Below are positions 1-64,000 of a stretch of 64,000 bases of DNA, piece by piece. Both the position numbers and the translations under genes were made by a program. The stretch lies in the NCBI GenBank assembly GCA_040755835.1, contig JBFMAB010000122.1, positions 43,180 to 107,179 of the forward strand. The letters are read 5' to 3'. The notes under the pieces are model-generated. The model had not been told where the DNA came from. It searched no databases and worked only from the letters and a program-made list of their open reading frames with translations. This DNA is from Myxococcota bacterium (lineage in GTDB: Bacteria > Myxococcota > Myxococcia > Myxococcales > Myxococcaceae). Within the stretch, counting starts at the first letter, position 1, and the number at the start of each line of letters is the position of its first letter.

Positions 1-343
1 GGGCGGCTTCGCGGGGCTGCTGGTGCTGGAGGGTTCGTCCGTGCCCGACGCCGACGTTGCGCCTGCGCTGCGCGTGCCCGCGCTGGTGGTGGCGCCGCCG
101 GTCGTCGCCTCCGAAGGCCCGCAGCAGGTGCTGCCCGCCGCCGGGCCAGTCGACGAGGCCTGGGCGACGCTGCGCAGCCTGCCCTCGGCGCTGGCGGCGG
201 ACCTGACGAGAGACCTGCGCGACGACGAGGTGCTGTCGCGCAGCTTCGGCGCGCTGCCCGGGTGGGTGGCGCCGGTGAAGAGCCACCCGCTGCGCGGTCT
301 CGGCGCCGCGGCCCCGCGCCTCAGCTACACCTCGGAGGACTGA
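1..343 (+). CDS. 3' end of a CDS that continues upstream of the window (hypothetical protein)
   Basis: The frame is open from base 2 to TGA at 341-343. GC3 is high. ORF track 23..343 covers the same frame. Confidence 0.45.
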   Translation, partial: GGFAGLLVLEGSSVPDADVAPALRVPALVVAPPVVASEGPQQVLPAAGPVDEAWATLRSLPSALAADLTRDLRDDEVLSRSFGALPGWVAPVKSHPLRGLGAAAPRLSYTSED

Positions 344-344
344 C

Positions 345-905
345 ATGCGCTGGAAGTGCACGCTGGTGGTGTCGTCGTTGTTCGTCTCGTCCCTCGCGCT
401 CGCGCAGCCGCACCCAGTGCCGGCGGCGCCCCCGGTGCCGCCCGTCGCGCCGCGTCCGCCGATGCCCCCGTCGCCGCACTTCGACCGCGGGCCGGGCATT
501 CCCCCGGCGGTGGCGAAGAAGCTGGGGCTGTCGGCGGACACGGTGAAGAAGGTGCAGGACCTGACGTTCGACGCCAACGACGCGCTCATCGGGCTGGAGG
601 CCGACCTCAAGCGCGCGCAGCTCGGGCTGCAGAAGCTGCTCGCGCAGCCCACCGTCGACGAGGGCCAGGTGATGGCGAAGCTGGAGGCGGTGGGGAAGGC
701 GGAACTCGCGGTGCGGAAGAACCGCATGGGGCTCATGCTGAAAATCCGCAAGCTGCTCGGTCAGGACACCTGGGAGAAGCTGCAGGGCGAGATGCCCGGT
801 GCCGCGGAGATGATGACGGCGGGCGGACGAGAGATGCGCCGCGAAGTGCGCATCATCCGCGGCGACGACGGCAGCGAGACCGTCGACATCCGCGGCGACG
901 AGTAG
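345..905 (+). CDS. periplasmic CpxP/Spy-family (LTXXQ-motif) stress protein
   Basis: Signal peptide MRWKCTLVVSSLFVSSLALA. Pro-rich linker. Helical repeats with LTxxQ-like motifs (KKVQDLTFDANDAL, KLEAVGKAELAVRKNR). ATG follows 1 nt after the upstream stop. Confidence 0.7.
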   Translation: MRWKCTLVVSSLFVSSLALAQPHPVPAAPPVPPVAPRPPMPPSPHFDRGPGIPPAVAKKLGLSADTVKKVQDLTFDANDALIGLEADLKRAQLGLQKLLAQPTVDEGQVMAKLEAVGKAELAVRKNRMGLMLKIRKLLGQDTWEKLQGEMPGAAEMMTAGGREMRREVRIIRGDDGSETVDIRGDE

Positions 906-929
906 CGCGCCCCTGCCTGGCCGCGCCCG

Positions 930-1430
930 TCACGCGAGGCCGCGACGCAATCGTCCCAGCGGGGCGCCGTAGGACTGGCAGCCGCGCCACGGCCCCATCA
1001 CGGGGCGCGGCTGCGGCCGAAGGCCCGGGGCGTGCCGGACGCGCCGGGTCTTTCGGCCGACGTGGACCCTCGTGCGCTGCGCCGGCGCCGCGCCCGCGAA
1101 GAGCGCGAGGCCCAGCTCTCGGAGGAAGCACGCCACCGGCAGCGCCGCCAGCTGCGCGAGGTGCCACGCGAGGCCCGGCGCGCTCACCACCGCCTGCCGC
1201 GTGAGGTGCGCCGACGCGAGGAAGGCGCGGGCCCCGAAGCGCAGCTCCAGCACACCGCCGCGCGCCGCGTCCGCCAGCGCGCCATGGCGAATCCACGCGG
1301 CGAGCGAATCGCCCCGCTCCTCCAGCACGTCCGAGTACACGGCCCACGTCGCGTCGTCCTCGTCGCGGGCTTCGTGGAGGCGCGCCTCGATGTCCGTCTT
1401 GCGCGCGCGCGTCGACGGCCCTTCGCGCAC
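930..1430 (-). CDS. TIGR02996 repeat-companion domain protein (start uncertain)
   Basis: Motif DEDDATWAVYSDVLEERGDSLAAWIRHGALAD matches the TIGR02996 core (DDtpRLVYADWLEExGDprgefIr). A candidate GTG start is near 1430. The upstream part of ORF 930..1760 is Arg/Gly-rich junk. Confidence 0.5.
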   Translation of the reverse strand: MREGPSTRARKTDIEARLHEARDEDDATWAVYSDVLEERGDSLAAWIRHGALADAARGGVLELRFGARAFLASAHLTRQAVVSAPGLAWHLAQLAALPVACFLRELGLALFAGAAPAQRTRVHVGRKTRRVRHAPGLRPQPRPVMGPWRGCQSYGAPLGRLRRGLA

Positions 1431-1856
1431 GGTGAGCGCGAGGCCCGGGTGTACGTCCAGCGTGTCGCCCGGCGCCAGCCGGTGCTCGCTTCCGCCCTGG
1501 AGCTCTCCGCCGCCAGCGACGCGCGCGCCACCGACGCCGGGACGCGCGGCCCGAGGTCCTCGCCCGCTCAGGCCAGCTCGAGGTCCGCGTCCGGGCCCTT
1601 CACGCGCAGGCGCGCCTCGCGGCCCGGGCCGATGCGCAGTGGGGCGCCCGCCCGTGGCGTGAAGCGTTCGCCCAGCCGTGCGGGCGAGTCCTCCTGCGGC
1701 ACGGACGTCACCTCGAGGCGCATCCCGTCGCGCCGTGTACGGACCCCGGCGCCGGCGCACCCGTCCAGGCGGGGGTGATCAGCGCCTCGCGTTGCCCGGC
1801 GCGCCGCGGCCGGGGCCGCCTTCACGAGCAGGGCGGGGTGCCGTACATTCGCCTCC

Positions 1857-2828
1857 ATGACGACCAAGATCGAGCGCGCGACTTCCCTGCCTTCGACGCC
1901 GCGGACCCAGCAGGTTTCGAGGACGCCGGCGGCGGCGCAGGTGGAGGCGCGCCCGGTCGCGCCGGCGACGGCCTTCACCGGCACCGAGGCGCCGCGCGCG
2001 CTGCAGCAGCCGGCCGGCCAGCACGTGGCGAAGTCGGCGGACCCCGACGCGCTGTGGGGCGCGCCCGCGCCCCGCGCTCACCGCCGCTTCGACCTGGCGG
2101 GTTTCCAGAAGCTGAGCCCGGCCGAGCGGAAGGCGAAGCTGCAGGAGCTTCGCGCCCAGCAGGCGAACCTCAAGCAGGACATCGAGGAGCGGGTCGGGCA
2201 GCTCGACCGCAAGTGGAACTCCTCGCGCCTCAAGACGCGGACCGCGTCGATGCGCGACCTGCAGCAGAAGGCGCCGCAGCTCACCGGCGATCAGGCGCAG
2301 CGCCTCGACGCCGCCCTGAAGGCCGCCGAGGCGGCCGAGCAGAAGGTGAACGCGCTGGCGGAGAAGGCGAAGGCCTTCACGCCCGAGAGCAAGAGGGACC
2401 CGGCGCAGGCCGAGGCGCGCGCCCGGCTCGCCCGCGAGCTGCGCAAGGCGCGGGCCGAGCAGTCGGCGGCCGTGAGGGCGGCGACGGCGGTGCTCGACGA
2501 GGCCGGCCTGAAGGTGGATCGCCTGGCCAACGCCGAGCAGGTCCTCGACAGGAACGCGCCGGCGCCGGGCTCCGGCGAGTCGCTGTGGGACAAGGTCGTG
2601 TCCTTCTTCGAGCTCAGCTGGTTGGTCGACGTCTTCAGCGGGATGCTCGACCTCCTCCGGGAGATGGAGCGCGACCGCGAGGTCCGCGCCGAGGCCGACA
2701 GGGCCGACCGGGAGATCGAGTTCGCCATGAAGCAGCAGCTCGACCGCGCGCTGCAGAAGGAGCGCATCGAGGCGTCCGACGCGAAGGCGCGGGCGCAACT
2801 GCTCGAGCGCGTGGCCGCGGCCGCCTGA
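1857..2828 (+). CDS. hypothetical coiled-coil protein
   Basis: Balanced composition with high GC3. Long predicted coiled coil (QELRAQQANLKQDIEER...). The C-terminus has a hydrophobic segment. Confidence 0.6.
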   Translation: MTTKIERATSLPSTPRTQQVSRTPAAAQVEARPVAPATAFTGTEAPRALQQPAGQHVAKSADPDALWGAPAPRAHRRFDLAGFQKLSPAERKAKLQELRAQQANLKQDIEERVGQLDRKWNSSRLKTRTASMRDLQQKAPQLTGDQAQRLDAALKAAEAAEQKVNALAEKAKAFTPESKRDPAQAEARARLARELRKARAEQSAAVRAATAVLDEAGLKVDRLANAEQVLDRNAPAPGSGESLWDKVVSFFELSWLVDVFSGMLDLLREMERDREVRAEADRADREIEFAMKQQLDRALQKERIEASDAKARAQLLERVAAAA

Positions 2829-2860
2829 CGCCGCCGGCCCCTACGCCCCTCCGACCATCG

Positions 2861-3571
2861 TCATCGCAGCACGCCGACGACCTGCCCATCGCCGCGGACG
2901 GCGACCGCCAGCGGCACCAACGTCACGCCGTACCGCACGGCGAGGTCCTTGCGGCGCGACACGTCGACGGTGACGACGCGACGCCCTTCCGCGGTGAGCC
3001 GGGGCGCGACCTCCTGGCATTCGCTGCACAGCGGGTGCGTGAAGAGCACCACCAGCTCGTCGGCCGGCAGCACGCCCAGCTGCTCGAGGTCGATGCGGTC
3101 CAGCACGCCGCCCTTCACGCCGCGGAAGCGCGCCAGCAGGCGGTACACCTCGCAGCCCACGCAGAGGCCCGTCGTCACCGCCAGCGTCGCCAGCCCCGCC
3201 ACCATCAGCCCCAGCGCCTGGCCGACCAACGCGAAGCCGGTGCCCCAGGCCAGCGCCGCGGACAACAGGAAGATGGCGCCCAGCACGTTGGCGAAGCGCG
3301 GTGCGCGGGAGTCCTCGAGCTCGCCCTCGCCGAAGCGCGGCTGCAGCACCTCGAAGTAGAAGAGGCACGGCAGACAGTACTTCCGCCCGAAGAGGACGCT
3401 GACGGCCAGCTGCGCGCCGAGCAGCCCCAGCAGAGGCCAGAAGCCGGTCGCGACGGCGACGAGCGAGCCCACGGCCACCACCGCCTGGTTGAAGCGGGGG
3501 GCGCGGGCATCGATGACCAGCAGGTCCTTGTAGGGGTCGGCACGGCGGGGAGCGGGGGCGGTGTTCGACAT
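2861..3571 (-). CDS. DUF4395-like membrane protein fused to a thioredoxin-like CxxC domain
   Basis: About four TM helices, then HPLCSECQE (CxxC) in a thioredoxin-like C-terminal region. Confidence 0.7.
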   Translation of the reverse strand: MSNTAPAPRRADPYKDLLVIDARAPRFNQAVVAVGSLVAVATGFWPLLGLLGAQLAVSVLFGRKYCLPCLFYFEVLQPRFGEGELEDSRAPRFANVLGAIFLLSAALAWGTGFALVGQALGLMVAGLATLAVTTGLCVGCEVYRLLARFRGVKGGVLDRIDLEQLGVLPADELVVLFTHPLCSECQEVAPRLTAEGRRVVTVDVSRRKDLAVRYGVTLVPLAVAVRGDGQVVGVLR

Positions 3572-3740
3572 GTCTCCACCGTAACGGACGTCTGTCCGTT
3601 ATGCAAGACGACATCCGTTCGAACGGAAAGGGGTGAAGCGGAGTCGTCGCTCAGGTCGGGCCGGGCCCTTTGCTCTGCCGCGGGCGCGTCCACGCCGATT
3701 GGGCTTGCCGCCCGGGTAGCGCGGACGGAGAAGCGGCGCC

Positions 3741-4709
3741 GTGATGAATCGCGTCCTCGCGCTCGAGCGCCCGAAGGAGCCGCTGGTGGTGTTGCCGCGC
3801 GAGCCGCGCGCGCCCGGCGCCGGAGAGGTGCGGCTGCGCGTGGAGGCCTGCGCGCTGGGGCAGGTGGACTGGAACCTGCTCACGCTGGACGCGCCGCCGC
3901 GGCTGCCGCTCGTGCCGGGCGTCGAGGCGGTGGGCGTGGTGGACGCGGTGGGCGACGGCGTGTCGCTGGCGGCCGGCTCCCGCGTGCTGGTGACGCCGCT
4001 CGCCTCGTCGTGCGGGACGTGCGCGGCCTGCGGGGCCGGGGACGCGCGGTGGTGTCCGTCGGCGCGCTTCGTGGGCCGCGACCTCGACGGCGCGCTGGCG
4101 ACGCACGTGACGCTGCCGGTGCAGCACCTCGTGCCGGCGCCGCCCGTCGCGGTGGCGCAGGCCGCGTGCCTCGGCGGCTCAGCGTGGACGGCGGTGACCG
4201 CGGTGCGCGCGACGGGCCTCGCGAGCGGCGCCAGGCTGGGCGTGCTGGGTGTCGGGGGCGTTGGGCACCTGGTGCTGCAGGTGGCGAAGGCGCGTGGGCT
4301 GTCCGTCTTCGCGGACGACGTGGACTCGCACCGGCGGGCGCTGGGCGTGTCGCTGGGCGCGCAGCCGTGGCCGGGCGCGGCGTCGCTGGACGCGGCGGTG
4401 GTGGGCACGCCGTCGGCGCAGGCGCTGCAGCGCGCGCTCAAGTCGGTGCGCGCGGGCGGCGTGGTGGTGGCGGTGGGCACGAGCCCCACGGGGCGCGTCG
4501 ACCTCCCGCTGGCGGACGTGGTGGCGCGCGGCGTGCGCGTGGTCGGCAGCGCGCTGGGCACGCACGACGACCTCGCCGCGGCGCTGGCGCTCGCGCAGCA
4601 GGGCGCGCTCGTCCCGCACGTCGAGGTCGTCCCGCTGGACGCGGCCGTGTCGCGGCTGTGGCAGTTGCGCGACGGCGGCTTCGTCGGCCGGCTCGTCTTC
4701 ACCCCGTGA
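3741..4709 (+). CDS. zinc-dependent alcohol dehydrogenase / MDR-family oxidoreductase
   Basis: Structural zinc Cys cluster CGTCAACGAGDARWC. Rossmann motif GVLGVGGVGHLVLQ. GroES-like N-terminal domain. Confidence 0.8.
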   Translation: MMNRVLALERPKEPLVVLPREPRAPGAGEVRLRVEACALGQVDWNLLTLDAPPRLPLVPGVEAVGVVDAVGDGVSLAAGSRVLVTPLASSCGTCAACGAGDARWCPSARFVGRDLDGALATHVTLPVQHLVPAPPVAVAQAACLGGSAWTAVTAVRATGLASGARLGVLGVGGVGHLVLQVAKARGLSVFADDVDSHRRALGVSLGAQPWPGAASLDAAVVGTPSAQALQRALKSVRAGGVVVAVGTSPTGRVDLPLADVVARGVRVVGSALGTHDDLAAALALAQQGALVPHVEVVPLDAAVSRLWQLRDGGFVGRLVFTP

Positions 4710-4743
4710 GATTCTGACGCGACTGGCGGTAACCTCGCTCGAC

Positions 4744-5177
4744 GTGAGCCAGCGCGCACTCCTCGTCGGGCTGATGCTGGGGCCGCCCCGGCCGTCGCGG
4801 GCGAGTACCACCTGAGCATCCACGTCGGCCTCTCGCCGCCGCAAGGGGTCGACCTGCGGATCGAGGGCCCGGATGGGGGCGTCGTCTGGAAGAAGGACGG
4901 CGTGACGTCGCGTCGGTACCTCGGGATGGAGTTCATGGACGGCGGGCGGTGCCAGGGGCCCGGGCGATACCGCATCGTCGCCACGCCGCCGGCGCCGCTC
5001 CGCGGGTGCGAGAAGTCATTCGTCGTGGAGACGGACTCGGCGCACGCACTCTTCGGCGTCAACGTCGAGGACGGTGGCTGCCGGATGACGGGCAAGCCCA
5101 GCCACTCGCTGCTGGGCCGCTCGGTGGGCGACTACCCGCCGTACACGGCGCCGTACGTGCAGCCCGCCACGAAGTGA
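4744..5177 (+). pseudogene. small secreted protein with an apparent +1 frameshift (or assembly error) in a GGGG/CCCC run near 4780
   Basis: Frame 1 (GTG 4744) encodes a signal-peptide-like VSQRALLVGLMLG and then stops at 4813. Frame 0 from about 4782 to 5177 has very high GC3 (AAPAVAGEYHLSIHVGL...YVQPATK) but has no in-frame start before GTG 4902. Inserting one G in ctggggccgcc gives MSQRALLVGLMLGAAPAVA|GEYHL, a canonical signal peptide. Confidence 0.35.
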
Positions 5178-5223
5178 CGCACGTCGGGTTGCGACGCCGC
5201 CGCTTTCCGCGTACCCATGCCCC

Positions 5224-5820
5224 ATGAATCGAACTGCGCTGCTGCTGGTGGGGCTCGTCTCCGCCGTCGCGTCGGCTGCCGAGGTTGGCGCGCCCGCGCC
5301 GGACTTCACGCTCAAGGACCTCGACGGCAAGGACGTGAAGCTGTCCGCCTTCAAGGGCAAGACGGTGGTGCTCGAGTGGTTCAACCCCGAGTGCCCGTAC
5401 GTGAAGGCCTCGCACACGAAAGGCTCGCTGAAGGACACCGCGCAGCGCGCCGCGAAGAAGGGCGTGGTGTGGCTCGCCATCAACTCCGGCGCGCCGGGCA
5501 AGCAGGGCCACGGCGTCGAGAAGAACCGGGCCGGCGTGAAGGCGTTCGGCCTCGAGCACCCGGTGTTGCTCGACGAGTCCGGCGCGGTGGGCAAGGCGTA
5601 CGGCGCCACCAACACGCCGCACCTCTTCGTCATCGACCCCAGGGGCACGCTGGTCTACCGCGGCGCCATCGACAACTCGCCCGACGGCGAGGGCGGCGCG
5701 GCGAAGGACGGAAAGCTGGTCAACTACGTCGAGGCGGCCCTCGACGACCTCGCCGCGGGGCGCGCGGTGAAGACTCCAGACACGAAGGCGTACGGATGCA
5801 GCGTCAAGTACGGCTCCTGA
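5224..5820 (+). CDS. secreted thioredoxin-fold redoxin (AhpC/TSA/ResA-like thiol-disulfide oxidoreductase)
   Basis: Signal peptide MNRTALLLVGLVSAVASA. FKGKTVVLEWFNPECPYV redoxin motif. Confidence 0.8.
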   Translation: MNRTALLLVGLVSAVASAAEVGAPAPDFTLKDLDGKDVKLSAFKGKTVVLEWFNPECPYVKASHTKGSLKDTAQRAAKKGVVWLAINSGAPGKQGHGVEKNRAGVKAFGLEHPVLLDESGAVGKAYGATNTPHLFVIDPRGTLVYRGAIDNSPDGEGGAAKDGKLVNYVEAALDDLAAGRAVKTPDTKAYGCSVKYGS

Positions 5821-6299
5821 TGCTCGCGGCCCTGGCCGCGTCGGCGTGCACGAAGGACAAGCCCCCGGAGGTGCCCGCTCCGGCGGTGACCGCGCCCGCG
5901 GCGGCGAAGGACGCGGCGGGCACCAGCCGCGAGGAGAAGCCCGAGTACGTCGTCGAGCTGCTCGCGCCCGAGGCGGCCCCGGCCGGCGCGGAGGTCGCCG
6001 CGACGGTGCATGTCGTCGCCGGCGAAGGCTTCCACCTGAACGCCGAGTACCCCATGGCCTTCACGCCCGACGAGGTCGACGGCCTCGTCTTCAAGGACAA
6101 GAAGATTCCGCTCGCCGACGCGGCCCGGAAGACGCCGTGCAAGGGCGAGCCGAAGGACGCCTGCGAGGCGCGCGCGAAGGTGCCTTTCACCGCCGACAAG
6201 GCGGCGAAGCTGTCGGGCCTCGTCGCCTTCAGCATCTGCCAGCCCGAGAAGTGCCTCATCGAGAAGGTGAAGCTCGCCGTCGACGTGCCGGTGAAGTAA
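5796..6299 (+). CDS. lipoprotein with two CxxxxC/CxxxC pairs, hypothetical
   Basis: Lipobox LAASAC. Motifs TPCKGEPKDAC and ICQPEKC. It overlaps the redoxin gene by 25 nt, which suggests translational coupling. An alternative ATG is at 5820. Confidence 0.55.
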   Translation: MQRQVRLLMLAALAASACTKDKPPEVPAPAVTAPAAAKDAAGTSREEKPEYVVELLAPEAAPAGAEVAATVHVVAGEGFHLNAEYPMAFTPDEVDGLVFKDKKIPLADAARKTPCKGEPKDACEARAKVPFTADKAAKLSGLVAFSICQPEKCLIEKVKLAVDVPVK

Positions 6300-6368
6300 C
6301 GCAAACCGCCACCTGGCCCGGGTGTCCCACCTCCGCGCGCGCTACACTGCGCCTGCGAGGAGAACGGA

Positions 6369-8549
6369 ATGCTCGCTGCGTGGGTGGTGCTGGCGGTGGT
6401 GGCGTCGTCCGACTGGGAGTGCGACTTCGCGAAGGACCTCTGGCGGCCGTCGGGCCTGGAGCCGCCCTGCGCGGTGCTGAGGGGCGAGGGCGCGCAGCGC
6501 CTCGCGGCGGCGAAGAAGGCGTGGGCGCTCGACGACGAGCAGGCGGCTTGCGTGCTGGAGTCCTTCTCCTTCACCGCCGACGCCGGCGTGCCTCGGGAGA
6601 CGCGCGTGTCGGGCGACCCCGCGGGGTGGCGCCGTTGCACGCAGCGGTGGCCCGGCGTCTTCTCGTTGTGGGTGGGGCTCATTCGCGCCAGCGGGGCTCA
6701 CGCCGGCACCCTCGACGTGTCGGCGCTCGCCGGCGTGGAGGGCGGCGTGGAGCTCGCCTCGCGTCTGCTGTCGCTCGACTCCAGCCCCGGCGAAGGCCTG
6801 GCGCGCGTCATTCTCGAGCAGCAGCCCGAGCGCCTCGTCGAGGTGCTTCAGCACCCGCAGGTGCGCGGCCGCGACGCCTTCGCGCTCGCGCTGCCGCTGC
6901 TGGACGATGCCGCCACGCGGCAGCCGCCGCTTACGCCGAAGGAGCTGGAGGCGGTGGCGCGCGCGGCGCTGCGCACGCCGCTCGCCGAGGGCTGGCTCGA
7001 GCTCGCCGCCGAGGTGTGGGCCACACTGCCGCCCGCGACGCGCGCGGCGCTGCGGAGCCGGCCGCTGACGGAGGTGAGCCACACCATCTCCCCCACCGGC
7101 ATGGCGGCGGAGGAGAGCGGTGACCTGCGCCCGATGCTGGCGCTCGCGCTCGTCGCGGCGGGGCAGAAGGACGAGGCGCGCACGGTGTGGGCAGCGAACC
7201 CCGACGCCGGCGCGGTGGGGCGTGGACCGCGGGAGGACGGTGACGCCATCACGGCGCTGCTGGCCTTCCACCTCACGCGCGGGAAGCACGATCCGTGGGA
7301 AGCGGCGCTGTCCGCGACGCGCGCGCAACTGTCTCCCGAGGCGTACGCGCTGGTGCTGCCGTGGGTGGCGCCGTACCACGCGCTCATCGCGGACTTCATG
7401 GCCTGGGCGCTGCGCCCCGATGCGAGAGACCCCGAGGTGTCGTCGTCGGTCAACGCGCGCGTCGTGGCGGCGCACCAGCGCGCGATGGCGCGCGTGCGCA
7501 CGGCGTGGGCCGCAGTGCCAGCGTACCCCGATGGCTCGTCAGCCGACGCGGGTGTGACGCCGGCGGCGCTGCCGGACGTCGCGTGGCCCTTCGTCGAGCG
7601 CACCACGCCGTGGAAGGGCAAGGCGGGCGTGAAGGTGAAGCCCAAGGGCTTGCCACGCGGCGTGTGGCCCCTGCGCGTGGAGCGCTCGGGCAGGCGCACC
7701 GTGGTGCTCGCGCTCTCGCAGCGCGTAGACCCGACGGGCGAGGTGTCGATGGGCGGCTACTGGCTGCTGGTCTCCGACGACGGTCAGCGCACGTGGAGGG
7801 AACTCTACCTGGGCATCGCCGACCACCGGCCGTTCCACGCGCACGAGTCGTCGAAGGTACCCCTGCTGGACGAGCGCGACGTCGTGCGCCTCGACGTCGA
7901 GGAGGCCGCGGTGGACGAGCGCACCATCACCTTCCCGCCGCTGGCGACGAGAGCGCCGGTGACGCGCGCGCACGTGGTGCTCGAGGCGACGCTGGAGGCG
8001 CTCGCGAAGGACTCCGACGGCGACGGGCTCACCGACCTGCTGGAGGCGCGGCTGCTGCTCGACCCTTCGTCGCGCGACACCGACGGCGACGGCATTGGCG
8101 ACCGGGAAGACGCCACGCCGCGCCTCGATGACCGCCTCACGCCGACGGCCCTCTCGCACGTCTACAACGCCTTCCTCGAAGGCTTCTCCGAGCGCGCGCA
8201 GCCGCAGCCGCTGGTGGTTCCGCCCAACGCGAAGCCCGGCGTCGAGGCGGCGATGGGCACGCCGAAGCCGATGGACCTCGAGCAGACGCGCTTCCTCGTC
8301 GCACCGGCGGGCGCGCTGGCGGGGCTGCGCCCGCTCACCTACGTCGTCACGCTGACGCCGGCGGAGCTGCAGGCGGCCGTGAAGAAGTTCGGCGCCTTCT
8401 ACCCGATGGACGTGGAGGTCCACGTCTCGAAGGACGGCAAGCACGGCTACGTCCGCTGGAGCGAGCGCTGGCGCGGCGGCGCGGTGCGGCTCGACCAGGG
8501 CACCGACGGGCGCTGGGTGACGCAGGTGTTGAGCAGCTGGATTACCTGA
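6369..8549 (+). CDS. large secreted hypothetical protein with thrombospondin-type-3-like Asp repeats
   Basis: Signal peptide MLAAWVVLAVVASS. GAGGAG RBS. DSDGDGLTDLLE...DTDGDGIGDREDATP calcium-binding-like repeats. Confidence 0.7.
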   Translation: MLAAWVVLAVVASSDWECDFAKDLWRPSGLEPPCAVLRGEGAQRLAAAKKAWALDDEQAACVLESFSFTADAGVPRETRVSGDPAGWRRCTQRWPGVFSLWVGLIRASGAHAGTLDVSALAGVEGGVELASRLLSLDSSPGEGLARVILEQQPERLVEVLQHPQVRGRDAFALALPLLDDAATRQPPLTPKELEAVARAALRTPLAEGWLELAAEVWATLPPATRAALRSRPLTEVSHTISPTGMAAEESGDLRPMLALALVAAGQKDEARTVWAANPDAGAVGRGPREDGDAITALLAFHLTRGKHDPWEAALSATRAQLSPEAYALVLPWVAPYHALIADFMAWALRPDARDPEVSSSVNARVVAAHQRAMARVRTAWAAVPAYPDGSSADAGVTPAALPDVAWPFVERTTPWKGKAGVKVKPKGLPRGVWPLRVERSGRRTVVLALSQRVDPTGEVSMGGYWLLVSDDGQRTWRELYLGIADHRPFHAHESSKVPLLDERDVVRLDVEEAAVDERTITFPPLATRAPVTRAHVVLEATLEALAKDSDGDGLTDLLEARLLLDPSSRDTDGDGIGDREDATPRLDDRLTPTALSHVYNAFLEGFSERAQPQPLVVPPNAKPGVEAAMGTPKPMDLEQTRFLVAPAGALAGLRPLTYVVTLTPAELQAAVKKFGAFYPMDVEVHVSKDGKHGYVRWSERWRGGAVRLDQGTDGRWVTQVLSSWIT

Positions 8550-8834
8550 CGGCCCCTCCTGCCTGGTTTCAGTCCCGGTGCGCGACTGGGCCGCATGCCA
8601 CGCGCGGACCGCCGTGCTACGCCCTCGCCATGGTCGCGCCAGCTCAGGTCGCGCGCCGCCTCGCGGGCCTGCGCAGCTCGTGGGAGAACGCTGCTGTTGG
8701 CCATCGACTACGCGGTGCGCGACGAGCGCTCCACCTCTACTCGAAGGCCGAGCAACCTCGCCGGCAGCGTGAGGGACCGCACGGCGCTGGGCAAGACCGC
8801 CACCGCGCGCGGGCCAATCGCGTGGCGCGGTCCT

Positions 8835-9773
8835 TCACGGGGCCGCGCGCCGCGTGACGGCGAGCGAAGCCAACGTCAGGTGCAGCTCGCGAAGGAGTGC
8901 CTCCGGACGCTCGTGCACGGCGCTCCAGGTCCAGTGCAACACCCGGTAGCCCTGGGCCGTCAGAGCGTTCCTCCGTGCCCGGTCCTTCTCGAAGCTCTCC
9001 AGGCTGGCGTGCCAGGCATAGCCGTCGGCCTCGATGACCACCGGTGTCCCCGGCAGTCGAAAGTCCAGGCGTCGCAAGCGACCGGCGACGACGACTCGCC
9101 GCTGGCGCTCGACGTCGGCGAGCCCGGCGCTCTCGAGCAGCTCGAGCACGCGGGCCTCGAGCTCGCTCTCCGACGGGCCATCGCCGCCGCGGTACCGGTG
9201 CACCAACTCGCGCAGGACGCCGAGGCCCCGCCGGTGGCTCCGCTTCTCGAGCCCCGCCTGGACCTGGTCGAGCGTCAACCAGCGGCGGTTGAGGGCCTCG
9301 TCGAGCGCCGCCCGCACGTCCGCCTCCGCCTCCGTCTGTGCCAGGTCGAGGAGCGTACGGACACGCGAGGTGACTCGGACGCCGTCGAGCGTCCGGACGT
9401 CGTGGAACGACAGCGAGGGCACTCGCCGGACCACGCAGCCTTCGGGGGTCCGGGCATTCCGGGTGACGAGCAGCTCCACGGGCCCCTCGCCGTAGCGAGA
9501 GAAGCTCCAGAGCGCCGCCGCAGTGCGATGGGAGAGCGCGTAGTCGTGCGCCGCCCACAGCGCTGCGGCGCGAACATGCTGTCGCCAGCCTCGTGGTGCG
9601 CCCGCGACGCGGTACACGCCAGGCAGCAACTCCGCCCAGCGACCGGTCGAGACGCGGTAGCCGATTTGTCTTGCACTCAGGCCCGCCGCACGGGCCTGGT
9701 CCCAGCGCAGCAGCCCCAACTGCCCCTCCGCCAGCCGCAGCACGGCTGCCTCCACCGAATCCACTTCGTCCAC
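8835..9773 (-). CDS. AbiEi_4-like N-terminal domain plus DUF559 (Vsr/REase-fold) protein
   Basis: The C-terminus is DUF559-like (VIEADGYAWHASLESFEKDRARRNALTAQGYRVLHWTW). The track starts at TTG 9824. I prefer GTG about 9773 (MDEVDSVEAAVL), which is preceded by GAGGAGG. Confidence 0.65.
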   Translation of the reverse strand: MDEVDSVEAAVLRLAEGQLGLLRWDQARAAGLSARQIGYRVSTGRWAELLPGVYRVAGAPRGWRQHVRAAALWAAHDYALSHRTAAALWSFSRYGEGPVELLVTRNARTPEGCVVRRVPSLSFHDVRTLDGVRVTSRVRTLLDLAQTEAEADVRAALDEALNRRWLTLDQVQAGLEKRSHRRGLGVLRELVHRYRGGDGPSESELEARVLELLESAGLADVERQRRVVVAGRLRRLDFRLPGTPVVIEADGYAWHASLESFEKDRARRNALTAQGYRVLHWTWSAVHERPEALLRELHLTLASLAVTRRAAP

Positions 9774-19600: not shown

Positions 19601-20526
19601 AGGGCGCCGAGCAGCCGCGCAAGGCGGTGAAGTACCTGAAGCTGGCGGGCGACGCGCTCAGGGAGCGCCGCGCGTGGGCCGCCGCCGTCGACGCCTACCG
19701 GCAGTGCCTCGCCCTGGTGAGCCAGAACCTGGGCGGGCAGGGCGTGTCCAACGACGCCATCGCGCAGAACCTCCTCGACATCGTCGGCCTCGCCGCGTCG
19801 GCGCAGCTGCTGGTGGCCCCGGCCGACGTGCCCGCGCTGGTGGACCCGGTGCTGGCGCAGGTGCCCGAGTCGCGCGCTCCACAGGCCCGCGCCGAGGTGC
19901 TGCGGCAGCGCGCGCTGGCGCTGCAGCGCCTCACGCGGTTGTCCGAGGCCGAGGCCGACCTCCAGAAGGCGATGTCGCTGTCGCCCGCGCTGGCCGCCCC
20001 GCAGCTCGCCGGCATGCTGCGCGCCGACCTCGCCGGCGTCCTGGAGGCCAAAGGCGACCTCGCCGGCGCGTCGAAGCTGCTCATCGAGGGCCTCTCGTAC
20101 CTCTCCAACCGCAAGTTGGACGACAAGAACCTGCTCTGGCAGTACCTGAACCAGCTCGGCCGCATCCACGTGCGGTTGGGGAAGCTGCTCGAGGCCAGCG
20201 AGTTCTTCGACTCCGCGCGCGCGCAGGCGAAGGCCGCGCAGTCGCCGCTGGGCGAGTCGCGCGTGGTGTCCAACCTCGCGGTGCTGGCGGCCACCCGCAA
20301 GGACGCCGCCCAGGCGCTGGCGCTCTTCGACGAGTCGCGGCAGCTGGCCGAGGAGGCCGGCGATCGCCTCGGCGTGCTGCGCGCCCGGTACAACCGCGCC
20401 CGCCTGTTGCTGGCCAACCGCGCGGAGGAAGCGAAGAGCGAGCTGCGCGCGGTGGCCGAGGAGGCCCGCGCCATGGGCTGGCGCGAAGGCGAAGCGATGG
20501 CGGCGCAGGCGCTGGCCGGCCGGTAG
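16699..20526 (+). CDS. Ser/Thr protein kinase with N-terminal zinc ribbon, degenerate cyclase-like region, AAA/P-loop ATPase and TPR repeats
   Basis: The N-terminal zinc ribbon is CPSCSTPAPAEARFCAKCG.
The kinase domain has VHRDLKPGNVL, DFGIAK and GTPGYMAPE.
A degenerate cyclase-like region is present around RRTLSVAYGEVGAAKGG.
The P-loop is GGAGTGKSRLLE.
The C-terminus has TPR-like helices. Confidence 0.85.
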   Translation: MSACPSCSTPAPAEARFCAKCGAPLPQEEGATDPYIGRVMHSYRIRSVIGAGGMGKVYRAEQVKLKRPVCIKTLLPHLANDPTLVQRFELEGVATAAIRHPNIVQVLDFGQFDDRTLYIAMEYVEGKTLRNVLREEAPVPLSRAVNIAQQMLSGLAEAHANHIVHRDLKPGNVLMSKLRDGTDLVKLVDFGIAKVIGGGGDGPQLTRTGMMVGTPGYMAPEQMLGEGIEPTTDLYSVGVILWELLTGQKLFGRVDESELARRHLMLPAPSPSSVSRVPLPQALDEIVLRALEKKPERRYQSAMEFARALDTLEASGRARAASSGLTPMPAPALMPPPTQPSAPQAPNPATSFGQVMTGAGTMSSLTHLRGAVPEKLLTYAASLATMVGERRTLSVAYGEVGAAKGGDSGDAATMRQAMGAVLQELQDDGLKLGGVTMRLPGNALALVFGLGDDEDGGVGAALRFALESTQKVAEASTRLPRSLTFRVGLHSGVAEDAVFADRAFESQGVEELLSVARRLASVAQAGRPLATRAVQKRTAEKVTWAERPSLTGDDVGPLFEASELRERKVVLEPLVGRAQEVDYANRLLDQLVEGRPGGFLFVGGAGTGKSRLLEAAAQRAKERNVTVARARGGRFGAVTPLDVVRQFVHSLAAPHGGGDEGDVARTTLIGLQKLHVARSDIERLETLLGAGGGGAASGATADENQNLDRAVLLDLFRSVARRHRLLFLLDDLHSADPASLEVLSEVMARSQGLGVGIIGTVRAGASDALPQLKRFELGPLGRSDLERLVAHRLPGGAPSKPLLDLVVDRSDGNPLFAREIALTLVESGAAKLVGGEWQLQGGLEELPDSLASLMGVRIDRLSAQARLLLRYGAVAGRTFPIALVTAAVDAPLDVHAAVSECVTRGVLSPAPNQRDAYYFNQALLQDAMVGRISAVDKKAIHLRLAEAIERGISAGAENPLEAMARHFKGAEQPRKAVKYLKLAGDALRERRAWAAAVDAYRQCLALVSQNLGGQGVSNDAIAQNLLDIVGLAASAQLLVAPADVPALVDPVLAQVPESRAPQARAEVLRQRALALQRLTRLSEAEADLQKAMSLSPALAAPQLAGMLRADLAGVLEAKGDLAGASKLLIEGLSYLSNRKLDDKNLLWQYLNQLGRIHVRLGKLLEASEFFDSARAQAKAAQSPLGESRVVSNLAVLAATRKDAAQALALFDESRQLAEEAGDRLGVLRARYNRARLLLANRAEEAKSELRAVAEEARAMGWREGEAMAAQALAGR

Positions 20527-20531
20527 CCTGA

Positions 20532-21824
20532 CTACGCGAGCAGGAAGTGCGGCGGGTTGACGCCTTCCTCTTCCGGCGCCACCGACGCGGCGATGGCGTT
20601 GTCCGGCTCCTTCGAGAGGTCGAGGACGTAGTCGACGTTCGCGCCGTTTTCGCGAATCACCTTCACCACCGGCCGGGCGAAGGAGCCGCTGTTCGCCGGC
20701 ACCTCCAGCACCACCGCCAGCTGGCCGCCGGTGAGGCGCACCGTGCTGCCGACGGGGAAGAGGCCCACCGTGGCGGTGAAGAGGTCCACCGCGAAGGGGT
20801 CGAAGCGCACGCCCGACTGCTCGCGAATGGTGCGCACCGCCTGGTCCGGCGCGAGCGGCTTCTCGCCGGTGGTGGGAGAGGTGAGGAGGTCGAAGGCGCA
20901 CGGCACCGCGATGAGGCGGGCGGCCGGGCCCGGCGCCCACACCCCGCGCTGGTTCGCCGACAGGCCCAGCTCGAAGGCGGTGGCCGCCTGCAACAGGCCC
21001 TCTTCGCTGGCCGGCGGCACCGACAGGCGCACCAGCGTGCGCTTGGCAACCGCGAGCGGCTCCGACGGGCCGGGCACCGCGCGGCCAATGTCGTGCAGCA
21101 GCGCGGCCACCACCAGGTCCAGCATCTGCGCGCGCGGCAGCTTCAGCTTGCGCGCCATCAGCATCGTCAGCGCGGCCACCGTCGCCAGGTGGAAGTGCAG
21201 GGCGCCGCTGAAGTTGGGGAAGCGCGTCAGGCCGGACAACAGCGACTCGTAGCCGATGGACGCGTCGGCCATGCCCTGCACGGCCTTGCGGAGGTTGGGC
21301 GTGCGGAAGGTCTGCCCTTTCGCCGCGCGCTCGAGCGCGTTCTTCGCCACCAGCGCCACGCGGGCGAAGCCGCGCAGCACGTTCTGCCGCGCGTCGATGC
21401 TGAACATCGCCGAGCCGTCCAGCACGCCGTCGAGCGCGCGCAGGCGAATGCGCCCCTGCTGCGTCTTGAAGGCCTCCTCGGGGTGCGCCGACTGCCAGCC
21501 CTGCTGCATCACCGTGAGGAAGGCGCGCAGCTCTCCCTCTTCCATGCGCTCGGGCCAGGTCAGCTCGTGCACCGCGAGGCGGGCGAACAGCTTGCGCAGG
21601 CCTTCGGCGGCCTCGTGCACGGCGGCGTTCAGTTTCACCGCGGAGCCGTTCACGAAGACGGTGTCGGCGAAGACGATGACGGTGGTGTCGCCTTCGCACT
21701 GCTTGAGCAGCCCCAGCAGCGTGGCGATGGGCGTGACGAAGACGGCGTTGTTGATGGGGTGCTGCTGCGCGAGCCGGAGCACCCGGGCGGTGGCGATGAG
21801 CAGGTCCGACGCCGACGCACTCAT
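20532..21824 (-). CDS. HD-domain (metal-dependent phosphohydrolase) protein
   Basis: HD motif ...AALLHDIGRAV. Start MSASASDLL. The ATG overlaps the upstream stop (ATGA). Confidence 0.75.
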   Translation of the reverse strand: MSASASDLLIATARVLRLAQQHPINNAVFVTPIATLLGLLKQCEGDTTVIVFADTVFVNGSAVKLNAAVHEAAEGLRKLFARLAVHELTWPERMEEGELRAFLTVMQQGWQSAHPEEAFKTQQGRIRLRALDGVLDGSAMFSIDARQNVLRGFARVALVAKNALERAAKGQTFRTPNLRKAVQGMADASIGYESLLSGLTRFPNFSGALHFHLATVAALTMLMARKLKLPRAQMLDLVVAALLHDIGRAVPGPSEPLAVAKRTLVRLSVPPASEEGLLQAATAFELGLSANQRGVWAPGPAARLIAVPCAFDLLTSPTTGEKPLAPDQAVRTIREQSGVRFDPFAVDLFTATVGLFPVGSTVRLTGGQLAVVLEVPANSGSFARPVVKVIRENGANVDYVLDLSKEPDNAIAASVAPEEEGVNPPHFLLA

Positions 21825-23542
21825 GCCTTGCTCACCCTCGACAGCGCGGCGCGGGCCGCGGCCTTCACCCGGGGCGCCGCCATCAACTTCCCGGCCAGGG
21901 ACTCGAGCGGCTTCTTCGCGCTCGGGTCGCCCAGCACCGCCAGCGCGCCCACGCAGGCCACCGTGGCGTCGGGGTCCTGCTTGCGGTCGAGCTCGGCGAT
22001 GAGCACCTCCGCGGCCACCTTGCCGCCCAGCTTGCCCAGCGCGTGGTACACGCGCACGCGCTCCTCCTCGTCCACGTCCGGCCGCTTCAGGAGCTCGCCC
22101 AGCGCGCGCGCGGCCGAAGGGTCCTCGAGGTCGGCCACCACGCGCAACAGCCGCCGCCGCACCTCGCCGTCGGTGTCCTTCAGGTGGTTGGCCAGCACGC
22201 CGCGCGGCAGGCGCACCGCCACGGCGGGAGAAATCGCGCCCGCCGCGTCGCGCCGCACCTCGGCCTCGGGGTGCTCGAGCGCCTGCGTGAGGAAGCGCGT
22301 CGCCTCGGGCGGCGGCATGGCGTCGAGGCGCTTGAGGAACTCGCCGAAGGACGCCGCGTTCAGGTCCGCCACGTTGATGGAGCGCGTCGCCTGAGTCGGG
22401 GCGATCTCCGCCAGCAGGCCTGCCGCCGCCGCGCGCGCCGCCGGGTTCCGTAGCCGCGCCACCTGCTCGCGGAACGACTGGCCCAGCGTCGGGGCGATGG
22501 TCTTGAGCGCTTCGAGCGCCTCCGGGTCCTTCCCTTCGGCCGCGTCCAGGGCGCGGAGGAGCGGGTCGAGGAAGGCCGGCGAGACGAAGAACTGCTTGAG
22601 CCCGGTGAGCAGCTTCACGCGCGCGGGCCCGAGGTGCGTGTCGGCGCGCGCATCCGCCACCAGCGCGTTCCACGCCTCGAGGCTCGGCCCGAAGCGCCCG
22701 CGCTCCGCGAAGGCCGCCAGGAGATCCGCGAGGCGCCTGGCGAAGGCGCCGGCCTCGTTGCCCTGCGACAGCACCGCGGCGTTGATGAGCGCGCGCGCCG
22801 CGCGGGGCATGGCGTCCTTGCGGGTGGAGAAGCCCGCGACGAAGTTCTCGATGTCGGTGGGCGACAGCTGCAGCGACGCCAGCTTCGCGTCCTGCTGCGC
22901 GAGGCGCTCGGCGGTGACGCCGCGCACCAGCTCGCTGCGCAACAGCGCGACGTCGTCAGCCGACACGCGCAGCAGCATCGGGCCCGCGTCGGCGCCGGTG
23001 CTGCCCGACTCGCTGGCCATGGCGTTGATGAGCGCGTCCAGCTCGGCCTTGGTCCTCTGCTGGTTGCGCTCGCCGTCGTCACCTTCCTCGTCGGCCAGCG
23101 AGAAGGTGTCGATGACGACCAGGCGGAAGGCCTCGAGCTCCAGCTCCCAACACCGCGTGCTGAGCGCCTCGGCCTCGTTCGGGTTGCTCACCACGTTGAG
23201 CCACGCATCGAAGAAGGCGTCGCGCTCGTTCGGCGGCGGGTTGGCGGCGATGGTGATGCGCCGGATGCCTTCGTTGAAGAGCGGCATGGTGAGCGGATCG
23301 CGCTGGCCGGCGCGCCCCACCAGCAGCTCCCCTTCGATGGCCAGCCCGGAGATGGTCACCTCGAGGACCATCTCCTCGGTCGCCACCGACGCGAACTGCT
23401 CGCGGAAGCGCTCGAGGGCGCTCATCGCCAGCGGGTGGTTCCGGCCGTAGGCGCGGCCCTGGTCGATGGCCCGCCGGAGCAGCTGCAGCAGCAGCACCAG
23501 CGCCTGGCGGCGTGGACCCGGCGTTTTCTCGGCCTTCGACAT
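21821..23542 (-). CDS. HEAT/PBS-lyase-like repeat protein
   Basis: The C-terminal half is HEAT-like repeats (EVRRDAAGAI..., DPSAARALGEL..., DPDATVACVGALAVLGD). Start MSKAEKTPGP. Confidence 0.75.
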   Translation of the reverse strand: MSKAEKTPGPRRQALVLLLQLLRRAIDQGRAYGRNHPLAMSALERFREQFASVATEEMVLEVTISGLAIEGELLVGRAGQRDPLTMPLFNEGIRRITIAANPPPNERDAFFDAWLNVVSNPNEAEALSTRCWELELEAFRLVVIDTFSLADEEGDDGERNQQRTKAELDALINAMASESGSTGADAGPMLLRVSADDVALLRSELVRGVTAERLAQQDAKLASLQLSPTDIENFVAGFSTRKDAMPRAARALINAAVLSQGNEAGAFARRLADLLAAFAERGRFGPSLEAWNALVADARADTHLGPARVKLLTGLKQFFVSPAFLDPLLRALDAAEGKDPEALEALKTIAPTLGQSFREQVARLRNPAARAAAAGLLAEIAPTQATRSINVADLNAASFGEFLKRLDAMPPPEATRFLTQALEHPEAEVRRDAAGAISPAVAVRLPRGVLANHLKDTDGEVRRRLLRVVADLEDPSAARALGELLKRPDVDEEERVRVYHALGKLGGKVAAEVLIAELDRKQDPDATVACVGALAVLGDPSAKKPLESLAGKLMAAPRVKAAARAALSRVSKA

Positions 23543-23587
23543 GGCGGCGCGGCCTCAATCCTACCGCAGTCCCGGTACGGCACCCGG

Positions 23588-24685
23588 CTACGCGCGCTCC
23601 GTGGGGTCGACGCCCGTCAGCGCGTCGGCATCGAGGCCTGCGGCCAGCGCCCGGTGCTCGGCGCTGCCGAGGCGCGAGAGGCCGTCCTCCGGCCCGCGCA
23701 CGAAGCGGCGCACCAGCCCGTCGACGCGCGCCAGCGCCCGGTCCAGCTGCGCGTGGCTCAGCTCGCCCGTCTCCACGGCCTCCACCACCGCGTCGATGGC
23801 GCCGCGCTGCACGTCGGCGTGGTGACAGACGAGGAACTGGTCCGCCCCGGCCTCGAGGCCCGCCACCGCCGCGCGCGCCACCGAGAAGTGGTCCGCGATG
23901 GCCTTCATCTCGAGGTCGTCGCTCACCACCACGCCGGTGAAGCCCAGCTCGTCGCGCAACAGGCCCGTCAGCACCGGCCGGCTCATCGTCGCCGGCACCT
24001 GCGGGTCGAGCGCCTCGAACACCACGTGCGCCGTCATCAGCGACGCGAGGCCCGCCCGCGCGTACGCGGCGAAGGGCTTGAGCTCGACGCGACGCAGCCG
24101 GTCCAGCCCGTGCGGCAGCGACGGGAGGTCGAGGTGGCTGTCCTTCGAGGTGTCGCCGTGCCCGGGGAAGTGCTTGCCGCACGAGGCGACGCCGCCCGCC
24201 TCGAGGCCCCGCGCGAGCGCCACGCCGAGCCGCGCCACCTCGTCCGCGTCCCGCGACAGCGAGCGGTCGCCGATGACGGGGTTGGCGGGGTTGGTGTCCA
24301 CGTCCAGCACCGGCGCGTAGTCCTGGTCGAAGCCCAGCGCGCGCACCTCGAAGGCCAGCAGCCGCCCGACGCGCTCGGCGAGCGCCGCGTCGCCAGGGCG
24401 CCCCACCTCGCGCATCGGCGGCAGCGTGGTGAAGGGCGCCCCGCGCAGCCGCGCCACGCGCCCGCCTTCCTGGTCGATGGCGGCCAGCAGCGGCCGTCCG
24501 GCGTGCGCCTTCAGGGACTTCACCAGCGCCGCCACCTGCTCCGGCGACTCGACGTTGCGCTTGAAGAGGATGACGCCGCCCACGCCGTCGTCGATGAGCG
24601 CCTTCACGTCCCGGTCCGGGACGGTGCCGGGGAAGCCGACGACGAAGAGGCGCGCGACGCGGCGGTAAAGCTCGGAGGCGGGCAT
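23588..24685 (-). CDS. nagZ: beta-N-acetylhexosaminidase NagZ (glycoside hydrolase family 3 N-terminal domain)
   Basis: GH3 motifs AIDQEGGRV, KHFPGHGDTSKDSH, VVSDDLEMKA. Start MPASELYRRV. Confidence 0.85.
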   Translation of the reverse strand: MPASELYRRVARLFVVGFPGTVPDRDVKALIDDGVGGVILFKRNVESPEQVAALVKSLKAHAGRPLLAAIDQEGGRVARLRGAPFTTLPPMREVGRPGDAALAERVGRLLAFEVRALGFDQDYAPVLDVDTNPANPVIGDRSLSRDADEVARLGVALARGLEAGGVASCGKHFPGHGDTSKDSHLDLPSLPHGLDRLRRVELKPFAAYARAGLASLMTAHVVFEALDPQVPATMSRPVLTGLLRDELGFTGVVVSDDLEMKAIADHFSVARAAVAGLEAGADQFLVCHHADVQRGAIDAVVEAVETGELSHAQLDRALARVDGLVRRFVRGPEDGLSRLGSAEHRALAAGLDADALTGVDPTERA

Positions 24686-24746
24686 GGCGGTGTCGGGAAT
24701 ATCACCCTCCCGTCGCGCGCGCGGCGGGACTAAGTCACCCATTCCC

Positions 24747-27700
24747 GTGGATTCGCCCGACGCCCTCCCAGCCGGCACGCTCGTCGACGGCTTCAGGGTG
24801 AAGCGCCGCCTCGCCGAGGGCGCGATGGGCGAGGTGTACCTGGCGCAGGACGAGCGGCTCGGCCGCAAGGTGGCGCTGAAGTTCGTCAAGCCCACCGGCC
24901 TCGACGCGGCCGCCTGCGAGCGCTTCCTCGCCGAGGCGCGCACCACGGCGCGCTTCGCGCACCCGCACATCGTCACCGTGTACGCGGTGGGCGCGCACGC
25001 CGGGCGGCCGTACCTCGCGCTCGAGTACCTCGACGGAGAGACGCTGCGCGAGCGCCTCGGCCGCGGCCCCCTGCCGCTGCCCGAGGCCCTGCGCGTCGCG
25101 CGCGCCGTCGCCGAAGCGCTGGCCGAAGCGCACCGCCACGGCGTCATCCACGCGGACCTGAAGCCCGAGAACGTCGTGGTGCCCGCCGACGGCCGCCCGC
25201 GCGTCGTCGACTTCGGGCTGGCCCGCTTCGCCGGCGCCGACGGGGTCGCCGCGTCGGGCACGCCCGCCTACATGGCGCCCGAGCGCTGGCAGGGTGCCGC
25301 GCCCACGCCGGCCATCGACGTGTGGAGCCTCGGCGTCCTCGTCCACGAGCTCGTCGAAGGCGAGCGCCCGCTGTCCGACGGCGAGCTGGCCGCCTTCGCG
25401 TACGCGCCGCGGCCGGTGCCGCTGGGGCCTGCGGTGGCGCACCACCCGGTGCGCGAGCTCTTGCAGGCCTGCCTCGCCGTGGACCCGGCGGCGCGGCCGC
25501 CCTCGGAGGACGTCGCGCAGCGGCTCGCCGCGCTCCTTGACGGCGGCCGCCCGGGCGACGACGCGCGCTCGCCCTTCCGCGGCCTCGAGCCCTTCCGCGA
25601 GGCCGACGCCGTCGACTTCTCGGGCCGTGAAGCGGAAGTCGCCCAGGCGGCCGAAGGCCTCCGCGCGCACGGCGCCCTCGCCGTCCTCGGTCCGTCGGGC
25701 ATCGGCAAGAGCAGCTTCGTCTTCGCCGGCCTCGTGCCGCGCCTGCGCGAGGCGGGGACGTGGACCGTCGCGTCGCTGCGCCCCGGCGCGCGGCCGCTGT
25801 GGAGCCTCGCGCTGGCGCTCGTCACCTGCCGCGCCACGAAGAAGGACTCGCGCAGCTCTGCGGTGCCCGAGGTGGGCTCGCCCCTGGCCCGCGACGTCGA
25901 CGCGCTGGCGCTGGCGCTGGAGTCGGAGCCGGGCGCGCTGGCGCGGGCGCTGCGCGACATCGCGCAGGCCACCGGCGGCCGGGTGCTGCTCTTCGTCGAC
26001 CAGTTCGAGGAGCTCTTCACGCTCGCGCCGCCGGCGCACGCCGACGCCTTCGCGCTCGCGCTGGCGGCGGCGGCCGGCGCCGACGAGCCGTGGCGTCTCG
26101 CCTTCGCGCTGCGCGGCGACTTCCTGGGCGCCTTCGCCGGGCAGGCCGCGCTCAAGCCGATGCTGTCGAACGTGCTGGTGCTGGCGCCGCTCGGCCGCGC
26201 CGCCCTCGAGGCCGCGGTGCGGCGCCCGCTCGAGCGCGTGGGCTACCGGCCCGACGAGCCGTCGCTGCCGGCACGCCTCGCCGCCGACCTCGACGGGCAG
26301 CCCGCCGCGCTGCCGCTGTTGCAGTTCGCCGGGCAGGCCCTGTGGGAGCGCCGCGACAGCGCGCGGAAGCTCGTCCTGCGCGCCGAGTACGAGGCGATGG
26401 GCGGCGCCGTCGGCGCGCTCGCGGCGCAGGCCCGGCGCGCCATCGCCGACTTTTCGCCCGAGCAGCGCCGCGCGGTGCGCGCTCTCTTCTTGCGGCTCGT
26501 CAACGCGGACGGCACGCGGCGGCCGCGCCCTCGGGCCGAGCTGGTGTCGGGCCTCGGCGACGACGCGGGCGCCGTGCTGGACCGGCTGCTCGAGCGGCGG
26601 CTCCTCGTCGCGGGCCGGCCGGACGAGGGCGGCGAGGCGCTGGTGGAGCTCGCGCACGAGTCGCTGGTGACGACGTGGCCCGCGCTGGCGCGGTGGCTGT
26701 CCGAGACGCAGGAGGGGCGGCGGCTGGTGGCCGAGCTCGAGGCGGCCGCGGCGTTGTGGGACCAGCGCGGCCGTCGCGACGAGGAGACCTGGGCCGGCGA
26801 CGCGCTGGACGACGCGCAGCGGCGCCTGGAGGAGTGGGGCGTGTCGCTGCCCCAGCGCGCCGCGGACTTCGTGGAGGCGGGCCGCGCGCGGGCCCGGGCG
26901 CGCGCCCGCCGGCGGCGCGTCGGCCTGGTGGCGGGCGTCGCCACGCTGAGCCTCCTGGCAGTGGGCGCGACGGCGGCGGCCCTGGCCTTCCGCGAGAAGG
27001 AGCGCCAGGCCGTCGCCCAGCAGGAGCAGATTCGTCTCGCCGCGGCGGACATGGGGCGCTTCGAGCTCGTCCTCGAGCCCTTCGACTGGGACGCGGTGAG
27101 GCTCGAGGCGAAGCCGGTGCCGGCGAGCCGGCTGCCGGGCCTGGCCTGGGCGCTGTATGCCGCGTCGCGCGACGACGACGAGCAGGTGGGCGAGCGCCTC
27201 GCGCCGCCGGACGTGCGCCTCGAGAAGCAGGCGGTGGACGAGTTGGGCGCGGTGCACCTGCTGGTGGAGGCGCCCAGCCGCGTCACCTTTCTCTCCGTGT
27301 CGGGGCGCGGCGAGGCCGGTCGCGCCTGTCCACCGTCGCGGGTCCGCTTCCGGCGGCTCCCGGGCTTCGCCGAGCGCGAGGCGGGGGTGCGGCTCGTGGT
27401 GCCGGTGCCCACCTGCCAGGCGACGACGGCGGCGACCGTCGCGTTCGCGGAAGGGACGTTCCGGCGCGCGCTCGGGGAGGGCGTGGAGACGGTGCGCGTC
27501 GGCCCCTTCACCCTCGACGCCACCGAGGTGCCGACGGCGCTCTTCGACGTGTACCGCGGGCTCTCGGCGTGGACGGGCGACACGCGCAACCTGGTGCCAC
27601 CCGTGCTGGTGGGCGACTTCGCGCCGGGCAGCCTCCCCGTCTCGGGCGTCACCGCGGAGGTGGCGGACCGCTTCTGCGGGTTTCTTGGCAAGCGGCTCCC

Positions 27701-28103
27701 GCACGTCGACGAGTGGCAGCGCGCCGCGGCGACGCACCCGCACGCGCGCCACGTCCCGGGCGCGCCGGACTTCGTCGCCGAGGCGGCGCCCTGCGAGGCC
27801 AACCTCCAGGGCGGTGCCGACGGGTACCCGCACGCTGCCCCCGTCGGCCGCGTGGCCGGCGACGTGACGCCCGAAGGCGTGCGCGACCTGCTGGGCAACG
27901 TCAGCGAATGGACCGCGGACACCGCGACGACGGACCGCGAGAGCCAGGCGGGCTACTCGGGGCTGCGCATGACGCTGGGCGCGGACTGGGACACGCCCCG
28001 AGGCGCACCGCCGACGGACCTCACGTGGGTCAACAACAAGCCCAGCACGTACACCCACTTCGGCCAGGGCTTCCGGTGTGCGCTCGGGGCGGAAGGGCGC
28101 TGA
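24747..28103 (+). CDS. Ser/Thr protein kinase - P-loop NTPase - formylglycine-generating-enzyme (FGE/SUMF1-like) fusion
   Basis: Kinase VIHADLKPENVV, DFGLAR, GTPAYMAPE. P-loop LGPSGIGKSS. C-terminal FGE-like (GNVSEWTAD, RVTLGADWDT). The first possible start, 24684, would abut the nagZ start. I prefer GTG 24747. Confidence 0.8.
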   Translation: MDSPDALPAGTLVDGFRVKRRLAEGAMGEVYLAQDERLGRKVALKFVKPTGLDAAACERFLAEARTTARFAHPHIVTVYAVGAHAGRPYLALEYLDGETLRERLGRGPLPLPEALRVARAVAEALAEAHRHGVIHADLKPENVVVPADGRPRVVDFGLARFAGADGVAASGTPAYMAPERWQGAAPTPAIDVWSLGVLVHELVEGERPLSDGELAAFAYAPRPVPLGPAVAHHPVRELLQACLAVDPAARPPSEDVAQRLAALLDGGRPGDDARSPFRGLEPFREADAVDFSGREAEVAQAAEGLRAHGALAVLGPSGIGKSSFVFAGLVPRLREAGTWTVASLRPGARPLWSLALALVTCRATKKDSRSSAVPEVGSPLARDVDALALALESEPGALARALRDIAQATGGRVLLFVDQFEELFTLAPPAHADAFALALAAAAGADEPWRLAFALRGDFLGAFAGQAALKPMLSNVLVLAPLGRAALEAAVRRPLERVGYRPDEPSLPARLAADLDGQPAALPLLQFAGQALWERRDSARKLVLRAEYEAMGGAVGALAAQARRAIADFSPEQRRAVRALFLRLVNADGTRRPRPRAELVSGLGDDAGAVLDRLLERRLLVAGRPDEGGEALVELAHESLVTTWPALARWLSETQEGRRLVAELEAAAALWDQRGRRDEETWAGDALDDAQRRLEEWGVSLPQRAADFVEAGRARARARARRRRVGLVAGVATLSLLAVGATAAALAFREKERQAVAQQEQIRLAAADMGRFELVLEPFDWDAVRLEAKPVPASRLPGLAWALYAASRDDDEQVGERLAPPDVRLEKQAVDELGAVHLLVEAPSRVTFLSVSGRGEAGRACPPSRVRFRRLPGFAEREAGVRLVVPVPTCQATTAATVAFAEGTFRRALGEGVETVRVGPFTLDATEVPTALFDVYRGLSAWTGDTRNLVPPVLVGDFAPGSLPVSGVTAEVADRFCGFLGKRLPHVDEWQRAAATHPHARHVPGAPDFVAEAAPCEANLQGGADGYPHAAPVGRVAGDVTPEGVRDLLGNVSEWTADTATTDRESQAGYSGLRMTLGADWDTPRGAPPTDLTWVNNKPSTYTHFGQGFRCALGAEGR

Positions 28104-28118
28104 CGGCGCCGCCGCGCG

Positions 28119-28520
28119 TCAGAGGGAGACGGTCTTCGGCCACTTCCCGCCGCCGCCCGCCGACGCCGACACGTTGTTCATCACCAGCCACGCCTCGGTG
28201 AGGAGGAGGAGGCCGAAGTCCGTGCCCTGGCCGGGCGTGACGAGCTGCGCGGTGGACGGCAGCGAGCCCCACGCCATCTCCCCGTCGGTGAGGTCGGCGA
28301 CGAAGGGCTCACCGTCGTTGTCGAACTCCTTCTGCGTCTCCACGTCCCAGATGTTGAAGTACACCTGACTCCCGCGGCGGCCCACCACGCGCACCACCAT
28401 CGGGTTGTAGTTGCCCACCTCGCGGCTCCAGTACTTGAGCGCCTTCTCGGGCGACCGCACCGGCTTCACCACCGCCTTCGACTTGTTCCGCGTGGGGTTG
28501 CTCTTCCTGCTCGACGCCAT
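28119..28520 (-). CDS. hypothetical cytoplasmic protein (133 aa)
   Basis: ATG preceded by AGGAGGCAAGGAG. High GC3. The TTG 28553 start in the ORF track is less likely. Confidence 0.6.
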   Translation of the reverse strand: MASSRKSNPTRNKSKAVVKPVRSPEKALKYWSREVGNYNPMVVRVVGRRGSQVYFNIWDVETQKEFDNDGEPFVADLTDGEMAWGSLPSTAQLVTPGQGTDFGLLLLTEAWLVMNNVSASAGGGGKWPKTVSL

Positions 28521-28545
28521 GGTGACTCCTTGCCTCCTGGTGACA

Positions 28546-29148
28546 TCAGCCAACCCGGCGGGAGGAAGCGCCAGGTGAGTCGTGGGTCGCGCGGCGCAAG
28601 AGCGCCAGCGCCGACGGGGCCAGGTCCGCGCCGGCGACGTGCTCGGCGCGCAGGTAGTCGGTGGTGCCCCACGCGCGGCGCCCTCCGCGCAGGCGCTCCT
28701 CGAGGCCGCGCAGCAGCGCCGTGCCGCTCGCCCGCGTGCCGTCGCGCCGCGGCACGACCGCTTCCGTCGCGGTGCGGCAGCCCAGCAGCCGGACGTCGGC
28801 GCCGCGCGCGAGCAAGGGGCCCAGCTGGCGCGCGCGGCCGAAGCCCGTGCCGTCGCTCGCGAACAGCACGCCGTCGCCCATGGAGAACTCGCCGCCGGCG
28901 CCGTGCCCGTAGAGGTCCAGCCGGGTGATGGCGTGCCCGCGACGCTGCCACAGCCGCGCGAGGTAGACGACGTCGTCGGGGTCCTGGCAGCGCTCGACGA
29001 CGAAGGCGGCCCCGGCGTGCTTCGCGAGCCGCAGGGTGATGGCCTCGAAGAGCGGCTCCAGCGTCGACGGGTACGACACGATGGCCAGCGCGAGGCGACG
29101 CGGCGCGCTCGTCACCTTCACCGTGCTGGCGGTCCCCCCGCGCGGCAT
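28546..29148 (-). CDS. DUF4347-like domain protein
   Basis: LDLYGHGAGGEFSMGDGVL resembles the DUF4347 core (hivSHGspGelqLG). GGAG RBS. Confidence 0.5.
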   Translation of the reverse strand: MPRGGTASTVKVTSAPRRLALAIVSYPSTLEPLFEAITLRLAKHAGAAFVVERCQDPDDVVYLARLWQRRGHAITRLDLYGHGAGGEFSMGDGVLFASDGTGFGRARQLGPLLARGADVRLLGCRTATEAVVPRRDGTRASGTALLRGLEERLRGGRRAWGTTDYLRAEHVAGADLAPSALALLRRATHDSPGASSRRVG

Positions 29149-29173
29149 GCGCGACTCCCTCGCTGCGACTGCG

Positions 29174-30667
29174 TCAGTCCTTTGCCTTCTCCAGCCCGAA
29201 GGCCTTGATGAGGTTGTAGACGTGGCTGCGCGACAGATCGAGCCGCCGCGCCACCTCTGCCGTGTCCCAGCCCGTCGCCTTCAGCTCGCGCGCGATGAGC
29301 TCGCGCTGAAACTGCCGGGTCGCCTCGTCGAAGCTCAAGGGGCCGGCAGGCGCGCCATTCGCCACGCCGAGGTGCCGCGCCTCCACCTGCGTCGCGCCCT
29401 CGGCGGCCGCGCGAATCATCGCCTCGTCCAGGCGGTGCCGCAGCTGGCGGATGTTGCCGCGCCAGTGAAAGGCCTCGCACGCGGCGCGGAAGGACAGGGA
29501 CAGCGGCAGCGCGGGCAGCCGGTGCTCGAAGGCCGCGCGCTTGGCGAGCGCGTCGAGCAGCAGCGGAATGTCCGACTTCCGCTCGGCCAGCGTGGGCATG
29601 CGAATCGAGAAGGACGACAGCCGGTAGTAGAGGTCTTCCCGGAACTTCTTCTCGGCGCTCTCGGCCTCGAGGTCGCGGTTGGTGGCGGCGATGATGCGCA
29701 CGTTCGCCGTCTGCTGGTGGGTGCTGCCCAGCGGGTAGTACTGCCGCGACTGGAGCAGCTGCAGCAGCTTGCCCTGCGCGCCCAGGGGAATGTCCGCCAC
29801 CTCGTCGAGGAAGAGCGTGCCGCCTTCCGCCAGCTCCACCTTGCCGGCCAGCTTCTTCGCGCCGGTGAAGGCGCCTTCGCGCGTGCCGAACAGCTCCGCC
29901 TCGAGCAACGTCTCGGGAATGGCCCCGCAGTTCAGCTCGATGAAGGGCCCGTTTCGCCGCGGGCTGTTGTCGTGAATCGCCCGCGCCACCTGCGTCTTGC
30001 CGGTGCCCGACTCGCCGGACAGGAGCACCGTGATGTCCAGCTTCGCCACCAGCGACACCTGCTCGAGCACGTGCGCCAGCGCCGGGCTCTGGCCGACGAT
30101 GCCGTCCAGCTGGAGCGCCTGCCGGAAGGGCCTCGTCGGGTCGCCGCCGGGTGCCGTCTCGGCCAGCGCGCTCTTGTCCAGCACCGGCCCGAGGAAGCGC
30201 GCCACCAGCTCGGCCGTCGTCACGTCCTCCGGCGAGAAGGGCCCCTGGCCGCGCACGCCCTCGAGGTACAGCACGCCGGGCTGCGAGGCAGGCAGCGGCA
30301 CGCACAGCACCGCCTCGAGGCGCTGCCGTTGCACGCTGGGCTGGTTGGCGAAGCGCTCGTCCAGCAGCGCGTACGGCGTGTGCACCGTCTTCCCCGACGC
30401 CATGGCCGACGCGACGATGCCGCGCGAGGTGACGGTGCGAATCGCCGCCTCGTCCTCCTCGCTGCAGCCGTGCGACGTGGAGAAGCGCCGCTCGCCCGCG
30501 GCGCCGTCGCGGAACAGCTCGACGTAGGCTCGCGCCGCGCCGGTGAGGCTGGCCAGCTGCGCCAGCACCCGCTTCAACCTCGGCTCCGTCTGCCCGGGCT
30601 GCGCGAGGTCGAGCAACGAGACGAACAGCTCGCGTTCCCGCTCCAGACGCACCACGTCGCTCCCCAT
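29174..30667 (-). CDS. sigma-54-dependent transcriptional activator (GAF - AAA+ - HTH)
   Basis: GAF N-terminal domain. GESGTGKT Walker A. GAFTGA sigma-54 contact motif. C-terminal Fis-type HTH (RSHVYNLIKAFGL). An alternative ATG is at 30718 (MPTRD...), but its first codons have lower GC3. Confidence 0.85.
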   Translation of the reverse strand: MGSDVVRLERERELFVSLLDLAQPGQTEPRLKRVLAQLASLTGAARAYVELFRDGAAGERRFSTSHGCSEEDEAAIRTVTSRGIVASAMASGKTVHTPYALLDERFANQPSVQRQRLEAVLCVPLPASQPGVLYLEGVRGQGPFSPEDVTTAELVARFLGPVLDKSALAETAPGGDPTRPFRQALQLDGIVGQSPALAHVLEQVSLVAKLDITVLLSGESGTGKTQVARAIHDNSPRRNGPFIELNCGAIPETLLEAELFGTREGAFTGAKKLAGKVELAEGGTLFLDEVADIPLGAQGKLLQLLQSRQYYPLGSTHQQTANVRIIAATNRDLEAESAEKKFREDLYYRLSSFSIRMPTLAERKSDIPLLLDALAKRAAFEHRLPALPLSLSFRAACEAFHWRGNIRQLRHRLDEAMIRAAAEGATQVEARHLGVANGAPAGPLSFDEATRQFQRELIARELKATGWDTAEVARRLDLSRSHVYNLIKAFGLEKAKD

Positions 30668-31261
30668 CGCGGGTGGCACTGTAGCCCACACGGAGAGCGC
30701 GATGTCGCGTGTCGGCATCTTGGGGGGGCGCCACGCAAGGTTCCGGCCACGCGCAGAACCGCGCGAGCCGGGAGGGCTGCGGCGAAGGCATTCCACTCGC
30801 CTGGAATGCCTTCGCCGGTGATTCCACGCGGGTGGAATGGGGCTCGCGCCAAGTCCGTGACGCGGGGGGGTGATCGCCAGGGCACCCGCGTTGCAGCGCT
30901 GCGCCAGAGGCGCCGAGATGCGTGGGACGGGAAGCCGGGCATGAAAAGAGTCCGGTGTCCTCAGGGCGGGTGGGTGACGGGGGGCTTCTTGGGCTGGTCG
31001 AGGCGGGGTGGGGGCGCTTCGGCTTGAGGCCGGGCAGCTCTGGTTGGCACGTGAGGGCACAACCCGCCCTGTGCGCGGCTGACCGGGTCTGTCCCGGCCT
31101 CGGGTTTTTTTGGCCTGGACGATACGCGTGGGGCGCGAATCCCCGCATGGCCGACAGCCCGGGGCTTCATCCCCTCGGGGACGGCGACGCCGATGACCGT
31201 CTGCTGACGGCGGGCACAGACGCAGCCGCGCGCCGCTCGATGCGCTATGAGGCGTGGCAGC

Positions 31262-31903
31262 ATGCGCTACGCCTTCGTCCTCCTCGCGCTCTCCGCCTGC
31301 ACCGGCGCGCACCACCAGCACACCGCCCACCACCGCTTCGACGACGCCGAGGCGTGGGCGAAGTCCTTTGAAAGTCCCGAGCGCGACGCGTGGCAGAAGC
31401 CGGACCAGGTCATCGCGGCGCTCGAGTTGCCGCCGGACGCGAAGGTGGCCGACATCGGCGCGGCGACCGGCTACTTCCCGGTGCGCGTGGCGCGCGTGGT
31501 GCCGCAGGGCCACGTGTACGGCGTCGACGTCGAGTCCTCGATGGTGGAGTACCTGAACAAGCGCGCCGCCACCGAGGGCCTCGCCAACCTGTCCGCGGTG
31601 CAGGCGACGTTCGACGACGCGAAGATTCCCGAACCCGTCGATGTCGTGATGATGGTGAATACGTACCATCACATCGAGCGCCGCCCGGCGTACTTCGCGC
31701 GCCTCGCCGCGTCGCTCAAGTCCGGAGGGCGCCTGGCCATCATCGACTTCCGTCGCGGCAGCTCGCGCGGTCCGCCGGACAGCGAGAAGGTGCCTCCGGA
31801 GCAGGTCGCGAAGGAGCTCGCCGAGGCCGGCTACGCACAGGTCGCGTCCTTCGACTTCCTGCCCGAGCAGTTCTTCCTGGTGTTCACCCGCCCGAGGAGC
31901 TGA
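31262..31903 (+). CDS. class I SAM-dependent methyltransferase lipoprotein
   Basis: Lipobox LALSAC. SAM motif VADIGAATGYF. An alternative upstream ATG is at 31247. Confidence 0.8.
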   Translation: MRYAFVLLALSACTGAHHQHTAHHRFDDAEAWAKSFESPERDAWQKPDQVIAALELPPDAKVADIGAATGYFPVRVARVVPQGHVYGVDVESSMVEYLNKRAATEGLANLSAVQATFDDAKIPEPVDVVMMVNTYHHIERRPAYFARLAASLKSGGRLAIIDFRRGSSRGPPDSEKVPPEQVAKELAEAGYAQVASFDFLPEQFFLVFTRPRS

Positions 31904-31907
31904 CGAT

Positions 31908-32885
31908 TCAGTACGGGTTGCCGAAGCCGAGGATGGTGCTCATCGAGCGCGTCCGACGCCACACGCCTTCCTGGCCGGTCTGCGGGTTGGCGGTGTTGCC
32001 TTCGATGGTGGCGATGGTGCCGTCCGCGTTGACGCGCTCGACGAGGCCGATGTGGTCGGCCACGCGGTCGCCGTCCCAGTCGAAGAGCACGAGGTCGCCG
32101 GGCTGCGGGTTCGACCTGCCCTTCCAGTCGCCGTTGCGCTTGAGCTCGTTCACCACCGACGGGCAGTACGGGTTGTTCATGGAGAGGCCCGCCCGCCGCG
32201 ACACCCAGCTGACGAAGTCCGCGCACCAGGCCTCGCTGCCGCGGCCGAAGGCGTTGGGGTACTTCAGCACCGCGCCGCGGTTGTTGCCGCCCGTCTCGAT
32301 GGTACCGATTTCGCCGCGCGCGATGTCCAGCAGGCGGCTGCGCACGTCACCGTTGGCCGGCGTCGTGGGGTTCACCGGCCGCGGCGTCAGCGGCCCGGCC
32401 AGCGCCTGCCACGTCGACGGGCCCGCCACGCCGTCGGCGTTGAGGCCCTTCGCCCGCTGGAACTCGACGAGCGCCCGCCGCGTCTGGCCGCCGAACTGTC
32501 CGTCGACGTCGCCCGGCGTGAAGCCGTGGCGCAGCAGCTGCCGCTGCAGCGTCTCGACGTCGGCGCCCATGTCGCCCTGGCGCAGCGTCGGCCGCGCGGC
32601 CGTCGTCGGAGGCGTCGTCGAAGGCCGGCTCGAGCGCAGCGCCGCCCACGTCTGCGGGCCCACCACGCCGTCCACCGAGAGGCCCTTCGCCTGCTGGAAG
32701 CGCCGCACCGCCGCCTGCGTCATCGGGCCGAAGTCGCCGTCCACCGGGCCCGTCGGGACGCCCGCCCCCTGCAGCAGGCGCTGCAGCTCCGCCACCTGCG
32801 GGCCCATCGCGCCGCGCGAGAGCGTGGGGGCCGTCGACGTCGTCCGCGCCGTCGAAGAAGTCCGTCGAGAGAGTGCGAGAGGCAT
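31908..32885 (-). CDS. peptidoglycan-binding (2x PG_binding_1) CHAP-domain amidase
   Basis: Two GDxGxxVxxLQxxL PG-binding repeats. C-terminal CHAP (CADFVSW...H). Confidence 0.8.
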   Translation of the reverse strand: MPLALSRRTSSTARTTSTAPTLSRGAMGPQVAELQRLLQGAGVPTGPVDGDFGPMTQAAVRRFQQAKGLSVDGVVGPQTWAALRSSRPSTTPPTTAARPTLRQGDMGADVETLQRQLLRHGFTPGDVDGQFGGQTRRALVEFQRAKGLNADGVAGPSTWQALAGPLTPRPVNPTTPANGDVRSRLLDIARGEIGTIETGGNNRGAVLKYPNAFGRGSEAWCADFVSWVSRRAGLSMNNPYCPSVVNELKRNGDWKGRSNPQPGDLVLFDWDGDRVADHIGLVERVNADGTIATIEGNTANPQTGQEGVWRRTRSMSTILGFGNPY

Positions 32886-33104
32886 CGTGGTCTCCGGGCT
32901 GCGCCCTTTCAGTCATTCTCGCAGACGGAAAAGCCGAGTTTCTTCAAAGGGTTGGCGTCAAGCCTCTGAACAGACCCACATGGTGGGTTTGGAGCGGGCC
33001 CGCTCCAGTCGAACGGGGAGACGGGGGGGGCTGGAGCCGCGCTCTGCAAAGAAGTGTGGTGGGCCCGGCGTGGCGGGGCGCGCCTCATTACAGTGCACGG
33101 ACCG

Positions 33105-34325
33105 ATGGGTGAGCAGGCGGAGGAGACGACGGCGGTGGCGGTGGTGGAGGAGCGCGAGGGCGCGCGGGTGACGGAGGTGCCCATCCTCCTCTTCGTGCGA
33201 GGCCTCTTCCTCCTCGTGGTGATGCTGAGCCTCGTCGTCGGGCTGCACTGGTACGTCGGCGCGCGGTTGATTGGCGGGCTCGGCCTGTCGGCGCCGCTCG
33301 CGTCCGTCGCGTGGGCGCTGGTGTGGTCGGCCTTCGGCAGCATCTTCGTCGGCTTCATCGGCATGCGGTTGTTGCCGCGCGGCATCGCGCGCGTCTTCCA
33401 GTGGGTCGGCTTCGGGTGGATGGGCGCGTGCGGCCTCTTCGTGGTGTCCTTCGCGGTGACGGACCTCGGGCTGTGGCTGTGGACGCGCGGCGCGGTCGTC
33501 GACGCGGCCACGCTGCACGCGCGCACGCTGGCCGTGGTGGGCGTGGTGCTGCCGGCGCTGGCGTGGGGCTTCTTCGTCGCGCGGCGTCCCGAGGTGAAGC
33601 GCGTGGAGGTGCCCATCGCCGGGCTGCCGAAGGCGCTGGACGGCTTCAAGGTGGTGCAGCTGTCCGACGTGCACATCGGCGAGACGCTCGACCGCCGCTT
33701 CGCCGAGCTGGTGACGGAGCAGGTGAACGCGCTCGACGCCGACGCCGTCGTCCTCACCGGCGACCTGGTGGACGGCTCGGTGGCGCGGCTGCGCGACGAG
33801 GTGGCGCCGTTCGCGAAGCTGCGCGGCAAGCACGGCGTCTTCTACGTGACGGGGAACCACGAGTACTACCACGGCGGCGCCGCGTGGGAGGCCGAGGGAC
33901 GGCGCCTCGGCTTCCACGTGCTGCACAACGAGCACCGCGTCGTCGGCGAGGGCGACGGGCGGCTCGTCATCGGCGGCGTCACCGACGTCGAGGGTGCGCG
34001 CTTCTCCGAGGCCCACGCGCCGCGCGTCGACCAGGCCTTCCACGGCGCGCCCGACGGCGTGCCGCGCCTGCTGTTGTCGCACCAGCCGCGCTTCGCGAAG
34101 CGGGCCGCGGGCCACGGCGTGTCGTTGATGCTGTCGGGCCACACGCACGGCGGGCAGATGTTCCCGTTCATGTTCTTCGTGAAGCTGCAGCAGCCCGTCA
34201 TCGGCGGCTTCAAGGTGCTGTCGGGCGTGCCGACGTACACCAGCAACGGCACCGGTTACTGGGGCCCGCCGTTCCGCCTGGGGCCGCGCGGCGAAATTAC
34301 CGAGCTGCTGCTGCGCGCCGCCTGA
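33105..34325 (+). CDS. membrane-anchored calcineurin-like metallophosphoesterase
   Basis: N-terminal TM helices. Motifs QLSDVHIG, TGDLVDG, GNHEY, GHTHGGQ. Confidence 0.8.
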   Translation: MGEQAEETTAVAVVEEREGARVTEVPILLFVRGLFLLVVMLSLVVGLHWYVGARLIGGLGLSAPLASVAWALVWSAFGSIFVGFIGMRLLPRGIARVFQWVGFGWMGACGLFVVSFAVTDLGLWLWTRGAVVDAATLHARTLAVVGVVLPALAWGFFVARRPEVKRVEVPIAGLPKALDGFKVVQLSDVHIGETLDRRFAELVTEQVNALDADAVVLTGDLVDGSVARLRDEVAPFAKLRGKHGVFYVTGNHEYYHGGAAWEAEGRRLGFHVLHNEHRVVGEGDGRLVIGGVTDVEGARFSEAHAPRVDQAFHGAPDGVPRLLLSHQPRFAKRAAGHGVSLMLSGHTHGGQMFPFMFFVKLQQPVIGGFKVLSGVPTYTSNGTGYWGPPFRLGPRGEITELLLRAA

Positions 34326-34459
34326 TGGACCGGGAATGCGGGTGTCACCCGCGCGTTCCTCCTCGCGTCCGCGGCGCGTTGCGAAGTCGCTCCCTCTTCG
34401 CGATGAACGCCTGGAACGAGGAGGCCGGCGGCGGGGAAACCGCCGGCCGCGAGACGGGG

Positions 34460-34500
34460 CTGCCGGGCGTTCTCCCCCCGGCAGTCCCTCTTTTTTTTTC
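34460..34500 (+). terminator. intrinsic terminator (8-bp GC stem plus T9)
   Basis: ctgccggg cgttctccc cccggcag followed by tccctcttttttttt. Confidence 0.5.
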
Positions 34501-34587
34501 TTTCCCGCGAAGTGACGGCTGCGTCTTGACGCTCGCATCACCTCGGAAGGACGCTCCGAGCGCCTTTCGCCGTCGGGGAGCCGCCGC

Positions 34588-35631
34588 ATGCACACTGGAG
34601 AGACGCACCTGCCGGAAGGCGCGCTCGAGTCCGCCGCCGCGGTGACGCCGGGCCTGGCCCGGGCCGCCCGCGCGGAGCTCTGGCGCCACCTCCCCGCGTG
34701 GATGTTCTTCGTCTACGCGGTGCTGTTGCTGAACACGGAGCTGACCAACTTCCACCCGGCGCGCGGCGACCTCGCGCACACCATCGTCTTCCCGCTGAGC
34801 GTCTTCGTGCTGTTCCAGCTGGTGCGCGCCAACGCCGGGGTGGCGTCGCGCCGGCTGCTCTTGACGAGCCTCGCGCTGGCCTTCGGGCTGCCGCTGGTGG
34901 TGCTGGCGGTGCACCAGCCGTCGCCGCTCGACGTGTCGCAGCTGTTGCGGGTATACGAGTGGTCCAACTTTCTGTGGGCCGGGCTGCTCATCGCGCACGC
35001 GTGGGCGCACCAGCGTTCGCACGTGGCGCTCTTCTTCGGCGTGGGCCTCGTCTATGGCGCGTGCCTCGAGAACGGCGGCATCCTTCTCGGCTTCTTCCAC
35101 GAGACGAACCTCACCGACACCAGGGTGAAGCCCTTCGTCGCGCCGGTGGCGACCATGGTGGGCTGGAGCGTGGTGCTGCTGATGGCCACCTTCGTCACCT
35201 GGGAATTGCGCAAGCGCCTCGGGTGGCTGCGCCGATCGGCCGCGCTGTCGGCGCTGGCGGTGGGCACCTTCGCGACGATGCTGGACCTGCAGATCGACCC
35301 CATCGCCACGGCGGCAGGCTGTTGGGTGTGGCACGAGTCGCTGCCGGGCTGGTTCCACGGCGTGCCGCTGGTGAACTTCATCGCGTGGATGTGCGCGCTG
35401 GTGCCCTTCGCGTACGTGCTGTTCCGCGTGCAGGAGCGGCGCGGGCTGGCCGACGGCGCGGCGTGGGACGTGGGAGCGCTCGAGGAGCTGCTCGCGTGGA
35501 CGCCCGCGGCGCTGGTGTTGGCGGCGCTGAGCTTCATCGGCGTGACGCTGGTGGTGGAAGGCGCGAACGGTCCGTCGTGGACTTTGCTGAACCAGTTCAC
35601 GCTGGGCGTCGTCCGCAGCGTCGGCCTGTAG
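34588..35631 (+). CDS. polytopic integral membrane protein, function unknown
   Basis: More than 7 hydrophobic helices. High GC3. Confidence 0.7.
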   Translation: MHTGETHLPEGALESAAAVTPGLARAARAELWRHLPAWMFFVYAVLLLNTELTNFHPARGDLAHTIVFPLSVFVLFQLVRANAGVASRRLLLTSLALAFGLPLVVLAVHQPSPLDVSQLLRVYEWSNFLWAGLLIAHAWAHQRSHVALFFGVGLVYGACLENGGILLGFFHETNLTDTRVKPFVAPVATMVGWSVVLLMATFVTWELRKRLGWLRRSAALSALAVGTFATMLDLQIDPIATAAGCWVWHESLPGWFHGVPLVNFIAWMCALVPFAYVLFRVQERRGLADGAAWDVGALEELLAWTPAALVLAALSFIGVTLVVEGANGPSWTLLNQFTLGVVRSVGL

Positions 35632-35686
35632 TCATTCTCCCTCTTCTGTTGGGGACCGGAGCCGGGTGAGGGGTAGAGTCGAGGCC

Positions 35687-36754
35687 ATGCGCGGCGCCCA
35701 CCTCGTCGTCCTCGCTGCGGCAGCTGCCGCGCTCCTCGCCTGCTACGACTTCGACAGCGCGTACCAGGCCGCCTGCGACGCGGGGCGGTGCGACGGCGGT
35801 GCGGCCGGCGGTGGCGCGGGCGGCGGGAATGGGGACGCAGGCGCCGGTGGGGGTGGCGACATCGACGCGGGCACCGGCGGCGGAGGCGACGGCGACGCCG
35901 GCATGGGAGGTGGCGGCGGCGAGGTCGACGCTGGCGTGGGCGGCGGCGGCGGCGACGTGGACGCGGGCAACGACGACGCGGGCATGGACGCGGGCTGCGG
36001 GACGCCGGCGCGCCTCGTCATCACCACCGCGCCGCAGACGCTGCAGTCGGGCAGCTGCTCGATGCCGGTGACGGTGCAGCTGCGCGACGCGTGCGACCTG
36101 CCCGTCGTCCCGCCGGTGGCGGTGCCGCTCACCTTCACCACGCCGTCGACGTTGAGCGTCTTCAGCGACGGCGCGTGCATCGCGATGGCCCCGCAGTGGC
36201 AGATTGCCGGCGGCGCGAGCGAGCTGACGGTGCACGTGAAGGCGTCGGCCGCGGGCACGCCGACGTTGCAGGTGTCCTCGGCGGGCCTCGCCTCCGACAG
36301 CCAGGCCTTCACCATCACCTGTCCCACGGGGCAGCGGCCGTGCAACGGCGCCTGCATCCCCAGCGCGGGCTGTTGCGGAGACGGCGAGTGCAACGACGGC
36401 GGCGTGGCGTGGGTGTGCAACTCGATGAGCGTCTGCGCGCCGCCGCCGTGCACGGGCTTCCCCGCGGGCTGCACCACCTGGGATGACCGCACCGCGCCGT
36501 CCGCGAGCCGCACCATCACCTTCGACTCGAACGGCTACGTGCCGAAGTGCATGCGCGTCACGACGTCGCAGACCGTCACCTTCTCGGGGTCCTTCGCGAT
36601 TCACCCGCTGGTGCAGTTCTGCGGGCCGAGCGACCGCAACCTCACCACCACCATCGGCACGACGAAGACGGCCACCTTCCCCAGCTTCGGCACCTACGGC
36701 TACCGCTGCGCGAACCACCCCAGCTTCGAGCAGGGCGCCATCAAGGTGCCGTGA
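35687..36754 (+). CDS. lipoprotein with Gly/Asp-rich decapeptide repeats and C-terminal cupredoxin-like domain
   Basis: Lipobox LLAC. Repeats GGGGD(I/V)DAG. C-terminus has H...C...H...M spacing typical of blue-copper folds (HPLVQF...YRCANHPSFEQG). Confidence 0.65.
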   Translation: MRGAHLVVLAAAAAALLACYDFDSAYQAACDAGRCDGGAAGGGAGGGNGDAGAGGGGDIDAGTGGGGDGDAGMGGGGGEVDAGVGGGGGDVDAGNDDAGMDAGCGTPARLVITTAPQTLQSGSCSMPVTVQLRDACDLPVVPPVAVPLTFTTPSTLSVFSDGACIAMAPQWQIAGGASELTVHVKASAAGTPTLQVSSAGLASDSQAFTITCPTGQRPCNGACIPSAGCCGDGECNDGGVAWVCNSMSVCAPPPCTGFPAGCTTWDDRTAPSASRTITFDSNGYVPKCMRVTTSQTVTFSGSFAIHPLVQFCGPSDRNLTTTIGTTKTATFPSFGTYGYRCANHPSFEQGAIKVP

Positions 36755-36765
36755 GGACATGAAAC

Positions 36766-36794
36766 AGGGGAGCGGGTGTCTCCCGCTCCCCTCG
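36766..36794. terminator. GC-rich hairpin between convergent genes (bidirectional terminator candidate)
   Basis: aggggagcggg tgtct cccgctcccct, a perfect 11-bp stem. Confidence 0.4.
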
Positions 36795-36850
36795 CCGGGT
36801 CCCTCGTCCCCCGACCCATTCGGGCCGGGAGACAGGGCGCATCAGCCGCT

Positions 36851-37282
36851 TCAGCTGTTCGGCTTCGCGGTCTTCTGGCCGGCCGCCAGCCAGCCGTTAA
36901 TGCCCACGGGCAGCACGGCGACGTCGGTGTAGCCGTTCTCCATGGCGCGCCTGGCCGCCTGGGTCGACGCGCTGCACTTCTCGTTGGCGCAGTAGAAGAC
37001 GAGCGTCGACGACTTGTCCTTCGGCAGCTCCGTCAGCGCGTACTGCGACGACGAGGTGAGGAGCACCGCGCCCGGGATGATGCCCTTCTCGGCGCGCGTC
37101 TTCTCGCCGTTGGCGTCGACGGGCGTGGCCTTCTTCTCTTTGGTGAGGTTGGCCAGCTCGGTGACGGTCAGCTTCTTCGGCTCCCTGGACGCCTGGCCGT
37201 GACCCATGCCGTCGCACGCGAGCGCGGCGGCGGGGACGACGAAGGAGGCGGCGAGGGCGAGGGTCATCAGGGTGCGCTTCAT
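36851..37282 (-). CDS. periplasmic rhodanese-domain sulfurtransferase
   Basis: Signal peptide. Rhodanese active-site loop FYCANEKC. Confidence 0.8.
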   Translation of the reverse strand: MKRTLMTLALAASFVVPAAALACDGMGHGQASREPKKLTVTELANLTKEKKATPVDANGEKTRAEKGIIPGAVLLTSSSQYALTELPKDKSSTLVFYCANEKCSASTQAARRAMENGYTDVAVLPVGINGWLAAGQKTAKPNS

Positions 37283-37379
37283 CGGGTGAATCTCCGGGGT
37301 GGGTGGTTGAAAGACGGCGGAACAACGCGGCCCGGTTTGACCGAGCGCAACCCCCTATGCGTCGGCCGGCTGGTGCGTT

Positions 37380-38332
37380 TCACCGGCCGGTGGTGCGGCG
37401 CGTCACGGCGCCCGCGAACTCCGCGGCCTTGAGGAGGGCGTGGATCATCGGCTGCGGATCCGCCCGGTTCTTCCCGGCGAGGTCGTACGCGACGCCGTGG
37501 TCCGGGGAGGTGCGCGGCACCGGCAGGCCGAGGGTGACGTTGACGGTGCGCGCGAAGTCGAGCGTCTTGGTCGCCACCAGGCCCTGGTCGTGGAACATCG
37601 CCAGCGCGACGTCGAACGGGAAGCCGCCGGCCGCCTTCGCGAAGAGGCCGTCGGCCGCGAAGGGGCCGCGCACGTCGAGCCGGCGCCGCTTCGCCTGCGC
37701 GATGGCGGGGGCGATGACGCGCACCTCCTCGGTGCCCAGGACGCCGCCCTCGCCGGCGTGCGGATTCACCCCGCACACCGCGATGCGCGGGCGGTGCCCG
37801 AGGACGGGCGTGAGCGTTCGGTCGAGGAGCGCCAGCGCGGAGAGCAGCCTCGGCACCGACAGGGCCTTCGGCACGGCGGCGAGCGGCAGGTGGTTGGTGG
37901 CGAGCGCCACCTTGAGGCGCGGGCCATCCATCAGCATCAGCACCTCGCAGCCGAAGGCCTCGGCGAGGAGCTCGGTATGGCCGACGAAGGGAATGCCCGC
38001 CTTCGTGATGGCCTCCTTCGACACCGGCGCGGTGCACAGCGCGTCCACCTCGCCGGCCTGCGCCGCGGCGATGGCGGCGGTGACGTACGCGTGTTGTGCG
38101 AGGCCGCCCGCGCGCGTAGGCCGGCCGGGCCGCCGGTCCTTCGCCGCGAGCTGGCTGACGGCGTGGAACCGAAGCGGCCCTCTCGTCCCGGGGCGAGGGC
38201 TCTCGTGGGCGTCACCGAACACGACGGGCGTCAGCGCCCGGCGGACGCGCGCATCCGCGAGCGCCTTCCACGTCACCTCCGCGCCAATCCCCGAGGGGTC
38301 TCCGAGGGAGATGCCGATGCGCGGCTTCGTCA
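37380..38332 (-). CDS. pdxA: 4-hydroxythreonine-4-phosphate dehydrogenase PdxA
   Basis: PdxA motifs ITLGDPSGIGAEV, HTELL, GVNPHAGE. It is immediately downstream of surA, as in the E. coli surA-pdxA operon. Confidence 0.85.
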
Positions 38333-38664
38333 TGGAGCGCGCCATAGCAGGACTGTCCGGGTCCCACATGTGCGCCTCACGGAAATGTGAGAGCGCGGCG
38401 GGCGAACTCGGCGAAAGGACGGCGACGGGGGCTGGCCTTCGCCTTGCTCCCTGGGCTCGCGTCATGATCGACCGCTCCGATGAGACCAGCCACCACCCGG
38501 ACAGGCCGTCGCGGTGGGCGCGCTTCGTGGCGCTGCTCGCCGAGCTGTTCGGCGACTGACGAAAGTCCCGAGGAGCGCCCGGTGGAGGAGGCACGTCGCG
38601 CTGAAGGGAAAGCGCGCCGCCGCCGGGCCCGCGGCGCGGCTCAGGGCGCACGAGGGCGAAGAGG

Positions 38665-39615
38665 TCAAATCTTCACGTCCACCAGCGCGCCCTGCCGCAG
38701 CTCGAGCATGTACTGCTCGGTGTACTTCTCGAGCTGCGCGCGCAGCATCTTTTCGCGCAGCTTCTCCTTCACGTCCTCGAACGGCGGCGCCGCGAGCGCG
38801 CGTCGCTCCTCGACGAAGATGACGTGCCAACCGAACTTCGTGCGGACCGGGTCGGCGACCCCGCCGACGGGCGTGGTGAAGGCGACCTTCTCGAACTCCG
38901 CGACCATCACGCCGCGGCGGAAGAAGCCCAGGTCGCCGCCGTCCGCGGCCGACGGTCCTTCGGACTTCTTCTTCGCGAGCTCGGCGAAGTTGACGCCCGG
39001 CTTGCGCGCCTCGGCGGCGAGCGCCTCGGCCTTCAGGCGCGCGGCCTCGACCTGCTCGGGCGTCGCCTTCGGGCTCACCTGCACGAGGATGTGCCGCGCG
39101 TGCACCTCGGCGTCCTGCGCCTCGTCGTGCGCCCACTTCGCGTACTCGGCCTTCAGGTCCTCGTCGGCGATCTTCACCTTCGCGCGGACCTTCAAGTTCA
39201 CCAGCTTCATCCGCGCGAGGTGCTTGCGCATGAAGGTCCGGTACGTGGACATCGTGTACCCCTCCTGCGCCAACAGCTGCTCGAACTGCTCGCTGGTGAT
39301 GTTGTTCTGCTTCTTCACGTCCTCCACCGAGAGGTCGATCTCCGACTCGGCCACCTCGATGTTCAGCTCGCGGATTTGCGCCTCCATCAGCTTCTCGCCG
39401 ATGAGCATGTCGAGGGAGCGCTTCATCACCTGCTCGCGCAGCTCGCTGCGCTTGTCCGCAGGCGCGCCCTTGAGGCCCGCCAGCTCGGGCGCCGCGCGCG
39501 CCTCGACCTCGCTCAGCGTGACGATGTCGTCGTTCACCACCGCCGCCACGCGGTCCACCAGCTCGGCGTGCGCCGCGCCGGCGACGAGGCTGATCAACAG
39601 GACGAAACGCTTCAT
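38665..39615 (-). CDS. surA: SurA-like periplasmic chaperone / parvulin-type PPIase
   Basis: Signal peptide. SurA N-terminal domain followed by a PpiC rotamase domain (HILV...FGWHVI). Confidence 0.8.
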   Translation of the reverse strand: MKRFVLLISLVAGAAHAELVDRVAAVVNDDIVTLSEVEARAAPELAGLKGAPADKRSELREQVMKRSLDMLIGEKLMEAQIRELNIEVAESEIDLSVEDVKKQNNITSEQFEQLLAQEGYTMSTYRTFMRKHLARMKLVNLKVRAKVKIADEDLKAEYAKWAHDEAQDAEVHARHILVQVSPKATPEQVEAARLKAEALAAEARKPGVNFAELAKKKSEGPSAADGGDLGFFRRGVMVAEFEKVAFTTPVGGVADPVRTKFGWHVIFVEERRALAAPPFEDVKEKLREKMLRAQLEKYTEQYMLELRQGALVDVKI

Positions 39616-39702
39616 GGTGTCGCGCCCTTAGCACGCGGAGAGCGGGCCGCGACAGCGGCTGTTAACGGCGCGGGCGGGTGCGGCATCCTCTGGGCTGAAG
39701 CG

Positions 39703-40296
39703 ATGGCGCTCCCGGCGAGCATCGAGCGGCGGCCCCAGGGCGGCGAGCGCCCGGACGGGGCTGCGCGCTGGCGGCCGTGGGTCGCCGCCGCGCGCGCAGG
39801 CGATCGGCAGGCCTTCGCGCAGCTGCACGCGCACTTCGGGAGGCTGGTGCACGCCGTCGTCATCACCCGCGTCGGCGCTTCCGACGCGAAGGACCTCGTG
39901 CAGGACGTGTTCCTCACCATGTGGCAGAAGCTGGAAACGCTGGAAGACGACCAGGCCTTCCCGGCGTGGCTGACGCAGCTCGCGCGCCACCGGGCCGCGA
40001 AGGCGCTGCGCGACCGCAAGCCGACGGAGACGCTGGACGACGAGCCGGGCCTCGCCGCGCCCGACCGCTCCGGGGCGCCCGACGCGCAGAAGGTCCTGAA
40101 GGCGCTCATGGCGTTGCCCGAGGCGTACGCGGAGCCGCTCGCGATGCGCCTCGTCGAAGGCATGAGCGGCCCGGAGATCGCCGAGCGCACCGGCCTCACC
40201 CCGGGCAGCGTCCGCGTCAACCTGCACCGCGGCATGAAGCTGCTCCGCGAGAGGCTGGGTCTCGCGCCCGCCGAGGAGGGGCCCGGCGATGAGTGA
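39703..40296 (+). CDS. ECF (sigma-70 family) RNA polymerase sigma factor
   Basis: Region 2 (DLVQDVFLTMW) and region 4 (GMSGPEIAERTGLTPGSVRVNLHRG). Confidence 0.85.
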   Translation: MALPASIERRPQGGERPDGAARWRPWVAAARAGDRQAFAQLHAHFGRLVHAVVITRVGASDAKDLVQDVFLTMWQKLETLEDDQAFPAWLTQLARHRAAKALRDRKPTETLDDEPGLAAPDRSGAPDAQKVLKALMALPEAYAEPLAMRLVEGMSGPEIAERTGLTPGSVRVNLHRGMKLLRERLGLAPAEEGPGDE

Positions 40297-41290
40297 CTAC
40301 CTCTTCGACAAGACGGGCCGCGACGAGGACGTGGAGCGCCTCGAGGACGCGCTCGGCCGGTTCGCCTACGACGGCGAGGCGCCCGAGCTGCCGGACGCCA
40401 GGCGCCGCGAGGAGCCCGTCGCGCCGCTGCCGGCGCGCGCGCGCCGCGACCGCGACGAGCTGCCGGTGCGAGCGCCGTTGCTTCCCGGCTTCCGCTGGCC
40501 GCTCGCCGCCGCGCTCGCCTTCGGCCTCGTCGCCGCGCTCTTGTCGTACTCGGCCATCAAGAAGCGCGAGGCCGACGTGCGCAGGGGCTGGAACCTCGTG
40601 CCGGTGGTGGTGGCCGCCGTCGACGTGTCCGAGGGCACGGTGGTGACGATGGAGATGCTGAGCCAGCGCAGCGTGCCGGAGCAGTTCGTCACCTCGTCCG
40701 TCGTGAAGCCGGACTCGGCGTCGTACATCGTGAACCAGAAGGTGCTGGTGCCGCTGGCCGCGGGCGACCCGCTGTTGTGGAGCCAGTTCGAGACGACGCG
40801 GGCCTCCGAGCGCCTGTCGACGAAGGTGCAGAAGCGCGCGCGCGCCATCTCCATCGAGGTGAAGGGCGTCACCTCGGTCGGCGGGTGGATTCGCCCCAAC
40901 GACCACGTCGACATCATCGGCAGCTTCAAGGACCCGCAGTCCGGCGAGCAGGTCGCGGTGACGCTGATGCAGAACGTGGTGGTGCTCTCCACGGGGAAAA
41001 TCACCGGCACCACCAACGTGAACCTCGTCCCCGAGGGCCAGCGCGACTACGGGGACGTCTCGCTGCTGGTGCTGCCCGAGGAGGCCGAGATGCTGGTGCT
41101 CGCGCAGGAGCTGGGCGCGCTCACCTTCACCCTGCGCAACGAGGAGGACCTCGACGTCCTCGCCGAGCGCGGGCGGGCCACCATCAACACGCTCCTCTCC
41201 GGCGAGCGCACCAGGGTGCTCCAGCAGAAGCGCTTCAACACCATCCAGGTGATTCGCGGCGCGGCCCGCCCAACGCCCGAGAAGCCGTAG
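40289..41290 (+). CDS. anti-sigma factor N-domain fused via one TM helix to a periplasmic CpaB-like (SAF + RcpC) domain
   Basis: The start overlaps the sigma stop (gATGAgtga) with GAGGAGG RBS. Acidic cytoplasmic N-terminus. TM helix LAAALAFGLVAALL. CpaB-like periplasmic domain. Confidence 0.75.
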   Translation: MSDYLFDKTGRDEDVERLEDALGRFAYDGEAPELPDARRREEPVAPLPARARRDRDELPVRAPLLPGFRWPLAAALAFGLVAALLSYSAIKKREADVRRGWNLVPVVVAAVDVSEGTVVTMEMLSQRSVPEQFVTSSVVKPDSASYIVNQKVLVPLAAGDPLLWSQFETTRASERLSTKVQKRARAISIEVKGVTSVGGWIRPNDHVDIIGSFKDPQSGEQVAVTLMQNVVVLSTGKITGTTNVNLVPEGQRDYGDVSLLVLPEEAEMLVLAQELGALTFTLRNEEDLDVLAERGRATINTLLSGERTRVLQQKRFNTIQVIRGAARPTPEKP

Positions 41291-42153
41291 CGTCTTCCGC
41301 GCCGGTTAACGCTTTCGGCGGCCCCGGGCTCCTCCTGGGCATGCTGAAAGGAAGAGCCCCCCTCCTCGTCGCCGCCGTCCTCGCCGCCGCCGCCTTCGCC
41401 GTCGCCTACAGCGCCATCAAGAAGCGCGAGGCCGACGTGCGGAAGGGCTGGAACCTGGTGCCGGTGGTGGTCGCCGCGGTGGACGTGTCCGAGGGCACCG
41501 TCGTGACGATGGAGATGATCAGCCAGCGCTCCATCCCCGAGCAGTTCGTCACCTCGTCCGTCGTGAAGCCGGACTCCGCGTCGTACATCGTGAACCAGAA
41601 GGTGCTGGTGCCGCTGCAGGCGGGCGACCCGCTCCTGTGGAGCCAGTTCGAGACGACGAAGGCGTCGGAGCGGCTGTCCACCAAGGTGATGAAGAAGACG
41701 CGCGCCTTCACGCTCGAGGCGAAGCCGGTGACGGCGGTGGGCGGCTGGGTGCGACCGAACGACCACATCGACATCCTCGGCACCTTCAAGGACCCGAACA
41801 CCGGCGAGCAGGTCGCACTGACGCTGCTGCAGAACATCATCGTGCTGGCGACGGGGAAGATCACCGGCACCACCAACGTGAACCTGCTGCCGGAAGGGCA
41901 GCGGGACTACAACAACGTGTCGGTGCTGGTGCTGCCCGAGGAGGCCGAGGTGCTGATGCTCGCGCGGGAGCTGGGCGAGCTGAGCTTCTCCTTGCGCAAC
42001 GAAGAGGACCTCGACGTGCTCGATGAGCGCCGGCAGACGACGGTCAGCACGCTGTTCGACGGGAAGCGGCTGCAACTCCTCATGGAGAAGCGGAAGAACA
42101 ACATCATCGACGTCATCCGCGGCAACGTGAAGCAGTCGGAGAGCGCGCCGTGA
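40530..42153 (+). repeat. tandem gene duplication (two ~750-bp CpaB-domain copies)
   Basis: Long nucleotide identity runs, for example cgcgaggccgacgtgcg.aggggctggaacct.gtgccggtggtggt.gccgc.gt.gacgtgtccgagggcac.gt.gtgacgatggagatg. Confidence 0.7.
41341..42153 (+). CDS. CpaB-like (SAF + RcpC) protein, tandem paralog of the upstream gene
   Basis: Signal-anchor. About 80% identical to residues 90-333 of the upstream protein. Confidence 0.8.
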   Translation: MLKGRAPLLVAAVLAAAAFAVAYSAIKKREADVRKGWNLVPVVVAAVDVSEGTVVTMEMISQRSIPEQFVTSSVVKPDSASYIVNQKVLVPLQAGDPLLWSQFETTKASERLSTKVMKKTRAFTLEAKPVTAVGGWVRPNDHIDILGTFKDPNTGEQVALTLLQNIIVLATGKITGTTNVNLLPEGQRDYNNVSVLVLPEEAEVLMLARELGELSFSLRNEEDLDVLDERRQTTVSTLFDGKRLQLLMEKRKNNIIDVIRGNVKQSESAP

Positions 42154-42293
42154 TGGCGCTGCTCGCGGCGGCGTGCGCCGGCGGCGCGGTGTTCTCGGCG
42201 TGGCTCGCGTTCCTGGCGCGGGAGACGTCCGCGCCCCCGCCGGAGGTGAAGGCCAGGCTCCGGCGTCGCTTCCGTCCGCGCCTGGTTCGCTAG
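42153..42293 (+). CDS. small hydrophobic protein (46 aa)
   Basis: The start overlaps the upstream stop (TGATG). Uniformly high GC3. MALLAAACAGGAVFSAWLAFLARETSAPPPEVKARLRRRFRPRLVR. It is below the ORF-track size cutoff. Confidence 0.35.
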   Translation: MALLAAACAGGAVFSAWLAFLARETSAPPPEVKARLRRRFRPRLVR

Positions 42294-42429
42294 CAGGTGG
42301 GCGGGTTCATGATCGCCATGTACCTGCTGCCCGTCTTCGCCATCGCCGAGCGCGCCGGTGGCGGTGTTCGCGAGTGAACGGCGGGTGGCCATCGCCGACA
42401 TCGAGCGCGTGGCCGAGGTGGCTCGAGCG

Positions 42430-43407
42430 CTACGGCTCGTGTGACTGGCTCGACGTCGGGCGGCCGGTCACCTGCTGCAGGACGCCGGCGTTCACCTTCA
42501 CCTCGGCCTTCGCGCGCAACGCCTGCACGTAGGCTTTCTGCGCCTCGGAGCGAAGCTGGCCGACGAGCTTCCCCTCGATGGCGGCGCGGACCTCGGCGAG
42601 TTCCTTCTTGCGCGCGGGCTTCTTCTCCACCACGCGGAAGAGGTGGAAGCCGTATTCGGTGGACACGACGTCGCTCGTCCCGCCGGGCGGCAGCTTGAAG
42701 ACGACCTCGTCGAAGGCCGCCGGCATGGTGCCGCGCGCGAAGAAGCCGAGGTCGCCGCCCACCTTCGCGTCGGGTGACAGCGAGTAGCGCCGCGCGAGGT
42801 CGCCGAACTTCTTGCCCTGCCACAGCTGCTGCTGGATGCGCTTCGCCTCGTCGAGGCCCCTCACGACGATCTGCAGCGCGTGCACCTGCTCGGGCTCCTG
42901 GAAGTCGTCGGCGTGCTCGTCGAAGTACCGGCGGATCTGCTCCTCGGTGACGGCGACGCGGGCGAAGACCTCCTGGTTCAGAAGCTTCTCGATGGTGAGC
43001 TGCTCGCGGGTGGTGCGGGTCAGCTGCGCGCGCGTGGTGCCGCTCTGCTCGAGCGCCTCGTCGAAGGTGCCGGCGGGGTACTCGCTGGCCAGCGCGAGCA
43101 CGCGGCGGTCGACCTCGTCGGGCGTGACGGTGACGCTCGCGGCGCGCGCGGCCTGCAGCAGCAAGGCGTGCTCGATGAGCGTTTCGAGCAGCGTCTGCTT
43201 GTACCGCTCGATCTGCTCGGGGCTTCGGGGGGCGACGCCTTCCATCGCCTGCGCTTCGCGGGTGAGCAGCCGCTCGAAGTCCTTCCGGCCGATGACCTCC
43301 CCGTTGACGGTGGCGACGACGTCCGGGTTTTCCTGCGGCTGATGTGGCTGCGGGCAGGCAGCGAGCGCGACGGCGGCGGCGAGCAGAGAGGTCAGGCGGA
43401 GAATCAC
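42430..43407 (-). CDS. parvulin-type (PpiC/PrsA/PpiD-like) PPIase lipoprotein
   Basis: GTG start giving MILRLTSLLAAAVALAAC (lipobox). PpiC domain (HALQIVV...YGFHLFRV). Confidence 0.75.
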   Translation of the reverse strand: MILRLTSLLAAAVALAACPQPHQPQENPDVVATVNGEVIGRKDFERLLTREAQAMEGVAPRSPEQIERYKQTLLETLIEHALLLQAARAASVTVTPDEVDRRVLALASEYPAGTFDEALEQSGTTRAQLTRTTREQLTIEKLLNQEVFARVAVTEEQIRRYFDEHADDFQEPEQVHALQIVVRGLDEAKRIQQQLWQGKKFGDLARRYSLSPDAKVGGDLGFFARGTMPAAFDEVVFKLPPGGTSDVVSTEYGFHLFRVVEKKPARKKELAEVRAAIEGKLVGQLRSEAQKAYVQALRAKAEVKVNAGVLQQVTGRPTSSQSHEP

Positions 43408-43623
43408 GGTGTGCCATCGCCTAGCACGACTGCGCCCCGGGGGCAGGCGCGCGCTCGCGTTGACGGTGCTCCCCGGGGGCGCCGACGAACGACGCCGGCG
43501 AGGTGGCACGCGGCATGCGCCGCCCGGCGCCGCCAGCAGCGAGGACCCCCGCGCGCCGACGCCGGCGCGCGCACCTCCGCCTGAAATCCTGCTGCCCGGG
43601 GACTTCGTTTCGACGCTGCCCGC

Positions 43624-45582
<1,959 letters not shown>

Positions 45583-45631
45583 GTGCGGTCTCCTCGACGA
45601 GGCGACACGGGCTCGCGCGCGGCGTTGCACG

Positions 45632-46477
45632 TCACGGCGCGTCCGTCCCCAGCAGCCGCGCCATCGACAGCTCGAGCCCCGAGCGCATCGCGCGCAAGAG
45701 GCTGTCCAGCTGCGCGTCGTCCAGCGAGAGCCGCGCGGCGAGGCCGGCGCGCGTCGCGACGAGCAGCGCTTCGTGCACCTTCGAGAGCCAGCGCGACACG
45801 GTGGACTTGTTGACGCCGTAGATGTCGCCGATGCGCTCGAGCGGCAGCCCGTCGAGCGCCTGCAGCCGCAGCACGTTGCGCTCCCGCGGCGTCAGCGTGC
45901 GCAGCGCCGCCTGGAAGGCCTCGCTGAAGACGGCCCGGTGCTGCGTCCGCACCGCGGTCAGCTCCGGGTCCGGCGCGGCCAGGGGGAGCGCCTCGAGCGC
46001 CTCGTCCTCGGCGGCGACGAGGCGTGCGCCCGGGCGGCGGGCGTTGAGCGCGGTGCGCACCGCCGCGGCGCGCAGCCAGCTGATGAGCGGTCCGTCGCCG
46101 TCGTACGTCGCGATGCGCGGCGCCTCGCCCACCAGCAGCTTCTCGCGCAGCTGCTGCAGCACCTCGTCGATGAACTCCGGCGCGGCATCGACGCGGGCGA
46201 TGGCGGCGGAGAGCCGCGAGAGGTAGCGCGCGTCGAGCTCCCGCAGCGCCACCGCGTCTGCGCGCGCGCACGCCCAGGCGAGGAAGAGGTCCTCGGCCGG
46301 CAGCGCGGTCAGCTCGCCCTTGGCTCGCGGCGCCAGCCAGGTGACGAAGGCGACGTCGTCCATCACGACGGACGGGAAGGCGTCACGTGCACGGCCGAGC
46401 AGCGCGCGCAACGCGTCCTCCAGCCCGTCGAGCGAGCGGCCGGGGGGCGCGTGCGGGACGAAGGCCTCGGCGAGCAC
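45632..46477 (-). CDS. ECF-type sigma factor with N-terminal and C-terminal extensions
   Basis: Region 2 (DLFLAWACARADAVALRELDARY, GPLISWLRAAAVRTALN) and region 4 (LQALDGLPLERIGDIYGVNKSTVSRWL). Confidence 0.75.
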   Translation of the reverse strand: MLAEAFVPHAPPGRSLDGLEDALRALLGRARDAFPSVVMDDVAFVTWLAPRAKGELTALPAEDLFLAWACARADAVALRELDARYLSRLSAAIARVDAAPEFIDEVLQQLREKLLVGEAPRIATYDGDGPLISWLRAAAVRTALNARRPGARLVAAEDEALEALPLAAPDPELTAVRTQHRAVFSEAFQAALRTLTPRERNVLRLQALDGLPLERIGDIYGVNKSTVSRWLSKVHEALLVATRAGLAARLSLDDAQLDSLLRAMRSGLELSMARLLGTDAP

Positions 46478-46501
46478 GCGCGAGAGTTTACCGTGCGCGC
46501 G

Positions 46502-46936
46502 TCACTTCGTTCCCGGCTTCATCGGGACGCGCTCGCCGGTGAGCGCCGTGCGCACCGTCACCACCGCGCGCTCCGCCAGGATGTTCGGGTCCTGCTCGTT
46601 GCGCAGCGTCGCCGACAGCTGGCCCGACGCCTTCGCCAGCGCGAGCAGCTCGGCCTCCTCCGGCAAGACGAGGAGGCTCAGCTGCCGGGGCTCGCCGGGC
46701 GCGGGTGACGCATTGGCGAGGACGATGACGTTCTGCAGCAGCGTGACGGCGACGAGTCGCTTGTCGTCGTTGAGGACCGCCACGATGTCGACGTGGTCGT
46801 TCGCGCGCAGCACCGCGCCGCCGACGACGGCCGACGTCTCGAGGGTGTAGGCGCGCGCCTTCGGCTGCACGCCGAGGGACGTGGGCGCGGGCGAGGCGGC
46901 GAGGACGATGACGGCGGCGGTGACGAGCGGGTGCAT
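46502..46936 (-). CDS. secreted CpaB C-terminal (RcpC-like) domain protein (144 aa)
   Basis: AGGAG RBS. Signal peptide MHPLVTAAVIVLAASPAPTS. Homologous to the C-terminal third of the two CpaB-like proteins (HVDIVAVLND...LLQNVIVLA...LLVLPEEAELLALA...TLRNEQD). Confidence 0.65.
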   Translation of the reverse strand: MHPLVTAAVIVLAASPAPTSLGVQPKARAYTLETSAVVGGAVLRANDHVDIVAVLNDDKRLVAVTLLQNVIVLANASPAPGEPRQLSLLVLPEEAELLALAKASGQLSATLRNEQDPNILAERAVVTVRTALTGERVPMKPGTK

Positions 46937-47325
46937 GCAGGCTCCTGGTGACGGCGGGTTTCCGAAGGGACACAGGCGCGCGGGAAACGTTGCGCGCCGC
47001 CGGCACGCCCGCCGTTTCAAGACGTTGTCTTCGGCCTGGCAGGGCGGTGTCCGAGCGACGGTGAGGAAGCGTGGGAGACGGCCGTGACGGGCCTGCTCCG
47101 GGTCGTGACGTACCCGGAGGACGACGGGGGCGCGTCGTGGCTGTGGGGCTCGAGCGACCGCGACACCGGCCTGTGGAAGGTCGTCCCGACGTCCGTCGGC
47201 CTCGTGCGCCCCGGGCGCGACGGCGCCGCGTGAGTCCGGGTAGGTCGAAGGACTACGGCGCATCGTCGGCCTCCGCGACGCTATCGTCATCGTCCGCTTT
47301 CCGGGGGGGCGAGGGAGACGAATCG

Positions 47326-49524
47326 GTGTCGCGAGACTTCGAGACCATCACCGCAGCCAACCCCATCGGACCCGCGCGCGGCGACGCGTGCCTCATCGTG
47401 GTGAGCACGCCGACGCGCAGCGAGCTGGGGCGGGTGCTGGTGCTGTCGAAGTCGCTGACGCTCGGGCGCGGCCGCGAGGCGGACCTCTCGCTGTCGGACG
47501 CGTCGATGTCGCGCCGCCACGCGCGTCTCACCCTGACGGAGGCCGGGGTGCAGCTCGAGGACCTGGGCTCCCGCAACGGTTGCTTCGTCAACGGGGTGCG
47601 GGTGAGCCAGGTCGACTTGCGCCACGGAGACCAGCTTCGGCTCGGCGCCACCACCTTGCACTTCCACGCGCAGGATGGGGCCGGCCCCGGGCCGGGCGCG
47701 GAGGCGCTCACCCAGTCGGGCGTCGCGCAGTGGGACTACGACGTCGCGCTCGGCGCGGTGCGCTGGTCCCGGCAGGCGGAGACAGCCCTCGAGTTGCCGA
47801 AGGGCGCGCTGGGCGACGAGGCGCGGCCGCTGCGTGAGCTGCTCCACGCGGCGCAGTGGGCGGAGGTGGCGACGGCGCTCGAGGCGCCGGGGCAGGCGCC
47901 GGTGGTGGAGGTCGACGCGCGCCTCGCGCTCGCGCCCGGGACGTGGTGGGTGCGGCTGCGCGGGCAGGTGCTGCGCGGCGAGGACGGCCGGCCCCGCCGC
48001 ATCAGCGGCACCGCGGTGAACGTGACGGCGGCGAAGCACCGCGAGCACGCGGTGGCCCGCGCCGGCCAGTTTTTCGAGAATCTGCCCGAACCGGTCATCG
48101 TCGCCGACGCCGACGGGCGCGTGGTGGAGCTCAACGGCGCGGCGCTCGATGCCTTCGCGGTCCAGCGCGGCGAGGCGCGGGGGCGCGACGTCTTCGCGGT
48201 GGCGGGCGCTTCGCCGGGCGAGGGCGTGCGACAGGAGGCCCTCGAGGCCCTGGCGAAGTCCGGCGCATGGACCGCCTCGCTCCAGTTGCGCGTCGCCGGC
48301 CAGGCGCGCCCACACCGGGTGACGGGTTTCCGGCTGCAGGACGGGGCCGAGGCGCTGGGCCTGGCGTTCCTCTTCCGAGACGTGTCCGAGCAGCACCGGT
48401 GGGAGGCGCAGCTCGACCAGATGGAGCGGATGGCGTCTCTGCATACGCTGAGCGCCGGCATCGCCCACGAGCTGAACAACCCCTTGTCCTACGTGCTGGC
48501 GAACGCGCGCGTGGCCCTCGAGCGGCTCCAGGGACATCCCGACGAGGACCTGCGCGAGGCCCTGGCCGAGTTGGTGGAGGGGAGCGAGCGCATCGCCGGC
48601 ATCGTGGGGGACCTCCGGGTCTTCGCGCGGGGCGATGCGGAGTTCGGAACACATCCGACGGACCTCGGCGCCGTCGTCGAGGCCGCGAGGAAGTTGACGG
48701 CGAAGTGGGTGGACGCGCGGGCGTCCCTCACCGTCGAGCTGACCGCGTCGCCGCTGGTGGAGGCGCACGAGCGGCGGCTCGAGCAGGTGCTGGTGAACCT
48801 GCTCATCAACGCGGCGCAGGCCATTCCCGAGCGCGCCGAGGGGAAGGGCCGTATTCTGGTGCGGGCCCAACCGAGTGACGGCGGCGTGGCGCTCGAGGTG
48901 GTCGACGACGGCGAAGGCATGACGCCCGACGTGCAGAGGCGCATCTTCGAGCCGTTCTTCACCACGCGGCCGGTGGGCGTCGGCACGGGGCTGGGGCTGG
49001 CGGTGTGTCACGGGCTGGTGCGCTCGATGGGCGGAACGCTGACGGTGCGGAGCGCGCCGGGCGAGGGAAGCACCTTCCGCCTGTGGCTCCGGGTCGCCCA
49101 GCCGCGGCGCGTCGAGGCGCCCACTCCGGCGCCCTGCTCGGGAGGCGAGCGGAAGCTGAAGGTGCTGCTCGTCGACGACGAGCCGCTGGTGCTCAAGGCG
49201 CTTGCGCGGATTCTCAAGGCGCATGAGGTGACGACGGTGTCCTCGGTGCGCGCCGCCCTCGAGCACTTCTCGGCCGGGGCGCGCTTCGACGTGCTGTTGT
49301 GCGACCTGATGATGCCGGAGCAGACGGGCATCGACCTCTACGAGCGCCTGAAGGTGGAGGTGCCGGAGCAGGCGGCGCGCATGGTGTTCCTGACGGGCGG
49401 CGCCTTCACCGAGCGCGCGGACCGCTTTCTCAAGTCCGTGCGCAACCGGCAGCTCATCAAACCCGTCGACGCGACCGTGCTCCGGCAGACGGTGTTCGAG
49501 GTAGGCGGCGCCCTGCAGGCGTAG
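47326..49524 (+). CDS. FHA - PAS - histidine kinase - receiver hybrid sensor kinase
   Basis: GAGGGAG RBS with GTG start.
FHA domain (LTLGRGREADLSLSDASMSRRHARL...GSRNGCFVNG).
PAS region.
H-box SAGIAHELNNPL.
N/G boxes.
C-terminal receiver domain (LLVDDE...CDLMMPE). Confidence 0.8.
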   Translation: MSRDFETITAANPIGPARGDACLIVVSTPTRSELGRVLVLSKSLTLGRGREADLSLSDASMSRRHARLTLTEAGVQLEDLGSRNGCFVNGVRVSQVDLRHGDQLRLGATTLHFHAQDGAGPGPGAEALTQSGVAQWDYDVALGAVRWSRQAETALELPKGALGDEARPLRELLHAAQWAEVATALEAPGQAPVVEVDARLALAPGTWWVRLRGQVLRGEDGRPRRISGTAVNVTAAKHREHAVARAGQFFENLPEPVIVADADGRVVELNGAALDAFAVQRGEARGRDVFAVAGASPGEGVRQEALEALAKSGAWTASLQLRVAGQARPHRVTGFRLQDGAEALGLAFLFRDVSEQHRWEAQLDQMERMASLHTLSAGIAHELNNPLSYVLANARVALERLQGHPDEDLREALAELVEGSERIAGIVGDLRVFARGDAEFGTHPTDLGAVVEAARKLTAKWVDARASLTVELTASPLVEAHERRLEQVLVNLLINAAQAIPERAEGKGRILVRAQPSDGGVALEVVDDGEGMTPDVQRRIFEPFFTTRPVGVGTGLGLAVCHGLVRSMGGTLTVRSAPGEGSTFRLWLRVAQPRRVEAPTPAPCSGGERKLKVLLVDDEPLVLKALARILKAHEVTTVSSVRAALEHFSAGARFDVLLCDLMMPEQTGIDLYERLKVEVPEQAARMVFLTGGAFTERADRFLKSVRNRQLIKPVDATVLRQTVFEVGGALQA

Positions 49525-49535
49525 CGGGCCGCGCG

Positions 49536-50519
49536 TCAACGCGACGGCGGCGGCGGCGGCGCGGCGATGAAGCCGGGCTGCGGCGAGGATGGCGCGGCGG
49601 CGGGCGCCTTCGGGTCCACGACGATGGCCGCGAGCGCCGACTCGTTGACCTCGAAGTGGGCCTGCTTCTTCAGGCGCTCGAGCAGTGCGCGGAAGCGGTC
49701 CTGCCTGGTCTCGTTGAGCAGCACCTGCTGAATCGACGGGCGCGCCTGCTCCAGCGACAGGTTGAGGGCGATCTGCCGGCCCTGCAGCTTGACGATGTGA
49801 AAGCCCTTGTCCGTCTCGACGAGGTCGGGCGCGACGTCGCCGACCTTCTGCAGCGCGGCGGCGGCCTTCACCAGCGCGTCGCCGTACTGCTTCGCGAGCT
49901 CCTCGTCGGCGAGGAAGCGGAGGTCGCCGTCGAGCTCCCTCGAGCGCGGATCCTCCGAGCGCTCGCGGGCCAGCTTCGCGAAGGCGGCGTAGTCGAGCGG
50001 CGCCAGCGCCTTCACCTGCGCGAGGACCTCCTCGGCCTGCGCGCGGTGCTCCTTCGTGAAGAAGATGTGCGAGAGCCGGGTCATCGCGGGCTTCACGTAG
50101 TCGGACTGGTGCGCCTGGTAGTACTCGGCGACCTGCGCGTCGGTGACCTGGCTCGCGTTGCCTTCGATTTCCTTCTTGAGCAGCAGCTGCACCATGACGC
50201 GCTTGGCGGTCTCGACGACCTCCGGGTCGTTCGCGAGGCCCTGGCGGACGGCTTCCTGCGAGAGGAGCTCGAAGCGGACGAGGCCGTCGACGTATTCGCG
50301 GCGCTGCTCGACGGTCTGGTAGCGCGCGCGGGCGTACGGGTTCATCTCGGCGAAGCGCTGGTTGAGCTCCCGGTCGGTGATGGTGTCGCCGCCGAAGCGG
50401 GCGACCCAGGTGCCGCCGGTCGCGCCGGGCACCGGGCGGCGGCGGAAGTCGACCTTCGCGGTGCCGGTCTCGTTGCAGGCGGTGAGGAGGAGGGCGGTGA
50501 CGAGGGCGAGGTGACGCAT
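49536..50519 (-). CDS. parvulin-type PPIase lipoprotein (PpiD/PrsA-like)
   Basis: Lipobox LLLTAC. Rotamase region (HIFF...KGFHIVKL). Confidence 0.75.
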   Translation of the reverse strand: MRHLALVTALLLTACNETGTAKVDFRRRPVPGATGGTWVARFGGDTITDRELNQRFAEMNPYARARYQTVEQRREYVDGLVRFELLSQEAVRQGLANDPEVVETAKRVMVQLLLKKEIEGNASQVTDAQVAEYYQAHQSDYVKPAMTRLSHIFFTKEHRAQAEEVLAQVKALAPLDYAAFAKLARERSEDPRSRELDGDLRFLADEELAKQYGDALVKAAAALQKVGDVAPDLVETDKGFHIVKLQGRQIALNLSLEQARPSIQQVLLNETRQDRFRALLERLKKQAHFEVNESALAAIVVDPKAPAAAPSSPQPGFIAAPPPPPSR

Positions 50520-50715
50520 GGCGCGTGGACTAGCAGAGGCCGGCGGTGCGCGTCCCGAGCGGCGTGGCGTGGACGGGGCGGGCTCGAGGGGAGTGGCGGC
50601 GGACGGTGCGGTCGCGCTGCCCGACCCATGAGCTCCTCGGCGCGAGATGTCTGGTGACTCCACTGGCTCGCGCGTCGAGCCTGTACTCATTGATGACAGC
50701 CAGGCTGGGTCGCCG

Positions 50716-50787
50716 CTTTTCCGAATCGTCAGGTACTTGACGATTTGGAGGCCCGGAATTCGTCAAGTACGCACCCATCTGGAAAAG
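50716..50787. promoter_or_regulatory. nested inverted repeats upstream of the marR-like gene
   Basis: Outer CTTTTCC...GGAAAAG. Inner perfect 11-bp GTACTTGACGA (50733-50743) / TCGTCAAGTAC (50760-50770). It sits in a locally AT-richer stretch about 200 bp upstream of 50951. Confidence 0.45.
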
Positions 50788-50950
50788 GGTCGGGCCTGCC
50801 CCGCTGTCGTCATGGAGTACCGCCTGTGTCGCGCGTGCGGAAATCCGGCGACGGAGTCGAGGGGCTGGTTGGGCTCGGCGAGGTGCCCAGTCCCCTCGCC
50901 GCCGGCCCGCCCCGAGGCCGCATGTCAGCCCCACGTGCGACAACGGGCCG

Positions 50951-51382
50951 GTGAGCCATCGAACGCCGACCTTGATCAGCTGCCTGCGCCTCGGCCGCCT
51001 CGCAGAGGCCACCACGAACATCCATCTCGGGGCGCAGGGCTTCGACGCCACCGCCTTCCTCCTCCTCACGCTCCTCGACGAGGAAGGGCCCGCGGACTCG
51101 GCCGCGGGGCTCGGGCAGATGGTCGGCCTGTCGCGTCAGGCCGCTCACCAGGCGCTCGAGCGACTCGAGCGCGACGACCTGGTGCGCCGCGCTCCGAGCC
51201 GCGAGGACCGTCGCGCGATCACCTGGCACCTCGAGCCGCGCGGTCGAAGGTGGCTCGAGTTTCTTCGAGGGCTGCTCGGCGACGTCGAGCACCGGCTTTG
51301 CCGCGCGGCGGACGCCGGCGCCGTCGAGCGCCTCCGCGACGCCCTGCCGCCGCCGATTCGCCTCGCCGGCTACGACGGCTGA
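50951..51382 (+). CDS. MarR-family transcriptional regulator
   Basis: Winged-helix motif LGQMVGLSRQAAHQALERLERDDLVRR. Confidence 0.8.
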   Translation: MSHRTPTLISCLRLGRLAEATTNIHLGAQGFDATAFLLLTLLDEEGPADSAAGLGQMVGLSRQAAHQALERLERDDLVRRAPSREDRRAITWHLEPRGRRWLEFLRGLLGDVEHRLCRAADAGAVERLRDALPPPIRLAGYDG

Positions 51383-51386
51383 TCCC

Positions 51387-52745
51387 CTACGCGTTGGGCG
51401 GCCGCACCACGAACACCGGCTGGTGCGCGTGCCGCAGCACTGCCTCGGCGACGCTGCCGAGCAGCGTGCGCGCCAGCCCGCTGCGCCCGTGCGACGCGAT
51501 GACGATGGCGTCCGCGCCGAGCCGCTCCGCCGCCTCCACCAGCGCCTTCGCCGGCTCCGCCGAGCGCAGCACCTCGGTGCGCGTCACCACGTTGCGGTCC
51601 GCGGCCTCGGGCGCCACCAGCTCGCGCAGCTTCGCGGCCACCTCGGCCTCCACCTTCGCGCGCGTCTGCGGCCCCGCCGCCTCGGGCAGGTAGCGGTCCA
51701 GAAGCTCGCCCGCCACGCCGTCCACCAGCGTCACGTGCGTCAAATAGACCTCTCCGCCCGCGTCCACCAGCGTGTAGGCCCACGGGATGGCCGCGTTGCC
51801 CAGCGCCGAGAAGTCCGTCGTCACCAGCACCCGCTTCAGCCGCGGCGGCGACGTGAAGAGGCCGGCCGGCTTGCCGTCCGGCGGCACCACCGCCACTGAC
51901 ATGCGCGAGAGGTGCAGCGCCGCGGCCGAGACGCTCCACATGCGCGCCAGGCCCGTGCGCCCGTGCGTGCCCACCACCACCAGCTGGCAGCGCTCGGCCT
52001 CGGCCAACTCGAGCAGGTGGTCGGCCACCCGCCCCACGCCCAGCCGCGCGCGGTACGCCAGCTCGCCCTGGCCGGCCAGCTTCGGCACGCGCCGCTTCAG
52101 GTCGCGCTCGATGAGGTGCTCCACCGCGGGGTCCGGGTCGGTGAACGAGTAGCGCCGCCCCAGGCCGTAGCGCTGGTGCGCCTCGTCGGCGTAGTAGACG
52201 CGGCCCACCACCACGTCGACCGGCGCCGCGCCGCGCAGGTGTTCCACCCACCGCACCGCGCTCGCGCTCGCGTCGCTGTCGTCGACGCCCACCAGCACCT
52301 TCAGCGGCGTGCCGCGGCTCCACGCCGCGAACGGGTCGCCGTCGCGCACCACCAGCACCGGGAAGTCAGTGGCCGTCGCGAGCCGCTCGCTGGTGCCGCC
52401 CAGCTTCACCAGCGCGCCCGCGCCGTGGCCGGCGCTGCCCACCACCACCAGCGTCGCCTTCTTGAGCTTCGCGAACTCCCGCAGCACCGCGTCGGTGCGG
52501 CCGCTCAGCACCTGCGTCTGCACCGCCCCCTTCGCCAGCGCCCCGAGCGCGCCGGCCTCCGCCTCGAGGCGCCGCCCCACCATCTGCATCACCTTCTGGC
52601 GCGCGTCCGACTCCATCGCCTCCACGTCGGGCTCCAGCACGTGCACCAGCCACAGCTCCTCGCCCAGCTTTCCGGCCAGCGCTGCCGCGGCCGTCTGCGC
52701 CGCCCTGCCCCAATCCGAGAAGTCCGTTCCGCAGATCAGCGTCAT
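51387..52745 (-). CDS. universal stress protein with tandem UspA domains
   Basis: Repeated Usp modules (ICGTDFSD..., VLVGVDDSDASASA..., VLVTTDFSALG...) with G-rich ATP-binding loops (GSAGHGAG, VGTHGRTG, ASHGRSG). Confidence 0.85.
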   Translation of the reverse strand: MTLICGTDFSDWGRAAQTAAAALAGKLGEELWLVHVLEPDVEAMESDARQKVMQMVGRRLEAEAGALGALAKGAVQTQVLSGRTDAVLREFAKLKKATLVVVGSAGHGAGALVKLGGTSERLATATDFPVLVVRDGDPFAAWSRGTPLKVLVGVDDSDASASAVRWVEHLRGAAPVDVVVGRVYYADEAHQRYGLGRRYSFTDPDPAVEHLIERDLKRRVPKLAGQGELAYRARLGVGRVADHLLELAEAERCQLVVVGTHGRTGLARMWSVSAAALHLSRMSVAVVPPDGKPAGLFTSPPRLKRVLVTTDFSALGNAAIPWAYTLVDAGGEVYLTHVTLVDGVAGELLDRYLPEAAGPQTRAKVEAEVAAKLRELVAPEAADRNVVTRTEVLRSAEPAKALVEAAERLGADAIVIASHGRSGLARTLLGSVAEAVLRHAHQPVFVVRPPNA

Positions 52746-52919
52746 GGCGTTCTCCTCTCGGGAGGCCCGTGTTTCATCGGACGTGCCGACGTCGTCTCGG
52801 GCCTCTGCACGGCCGGCGAACGCAGGCGCTGCGCCGGGCGCCGCGAGGCCGAAAAACCTGCGCCTCCGCGCGCGGAGGACGCTCGTCCGCCGCGAGGCCG
52901 TGTGGTTGGCTCTGGAGTC

Positions 52920-53558
52920 ATGAGGCGAGCCGCGCTGGCCGTGGTGGTGCTGACGCTGAACGTGGGGTGCGCCGCCATCTTCACGGGCACGCGGCAGGAG
53001 ATTTCCGTCATCTCCACGCCGCCGGGCTCGACGGTGGTGGTGCTGGGCGGCACGGCCGCCAACGTCGCGCTGCGCGCGCGGCAGGTGTCGGACCTGCGCG
53101 AACCCGCGCTGGCGTTGCTCGGGCCCGCGCTGCCCGAAGAGGCGCGCGCCGTGGTGCAGGCGTGGTCCATCGACGAACTGGTGACGAAGCTGGTGCTGCT
53201 GACGCGACTGTCCGAGCTGCCGCCGGAGCTGGTCGCCTCGGCCGGTGAGTTCCTGCGCCTCGTGCCACGTCCCATCGTCGAGAGGCTGTCGGAGATGCTC
53301 GGCATCGAAGGCGCCGGCGTCACGCCGACGCAGTACGAGCTCAAGAAGGGCAGGGCCTACGCGCTGGTCACCTGGCAGAAGGGCTACGGCGCGAAGCTGC
53401 TCAAGGTGGACACCACCTTCAACTGGGTGGTCCTCCTCAACATCTTCAACGGCATCATCCCCGGGCTCCTCGTCGACGGCCTGACGGGCGCGTGGCTCAA
53501 CCTGACGCCGAAGGAAGTCGTCTACACGCTCGAGCCGCTCCCGGCCGCGACGCCGTAG
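52920..53558 (+). CDS. hypothetical lipoprotein
   Basis: Lipobox LNVGCAA. High GC3. Confidence 0.6.
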   Translation: MRRAALAVVVLTLNVGCAAIFTGTRQEISVISTPPGSTVVVLGGTAANVALRARQVSDLREPALALLGPALPEEARAVVQAWSIDELVTKLVLLTRLSELPPELVASAGEFLRLVPRPIVERLSEMLGIEGAGVTPTQYELKKGRAYALVTWQKGYGAKLLKVDTTFNWVVLLNIFNGIIPGLLVDGLTGAWLNLTPKEVVYTLEPLPAATP

Positions 53559-55787
53559 CTACGGCTGCGCGACGCCCAGCGTGCCCGCCAGCGCGTTCAC
53601 CACCGGCGCGGGGAAGCGGAAGCGCGTCTTGAAGCTGATCAGCGCCGGCGCCGCCACCTGCGGCAGCGGCTTGGCCTGGCCGACGTGCATCGCGAAGGCG
53701 AAGGCCACGCACAGCGCCTGCCCGACCGCGCCGTCGGGCGCCGAGGCGGGGAAGTCCAGCAGCGGGCTGATCAGCGGCTCGTACTCGTCCCACGCGGGCC
53801 CCAGCACGCCCGACAGCGCCTCGATGGTGGGCACGTCCCAGGGGGGCCGGCCATCGCGCAAATTCGCCGCCACCAGCGCCGACGTCGCCGCCTTCAACCG
53901 CCGCACGTCGCCGGGCAGCGCGCCGAGCCGCTCCGCCGTCGCCAGCGCCACCGATACGAGCTGCCACGCCTGCCGGCCGCGGTCGCCCAGCAGCGCGAGC
54001 AGCGTGTCCACCACGCGCAAGGCGGCGAGCGCCTCCCTGCCGTCGTCCGCGCGGGGTGCGTCGAGCGGCGCCGGCGCTTCAAGGAAGTGGCCCGCGACGG
54101 CCGGGGGGGCCGACGGGGCGGGCGTCATGGCGCGCGGCGCGGCGCCGGTGAAGATGCCGCTGCTGCCCGATGCGGGCGCACTCGCCGGGCCGGCGGTCCG
54201 CATCAGCGAGGACGGGCTGCTGCCGCGCTCGATCCAGTCGGCGACGTCGTCCTCCTCGCTGCCCGTGTAGAAGCGGTTGCGGGTGCGGCGAATCGCCACC
54301 TCGCCGCCACGCATCGCGACGATGCTCTTGACCCCCGACGCGGCCTTGAGCTGCTCCAGCGCCGCCGTGTCCATGGGGTTCTTCATGGCCACCACGAGCT
54401 GCGTGCCGCCTTTGAGCGCCAGCGGCACCAGGTCCAGCGCGCGGGCCAGCTCGAGCGGCACCCGCGCGAGCGCCTCGGGCTGCGCCGCCATGTCGCCCAG
54501 CTTCTTCGCGGTGACGGCCGGCGTCTTCGTCAGCTCGGCCAGGGTGGCGACGATGACGTCCTCGTCGATGCCCAGCGACTGGAGCGCGTCCGACAGCGTG
54601 CCGCCGTAGATGCCGACCTGCTCGAGCGCCTCGTCGAGCTGCGCTCTGGTCAGCAGCTTCTTCTCCACCAGCGCCGCGCCCAGCCTCAGGTCGCGAGGGC
54701 CGTGCCCGTCGTCGACGCCGTTGTCCGGCGCGGGCCGGGGGCCCTCGGGGGCCGCCGCCGGGCGCACTGCCTCGAGCTCGGTCCGCGACATCTTCCGCGT
54801 GGCGATGCGCGCCACCACCGCGCTGCCGGGCGGCGTCACCGACGGGCGCTCACTGCCCGGGCTGCCCGGCACCGGCGCCAGCGTCAGCGTGTGCCCGTCG
54901 CGCGGGAGCGAGGCGGCGATGCTGACGCGGTCCGCGCAGGCCCGGGAGAACAGCCGCGCAATGTCCAGCTCCGGCGTCTTCCAGCCCGCCTTCGTCGAGG
55001 CCTGCTGCAGCACCGCGTCGACCTCCTCCAGCGAAGGCCGGTTCTCCTGAGCGGGCGCCAGCATCTGCATCAGCAGCGACGCGTAGGGCTCGGGCACCTG
55101 CTTGAGCGCGTCGCGCGACAGGCCCGTGAAGCGCTGGCAGGTGACGAGCGCCTGCGCGGCGTCGCCGGTGGAGAACAGCGGGCGCCCCAGCGCGAGCTCG
55201 TACAGCACCAGCCCCAACCGGAAGACGTCGGTGGCCGGGCCGACCTGCTCGGCCAGCTGCTCCGGCGCGAGCGTCTGCGGCTCGGCGCGCGCGGGCCCCA
55301 GCGCCGGCGTCATGCCCGCGGCCGTCGCCACCGCCGCGTCCAGCAGGTACACCTCGCCCTGCGGCGTCAGGAGCAGCGTCGACGCGCACACGTCGCCGTG
55401 CACCACCGGCGGCGTACGCGCGTGCAGGTCCGCCAGCAGGTGCGCCGCGCGGCCCACCACCGCCAGGCCCTCGGCCGGCGCGATGAAGCCCCGGCGCTGC
55501 GCGAGCGCGTTCATCACGTGCCGCAGCGACTCGCCTTCGATGAGCTCCTGGACCAGGTACGTCACGCCGGCCGCCTCGCCCACCTCGTACAGCTCCGGCA
55601 GGCCCGGCCCGCGCGGCCACTGGTGCGTCGGCCCCAGGTACCGGCTCGCGAAGTCGCCGTTCTGCGCCCACGGCGAGACGAGGCGCTTGAGCACCACCGG
55701 CCGCGACGGGTTGTCCTGCATTCCGACGAAGGCCTCGAGGACGCTCGCCGCTTCGCTCAACCGTCGGGCGATGCGGTAGGTGCTCAT
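53559..55787 (-). CDS. Ser/Thr pseudokinase-like domain fused to a T2SS-E N-terminal (MshEN-like) domain
   Basis: Kinase-like N-terminus with degenerate catalytic loop (VHGDVCASTLLL replaces HRDLKPxN). Middle LGAALVEKKLLTRAQLDEALEQ... resembles the GspE/MshE N-domain. Confidence 0.7.
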   Translation of the reverse strand: MSTYRIARRLSEAASVLEAFVGMQDNPSRPVVLKRLVSPWAQNGDFASRYLGPTHQWPRGPGLPELYEVGEAAGVTYLVQELIEGESLRHVMNALAQRRGFIAPAEGLAVVGRAAHLLADLHARTPPVVHGDVCASTLLLTPQGEVYLLDAAVATAAGMTPALGPARAEPQTLAPEQLAEQVGPATDVFRLGLVLYELALGRPLFSTGDAAQALVTCQRFTGLSRDALKQVPEPYASLLMQMLAPAQENRPSLEEVDAVLQQASTKAGWKTPELDIARLFSRACADRVSIAASLPRDGHTLTLAPVPGSPGSERPSVTPPGSAVVARIATRKMSRTELEAVRPAAAPEGPRPAPDNGVDDGHGPRDLRLGAALVEKKLLTRAQLDEALEQVGIYGGTLSDALQSLGIDEDVIVATLAELTKTPAVTAKKLGDMAAQPEALARVPLELARALDLVPLALKGGTQLVVAMKNPMDTAALEQLKAASGVKSIVAMRGGEVAIRRTRNRFYTGSEEDDVADWIERGSSPSSLMRTAGPASAPASGSSGIFTGAAPRAMTPAPSAPPAVAGHFLEAPAPLDAPRADDGREALAALRVVDTLLALLGDRGRQAWQLVSVALATAERLGALPGDVRRLKAATSALVAANLRDGRPPWDVPTIEALSGVLGPAWDEYEPLISPLLDFPASAPDGAVGQALCVAFAFAMHVGQAKPLPQVAAPALISFKTRFRFPAPVVNALAGTLGVAQP

Positions 55788-56033
55788 GCGCCAGGACGCT
55801 CTCTTGTCGGACCGGAAAACTTCCCCGGGATTGTACGCCGTGGCGCCGCGCGCGAGAGGAAAATCGTCACCCGTTTCCACGGGTAGGACACGCGCGCCTT
55901 GTCTTGAGGGGAGGGGGCGACGAGAGTCTCTGCCGGTGGCCGCGAATGGGGCCGCCGGGTCGGAACACCAAACATGGCGTGCGCGCCGGCCGGCCGGGCC
56001 CGCGCGGGCGAACACCCTGGAGCACGAGACGTG

Positions 56034-56654
56034 ATGAATCTGCGAACGACGGCGTTGGCGATGCTGGTGCTGGTGGCGACGGCGTGCGGGCCGGTCGAGT
56101 ACCGCCTCGACGAGACGAAGGGCATTCCCCCGGTGACGGGCAGCACCGAGGTGCAGCTCGGCGGCTCCTTCACCTGCGGCCAGCCCATCACCTCGGGCCA
56201 GTACACCGTGACGACGAAGGTGGTGACGGGCGGCTGCGAGCTGACCTTCGACCAGGACGTCGAGGTGCTCAAGGCGAGCGACTACCAGAACCTCCCCGAC
56301 CTGCAGGCCGCGTCGAACCTGCTGCAGCGCGTGGAGCTGACGGTGAAGAAGCTGGCCTTCACCGACGGGACGGGCGCGGCGCTCGACCTCCAGACGCGCA
56401 TCACCTCGGCGACGCTGTCGGTGAACGGGCAGGTGGTGGCCGAGAAGGCGACGCTGTCGAAGCTGCCGGCGGTGGTGTCGCTGCAGGGCGACGCGCTCTC
56501 CAGCGTGAAGGCGAAGGTGGACGCGCGACAACCCGCGAGCGTGCGCGCGCGCTGCGTGGTGGTGCTGCCGGACATGCCGGCCCCGCCCGACAGGCTGAAG
56601 ATCGACTACGACGCGCAGCCCGCCATCATCCTCGGGCCTGGCAAGATCCTCTGA
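56034..56654 (+). CDS. hypothetical lipoprotein
   Basis: MNLRTTALAMLVLVATACGP lipobox. Confidence 0.6.
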   Translation: MNLRTTALAMLVLVATACGPVEYRLDETKGIPPVTGSTEVQLGGSFTCGQPITSGQYTVTTKVVTGGCELTFDQDVEVLKASDYQNLPDLQAASNLLQRVELTVKKLAFTDGTGAALDLQTRITSATLSVNGQVVAEKATLSKLPAVVSLQGDALSSVKAKVDARQPASVRARCVVVLPDMPAPPDRLKIDYDAQPAIILGPGKIL

Positions 56655-56994
56655 CGCGTCACGGCCGCACGCCCTCGGCGTCGAGCGGCGGAGGCTGACC
56701 GCTCATCCATCTCGCGCCGGGCGGGCGTGGCCTTTCGCTCCATCAGCCGGGCTGGGGCCACTGACGACGGGGCCTCGACCCGCCTGCTGGTCGCCTCGCG
56801 ATGAGCCGGTTGGAGGTCGCCTTCACCGGCGTCCAGCCACGCCGCTCCACCAGCGCGCGGACCTCGGCCAGCCCCTTCAGCCGCTCGTCGTGCCGTTCAT
56901 CCTTCGGTTCGACGTCACTGGAGCTCCCGGAAACATGTCGCTTGGCGGGCCGAAGCGAGCCCAGCGAGAATCCCCAGCCGAAGGGACATGCACC

Positions 56995-58683
56995 ATGCCG
57001 ACGCCCGTCCGCGGCTTCGCCGACCTCCACTCGCACCCGATGGCGCACCTCGGCATGGGCGGCAAGGCCATCGCCGGGCTGCCCTACTCGAAGAAGGGCT
57101 ACGCCGACGCGCTGGCCAACTGCCAGGGCAGCGGCCGGCCGCACGACGTCTTCAACCACCCGTTCCTCGCGGCGCTGTTGCGCGGGTTGCTCGAGCAGCA
57201 CGGGCCGTGCGGCTTCCCCACGTTCGCCGACTGGCCCACGCACCGCACCGTCTTCCACCAGCAGATGTACGTGGACTGGGTGAAGCGCGCGTACTCGCAC
57301 GGCCTGCGGCTGATGTGCGCGCTCGTCGTCAACAACGAGCTCATGGCCCGGCATTTCGGCGCGGTCCGCTACTCGGACCCGAACATGCTGGACTCGCAGC
57401 TGAACGGGCTGAAGGACTTCGTCGCGTACGTCGACCAGGTGTCCGCGGACGCCGGCGTCCCGTCGTGGGTGGGCGTGGCGAAGTCACCCGCCGAGGCGCG
57501 GGCGCTCATCGCGCAGGACAAGCTGGCCATCGTCGTCGGCGTGGAGATGGACACCATCGAGTCGCTCGCGCGGCGCACGCCGCAGGACGAGCCCACCGAC
57601 CACCCCGGGGACCAACCGTCGAAGCCCACGCAGTCGCTCAACACCACCCCGCTCACCGACGCGGAGGTCGACGTCGTCCTCGACCAGCTGGTGCAGAAGG
57701 GCGTGTCGATGGTGACGCCGGTGCACCTCGCCGACAACAGCCTCGGCGGCACGGCCCTCTACGACGCGAACTTCGACCTGTTGAATCGCTGGCTGCGCGG
57801 CAGCTACTTCCAGGTGAAGGCCGACGGCGGCGTGGCGTTCCAGCTGCGCGACTCGGCGGCGCTGGTGTTCGCCCGGACGGTGCTGGGCTTCGAGAGCCCG
57901 AGGTATGGCGCCATCAGCTGGACGCTGGGGCACGCGAACCAGCGCGGGCTGACGGCGCGCGGGCAGCGCTTCCTCGTCGGCGCGATGAAGAGGGGGCTGC
58001 TCATCGACGTGGACCACATGTCCCACGCCACCACCGACGCCGCCATCGCGCTCGCGAAGCAGCACCAGTACCCGGTGCTGTCCAGCCACAGCGTCTTCCG
58101 CGACCTCGGCTACTGGCGCGACGAGGTGAAGGACCCGTACGGGTGGGTGCACGAAGGGATGAAGACGAGGCAGCAGGTCGACGACATCCTCGCGCTGGGC
58201 GGGCTGGTCGCGCCCATCACCAACCAGCACCGCTGCAAGCAGCACGGCGCGCTCGTGCCCAACACGCAGCACGGCACCTCGCGCACCTGGGCGCAGGCCT
58301 TCCTCTACGCCGTCGACCGCGTCGCGGCCGCGGGGAAGGGCGGCGTCGCGCTGGGCACCGACTTCAACGGCTTCGCGCAGCAGCCGGGCGCGCGCTTCGT
58401 GCGCGGCGGACCGGTGGACGGCACCGCGGTGCGCTACGACGACCCGCTGAGCGTCACCTTCTTCAGGAAGGAGAAGCTGTCGCGGAACAGGCTGCCCGGG
58501 CGTGCCAACCCCTTCGACGTCAACTACGACGGGCTGGCCCACTACGGGCTGTTGCCCGACTTCCTCGAGGATTTGCGGAAGGTGGGCGTACCCGACTCGG
58601 CGCTGGACGAATTGTTCCATTCCGCCGAGCGCTTCCTGCAGTGCTGGGAGACGTGCCGGGCCCGGGCGCCCTTCATTCCGTGA
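56995..58683 (+). CDS. membrane dipeptidase (peptidase M19 / renal dipeptidase family)
   Basis: AAGGGA RBS. Motifs ADLHSHP, VDHMSH, LGTDFNG. Confidence 0.8.
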   Translation: MPTPVRGFADLHSHPMAHLGMGGKAIAGLPYSKKGYADALANCQGSGRPHDVFNHPFLAALLRGLLEQHGPCGFPTFADWPTHRTVFHQQMYVDWVKRAYSHGLRLMCALVVNNELMARHFGAVRYSDPNMLDSQLNGLKDFVAYVDQVSADAGVPSWVGVAKSPAEARALIAQDKLAIVVGVEMDTIESLARRTPQDEPTDHPGDQPSKPTQSLNTTPLTDAEVDVVLDQLVQKGVSMVTPVHLADNSLGGTALYDANFDLLNRWLRGSYFQVKADGGVAFQLRDSAALVFARTVLGFESPRYGAISWTLGHANQRGLTARGQRFLVGAMKRGLLIDVDHMSHATTDAAIALAKQHQYPVLSSHSVFRDLGYWRDEVKDPYGWVHEGMKTRQQVDDILALGGLVAPITNQHRCKQHGALVPNTQHGTSRTWAQAFLYAVDRVAAAGKGGVALGTDFNGFAQQPGARFVRGGPVDGTAVRYDDPLSVTFFRKEKLSRNRLPGRANPFDVNYDGLAHYGLLPDFLEDLRKVGVPDSALDELFHSAERFLQCWETCRARAPFIP

Positions 58684-58742
58684 CGCCCGTCGCGCTCGCG
58701 CTCTGACTGACTGACGCGCACAGGTCTGCAGCGACGAGGGCG

Positions 58743-60002
58743 GTGGATCTGCCACCGCCGCTTTGCGCCATACTCGCGCTTGTGACGCCGCTCCTCGTCC
58801 TCACGCTGCTGTCGCAGTCGCCGGCGCGCGTCACCGTCGTCTTCGGAGGCGACGTCATCCCGCACGACCCGGTGAAGGCGGTGGCGCAGCGCCACGCGCT
58901 CGCGGGCGAGGCGGGCTCGCTCAACAACGACGGGTGGGACCACGTCTTCGGCCCGCTGGCGCCGGTGTTCCGCCGCAACGACCTCGCCGTCGTCAACCTC
59001 GAGACGCCCATCGTCACGGTGAAGCGGCCCGAGAAGGGCGACATGATTTTCCACGGCCCGCCGGCGATGCTGGCGGCGCTCGCGAAGGCCGGCGTCGACG
59101 TCGCGACGTTCGCCAACAACCACTGCCTCGACCAGCACCGCGAAGGCATCGTCGCCACGCGCGCGTACCTGCGCGCCGCGGGCTTGCAGTCCGCCGGCGC
59201 CGACGTCGACGAGGCGACCGCGTGGACGCCGCTGGTGGTGGAGAAGAATGGCGTCACGCTCGGCGTGCTGGCGGTCGGCCGCTTCCTGAACGGCTTCAAC
59301 AACACGAAAGACCCCGCGCAGCCGCACGTCCCCATCGTGCCGTACCCGAAGGACCCCTTCGTCGGCGGGCACACCGTCGAGCAGCTGGTGGAGACGGTGC
59401 GCGCGCGCGCCGCCGAGGTGGACGGGCTCATCGTCTTCATCCACTGGGGCGACGAGTACAAGACGGCGCCGCGCGCCGACGACCGCGCGCTGGCGCAGGC
59501 GCTGCTGGACGCGGGCGCGCTGGCCGTCGTCGGCCACCACCCGCACGTCCTGCAGCCGGTGGAGTGGCTGACGCGCGCCGACGGCACGAAGGGCCTCGTC
59601 GCCTTTTCGCTGGGGAACCTCGTGTCGAACCAGGACTTCGGCGACGAGAAGGGCTTGAAGCGCGACGGCCTGCTGCTCGAGCTCGAGGTGACGCGGCCCG
59701 CCCCGGGCCAGCGCGCGCAGGTGACCGCGCTCAACGGCGTCGCCGTCTTCACGCAGAACCGGCTCGGCAAGGCGAAGCAGCGCAACGTGCAGCCTTTGCT
59801 GCTCGACGACGAAGTGACGGCGATGCGCGACCGGCTCTCCGAACTCGAGGGCCGCGTCGACGCCGCCGCGAAGAAGGAACGGAAGGCGCTCGAGAAGCGC
59901 CTCGCCGTCGCCACGCTTCGGCAGGCCCGCATTCGGGCGACGTGGGCGGGCGCGCTGCTCGACGGCGGTGCCGCGGCGGCCATGGCGGCGCCCGGCAAGT
60001 GA
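58743..60002 (+). CDS. CapA/PGA_cap-family metallophosphatase-like protein
   Basis: PGA_cap motifs (VNLETP, ANNHCLD, IHWGDEY, GHHPHVLQ). Confidence 0.8.
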   Translation: MDLPPPLCAILALVTPLLVLTLLSQSPARVTVVFGGDVIPHDPVKAVAQRHALAGEAGSLNNDGWDHVFGPLAPVFRRNDLAVVNLETPIVTVKRPEKGDMIFHGPPAMLAALAKAGVDVATFANNHCLDQHREGIVATRAYLRAAGLQSAGADVDEATAWTPLVVEKNGVTLGVLAVGRFLNGFNNTKDPAQPHVPIVPYPKDPFVGGHTVEQLVETVRARAAEVDGLIVFIHWGDEYKTAPRADDRALAQALLDAGALAVVGHHPHVLQPVEWLTRADGTKGLVAFSLGNLVSNQDFGDEKGLKRDGLLLELEVTRPAPGQRAQVTALNGVAVFTQNRLGKAKQRNVQPLLLDDEVTAMRDRLSELEGRVDAAAKKERKALEKRLAVATLRQARIRATWAGALLDGGAAAAMAAPGK

Positions 60003-60062
60003 GGTGTCCCGCGCGCGCCTGCGCTACACCCGCGCCATGCGGGCGCCCCCCGGGGACTTCTC

Positions 60063-60442
60063 CACCTGCGCTTCGAGGACATCGCGCAGGACGGGCGGCT
60101 GATGTCGAGCCGCTCGATGACGGTTTCGTACTGGACGAAGCGCCGCGCGCGCCCGGGCTGACGCACACCGACTCGAACCAGCACGTCAACCCGCTCTTCT
60201 CCCCGCGCGCTTTCGAGGACGCGGCGCTGCGGCACCTGAAGCGCCTCGGCCGCTCGCCGGAGCTGCTCGGGCGCGAGGTGGACATCGCGTTCCGTCGTCC
60301 GAGCCTTTCCGGCGCGACGCTGCGGGTGCCGTTGCGCGCGCACCGGCGCGGCGACGACACGGTGTGCGCCGGCGTCTTCCTCGGAGAGGGCGAGGACTCC
60401 GTCGCCGCCGGCCGCGTCTTCGGGCAGTTGGTGCTGCGGTAG
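60063..60442 (+). pseudogene. 5'-truncated, frameshifted acyl-ACP thioesterase (second hotdog domain) remnant
   Basis: High-GC3 frame 0 segment (LRFEDIAQDGRLMSSRSMTVSYWTKRRARPG) stops at 60160. High-GC3 frame 2 continues (LTHTDSNQHVNPLF...EVDIAFRRPSLSGATLRV...). Together they resemble the plant FatB / bacterial acyl-ACP TE region (RDCKTGEILTRASSVWVMMNKLTRRLSKIP...DLDMNQHVNN). There is no in-frame start, and the N-terminal hotdog domain is missing. Confidence 0.4.
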
Positions 60443-60448
60443 CGCGTG

Positions 60449-60658
60449 TCAGGCCAGGGCGGGCCTCTCTTCGGCCAGATGGAAGCCGTGCGGACTGAAG
60501 AACACCTTCGGCTTCGCGATGACGTGACAGGTGGGGCAGTAGGTGCGCGCGCCGTCGGGCGAGACGCGCAGCTGCACGTCGCCGCCGCACATGACGCACG
60601 CGGCCGTCAGCGTCAGCTCGGCCGTCCGCTCGTTGACGATGGTGACTTCCTGAACCAT
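60449..60658 (-). CDS. small zinc-ribbon protein (69 aa)
   Basis: GGGAAGG RBS. CxxC...CxxC (CVMCGG...CPTCH). High GC3. Confidence 0.6.
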   Translation of the reverse strand: MVQEVTIVNERTAELTLTAACVMCGGDVQLRVSPDGARTYCPTCHVIAKPKVFFSPHGFHLAEERPALA

Positions 60659-60845
60659 GCCTTCCCGATACGGCAGGGACGCAGGCGTGCAAGGTGAGCG
60701 CCTGCCCGTCCGGCGGGGCGTGCCGGGGAACGGCGTCGGACCGGGACGAACGCGCCTTCAACCGCACCTCGTCCGCCTGCGTCATCCCGCCGGGGCGCGC
60801 TGGTCGACGCGCGCAGCCTCGCGTGGTTAGGTGGCTCCGCCTCGA

Positions 60846-62600
60846 ATGTCGAAAGAGCGGCTCGTCCTCGGGGGTCGTTTCCGGCTGCTCCGCCACCTCG
60901 GCGGCGGCGGCATGTCCGAGGTGTTCCTCGCCGAGCAGCTGTCGTTGGGCCGCAAGGTGGCGCTCAAGGTGCTCAAGCGCGACCTCGGCAGCCAGCCGGC
61001 GATGAGCGAGCGCTTCCGGCGCGAGGCGCTGCTGTTGTCCACCGTCGACCACCCGTCGGTGGTGCGCGTCATCGACTTCGCGACCGACCCGAAGGACGGG
61101 ACGGTGCTGGTGCTGGAGCTCGCCGAAGGCGAGACGCTCGAGCACGCGCTGCGCATGGGCCCCTTCGAGCCGCGGCGGGCCATCCGCGTCTTCCTCCAGC
61201 TGGCCGAAGGCCTCGCCGCCATCCACGACAAGGGCATCGTCCACCGCGACATCAAGCCACAGAACGTCGTCATCGGGCAGGCCCCGCGCGGCGAGCAGGC
61301 GCGGCTGCTCGACTTCGGCATCGCGCGCCTGATGGAATTGGGCGAAGAGGACGCGCGCGACCTCGCGGGCCGCGCCCCCGAGGACACCGGCCCCTTGCCG
61401 CCGCTGCACGCCGACCCCTTCGTCAGCCACCCGGGCCAGGCGGTGGGCACGCCCGCGTACGTCGCGCCGGAGCAGGCCATGGCGCAGCCGGTGGACCCGC
61501 GCACCGACGTCTACTCCTTCGGCGTGCTGGCGTTCCGCGCGCTCTCCGGGCGGCTGCCCTTCGAAGGCCCGGACACGCGCGACTACCTCGAACAGCACGT
61601 GAAGGCGAAGCCGCCGCGGCTCGACGAGGTGGCGCCGCACCTCGCCCAGTGGCCCGCGCTGGTGAAGCTGGTCATGCAGTGCCTCGAGAAGAAGCCCGAC
61701 GCGCGCCCGAAGGACGGCCACGCGCTGGCCGCGGCGCTCAAGGCCTGCCTGCCGCCCGACGCGATTCCGCTCACCACGCAGACGCGCCGCGCGCTCAACG
61801 CGGTGGCGACGCAGAGCCTCTCGGCGGTGAAGGGCACCGTGGACACGCTGGGCCAGCGCAGCCGCGCGGGCGCGCGACAGCTGCGCCGGCTCGCCGCGCT
61901 CCTCGACCAGCAGACGCGCGTCAGTCTGCTCATCACCGTGCTGCTGACGGCCATGGTTCCGGCGGCCTGGGCGTTGTGGCCGCCCACGCCGGCCGAGGAA
62001 GCCGAGCAGCGCCTGCTGAAGGGCGACGCCGCGGGCGCGCTGCAGCTCATCGACGAGGCGCTGCCCGACGCGAAGGGCGACGTGCCCACGCTGCTGTCGC
62101 TCAAGGCCGCCGCGCTCCACCAACTGGGGCGCACCGAGGACGAGCGCGCGCTGATGCGCGACGCGCCGTACCAGGTCCTCTTCCCCGCGCGCCGGCCGCT
62201 GCTGCAGGCGATGGCCGAGGACTTCGCCGACGCCGAGGGCGACGCCGAGCTGAAGGAGCTCCTCGGCATGGTGCCCGCGCCGGCGCTGGTGCCCGTCTTC
62301 GAGGCCTTCGCCCGCGAGGCCTTGTCCAGGCGGCAGTGGGGCGCCCTGCGGTGGCTCGACCTCTCGAAGCAGGCCGCGGGCCTGGACCTCGTCGCCCGCT
62401 ACGCCGCGTCGCTGGGCTCGCGCAGCTGCACGGTGCGCGCGAAGGCGGCCACCCGCCTGGGCGAGCTCGGCGACAGGGACGCCATCTCCGCGCTGCGCGA
62501 CCTCTCGGAGACGCCGAAGGACGAAGGCGCGAGCGGCCCCATCAACTGCGGACAGGACGAGGCCGCCGAGGCGATTCGCCAGCTCAAGAAGGGGCCCTGA
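60846..62600 (+). CDS. Ser/Thr protein kinase with C-terminal helical (TPR/HEAT-like) region
   Basis: Kinase motifs GGGGMSEV, VHRDIKPQNVV, DFGIAR, GTPAYVAPE. Single TM (VSLLITVLLTAMVPAAWAL). Confidence 0.8.
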   Translation: MSKERLVLGGRFRLLRHLGGGGMSEVFLAEQLSLGRKVALKVLKRDLGSQPAMSERFRREALLLSTVDHPSVVRVIDFATDPKDGTVLVLELAEGETLEHALRMGPFEPRRAIRVFLQLAEGLAAIHDKGIVHRDIKPQNVVIGQAPRGEQARLLDFGIARLMELGEEDARDLAGRAPEDTGPLPPLHADPFVSHPGQAVGTPAYVAPEQAMAQPVDPRTDVYSFGVLAFRALSGRLPFEGPDTRDYLEQHVKAKPPRLDEVAPHLAQWPALVKLVMQCLEKKPDARPKDGHALAAALKACLPPDAIPLTTQTRRALNAVATQSLSAVKGTVDTLGQRSRAGARQLRRLAALLDQQTRVSLLITVLLTAMVPAAWALWPPTPAEEAEQRLLKGDAAGALQLIDEALPDAKGDVPTLLSLKAAALHQLGRTEDERALMRDAPYQVLFPARRPLLQAMAEDFADAEGDAELKELLGMVPAPALVPVFEAFAREALSRRQWGALRWLDLSKQAAGLDLVARYAASLGSRSCTVRAKAATRLGELGDRDAISALRDLSETPKDEGASGPINCGQDEAAEAIRQLKKGP

Positions 62601-63059
62601 CGCGCACGAGCCGCACGTCGGCCGTGGACGTCGAGGCCGCCAGCGCGCGCTGCATCACCTCGAGCGCGCGCGCCTTGTCGAAGCCGCCCGAGCCCGCGCC
62701 CAACACCGGGAACGCGACCGACGCGAAGCCGCCGCCGTCGACGAGGCGCAGCGCCGCCACGACGCCGTCGTGAATCGAGCGCTCGGACGCGCGCCACAAC
62801 AGGTCGATGGCCGCGACGTGGATGATGGCGCGGAAGGGCAGGGCGCCCGCGCCGGTGCGCACCGCGCCGCCGAGCGGAATCGGGCCGTGTCTCGCGACCT
62901 CGCGGAACGGCTGCGTGCCACCGCGCCGCTTGATGGCGCCGGAGACGCCCTGCGGCAGCAGCAGCCACCAGGGGATGAGGTTGCGGTTCCACGCGTTGAC
63001 GATGACCTCGACGGGTTGGTCGAGCAGGTCTCGTCGACGAGCGTCACGCGCGGCGCCAC
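62584..63059 (-). CDS. macro-domain (ADP-ribose binding/processing) protein, start unresolved (possible frameshift near 63020)
   Basis: EVIVNAWNRNL...GGVSGAIKRRGG...HVAAID is a macro fold. The coding frame has no plausible start. The neighbouring frame GTG 63059 (MAPRVTLVDE) would fit a macro N-terminus if one base is missing. Confidence 0.55.
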
Positions 63060-63163
63060 GAAGGCGAGTGTATCCGCCGGGTGATTTATTGACTCGCCGC
63101 GGATCGCGCGTCTGATCGCCACTGACCTGCAGCGCCCTGTGGCGCCTTCCCTGGAGAGCCGAC

Positions 63164-63352
63164 ATGAACGAGACGACCGCCGCGAAGACCACCACCTGGC
63201 AGGGCCCCGAGCGCCGCACCCTGGGCGCGCCCGCGCCGACGTTCGGTGAGCTGCTCGTCGAGTGCAGCTGGCGCCCGACCGACCGCCCCATCGGCGTGTC
63301 CGACGGCTGGCTGCGCGCGAACGGCTACGCGCCGGACCGCCGGACGCGCTGA
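63164..63352 (+). CDS. small hypothetical protein (62 aa)
   Basis: GGAGAG RBS. Very high GC3 throughout. Confidence 0.5.
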   Translation: MNETTAAKTTTWQGPERRTLGAPAPTFGELLVECSWRPTDRPIGVSDGWLRANGYAPDRRTR

Positions 63353-63427
63353 CCTGCGAGCCGCGGCCTCATCCCGCAAGCGCGCCGGCCGAGGCGGTTG
63401 GCGATGACTGAGGTACCGTCAGGCCCC

Positions 63428-64000
63428 ATGCGTCTTCGTCTCGCGCTGTCGGGTGTCCTCGCGTCGCTCCTCCTCGCCTGCAGTGGAGGGGGTGGCAGCG
63501 ACGGCGGCAGTGGAGGCGGCGCCGGCAGCGACCTGGTCCTCACGGGGAGTTGGAAGCAGGTCTTCGTCAGCGCGGGCGTGGACAACCCGTCGTCGGCTCC
63601 CCGCGTCGCGGCGCGCGCCGGTGAAGCGCGCCTCGCCTGGGTGTCGAAGACGCAGAGAACCCGTGTCCTCGTCGTCGACGCGATGGGTCCGCGTGAACTC
63701 ACGCTGCCCCAGGGCACGAAGGGCAACCCGCGCGTGGCCTTCGCGGGAGCGGCGAGCGTCCTGGTGGTGCCGGACCCCCTCCAACTCGGCCGCTTCGCTG
63801 CGTACCGCGAGGAAGCCGGAACCTTCAGTGCGCTCGCCTCGCCGGTGCCCGGCGATGAGCTCGGCGCCATCGAGGTGACCGCGCTGGGCAGCGACGTCTT
63901 CGTCGCCGCCCAGGACGTGACGTTGAACGCGGTGGTCGTCGAGCGCCTCGACGGCGCCGCGTGGACGCGCATCGGCCGCTTCCCGCTGAGCGGCACGTTG
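63428..64000 (+). CDS. hypothetical lipoprotein, 3' end beyond window
   Basis: MRLRLALSGVLASLLLACSGGGG lipobox. The frame is open to the window end. It is not in the ORF track because it has no stop. Confidence 0.55.
   Translation, partial: MRLRLALSGVLASLLLACSGGGGSDGGSGGGAGSDLVLTGSWKQVFVSAGVDNPSSAPRVAARAGEARLAWVSKTQRTRVLVVDAMGPRELTLPQGTKGNPRVAFAGAASVLVVPDPLQLGRFAAYREEAGTFSALASPVPGDELGAIEVTALGSDVFVAAQDVTLNAVVVERLDGAAWTRIGRFPLSGTL

What the first reader, a model, noticed from the sequence alone, without database searches (positions are those of the whole stretch)
38665..50519. Mirrored 12-kb envelope-signalling locus: two ECF modules, three CpaB-type proteins, an FHA hybrid histidine kinase and three parvulin PPIase lipoproteins
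The arrangement is surA-like PPIase | sigma1-antisigma::CpaB-CpaB' -> <- PpiC lipoprotein <- STPK::antisigma <- sigma2 <- RcpC | FHA-PAS-HK-REC -> <- PpiC lipoprotein. Each convergent unit ends in its own parvulin-type PPIase. An FHA domain, which is a phospho-Thr reader, sits on a hybrid histidine kinase next to the anti-sigma Ser/Thr kinase. That is a plausible STPK-to-two-component relay. The symmetry and domain recruitment suggest a duplicated periplasmic folding- or stress-sensing system that I cannot match to a described one.
Basis: inference. Interest (0 to 1): 0.8.

Follow-up and report, generated by a model that had tools for sequence, protein, structure and literature searches.

The report
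Two pilus-derived sigma-factor sensor modules, juxtaposed
The genes are really there, but the "mirrored" 12-kb locus is a one-genome mosaic of separately inherited units; the interesting parts are two self-contained sigma-factor switches whose outward-facing sensor domains are copies of parts of a Tad-type pilus machine like the one myxobacteria use to kill prey.

Summary
In detail: all eleven genes and nearly all stated domains are present at 38665-50519. There is one correction and one omission. The SurA-like protein is not a lipoprotein. The Ser/Thr kinase carries three secretin N-domain (RcpA_N-type) repeats outside the membrane.

The interpretation of one mirrored, duplicated folding-stress system is not supported.
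- In relatives the two PpiC genes lie next to each other.
- The RcpC-only/sigma2/kinase trio is a conserved operon found elsewhere in relatives' genomes. In the closest relative, homology to the window stops at 43552.
- The FHA kinase occurs in only one other locus, without that trio.
- Each sigma module has its own conserved ECF-type promoter. Neither motif precedes a PPIase gene or the FHA kinase.

What is notable:
- Module 1 (sigma1, then an N-motif::TM::CpaB protein, then a second CpaB) is kept in 39 of 39 related loci.
- Its ectodomain is 72-97% identical to the same genome's CpaB from a Kil-like Tad cluster. This is held by purifying selection, not gene conversion.
- The only predicted sigma1 targets seen are its own operon and the second CpaB.

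I propose that both modules monitor the Tad/Kil alignment complex. This is inferred, not shown.

The parts
38665..39615 (-). G2, a periplasmic SurA-like parvulin PPIase (SurA_N + Rotamase). It has a signal peptide and is not a lipoprotein. It belongs to a rhodanese-pdxA-surA backbone unit.
   Evidence: Pfam. PdxA and rhodanese lie upstream. The same three genes occur in L002, L007, L017, L045, L048 and L050.
39661..39688 (+). Sigma1-type ECF promoter, GTTAACG-N16-GCATCC, about 15 nt before the sigma1 ATG.
   Evidence: Conserved upstream of sigma1 in 40 loci from all genomic contexts. It is one of only two GTTAAC sites in the 64-kb window.
39703..40296 (+). G3, ECF sigma factor sigma1 (197 aa).
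   Evidence: Sigma70_r2 and Sigma70_r4_2. Only the ECF superfamily model TIGR02937 is above its cut-off.
40289..41290 (+). G4, the putative membrane anti-sigma factor. It has a conserved N-terminal motif (MSDYL[WF]DKxGxDxxVExLExxL..YDG..P), a Pro/Arg-rich linker, a TM helix, and a CpaB/RcpC ectodomain (SAF + RcpC + conserved C-terminal tail).
   Evidence: Sigma1 lies directly upstream in 39 of 39 loci, and in 31 of them the sigma1 stop lies within about 11 nt of, or overlaps, the G4 start. A profile of G4 homologues hits solved RcpC 9gzr at E = 4.8e-9. The public annotation P0004 starts at an internal codon and hides the motif.
41305..41332 (+). Second sigma1-type promoter, GTTAACG-N16-GGCTCC, 8 nt before the G5 ATG.
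   Evidence: The same motif precedes G5 orthologues in 21 (+1 in L047) loci, including loci where G5 is displaced by several kb.
41341..42153 (+). G5, a second TM-SAF-RcpC protein without the N-terminal motif. It is a predicted sigma1 target.
   Evidence: It is 72% identical to the G4 ectodomain.
42430..43407 (-). G6, a PpiC/SurA-N-type parvulin lipoprotein. It is the first of an ancestral tandem pair with G11. The start codon is approximate.
   Evidence: It is directly adjacent to the G11 orthologue in L017, L035, L042, L045, L048 and L050.
43552..43623 (.). Right-hand boundary of the relocated G9-G8-G7 unit. Nucleotide homology to the closest relative (L090) ends at 43552.
   Evidence: blastn shows 87.6% identity between L090 207-3177 and window 46534-43552. 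The flank beyond that point is unrelated.
43624..45582 (-). G7, a zinc-finger anti-sigma motif (C-x24-H-x3-C-x2-C) + Hanks Ser/Thr kinase + TM + three RcpA_N-type (pil_N) periplasmic domains.
   Evidence: P0272 is this protein. A profile of the repeats hits RcpA 8odn residues 41-96 at E = 3e-12.
45604..45628 (-). Sigma2-type ECF promoter, GCAACG-N14-GTGTC, before the kinase gene.
   Evidence: Conserved at the same place in L087, L088 and L089.
45632..46477 (-). G8, sigma2 of the TIGR03001 Myxococcales family. Its region 2 is divergent, with no Pfam r2 hit.
46502..46936 (-). G9, a secreted protein with the RcpC domain only. It has no SAF domain and no C-terminal tail.
   Evidence: It is 70% identical to its orthologues in L087 and L089, and 45-47% identical to G4, G5 and the Kil-cluster CpaB.
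46969..46993 (-). Sigma2-type ECF promoter before G9.
47326..49524 (+). G10, an EspA-like hybrid histidine kinase (FHA-PAS-PAS-HisKA-HATPase-REC). It is a bystander unit. The start codon is approximate.
   Evidence: The NCBIfam EspA model scores 568 bits against a cut-off of 1400. It is 73% nt-identical to the gene in the same slot of L007, which lacks G7-G9.
49536..50519 (-). G11, a PpiC-type parvulin lipoprotein, the second of the ancestral tandem pair.

Best explanation
The 12-kb region is a lineage-specific juxtaposition of five separately inherited units:
1. rhodanese-pdxA-surA.
2. sigma1 / G4 / G5.
3. A tandem pair of PpiC lipoprotein genes, G6 and G11.
4. G9 / sigma2 / G7, inserted between the PpiC pair.
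5. An EspA-like FHA hybrid kinase, G10, in the same slot.

Units 2 and 4 are autonomous, self-activating ECF sigma switches. Their periplasmic input parts come from the Tad-pilus alignment complex.

**Module 1.** Sigma1 is probably held at the membrane by the short conserved N-terminal motif of G4 (inferred). The G4 ectodomain is a near-copy of the CpaB of the organism's Kil-like Tad machine. When freed, sigma1 transcribes its own operon and G5, another CpaB copy (inferred from conserved promoters).

**Module 2.** Sigma2 is probably held by the zinc-finger anti-sigma motif fused to the kinase G7 (inferred). The G7 ectodomain is three copies of the secretin N-domain. In Pseudomonas that domain is the docking site for the RcpC/CpaB ring. 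G9, a lone RcpC domain, is co-expressed with it.

**Proposed function.** I propose that both modules read the assembly or occupancy state of CpaB-ring and secretin-N contacts in the envelope and adjust transcription accordingly. I do not think they sense protein-folding stress. The PPIases and the FHA kinase are neighbours, not parts.
For: **Mosaic origin**
- The closest relative with context, L002, has G6 | PilZ | G11 and no G7-G10.
- L007 has PilZ plus an FHA kinase in that slot.
- Six further genomes (L017, L035, L042, L045, L048, L050) have G6 and G11 directly adjacent.
- The RcpC-only / sigma / kinase::pil_N operon sits at unrelated sites in L087, L089 and L090; L088 keeps the sigma-kinase pair, with no RcpC-only gene called.
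- Homology to L090 breaks at window 43552.

**Autonomy of the two modules**
- GTTAAC-N17-xxTCC occurs only twice in the window, before sigma1 and before G5.
- In 1.39 Mb of related loci, 63 of 67 GTTAAC sites are before sigma1 or G5 orthologues. None is before the Kil-cluster CpaB and none before G6/G11 orthologues in those loci or surA/G6/G11 in the window.
- GCAACG-N14-GTGTC occurs exactly twice in the window, before G9 and before G7. It is conserved at those places in L087, L088 and L089.

**Module 1 is a conserved unit**
- Sigma1 lies directly upstream of the G4 orthologue in 39 of 39 loci, mostly with start and stop overlapping.
- The N-terminal motif is conserved in all 31 aligned homologues.

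**Tad origin of the sensor domains**
- In 28 genomes, a CpaB followed by two TadB/C-like genes and an FHA gene is 72-97% identical to the same genome's G4-type ectodomain. That gene order matches the gene content of Kil cluster 2 in PMC8460266.
- Codon identity at identical residues is only 0.70 against a baseline of 0.55. This indicates long-term purifying selection rather than recent gene conversion.
- G4 homologues match solved RcpC.
- The G7 repeats match RcpA residues 41-96. That domain was shown to bind the RcpC dodecamer (PMC12307814).

**The kinase architecture is a family**
- The zinc-motif-kinase-pil_N architecture recurs in about 20 clusters at 50% identity and in cultured Archangium, Hyalangium and Pyxidicoccus.
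- Cultured Archangium gephyra has a sigma / pil_N-only / kinase::pil_N variant.
Against: - No binding, phosphorylation or expression was measured. The anti-sigma role of the G4 N-terminus rests on gene order and conservation only. It matches no known anti-sigma family, even at E <= 10.
- The AlphaFold model of G4 was unusable, with mean pLDDT 53.
- The Kil-type cluster is identified by gene context, not by comparison with the M. xanthus proteins.
- All close relatives are metagenome-assembled genomes.
- Regulons were read from +/-10 kb around each locus only, so other sigma1 or sigma2 targets, including PPIases elsewhere, are not excluded.
- surA, sigma1-G4-G5 and G6-G11 do stay together across one clade (15, 11 and 10 of 39 loci). 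A looser functional tie between module 1 and the PPIases cannot be ruled out.
- G9 lacks the C-terminal tail that corresponds to the RcpC beta-hairpin used to dock RcpA_N. Its proposed pairing with the G7 ectodomain is therefore uncertain.
- A second pil_N protein (L086) is followed by a PAS hybrid kinase. Some link between this kinase family and hybrid histidine kinases therefore remains possible.
Confidence: 0.63

Rival explanations
1. The locus is one integrated, duplicated periplasmic folding- or stress-sensing system. Each ECF unit controls or depends on its own parvulin PPIase, and the kinase G7 signals to the FHA domain of G10.
For: The arrangement in this window is as described. EspA-type FHA kinases are thought to work with Ser/Thr kinases in M. 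xanthus (PMC4320627). G9 and G10 are divergently transcribed, about 390 nt apart.
Against: - G7-G9 and G10 are absent from, or separate in, every relative examined.
- G6 and G11 are an ancestral adjacent pair.
- No sigma1 or sigma2 promoter motif precedes any PPIase gene or G10.
- There are four kinase genes in 64 kb, so chance adjacency is likely.
Confidence: 0.07
2. Module 1 is functionally tied to the three PPIases in this clade only. The parvulins would fold or chaperone CpaB-type or secretin proteins whose state module 1 reports. Module 2 and G10 would still be later insertions.
For: surA | sigma1-G4-G5 | G6-G11 is kept in L002, L007, L017, L035, L042, L045, L048 and L050. G5-G6-G11 stay together even when separated from sigma1-G4 (L055, L077). 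Of the 39 loci, 15 hold surA, 11 hold G6 and 10 hold G11.
Against: The synteny is confined to one clade at 63-87% identity and may simply be inherited gene order. In the other clade, module 1 sits among unrelated genes (L001, L005, L011, L018 and others). surA-pdxA is a housekeeping pairing. No sigma1 promoter motif precedes the PPIase genes.
Confidence: 0.15
3. G4 and G5 are simply alternative structural CpaB subunits of a Tad/Kil pilus. Sigma1 is an ordinary transcription factor for them. The N-terminal extension of G4 has a structural or targeting role, not an anti-sigma role.
For: G4 and G5 pass the TIGR03177 CpaB cut-off. Their ectodomains are up to 97% identical to the Kil-cluster CpaB. 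The N-terminus matches no anti-sigma family.
Against: Start/stop-overlapping sigma and single-pass membrane protein genes in 39 of 39 loci is the hallmark arrangement of sigma/anti-sigma pairs. The short cytoplasmic motif is conserved, and duplicated in some orthologues. No pilus genes lie near module 1 in any context.
Confidence: 0.15

Closest known systems
RcpC-RcpA Tad pilus alignment complex of Pseudomonas aeruginosa (PDB 9gzr and 8odn; PMC12307814)
   Same: G4 and G5 are TM-anchored SAF+RcpC proteins homologous to RcpC (E = 4.8e-9). The three G7 ectodomain repeats are homologous to RcpA residues 41-96 (E = 3e-12). That is the Ig-like N-domain shown to bind the RcpC dodecamer.
   Different: Here the domains are attached to signalling proteins: a sigma-linked membrane protein and a Ser/Thr kinase. 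They are not encoded in a pilus locus. No secretin, ATPase or platform gene lies within the window. G9 keeps only the RcpC domain.
Kil Tad-like prey-killing system of Myxococcus xanthus (KilB = CpaB homologue; PMC8460266, PMC12075869)
   Same: Relatives carry a CpaB followed by two TadB/C-like genes and an FHA gene, like Kil cluster 2. That CpaB is 72-97% identical to the G4-type ectodomain of the same genome.
   Different: G4 and G5 lie outside that cluster. G4 is sigma-coupled and G5 is driven by a sigma1-type promoter. The two Kil papers searched mention no ECF sigma or CpaB paralogues. Orthology to M. xanthus KilB was not tested by sequence.
Kinase-linked ECF sigma factors (EcfP/PknT of Vibrio, EcfK/PknS of Xanthomonas; groups ECF43, 59-62, 217, 267, 283; PMC8999054, PMC7826278)
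   Same: G8 is a sigma factor with a divergent region 2, encoded next to a transmembrane Hanks kinase. It is a member of TIGR03001.
   Different: G7 carries a complete zinc anti-sigma motif at its N-terminus, whereas kinase-linked groups typically lack an anti-sigma factor. G8 keeps acidic residues (EFID) at the position where ECF43 has the phospho-acceptor STTA motif (read from the sequence). The ectodomain is pilus-derived.
EspA/EspC hybrid histidine kinases with PktA5/PktB8 in M. xanthus development (PMC4320627)
   Same: G10 has the EspA architecture (FHA-PAS-PAS-HK-REC), and EspA is its best NCBIfam match.
   Different: The score is 568 bits against a cut-off of 1400, so G10 is a paralogue. 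No espB-like gene lies nearby. The only related gene found (L007) is not next to a kinase.
Classical envelope-stress sigma-E/RseA-type ECF pairs
   Same: Sigma and a single-pass membrane partner are translationally coupled, and an AAC-type -35 promoter provides autoregulation.
   Different: The cytoplasmic part of G4 is a motif of about 30 residues with no match to RseA_N, zf-HC2 or any other anti-sigma family. The periplasmic part is a pilus protein paralogue.

Membership tests
ECF sigma / membrane anti-sigma pair (module 1) | The sigma factor has only regions 2 and 4. | tested here: met
   Sigma70_r2 and Sigma70_r4_2 hits. TIGR02937 scores 73.8 bits against a cut-off of 42.9.
ECF sigma / membrane anti-sigma pair (module 1) | A co-transcribed single-pass membrane partner lies immediately downstream. 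| tested here: met
   There is an 8-nt overlap in the window. Sigma1 is directly upstream in 39 of 39 loci.
ECF sigma / membrane anti-sigma pair (module 1) | The partner has a recognisable anti-sigma domain. | tested here: not met
   No Pfam family matches G4 residues 1-95, even at E <= 10. Only a conserved new motif is present.
ECF sigma / membrane anti-sigma pair (module 1) | An autoregulatory ECF-type promoter is present. | tested here: met
   GTTAAC-N17-xxTCC is conserved before sigma1 in 40 loci. Dependence on sigma1 itself was not tested.
ECF sigma / membrane anti-sigma pair (module 1) | The partner physically sequesters the sigma factor. | not testable with these tools
   This needs a binding assay or a multimer structure prediction.
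CpaB/RcpC Tad alignment-complex protein (TIGR03177) | The protein scores above the curated model cut-off with TM + SAF + RcpC. | tested here: met
   G4 scores 178 bits and G5 176 bits against a cut-off of 71. G9 scores 53 bits and fails.
CpaB/RcpC Tad alignment-complex protein (TIGR03177) | The gene is encoded with Tad secretin, ATPase and platform genes. | tested here: not met
   No such genes lie in window 21-63 kb or near module 1 in any relative.
CpaB/RcpC Tad alignment-complex protein (TIGR03177) | The protein forms a periplasmic ring that docks the secretin N-domain. | not testable with these tools
   The precedent is PMC12307814. The AF2 monomer model was too poor to use.
TIGR03001 Myxococcales sigma family / kinase-linked ECF | The protein scores above the curated cut-off. 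| tested here: met
   G8 scores 224.6 bits against a cut-off of 154.6.
Phosphorylation-activated ECF43-type sigma (EcfP-like) | The acidic DAED motif in region 2.2 is replaced by Ser/Thr, and no anti-sigma factor is co-encoded. | tested here: not met
   G8 reads EFID at that position (read from the translation). G7 carries C-x24-H-x3-C-x2-C, conserved across the family.
EspA histidine kinase (NF052573) | The protein reaches the equivalog score cut-off. | tested here: not met
   It scores 568 bits against 1400. The domain architecture is the same.
   No GTTAAC or GCAAC-N14-17-GTGTC site precedes G2, G6 or G11.
Kil system CpaB (KilB) orthology of the relatives' cluster CpaB | The sequence is orthologous to M. 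xanthus KilB. | not tested
   Only the gene context (CpaB, two T2SSF genes, an FHA gene) was compared with the description in PMC8460266.

The most novel reading that the evidence does not exclude
The two modules together form an assembly checkpoint for a predatory Tad (Kil-like) machine. The anti-sigma factor G4 is a molecular mimic of the alignment-ring subunit. It joins or competes for the CpaB ring and secretin, and so reports ring occupancy to sigma1. Sigma1 then supplies a spare ring subunit, G5. In parallel, the kinase G7 displays three decoy secretin N-domains that capture free CpaB-type C-terminal hairpins and so gate sigma2. This would be the first transcriptional circuit shown to sense the build state of a Tad pilus through copies of its own parts. 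It would also offer a route to the unanswered question of how Kil assembly is signalled.
Probability: 0.2. Interest if true: 0.8.

Novelty: new variant of a known kind. Interest (0 to 1): 0.5.

Why it matters
The locus as a whole is a genomic accident and should not be pursued as a single system. Its two ECF modules are different.

[quoted passage not shown] The anti-sigma-like ectodomain has been kept at up to 97% identity to the Kil-type CpaB over long evolutionary time. Such conservation is hard to explain unless both bind the same partners.

The authors of the Kil system papers state that the signalling that triggers assembly at prey contact is unknown. These modules are concrete, testable candidates. 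Each comes with predicted promoters, predicted interaction surfaces and a cultured-organism variant in Archangium gephyra.

A practical point also follows. Public annotation often starts the G4-type gene at an internal codon, which hides the sigma-coupled motif.

Tried and rejected
- **Single-protein genome scan.** Scanning genomes with the G7 C-terminus found nothing. The word-indexed protein search found one hit only. The exhaustive HMMER search and a full-length query were needed.
- **Concerted evolution.** Gene conversion between G4-type and Kil-cluster CpaB genes was suggested by an interleaved NJ tree. I rejected it. Codon identity at identical residues is 0.70 within a genome, 0.67 between genomes and 0.55 at baseline. 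Also, 25 of 28 G4-type sequences are closer to another G4-type than to their own genome's cluster CpaB.
- **Compositional island.** G7 and G8 are 75-76% GC against 66-71% for G4-G6. However, sigma1 and the Usp gene are also about 75% GC, so this is not diagnostic.
- **AlphaFold2 of G4 with 31 homologues.** Mean pLDDT was 53. I did not use the model and ran no fold search.
- **Sigma-70 promoter and terminator scan.** It gave nothing informative.
- **ECF43-type activation of sigma2 by phosphorylation alone.** I rejected this because the acidic residues are kept and the kinase carries a zinc anti-sigma motif.
- **Literature.** I found no description of a CpaB-type anti-sigma factor. The supplement of the ECF classification paper is not held.
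- **Cultured Myxococcus carriers of module 1.** I looked but found only metagenome-assembled genomes among the best 80 loci and in the 90% clusters.

Full report
**1. What is in the sequence**

The window is about 72% G+C, so I chose reading frames by codon-position GC and then scanned them against Pfam and NCBIfam.

- G2, 38665-39615(-): SurA_N + rotamase, with a cleavable signal peptide.
- G3, 39703-40296(+): an ECF sigma factor.
- G4, 40289-41290(+): overlaps the G3 stop by 8 nt. It consists of an N-terminal extension, a TM helix, and SAF and RcpC domains. It passes the CpaB model TIGR03177 (178 bits, cut-off 71).
- G5, 41341-42153(+): a second TM-SAF-RcpC protein (176 bits).
- G6, 42430-~43407(-) and G11, 49536-50519(-): parvulin proteins with lipoboxes.
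- G7, 43624-45582(-): a full zinc anti-sigma ligand set (C-x24-H-x3-C-x2-C), a Hanks kinase domain and a TM helix.
- G8, 45632-46477(-): a member of TIGR03001, 'Myxococcales family 1' (224.6 bits, cut-off 154.6).
- G9, 46502-46936(-): a signal peptide plus an RcpC domain only.
- G10, ~47326-49524(+): FHA-PAS-PAS-HisKA-HATPase-REC. Its best match is EspA, but far below the cut-off (568 bits against 1400).

Two corrections follow. G2 is not a lipoprotein. G4's N-terminus matches no known anti-sigma family, even at E <= 10.

The flanks hold housekeeping and signalling genes, including three more Ser/Thr kinase genes. They hold no Tad or Kil pilus genes.

**2. Synteny shows the locus is a mosaic**

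I collected 85 related loci with up to 10 kb of flank on each side (where the contig allowed), using G4 homologues. I mapped all window proteins onto them by tblastn.

Of 39 non-redundant loci carrying a G4-type gene:
- 39 have the sigma1 orthologue directly upstream. In 31 of these the sigma1 stop overlaps, or lies within about 11 nt of, the G4 start.
- 21 have a second CpaB downstream.
- 15 have a surA orthologue, 11 have G6 and 10 have G11.
- 1 has a G10-like gene.
- None has G7 or G8.

In one clade the backbone is rhodanese-pdxA-surA | sigma1-G4-G5 | G6-G11, with the two PpiC genes directly adjacent (L017, L035, L042, L045, L048, L050). The slot between them holds PilZ in L002, PilZ plus an FHA kinase in L007 (73% nt identity to G10), and G7-G8-G9 plus G10 only in this window. 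In the other clade, sigma1-G4(-G5) sits among unrelated genes.

I then traced the kinase side. RcpC-only -> sigma -> kinase::pil_N is itself a conserved same-strand operon.
- L087 comes from the same MAG as L006 and L012. Its flanks are a HAD hydrolase and RecJ.
- L089 comes from the same sample as L002.
- L090 is the closest relative, at 87.6% nt identity over window 43552-46534.
- L088 has sigma -> kinase::pil_N.

None of these loci has a PPIase, an FHA kinase or the sigma1 module nearby. In L090, homology to the window ends at 43552, between G7 and G6. The mirror is therefore produced by inserting one operon, next to an unrelated hybrid kinase, into a variable slot between two old PPIase genes.

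**3. Each sigma module has its own conserved promoter, and these ignore the neighbours**

*Sigma1.* Aligning the DNA upstream of sigma1 orthologues from all contexts reveals GTTAAC(G)-N17-(G)C[AT]TCC(T) about 10-15 nt before the start codon.
- In the whole 64-kb window GTTAAC occurs twice: at 39661 before sigma1 and at 41305 before G5. The full pattern is expected 0.06 times by chance.
- In 1.39 Mb of related loci GTTAAC occurs 67 times. Forty sites are before sigma1. Twenty-one, plus two sites in L047 (one before its sigma1 remnant, one before its G5 orthologue), are before G5 orthologues, even where G5 has moved several kb away. None is before the Kil-cluster CpaB, none before a PPIase gene, and 4 lie elsewhere.

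*Sigma2.* GCAACG-N14-GTGTC is conserved before the RcpC-only gene and again before the kinase gene, in the window (46969-46993 and 45604-45628) and in L087, L088 and L089. These are the only two exact matches in the window.

Both motifs have the AAC-type -35 element typical of ECF promoters. That they depend on sigma1 and sigma2 is an inference from position and conservation.

**4. The sensor domains come from the Tad alignment complex**

*CpaB side.* Many relatives carry a further 'solo' CpaB. In L063 it is followed by two T2SSF (TadB/C-type) genes and an FHA gene, and it is preceded by another ECF sigma plus a 614-aa zinc-finger anti-sigma protein. That gene content matches Kil cluster 2 of M. 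xanthus, where the CpaB homologue KilB is essential for prey lysis (PMC8460266).

In 28 genomes holding both genes, the G4-type ectodomain is 72-97% identical to the genome's own cluster CpaB. The figure is 82-85% in the window's nearest relatives and 91-97% in eleven genomes.

An interleaved tree suggested gene conversion, but the data do not support it. Codon identity at identical residues is 0.70 within a genome, 0.67 against other genomes and 0.55 at baseline. The similarity is therefore maintained by purifying selection. A profile of G4 homologues matches solved RcpC (9gzr, E = 4.8e-9).

*Secretin side.* A profile of the G7-family repeats matches RcpA residues 41-96 (8odn, E = 3e-12) and another Tad secretin (8jvb). 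In P. aeruginosa, RcpC forms a TM-anchored periplasmic dodecamer. That ring binds exactly this Ig-like RcpA N-domain, using a C-terminal beta-hairpin and an oligomerisation linker (PMC12307814).

G4, G5 and the cluster CpaB share an almost invariant C-terminal tail (..ERTxVLQQKRFNTIQVIRG). G9 lacks both the SAF domain and that tail.

*The kinase family.* The zinc-motif-kinase-TM-pil_N architecture is a real family.
- It spans about 20 clusters at 50% identity.
- It has members in cultured Archangium, Hyalangium and Pyxidicoccus.
- In A. gephyra the small accessory gene encodes a lone pil_N domain instead of a lone RcpC domain.

**5. Most likely mechanism**

*Shown:*
- the domain content;
- the conserved operons;
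- the conserved promoter motifs and their restricted distribution;
- the homology to RcpC and RcpA_N;
- the strong conservation of the G4 ectodomain relative to the Kil-type CpaB.

*Inferred:*
- The short N-terminal motif of G4 sequesters sigma1.
- Release of sigma1 drives sigma1-G4 and G5.
- The G7 zinc motif sequesters sigma2, with kinase activity controlling release. G8 keeps acidic residues (EFID) where ECF43 sigmas carry the phospho-acceptor, so activation purely by sigma phosphorylation is less likely (PMC8999054).
- The signal for both modules is the state of CpaB-ring and secretin-N contacts in the periplasm.

I put about 0.65 on the mosaic-plus-autonomous-modules picture as a whole. 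I put about 0.2-0.35 on the specific idea that the modules monitor the Kil-like machine.

**6. Comparison with known systems, and novelty**

Kinase-linked ECF groups are known (PMC7826278). EspA-type FHA kinases are known, and PpiC and SurA parvulins are ordinary. I found no description of an ECF partner with a CpaB ectodomain, or of kinases with secretin N-domain ectodomains. I looked in the ECF classification paper, two ECF reviews and two Kil papers.

I therefore class the modules as new variants of known kinds. The 12-kb 'system' is not a real unit.

**7. Caveats**

- All close relatives are metagenome-assembled genomes.
- Orthology of the cluster CpaB to M. xanthus KilB rests on gene context.
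- The AlphaFold model of G4 was too poor to use.
- One short contig (L086) places a PAS hybrid kinase directly after a pil_N protein. A looser association between this kinase family and hybrid histidine kinases is therefore not excluded.

Noticed in passing
Alignment A1: P0012, P0017, P0024, P0026, P0043, P0048, P0053, P0095: In some G4 orthologues the N-terminal DYLWDKSG..LE..L..YD..P motif is duplicated in tandem, giving proteins of 360-380 aa. Two copies might contact two sigma domains. This is unexplained.
   Followed up: no
window 40289-41290 versus P0004; cluster members: The NCBI annotation starts this gene at an internal codon (MLPGFRW..., 270 aa). Several orthologues are likewise called at 273-286 aa instead of 335-338 aa. 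The sigma-coupled motif is therefore missing from many public protein records.
   Followed up: partly
L063 7071-9549 (also L020, L024, L056, L059, L070, L071, L076, L078): The Kil-like cluster itself is preceded by a different ECF sigma (26% identity to sigma1). In L063 this sigma is followed by a 614-aa zinc-finger anti-sigma protein directly upstream of the CpaB-TadB-TadC-FHA genes.
   Followed up: partly
L003 3484-12276: In one close relative, a 2930-aa RHS/YD-repeat toxin gene follows the G4 orthologue in place of G5.
   Followed up: no
L086 176-2701: A truncated TM + 3x pil_N protein (43% identity to the G7 C-terminus, ORF open to the contig edge) is followed on the same strand by a PAS-HisKA-HATPase-REC hybrid kinase.
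   Followed up: partly
P0375: A 604-aa kinase carries SAF and ChapFlgA domains. This is another Ser/Thr kinase with a CpaB/FlgA-type periplasmic domain.
   Followed up: no
L091 4608-7410 (Archangium gephyra CP043495.1): A cultured-organism variant of module 2: sigma (304 aa), then a pil_N-only protein (114 aa), then kinase::pil_N (469 aa). It is a possible genetic model.
   Followed up: partly
window 24684-28103 (+): A 1139-aa protein combines a Ser/Thr kinase domain, an nSTAND1 NTPase domain and an FGE-sulfatase domain.
   Followed up: no
window 53559-56531 (-) and L002 10604-12814: A kinase fused to an MshEN domain is conserved downstream of the Usp gene in both the window and L002. MshEN is my own recollection as a c-di-GMP-binding domain of pilus ATPases.
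   Followed up: no
window 31908-32885 (-): A protein with two PG_binding_1 domains and a CHAP domain, probably a cell-wall hydrolase.
   Followed up: no
L002 6441-7025 and L007 ~9500-10100: A PilZ-domain gene occupies the slot between the two PpiC genes in the two nearest relatives. It is absent from the window, where G7-G9 sit instead.
   Followed up: partly

Follow-up and report, generated by a model that had tools for sequence, protein, structure and literature searches.

The window analysed here, a 64,000-nt stretch of DNA from a Myxococcota bacterium, contains on its plus strand a four-gene module composed of an ECF sigma factor, an anti-sigma-like protein with a KilB-like periplasmic sensor, a stand-alone CpaB paralogue (CpaB2) and a 46-aa membrane protein; this module probably monitors the Kil machine, with CpaB2 and the 46-aa protein as its output. 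ECF sigma/anti-sigma pairs are among the commonest bacterial signalling devices, and the signal of most of their sensor domains is unknown; here, the identity of the sensor, a near-copy of KilB, points to a likely target, and the switch may therefore report on the Kil machine. Kil is a Tad-like contact-killing machine assembled at contacts with prey, KilB is its CpaB homologue, and its describers acknowledge that the way in which Kil assembly is sensed and leads to later responses is still an open question (Seef et al. 2021, PMC8460266). The module yields a concrete prediction that can be tested: its sensor would be compatible with Kil, its promoter would follow one motif, and its output would be CpaB2 and the 46-aa protein.

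The sigma gene (39703–40296, + strand) encodes a sigma-70 factor of the ECF type (group IV) of 197 aa, with Sigma70_r2 (3e-13) and Sigma70_r4_2 (1e-14) and no match to sigma regions 1 or 3 in the Pfam scan; the TIGR02937 score (73.8 bits, cutoff 42.9) also assigns the protein to the ECF factors. None of the specific sigma subfamily models of NCBIfam scored above its cutoff, the second-best NCBIfam match being a PG0214-type model with 77 bits (cutoff 130), and the closest PDB relatives are RpoE, SigW and CnrH. The protein shares 53–57% identity with sigmas whose FecR-type partners bear the same N-terminal motif as its own partner, and 27% with the ECF sigma of the kil cluster.

The partner, an anti-sigma/CpaB fusion of 333 aa (40289–41290, + strand), consists of a cytoplasmic N-terminal module (aa 1–35, 40289–40393, + strand; MSDYLFDKTGRDEDVERLEDALGRFAYDGEAPELP), which is the predicted sigma-binding segment, an Arg/Pro-rich linker with an Arg-rich segment directly before a hydrophobic transmembrane helix (~aa 68–98, nt 40490–40582, + strand), and a CpaB/KilB-like periplasmic body (aa 99–326). 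The Pfam scan placed SAF at aa 105–168 and RcpC at aa 175–283, both above the Pfam cutoffs, while aa 72–326 span positions 4–258 of the 262 positions of the TIGR03177 pilus_cpaB model (178 bits, cutoff 71), a full-length equivalog match that takes in the N-terminal transmembrane anchor. The first-pass annotation had read this protein as a cytoplasmic N-domain, one transmembrane helix and a complete CpaB-like domain; Pfam and TIGR03177 confirm this architecture, and in the HMM scan prompted by that reading SAF, RcpC and TIGR03177 all exceeded their cutoffs for the periplasmic part. The translational coupling of the two genes, also claimed there, is borne out by the 8-nt overlap between the sigma stop codon (TGA, 40294–40296) and the fusion start (ATG, 40289) in gATGAGTGA.

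Public records present the fusion differently: the NCBI entries for this protein and for two close relatives are 269–270 aa long (P0004, P0007, P0009). It follows from them that the N-terminal extension could be a gene-calling artefact, with the 270-aa PGAP form as the real protein and no fusion at all, but this is very improbable, because the protein sequence encoded by codons 1–35 is conserved, with seven invariant residues, among orthologues that are 60–86% identical overall, the profile search links this N-terminus by homology to those of over 1,000 other proteins, and the ATG and the stop codon of the sigma gene overlap within ATGAGTGA, with an 8-nt overlap recurring in two family members elsewhere. 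Systematic mis-annotation of the start codon conceals the sigma/fusion module in public records.

The motif DYLWDKSG..VE.LE..L, located in the first ~35 residues, is kept in every fusion orthologue, with D3, L5, G10, D12, E19, L22 and P32 invariant, and is tandemly duplicated in one fusion subclade. A profile of this motif built from the fusion orthologues matched at least 1,130 cluster representatives (clusters at 50% identity) at E ≤ 1e-3; among the matches listed, the motif is found at the N-terminus or very close to it, except in two long proteins of repetitive sequence. The latter (P0122 and P0131) contain many partial motif matches and were treated as spurious. Most family members have a hydrophobic helix at ~aa 40–65, about 10–30 aa past the motif. 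Among the top 148 matches, 23 carry a C-terminal FecR domain and five carry SAF, the SAF-bearing members having SAF/RcpC, and most have no known domain. The gene contexts of five unrelated family members were checked: in three, a complete ECF sigma gene of the same subfamily lies directly 5′ of the motif-bearing gene, with overlaps of 4–8 nt, and in the other two there is a sigma fragment only or a product truncated where the contig ends. At all 33 class-A loci the sigma gene is immediately 5′ of the fusion gene.

The reading of the fusion as an anti-sigma factor, proposed earlier from the sequence, gains support from this family and from the cognate sigma genes in three of its five contexts, and we infer that the N-module is the predicted sigma-binding part of a large group of anti-sigma-like proteins that pair with this sigma subfamily, although no member of the group is known to bind a sigma factor. 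The known anti-sigma domains zf-HC2, RskA and FecR_N were not found in the fusion at E ≤ 0.1 (Pfam) or E ≤ 0.01 (NCBIfam), and its conserved cytoplasmic segment is only ~35 aa long, short of the ~80–90 aa of a class I anti-sigma domain. A very short sigma-binding segment is also a feature of CnrY, the class II anti-sigma factor of the CnrH/CnrY pair (PDB code 4cxf). A PDB search with the motif profile revealed neither a structural homologue nor any solved anti-sigma factor, and returned only designed coiled coils (E > 0.4). In the AlphaFold 2 monomer model, computed with a 60-sequence alignment, only the N-motif and the transmembrane helix are predicted with confidence: the N-module has pLDDT values of 78–88 and a helix at aa 13–23, while the mean pLDDT is 52.8 and the CpaB body is of low confidence and unusable for a fold search. 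This family of anti-sigma-like N-terminal modules, large, very short in sequence and so far without annotation, is a by-product of the analysis.

The full-length, high-scoring CpaB equivalog match including the transmembrane anchor, the lack of a recognised anti-sigma domain in Pfam and NCBIfam and the public annotation as CpaB would also suit a protein that is mainly a structural CpaB variant of a Tad/Kil-type machine, with the cytoplasmic tail serving for localisation or for contact with a cytoplasmic Kil component, and with a sigma factor that transcribes alternative CpaBs and is controlled otherwise. Such a role is rather improbable, given that the same N-module is found on hundreds of non-CpaB single-pass proteins, including those with FecR domains, that complete sigma genes of the same subfamily overlap the motif-bearing gene in three of the five contexts, and that, in the related loci compared, the tail is confined to the copy encoded behind the sigma gene and is absent from KilB and CpaB2. 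As an anti-sigma factor, the fusion would have the usual sensor of its family (FecR or an unknown domain) replaced by the transmembrane helix and periplasmic body of a CpaB/RcpC protein.

A close paralogue of this body is encoded in the class-B loci, which contain genes for an ECF sigma, a zf-HC2 protein, a small ORF, CpaB, two T2SSF proteins and an FHA protein, a set that matches kil cluster II (MXAN_4648-4661) of Myxococcus xanthus (PMC8460266). The CpaB domain of the fusion is 70–93% identical to the KilB of the same genome, and fusion orthologues of different genomes average ~76% identity; in 18 of 26 genomes, the KilB that matches the fusion best is that of the same genome. The C-terminal ~47 aa of the fusion and KilB show 88% average identity, and the transmembrane region has diverged (54%). 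Concerted evolution thus has exceptions: in the Archangium-like subclade, sensor and KilB share only 71–74% identity and no own-genome signal is seen. Both kilB and fusion genes occur in the same lineages, but the fusion gene lies outside the kil cluster and bears the N-module, and KilB lacks the GTTAAC promoter described below. KilB-type flanks (a pilin gene, two T2SSF platform genes and FHA nearby) mark locus L007, the other class-B loci being recognised by FHA 2–3 kb downstream; these flanks are absent at the window locus, and the CpaB proteins of the window are therefore paralogues and not the KilB orthologue. The earlier suggestion that the CpaB fold had been repurposed for signalling stands as far as the anti-sigma reading is concerned, but the protein is not detached from pili, since it is a close paralogue of KilB.

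Structurally, a reference is provided by RcpC of Pseudomonas aeruginosa (PDB code 9gzr), an inner-membrane-anchored dodecamer forming an 'alignment' ring of Tad pili, where a C-terminal linker and hairpin serve oligomerisation and secretin binding (Evans et al. 2025, PMC12307814). The fusion shares with it the N-terminal transmembrane anchor and the SAF and RcpC domains (sequence similarity E = 6e-7), but has a 70-aa cytoplasmic extension and is encoded behind an ECF sigma gene and not inside a tad operon. By alignment, the C-terminus of these myxobacterial CpaBs appears to end ~35 aa earlier, possibly without the hairpin that binds the secretin, which puts in doubt what the conserved tail contacts.

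The first-pass annotation had seen no Tad ATPase, platform or secretin gene in the window, and the Pfam scan of ~40 ORFs likewise found no T2SSE, T2SSF or secretin, setting the CpaB proteins apart from those of tad, cpa or kil operons; the ORFs at 28–31 kb had no Pfam match at all. This genome is viewed over 64 kb only, and a neighbouring kinase has three domains of the CpaC N-terminal type, so an ordinary pilus locus might be considered, where the sigma would be the local regulator of a complete tad or kil cluster situated just beyond the window. It is hardly to be expected, as no Tad core gene occurs in the scanned ORFs over ~39 kb upstream and ~22 kb downstream, and as relatives with the same synteny have kil cluster II on a different contig or, in the case of JASGKS010000001.1 (9.4 Mb), separated from the module by more than 2 Mb of the same contig. 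In these relatives the order is surA, then sigma–fusion–cpaB2, then surA–surA, and no Tad core genes lie within ±10 kb of the class-A loci. Among the 80 related loci retained, 33 encode a fusion orthologue; the carriers of the sigma–fusion–cpaB2 module are so far uncultured Myxococcaceae and Archangiaceae genomes only, all of them MAGs among the 80 loci; the module was not seen in M. xanthus, and isolates may carry it as well.

The zf-HC2/Ser-Thr kinase protein with three pilus-N domains and its sigma factor (43624–46477) were considered as a part of the system and rejected: the closest relative (L002) does not have this pair, and in L010 the kinase encoded next to the fusion lacks the pilus-N domain.

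The motif GTTAAC-N16-18-CNTCCT occurs only twice in the window, 5′ of the sigma gene and 5′ of cpaB2, and these are also the only two GTTAAC hexamers in the 64 kb. The first occurrence (39661–39689, + strand), from which an ECF-type promoter is predicted for the sigma/anti-sigma operon, comprises GTTAAC (39661–39666), a 17-nt spacer and CATCCT (39684–39689), and the sigma ATG follows 14 nt past CATCCT, which makes the predicted transcript near-leaderless; the second (41305–41333, + strand) comprises GTTAAC (41305–41310), a 17-nt spacer and GCTCCT, with the cpaB2 ATG at 41341. Of the 34 class-A loci, 33 have GTTAAC at this place upstream of the sigma gene (0.36 expected). The 80 related loci (1.29 Mb) contain 54 GTTAAC-type sites, 50 of which precede the sigma gene (32) or cpaB2 (18) and four of which lie elsewhere; none is 5′ of kilB. 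The cpaB2-type site is kept in these 18 loci even where cpaB2 sits 1–7 kb from the fusion gene or on another contig. Other members of the sigma subfamily have GTTAAC-N16-17-CGTCT from 160 nt to ~1 kb 5′ of the sigma gene, once ahead of the preceding gene, and this family-wide motif looks like a classical ECF promoter. Predicted leaders of ~7–14 nt would demand near-leaderless translation, the promoter having been deduced only from conservation. The window sigma would recognise GTTAAC-N16-18-C(A/T)TCCT and is therefore predicted to drive its own operon together with cpaB2 and the overlapping gene of the 46-aa membrane protein.

CpaB2 (41341–42153, + strand; 270 aa), the predicted regulon member, has a transmembrane helix, SAF and RcpC above the Pfam cutoffs and a score of 176 bits to TIGR03177 (cutoff 71). 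It had been described as an 80% identical second copy arisen by tandem duplication; the figure holds for DNA (79.8%) but not for protein (75% over 248 aa), and a recent tandem duplication has to be given up, CpaB2 being a distinct conserved paralogue with its own sigma-type promoter. The CpaB2 sequences mostly form a separate long-branch clade; their SAF and RcpC domains are ~73–81% identical to those of the fusion sensor, and their C-terminal ~47 aa are 47–48% identical to the fusion or KilB.

The stop codon of cpaB2 overlaps the start of the gene for the 46-aa single-pass membrane protein (42153–42293, + strand; TGATG), whose translation is thereby coupled to that of cpaB2 and which would have 47 aa if GTG at 42150 is the start (GTGATG). 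This hydrophobic ORF, noticed at first sight of the sequence, is very probably a real gene, since almost all of the 17 related loci examined have an equivalent ORF that overlaps the end of cpaB2; the equivalents share the position, the frame offset, an N-terminal transmembrane helix and a Pro/Arg-rich tail, one subclade has a common PRTLH C-terminus, and the 46-aa ORF has no match in Pfam or NCBIfam. A possible 27-aa ORF suggested at 42297–42380 has no counterpart in the same 17 relatives and is probably spurious.

These patterns allow for a self-contained loop with no link to Kil, where the sensor would detect, or hetero-oligomerise with, CpaB2 plus the small membrane protein and form with them an independent periplasmic ring or an envelope-stress sensor. 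The sigma-type promoter that cpaB2 has wherever it is located, its ~73–81% identity to the sensor in SAF and RcpC and the distance of the module from the kil genes all fit such a loop; it is nevertheless unlikely, because the C-terminal tail, the likeliest region of oligomerisation and partner choice, matches KilB at 88% versus 48% for CpaB2, and because the sensor tracks the KilB of its own genome in 18 of the 26 genomes.

Since the fusion keeps the KilB-type tail and evolves in concert with its own kilB, it is proposed to co-assemble with KilB in the Kil complex or to compete for the partners of KilB. Within the Kil-monitoring reading, a more specific version can be offered tentatively as an assembly-state reporter: the KilB-like body of the anti-sigma factor may join, or compete for, the Kil alignment ring, being kept compatible with it by gene conversion with kilB, and Kil assembly upon prey contact would lead directly to transcription of cpaB2, for an alternative ring subunit, and of its small membrane partner. 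The assembly state of the machine would set the release of the sigma factor, either via regulated proteolysis, which is usual for single-pass anti-sigma factors, or via sequestration, and the CpaB2/small-protein pair would be the response that remodels the Kil machine or resets the switch.

Literature searches for CpaB-, RcpC- or Flp-type anti-sigma factors returned nothing relevant, in agreement with the initial impression that no CpaB-type anti-sigma factor had been described. The module has the general plan of the single-pass ECF anti-sigma systems (RseA, FecR-type), including the order of the sigma and its partner, the stop/start overlap, a predicted autoregulated ECF promoter, and a cytoplasmic N-terminus followed by one transmembrane helix and a periplasmic sensor, with FecR-type relatives in the same N-motif family; it differs from them in that zf-HC2, RskA and FecR_N are absent and the sensor is a subunit of a pilus machine. 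Some genes of the N-motif family precede DUF4252 genes, as in the Porphyromonas gingivalis operon of the ECF sigma PG_0214, the putative anti-sigma PG_0215 and the DUF4252 protein PG_0216 (PMC10101095), but the match of the window sigma is below the threshold and that operon has no CpaB. If the assembly-state reporter is correct, it would represent a machine-coupled ECF checkpoint by subunit mimicry, undescribed for ECF systems or type IV filament machines. Its closest counterpart would be the flagellar FlgM/FliA checkpoint, where anti-sigma activity is also tied to the assembly of an envelope-spanning nanomachine. The likeness is in logic only: FlgM is soluble and is exported through the machine, whereas here a subunit mimic would be incorporated into the machine or compete with its components.

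The ECF sigma gene (39703-40296, + strand; Pfam Sigma70_r2 and Sigma70_r4_2, TIGR02937 above the cutoff) overlaps by 8 nt (ATGAGTGA) with an ORF encoding a 333-aa fusion protein (40289-41290, +), in which a hydrophobic helix (approximately aa 68-98) is followed by the SAF (aa 105-168) and RcpC (aa 175-283) domains, and the N-terminal region contains no known domains. Residues 72-326 cover the TIGR03177 pilus_cpaB equivalog nearly completely, with a score of 178 bits (cutoff, 71); together with the SAF and RcpC matches, this agrees with the assignment of the periplasmic part to the CpaB family in the first-pass annotation. The fusion is thus a complete CpaB, including the TM anchor, preceded by about 70 additional residues. 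A second, stand-alone paralog of 270 aa, CpaB2 (41341-42153, +), starts 50 nt past the fusion gene and also belongs to TIGR03177. The sigma factor, the fused CpaB-type protein, the second copy and the small ORFs reported earlier were all found in the sequence; the reported 80% identity of the copies applies to the DNA (79.8%), but not to the proteins (75%). The reported absence of the Tad ATPase, platform protein and secretin was corroborated by a Pfam scan of about 40 ORFs across the 64-kb window (G+C content about 72%), which found none of them.

In public records, such proteins are named 'pilus assembly protein CpaB'. The NCBI record P0004 ('MAG: Myxococcota bacterium') is identical to the 333-aa protein over 81% of its length. 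PGAP chose an internal start and annotated the fusion as a 270-aa CpaB, as it did for the relatives' records P0007 and P0009. The gene model drops the conserved N-terminal region (40289-40477), so the relationship between the sigma factor and its putative anti-sigma factor is hidden.

Pfam and NCBIfam searches revealed no recognised anti-sigma domain in the 333-aa protein. The first 35 or so residues (MSDYLFDKTGRDEDVERLEDALGRFAYDGEAPELP), referred to here as the N-motif, are kept in every ortholog, with invariant D3, L5, G10, D12, E19, L22 and P32; among the related loci, this motif is restricted to the CpaB copy encoded after the sigma factor. A profile of the motif, searched against 1.84 billion cluster representatives, retrieved 1,130 proteins at E<=1e-3. 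Among the matches listed, the motif is located at or very near the N-terminus, except in two very long repetitive proteins, which were set aside as spurious, and in most of them it is followed by a hydrophobic helix at about aa 40-65. The remainder is variable and the total length is about 100-360 aa; among the best 148 of the 1,130 proteins, FecR was found in 23 and SAF in five, and most had no Pfam match. Genomic context was checked for five of these proteins from unrelated metagenomes. Three (P0142, P0128 and P0214) have a complete ECF sigma gene immediately in front, with a 4-8 nt overlap; all that precedes the other two (P0140 and P0226) is part of a sigma gene or a product truncated at the end of the contig. 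The window sigma factor is 53-57% identical to two of these partner sigma factors, with a nearly identical region 4; with the ECF sigma factor of the kil cluster it shares just 27%. A motif family with varied sensors, and upstream ECF sigma factors of one subfamily, therefore suggest that the sigma factor and the N-terminal module constitute a travelling cassette with an exchangeable extracytoplasmic domain. Its layout is that of a membrane anti-sigma factor whose predicted sigma-binding segment is very short; the one in the class II anti-sigma factor CnrY is of comparable size. The pair probably represents an ECF sigma factor and a cognate membrane anti-sigma factor with a CpaB sensor.

The N-motif is doubled in tandem, in the same frame, in an Archangium-like subclade, where the proteins reach 362-383 aa (loci L012, L029, L035, L036, L039, e.g., 9899-10110, L041 and L046; proteins P0012, P0017, P0024 and P0026); the two copies might make separate contacts to sigma-2 and sigma-4, or bind two sigma factors. 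In the lower-GC members of the motif family from metagenome contigs (L082-L084), a DUF4252 gene follows the anti-sigma-like gene, the same arrangement as in P. gingivalis PG_0214-PG_0216.

A scan of species-representative genomes yielded 80 related loci, which form two main classes. Class A comprises 33 loci, all from MAGs of Myxococcaceae or Archangiaceae, where the sigma gene is followed by the fusion gene, and cpaB2 is often directly downstream or else 1-7 kb away; among the loci found, the module is known from uncultured genomes only. Class B loci encode a stand-alone CpaB with 74-81% identity to the periplasmic part of the fusion. In L007, a class B locus of a close relative, genes for an ECF sigma factor, a zf-HC2 protein and an 89-aa product come before it, and two T2SSF platform genes and one for an FHA protein come after it. 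Kil cluster II of Myxococcus xanthus is described as having this content, with KilB as its CpaB homolog (PMC8460266), a protein required for contact-dependent prey killing (PMC8460266; PMC12075869). Many genomes contain both classes on different contigs, and on the 9.4-Mb contig JASGKS010000001.1 they are more than 2 Mb apart; such distances in relatives argue against an ordinary pilus locus, with a tad cluster located just outside the window. The L007 cluster opens (7076-9547) with its own ECF sigma gene (PRK12513-type, 258 bits) and a gene for an anti-sigma-like zf-HC2 protein of 613 aa, in which no periplasmic domain was recognised; therefore, at least two ECF systems are associated with Kil-type genes in these genomes.

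The fusion is a paralog of KilB and not its ortholog. In a neighbour-joining tree of 99 CpaB domains, the fusion and KilB copies were not separated and grouped by lineage, and most CpaB2 copies composed a separate long-branch group. In 18 of the 26 genomes possessing both the fusion and a KilB-type gene, the best KilB match of the fusion was that of its own genome, with identity of up to 87-93% in several lineages, while the mean identity of fusion orthologs across genomes was about 76%. The own-genome preference and the high within-genome identity indicate apparent concerted evolution of the fusion gene and kilB, by gene conversion or repeated replacement; this signal is absent in the Archangium-like subclade (71-74% identity). 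Identity varies along the protein: the last 47 or so residues are on average 88% identical (80-96%) between the fusion and its own KilB, even where the rest is about 70% identical, and CpaB2 shares just 47-48% with either. The TM and juxtamembrane segments show 63% identity between KilB and CpaB2, and 48-54% between either of these and the fusion. RcpC of P. aeruginosa depends on its C-terminal linker to form dodecamers, and touches the N-domain of the secretin with its terminal hairpin (PMC12307814; PDB 9gzr). The tail pattern says, as far as RcpC can be mapped approximately onto the shorter myxobacterial proteins, that the sensor would retain the partner-determining end of KilB, and CpaB2 would not. 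For the same reason, the main alternative, a self-contained loop where the sensor would read its own product CpaB2, is less probable than a sensor directed at the Kil machine.

Of the two tiny ORFs proposed after cpaB2, the 46/47-aa one overlaps the cpaB2 stop codon (GTGATG). Almost all of the 17 relatives examined have an ORF with the same position, frame offset and N-terminal TM helix, so it probably encodes a real 46-aa membrane protein. No conservation of the 27-aa ORF was seen in these relatives.

In 33 of 34 class A loci (0.36 expected), a GTTAAC hexamer precedes the sigma gene, about 40 nt before the ATG, with CATCCT or TCTCCT beyond a spacer of 16-18 nt. The window contains only two GTTAAC hexamers, before the sigma gene (39661) and before cpaB2 (41305); both extend to GTTAAC-N17-CNTCCT (39661-39689 and 41305-41333). 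The 54 sites in 1.29 Mb of related loci include 32 before the sigma gene, 18 before cpaB2-type genes, some of which lie several kb away or on another contig, and four elsewhere, of which three are in class B loci, close to the ECF gene of the kil cluster; kilB has no such site in front of it. In other members of the subfamily, GTTAAC-N16-17-CGTCT, a predicted promoter of the classical ECF type, lies between 160 nt and about 1 kb ahead of the sigma gene and, for one of them, also in front of the gene following the anti-sigma gene. The best reading of these predicted promoters is that the sigma factor autoregulates and drives cpaB2 with the overlapping small ORF. In the window, the -10-like elements are just about 7-14 nt from the ATG (39684-39703; 41328-41341), implying leaderless or near-leaderless mRNAs for both genes; some relatives have leaders of 30-40 nt before cpaB2.

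Three SurA-like PPIase/chaperone genes (38665-39615, 42430-43509 and 49536-50762, all on the - strand) flank the module, and this arrangement (surA-like, module, two surA-like genes) is kept in one class A subclade. Since chaperones of the SurA type accompany outer-membrane proteins, these genes might conceivably be linked in function to the biogenesis of a secretin. At 43624-46477 (-), a Sig-70_gmx1 (TIGR03001) sigma gene (45632-46477) directly precedes a gene for a 668-aa protein with a weak zf-HC2 match, a Ser/Thr kinase and three T2SS-T3SS_pil_N domains, of the type present at the N-terminus of CpaC/RcpA secretins, the region bound by the RcpC hairpin. By its domains, this protein appears to be another regulator whose periplasmic domain derives from Tad, beside the CpaB module; L002, the closest relative, lacks the pair, and the kinase in the equivalent position in L010 has no pil_N. 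A hybrid FHA-PAS-PAS-histidine kinase-receiver protein (47065-49524, +) is syntenic with the module in L002; Kil clusters are notably FHA-rich (PMC8460266). More distant ORFs encode a 755-aa protein (9896-12163, +) with MVP_shoulder (3.9e-30), as in eukaryote-type Major Vault Protein, and a Vault_3 repeat, behind which lie large ORFs (12164-15085) that matched nothing in Pfam; a 1275-aa protein (16699-20526, +) with zinc-ribbon, Ser/Thr kinase, AAA_16 and TPR; and a 1139-aa protein (24684-28103, +) with Ser/Thr kinase, nSTAND1 NTPase and FGE-sulfatase domains.

The N-terminal module is predicted to sequester the sigma factor at the membrane. The periplasmic body, which resembles KilB, may assemble together with KilB in the Kil envelope complex or compete with it there; if so, the assembly state of the machine would control sigma release, by proteolysis or otherwise, and CpaB2 and the small protein would remodel the machine or reset the switch. 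The Kil-monitoring step is proposed tentatively, at somewhat less than even odds. The identity of the sensor points to a specific target, a predation machine. No anti-sigma factor of the CpaB, RcpC or Flp type was found described in the searchable literature, in line with the first-pass annotation. By sequence, the sensor belongs fully to the CpaB/RcpC family, but its gene differs in genomic context from the cpaB of pilus operons; the layout of the module and its proposed working are like those of standard single-pass ECF anti-sigma systems.
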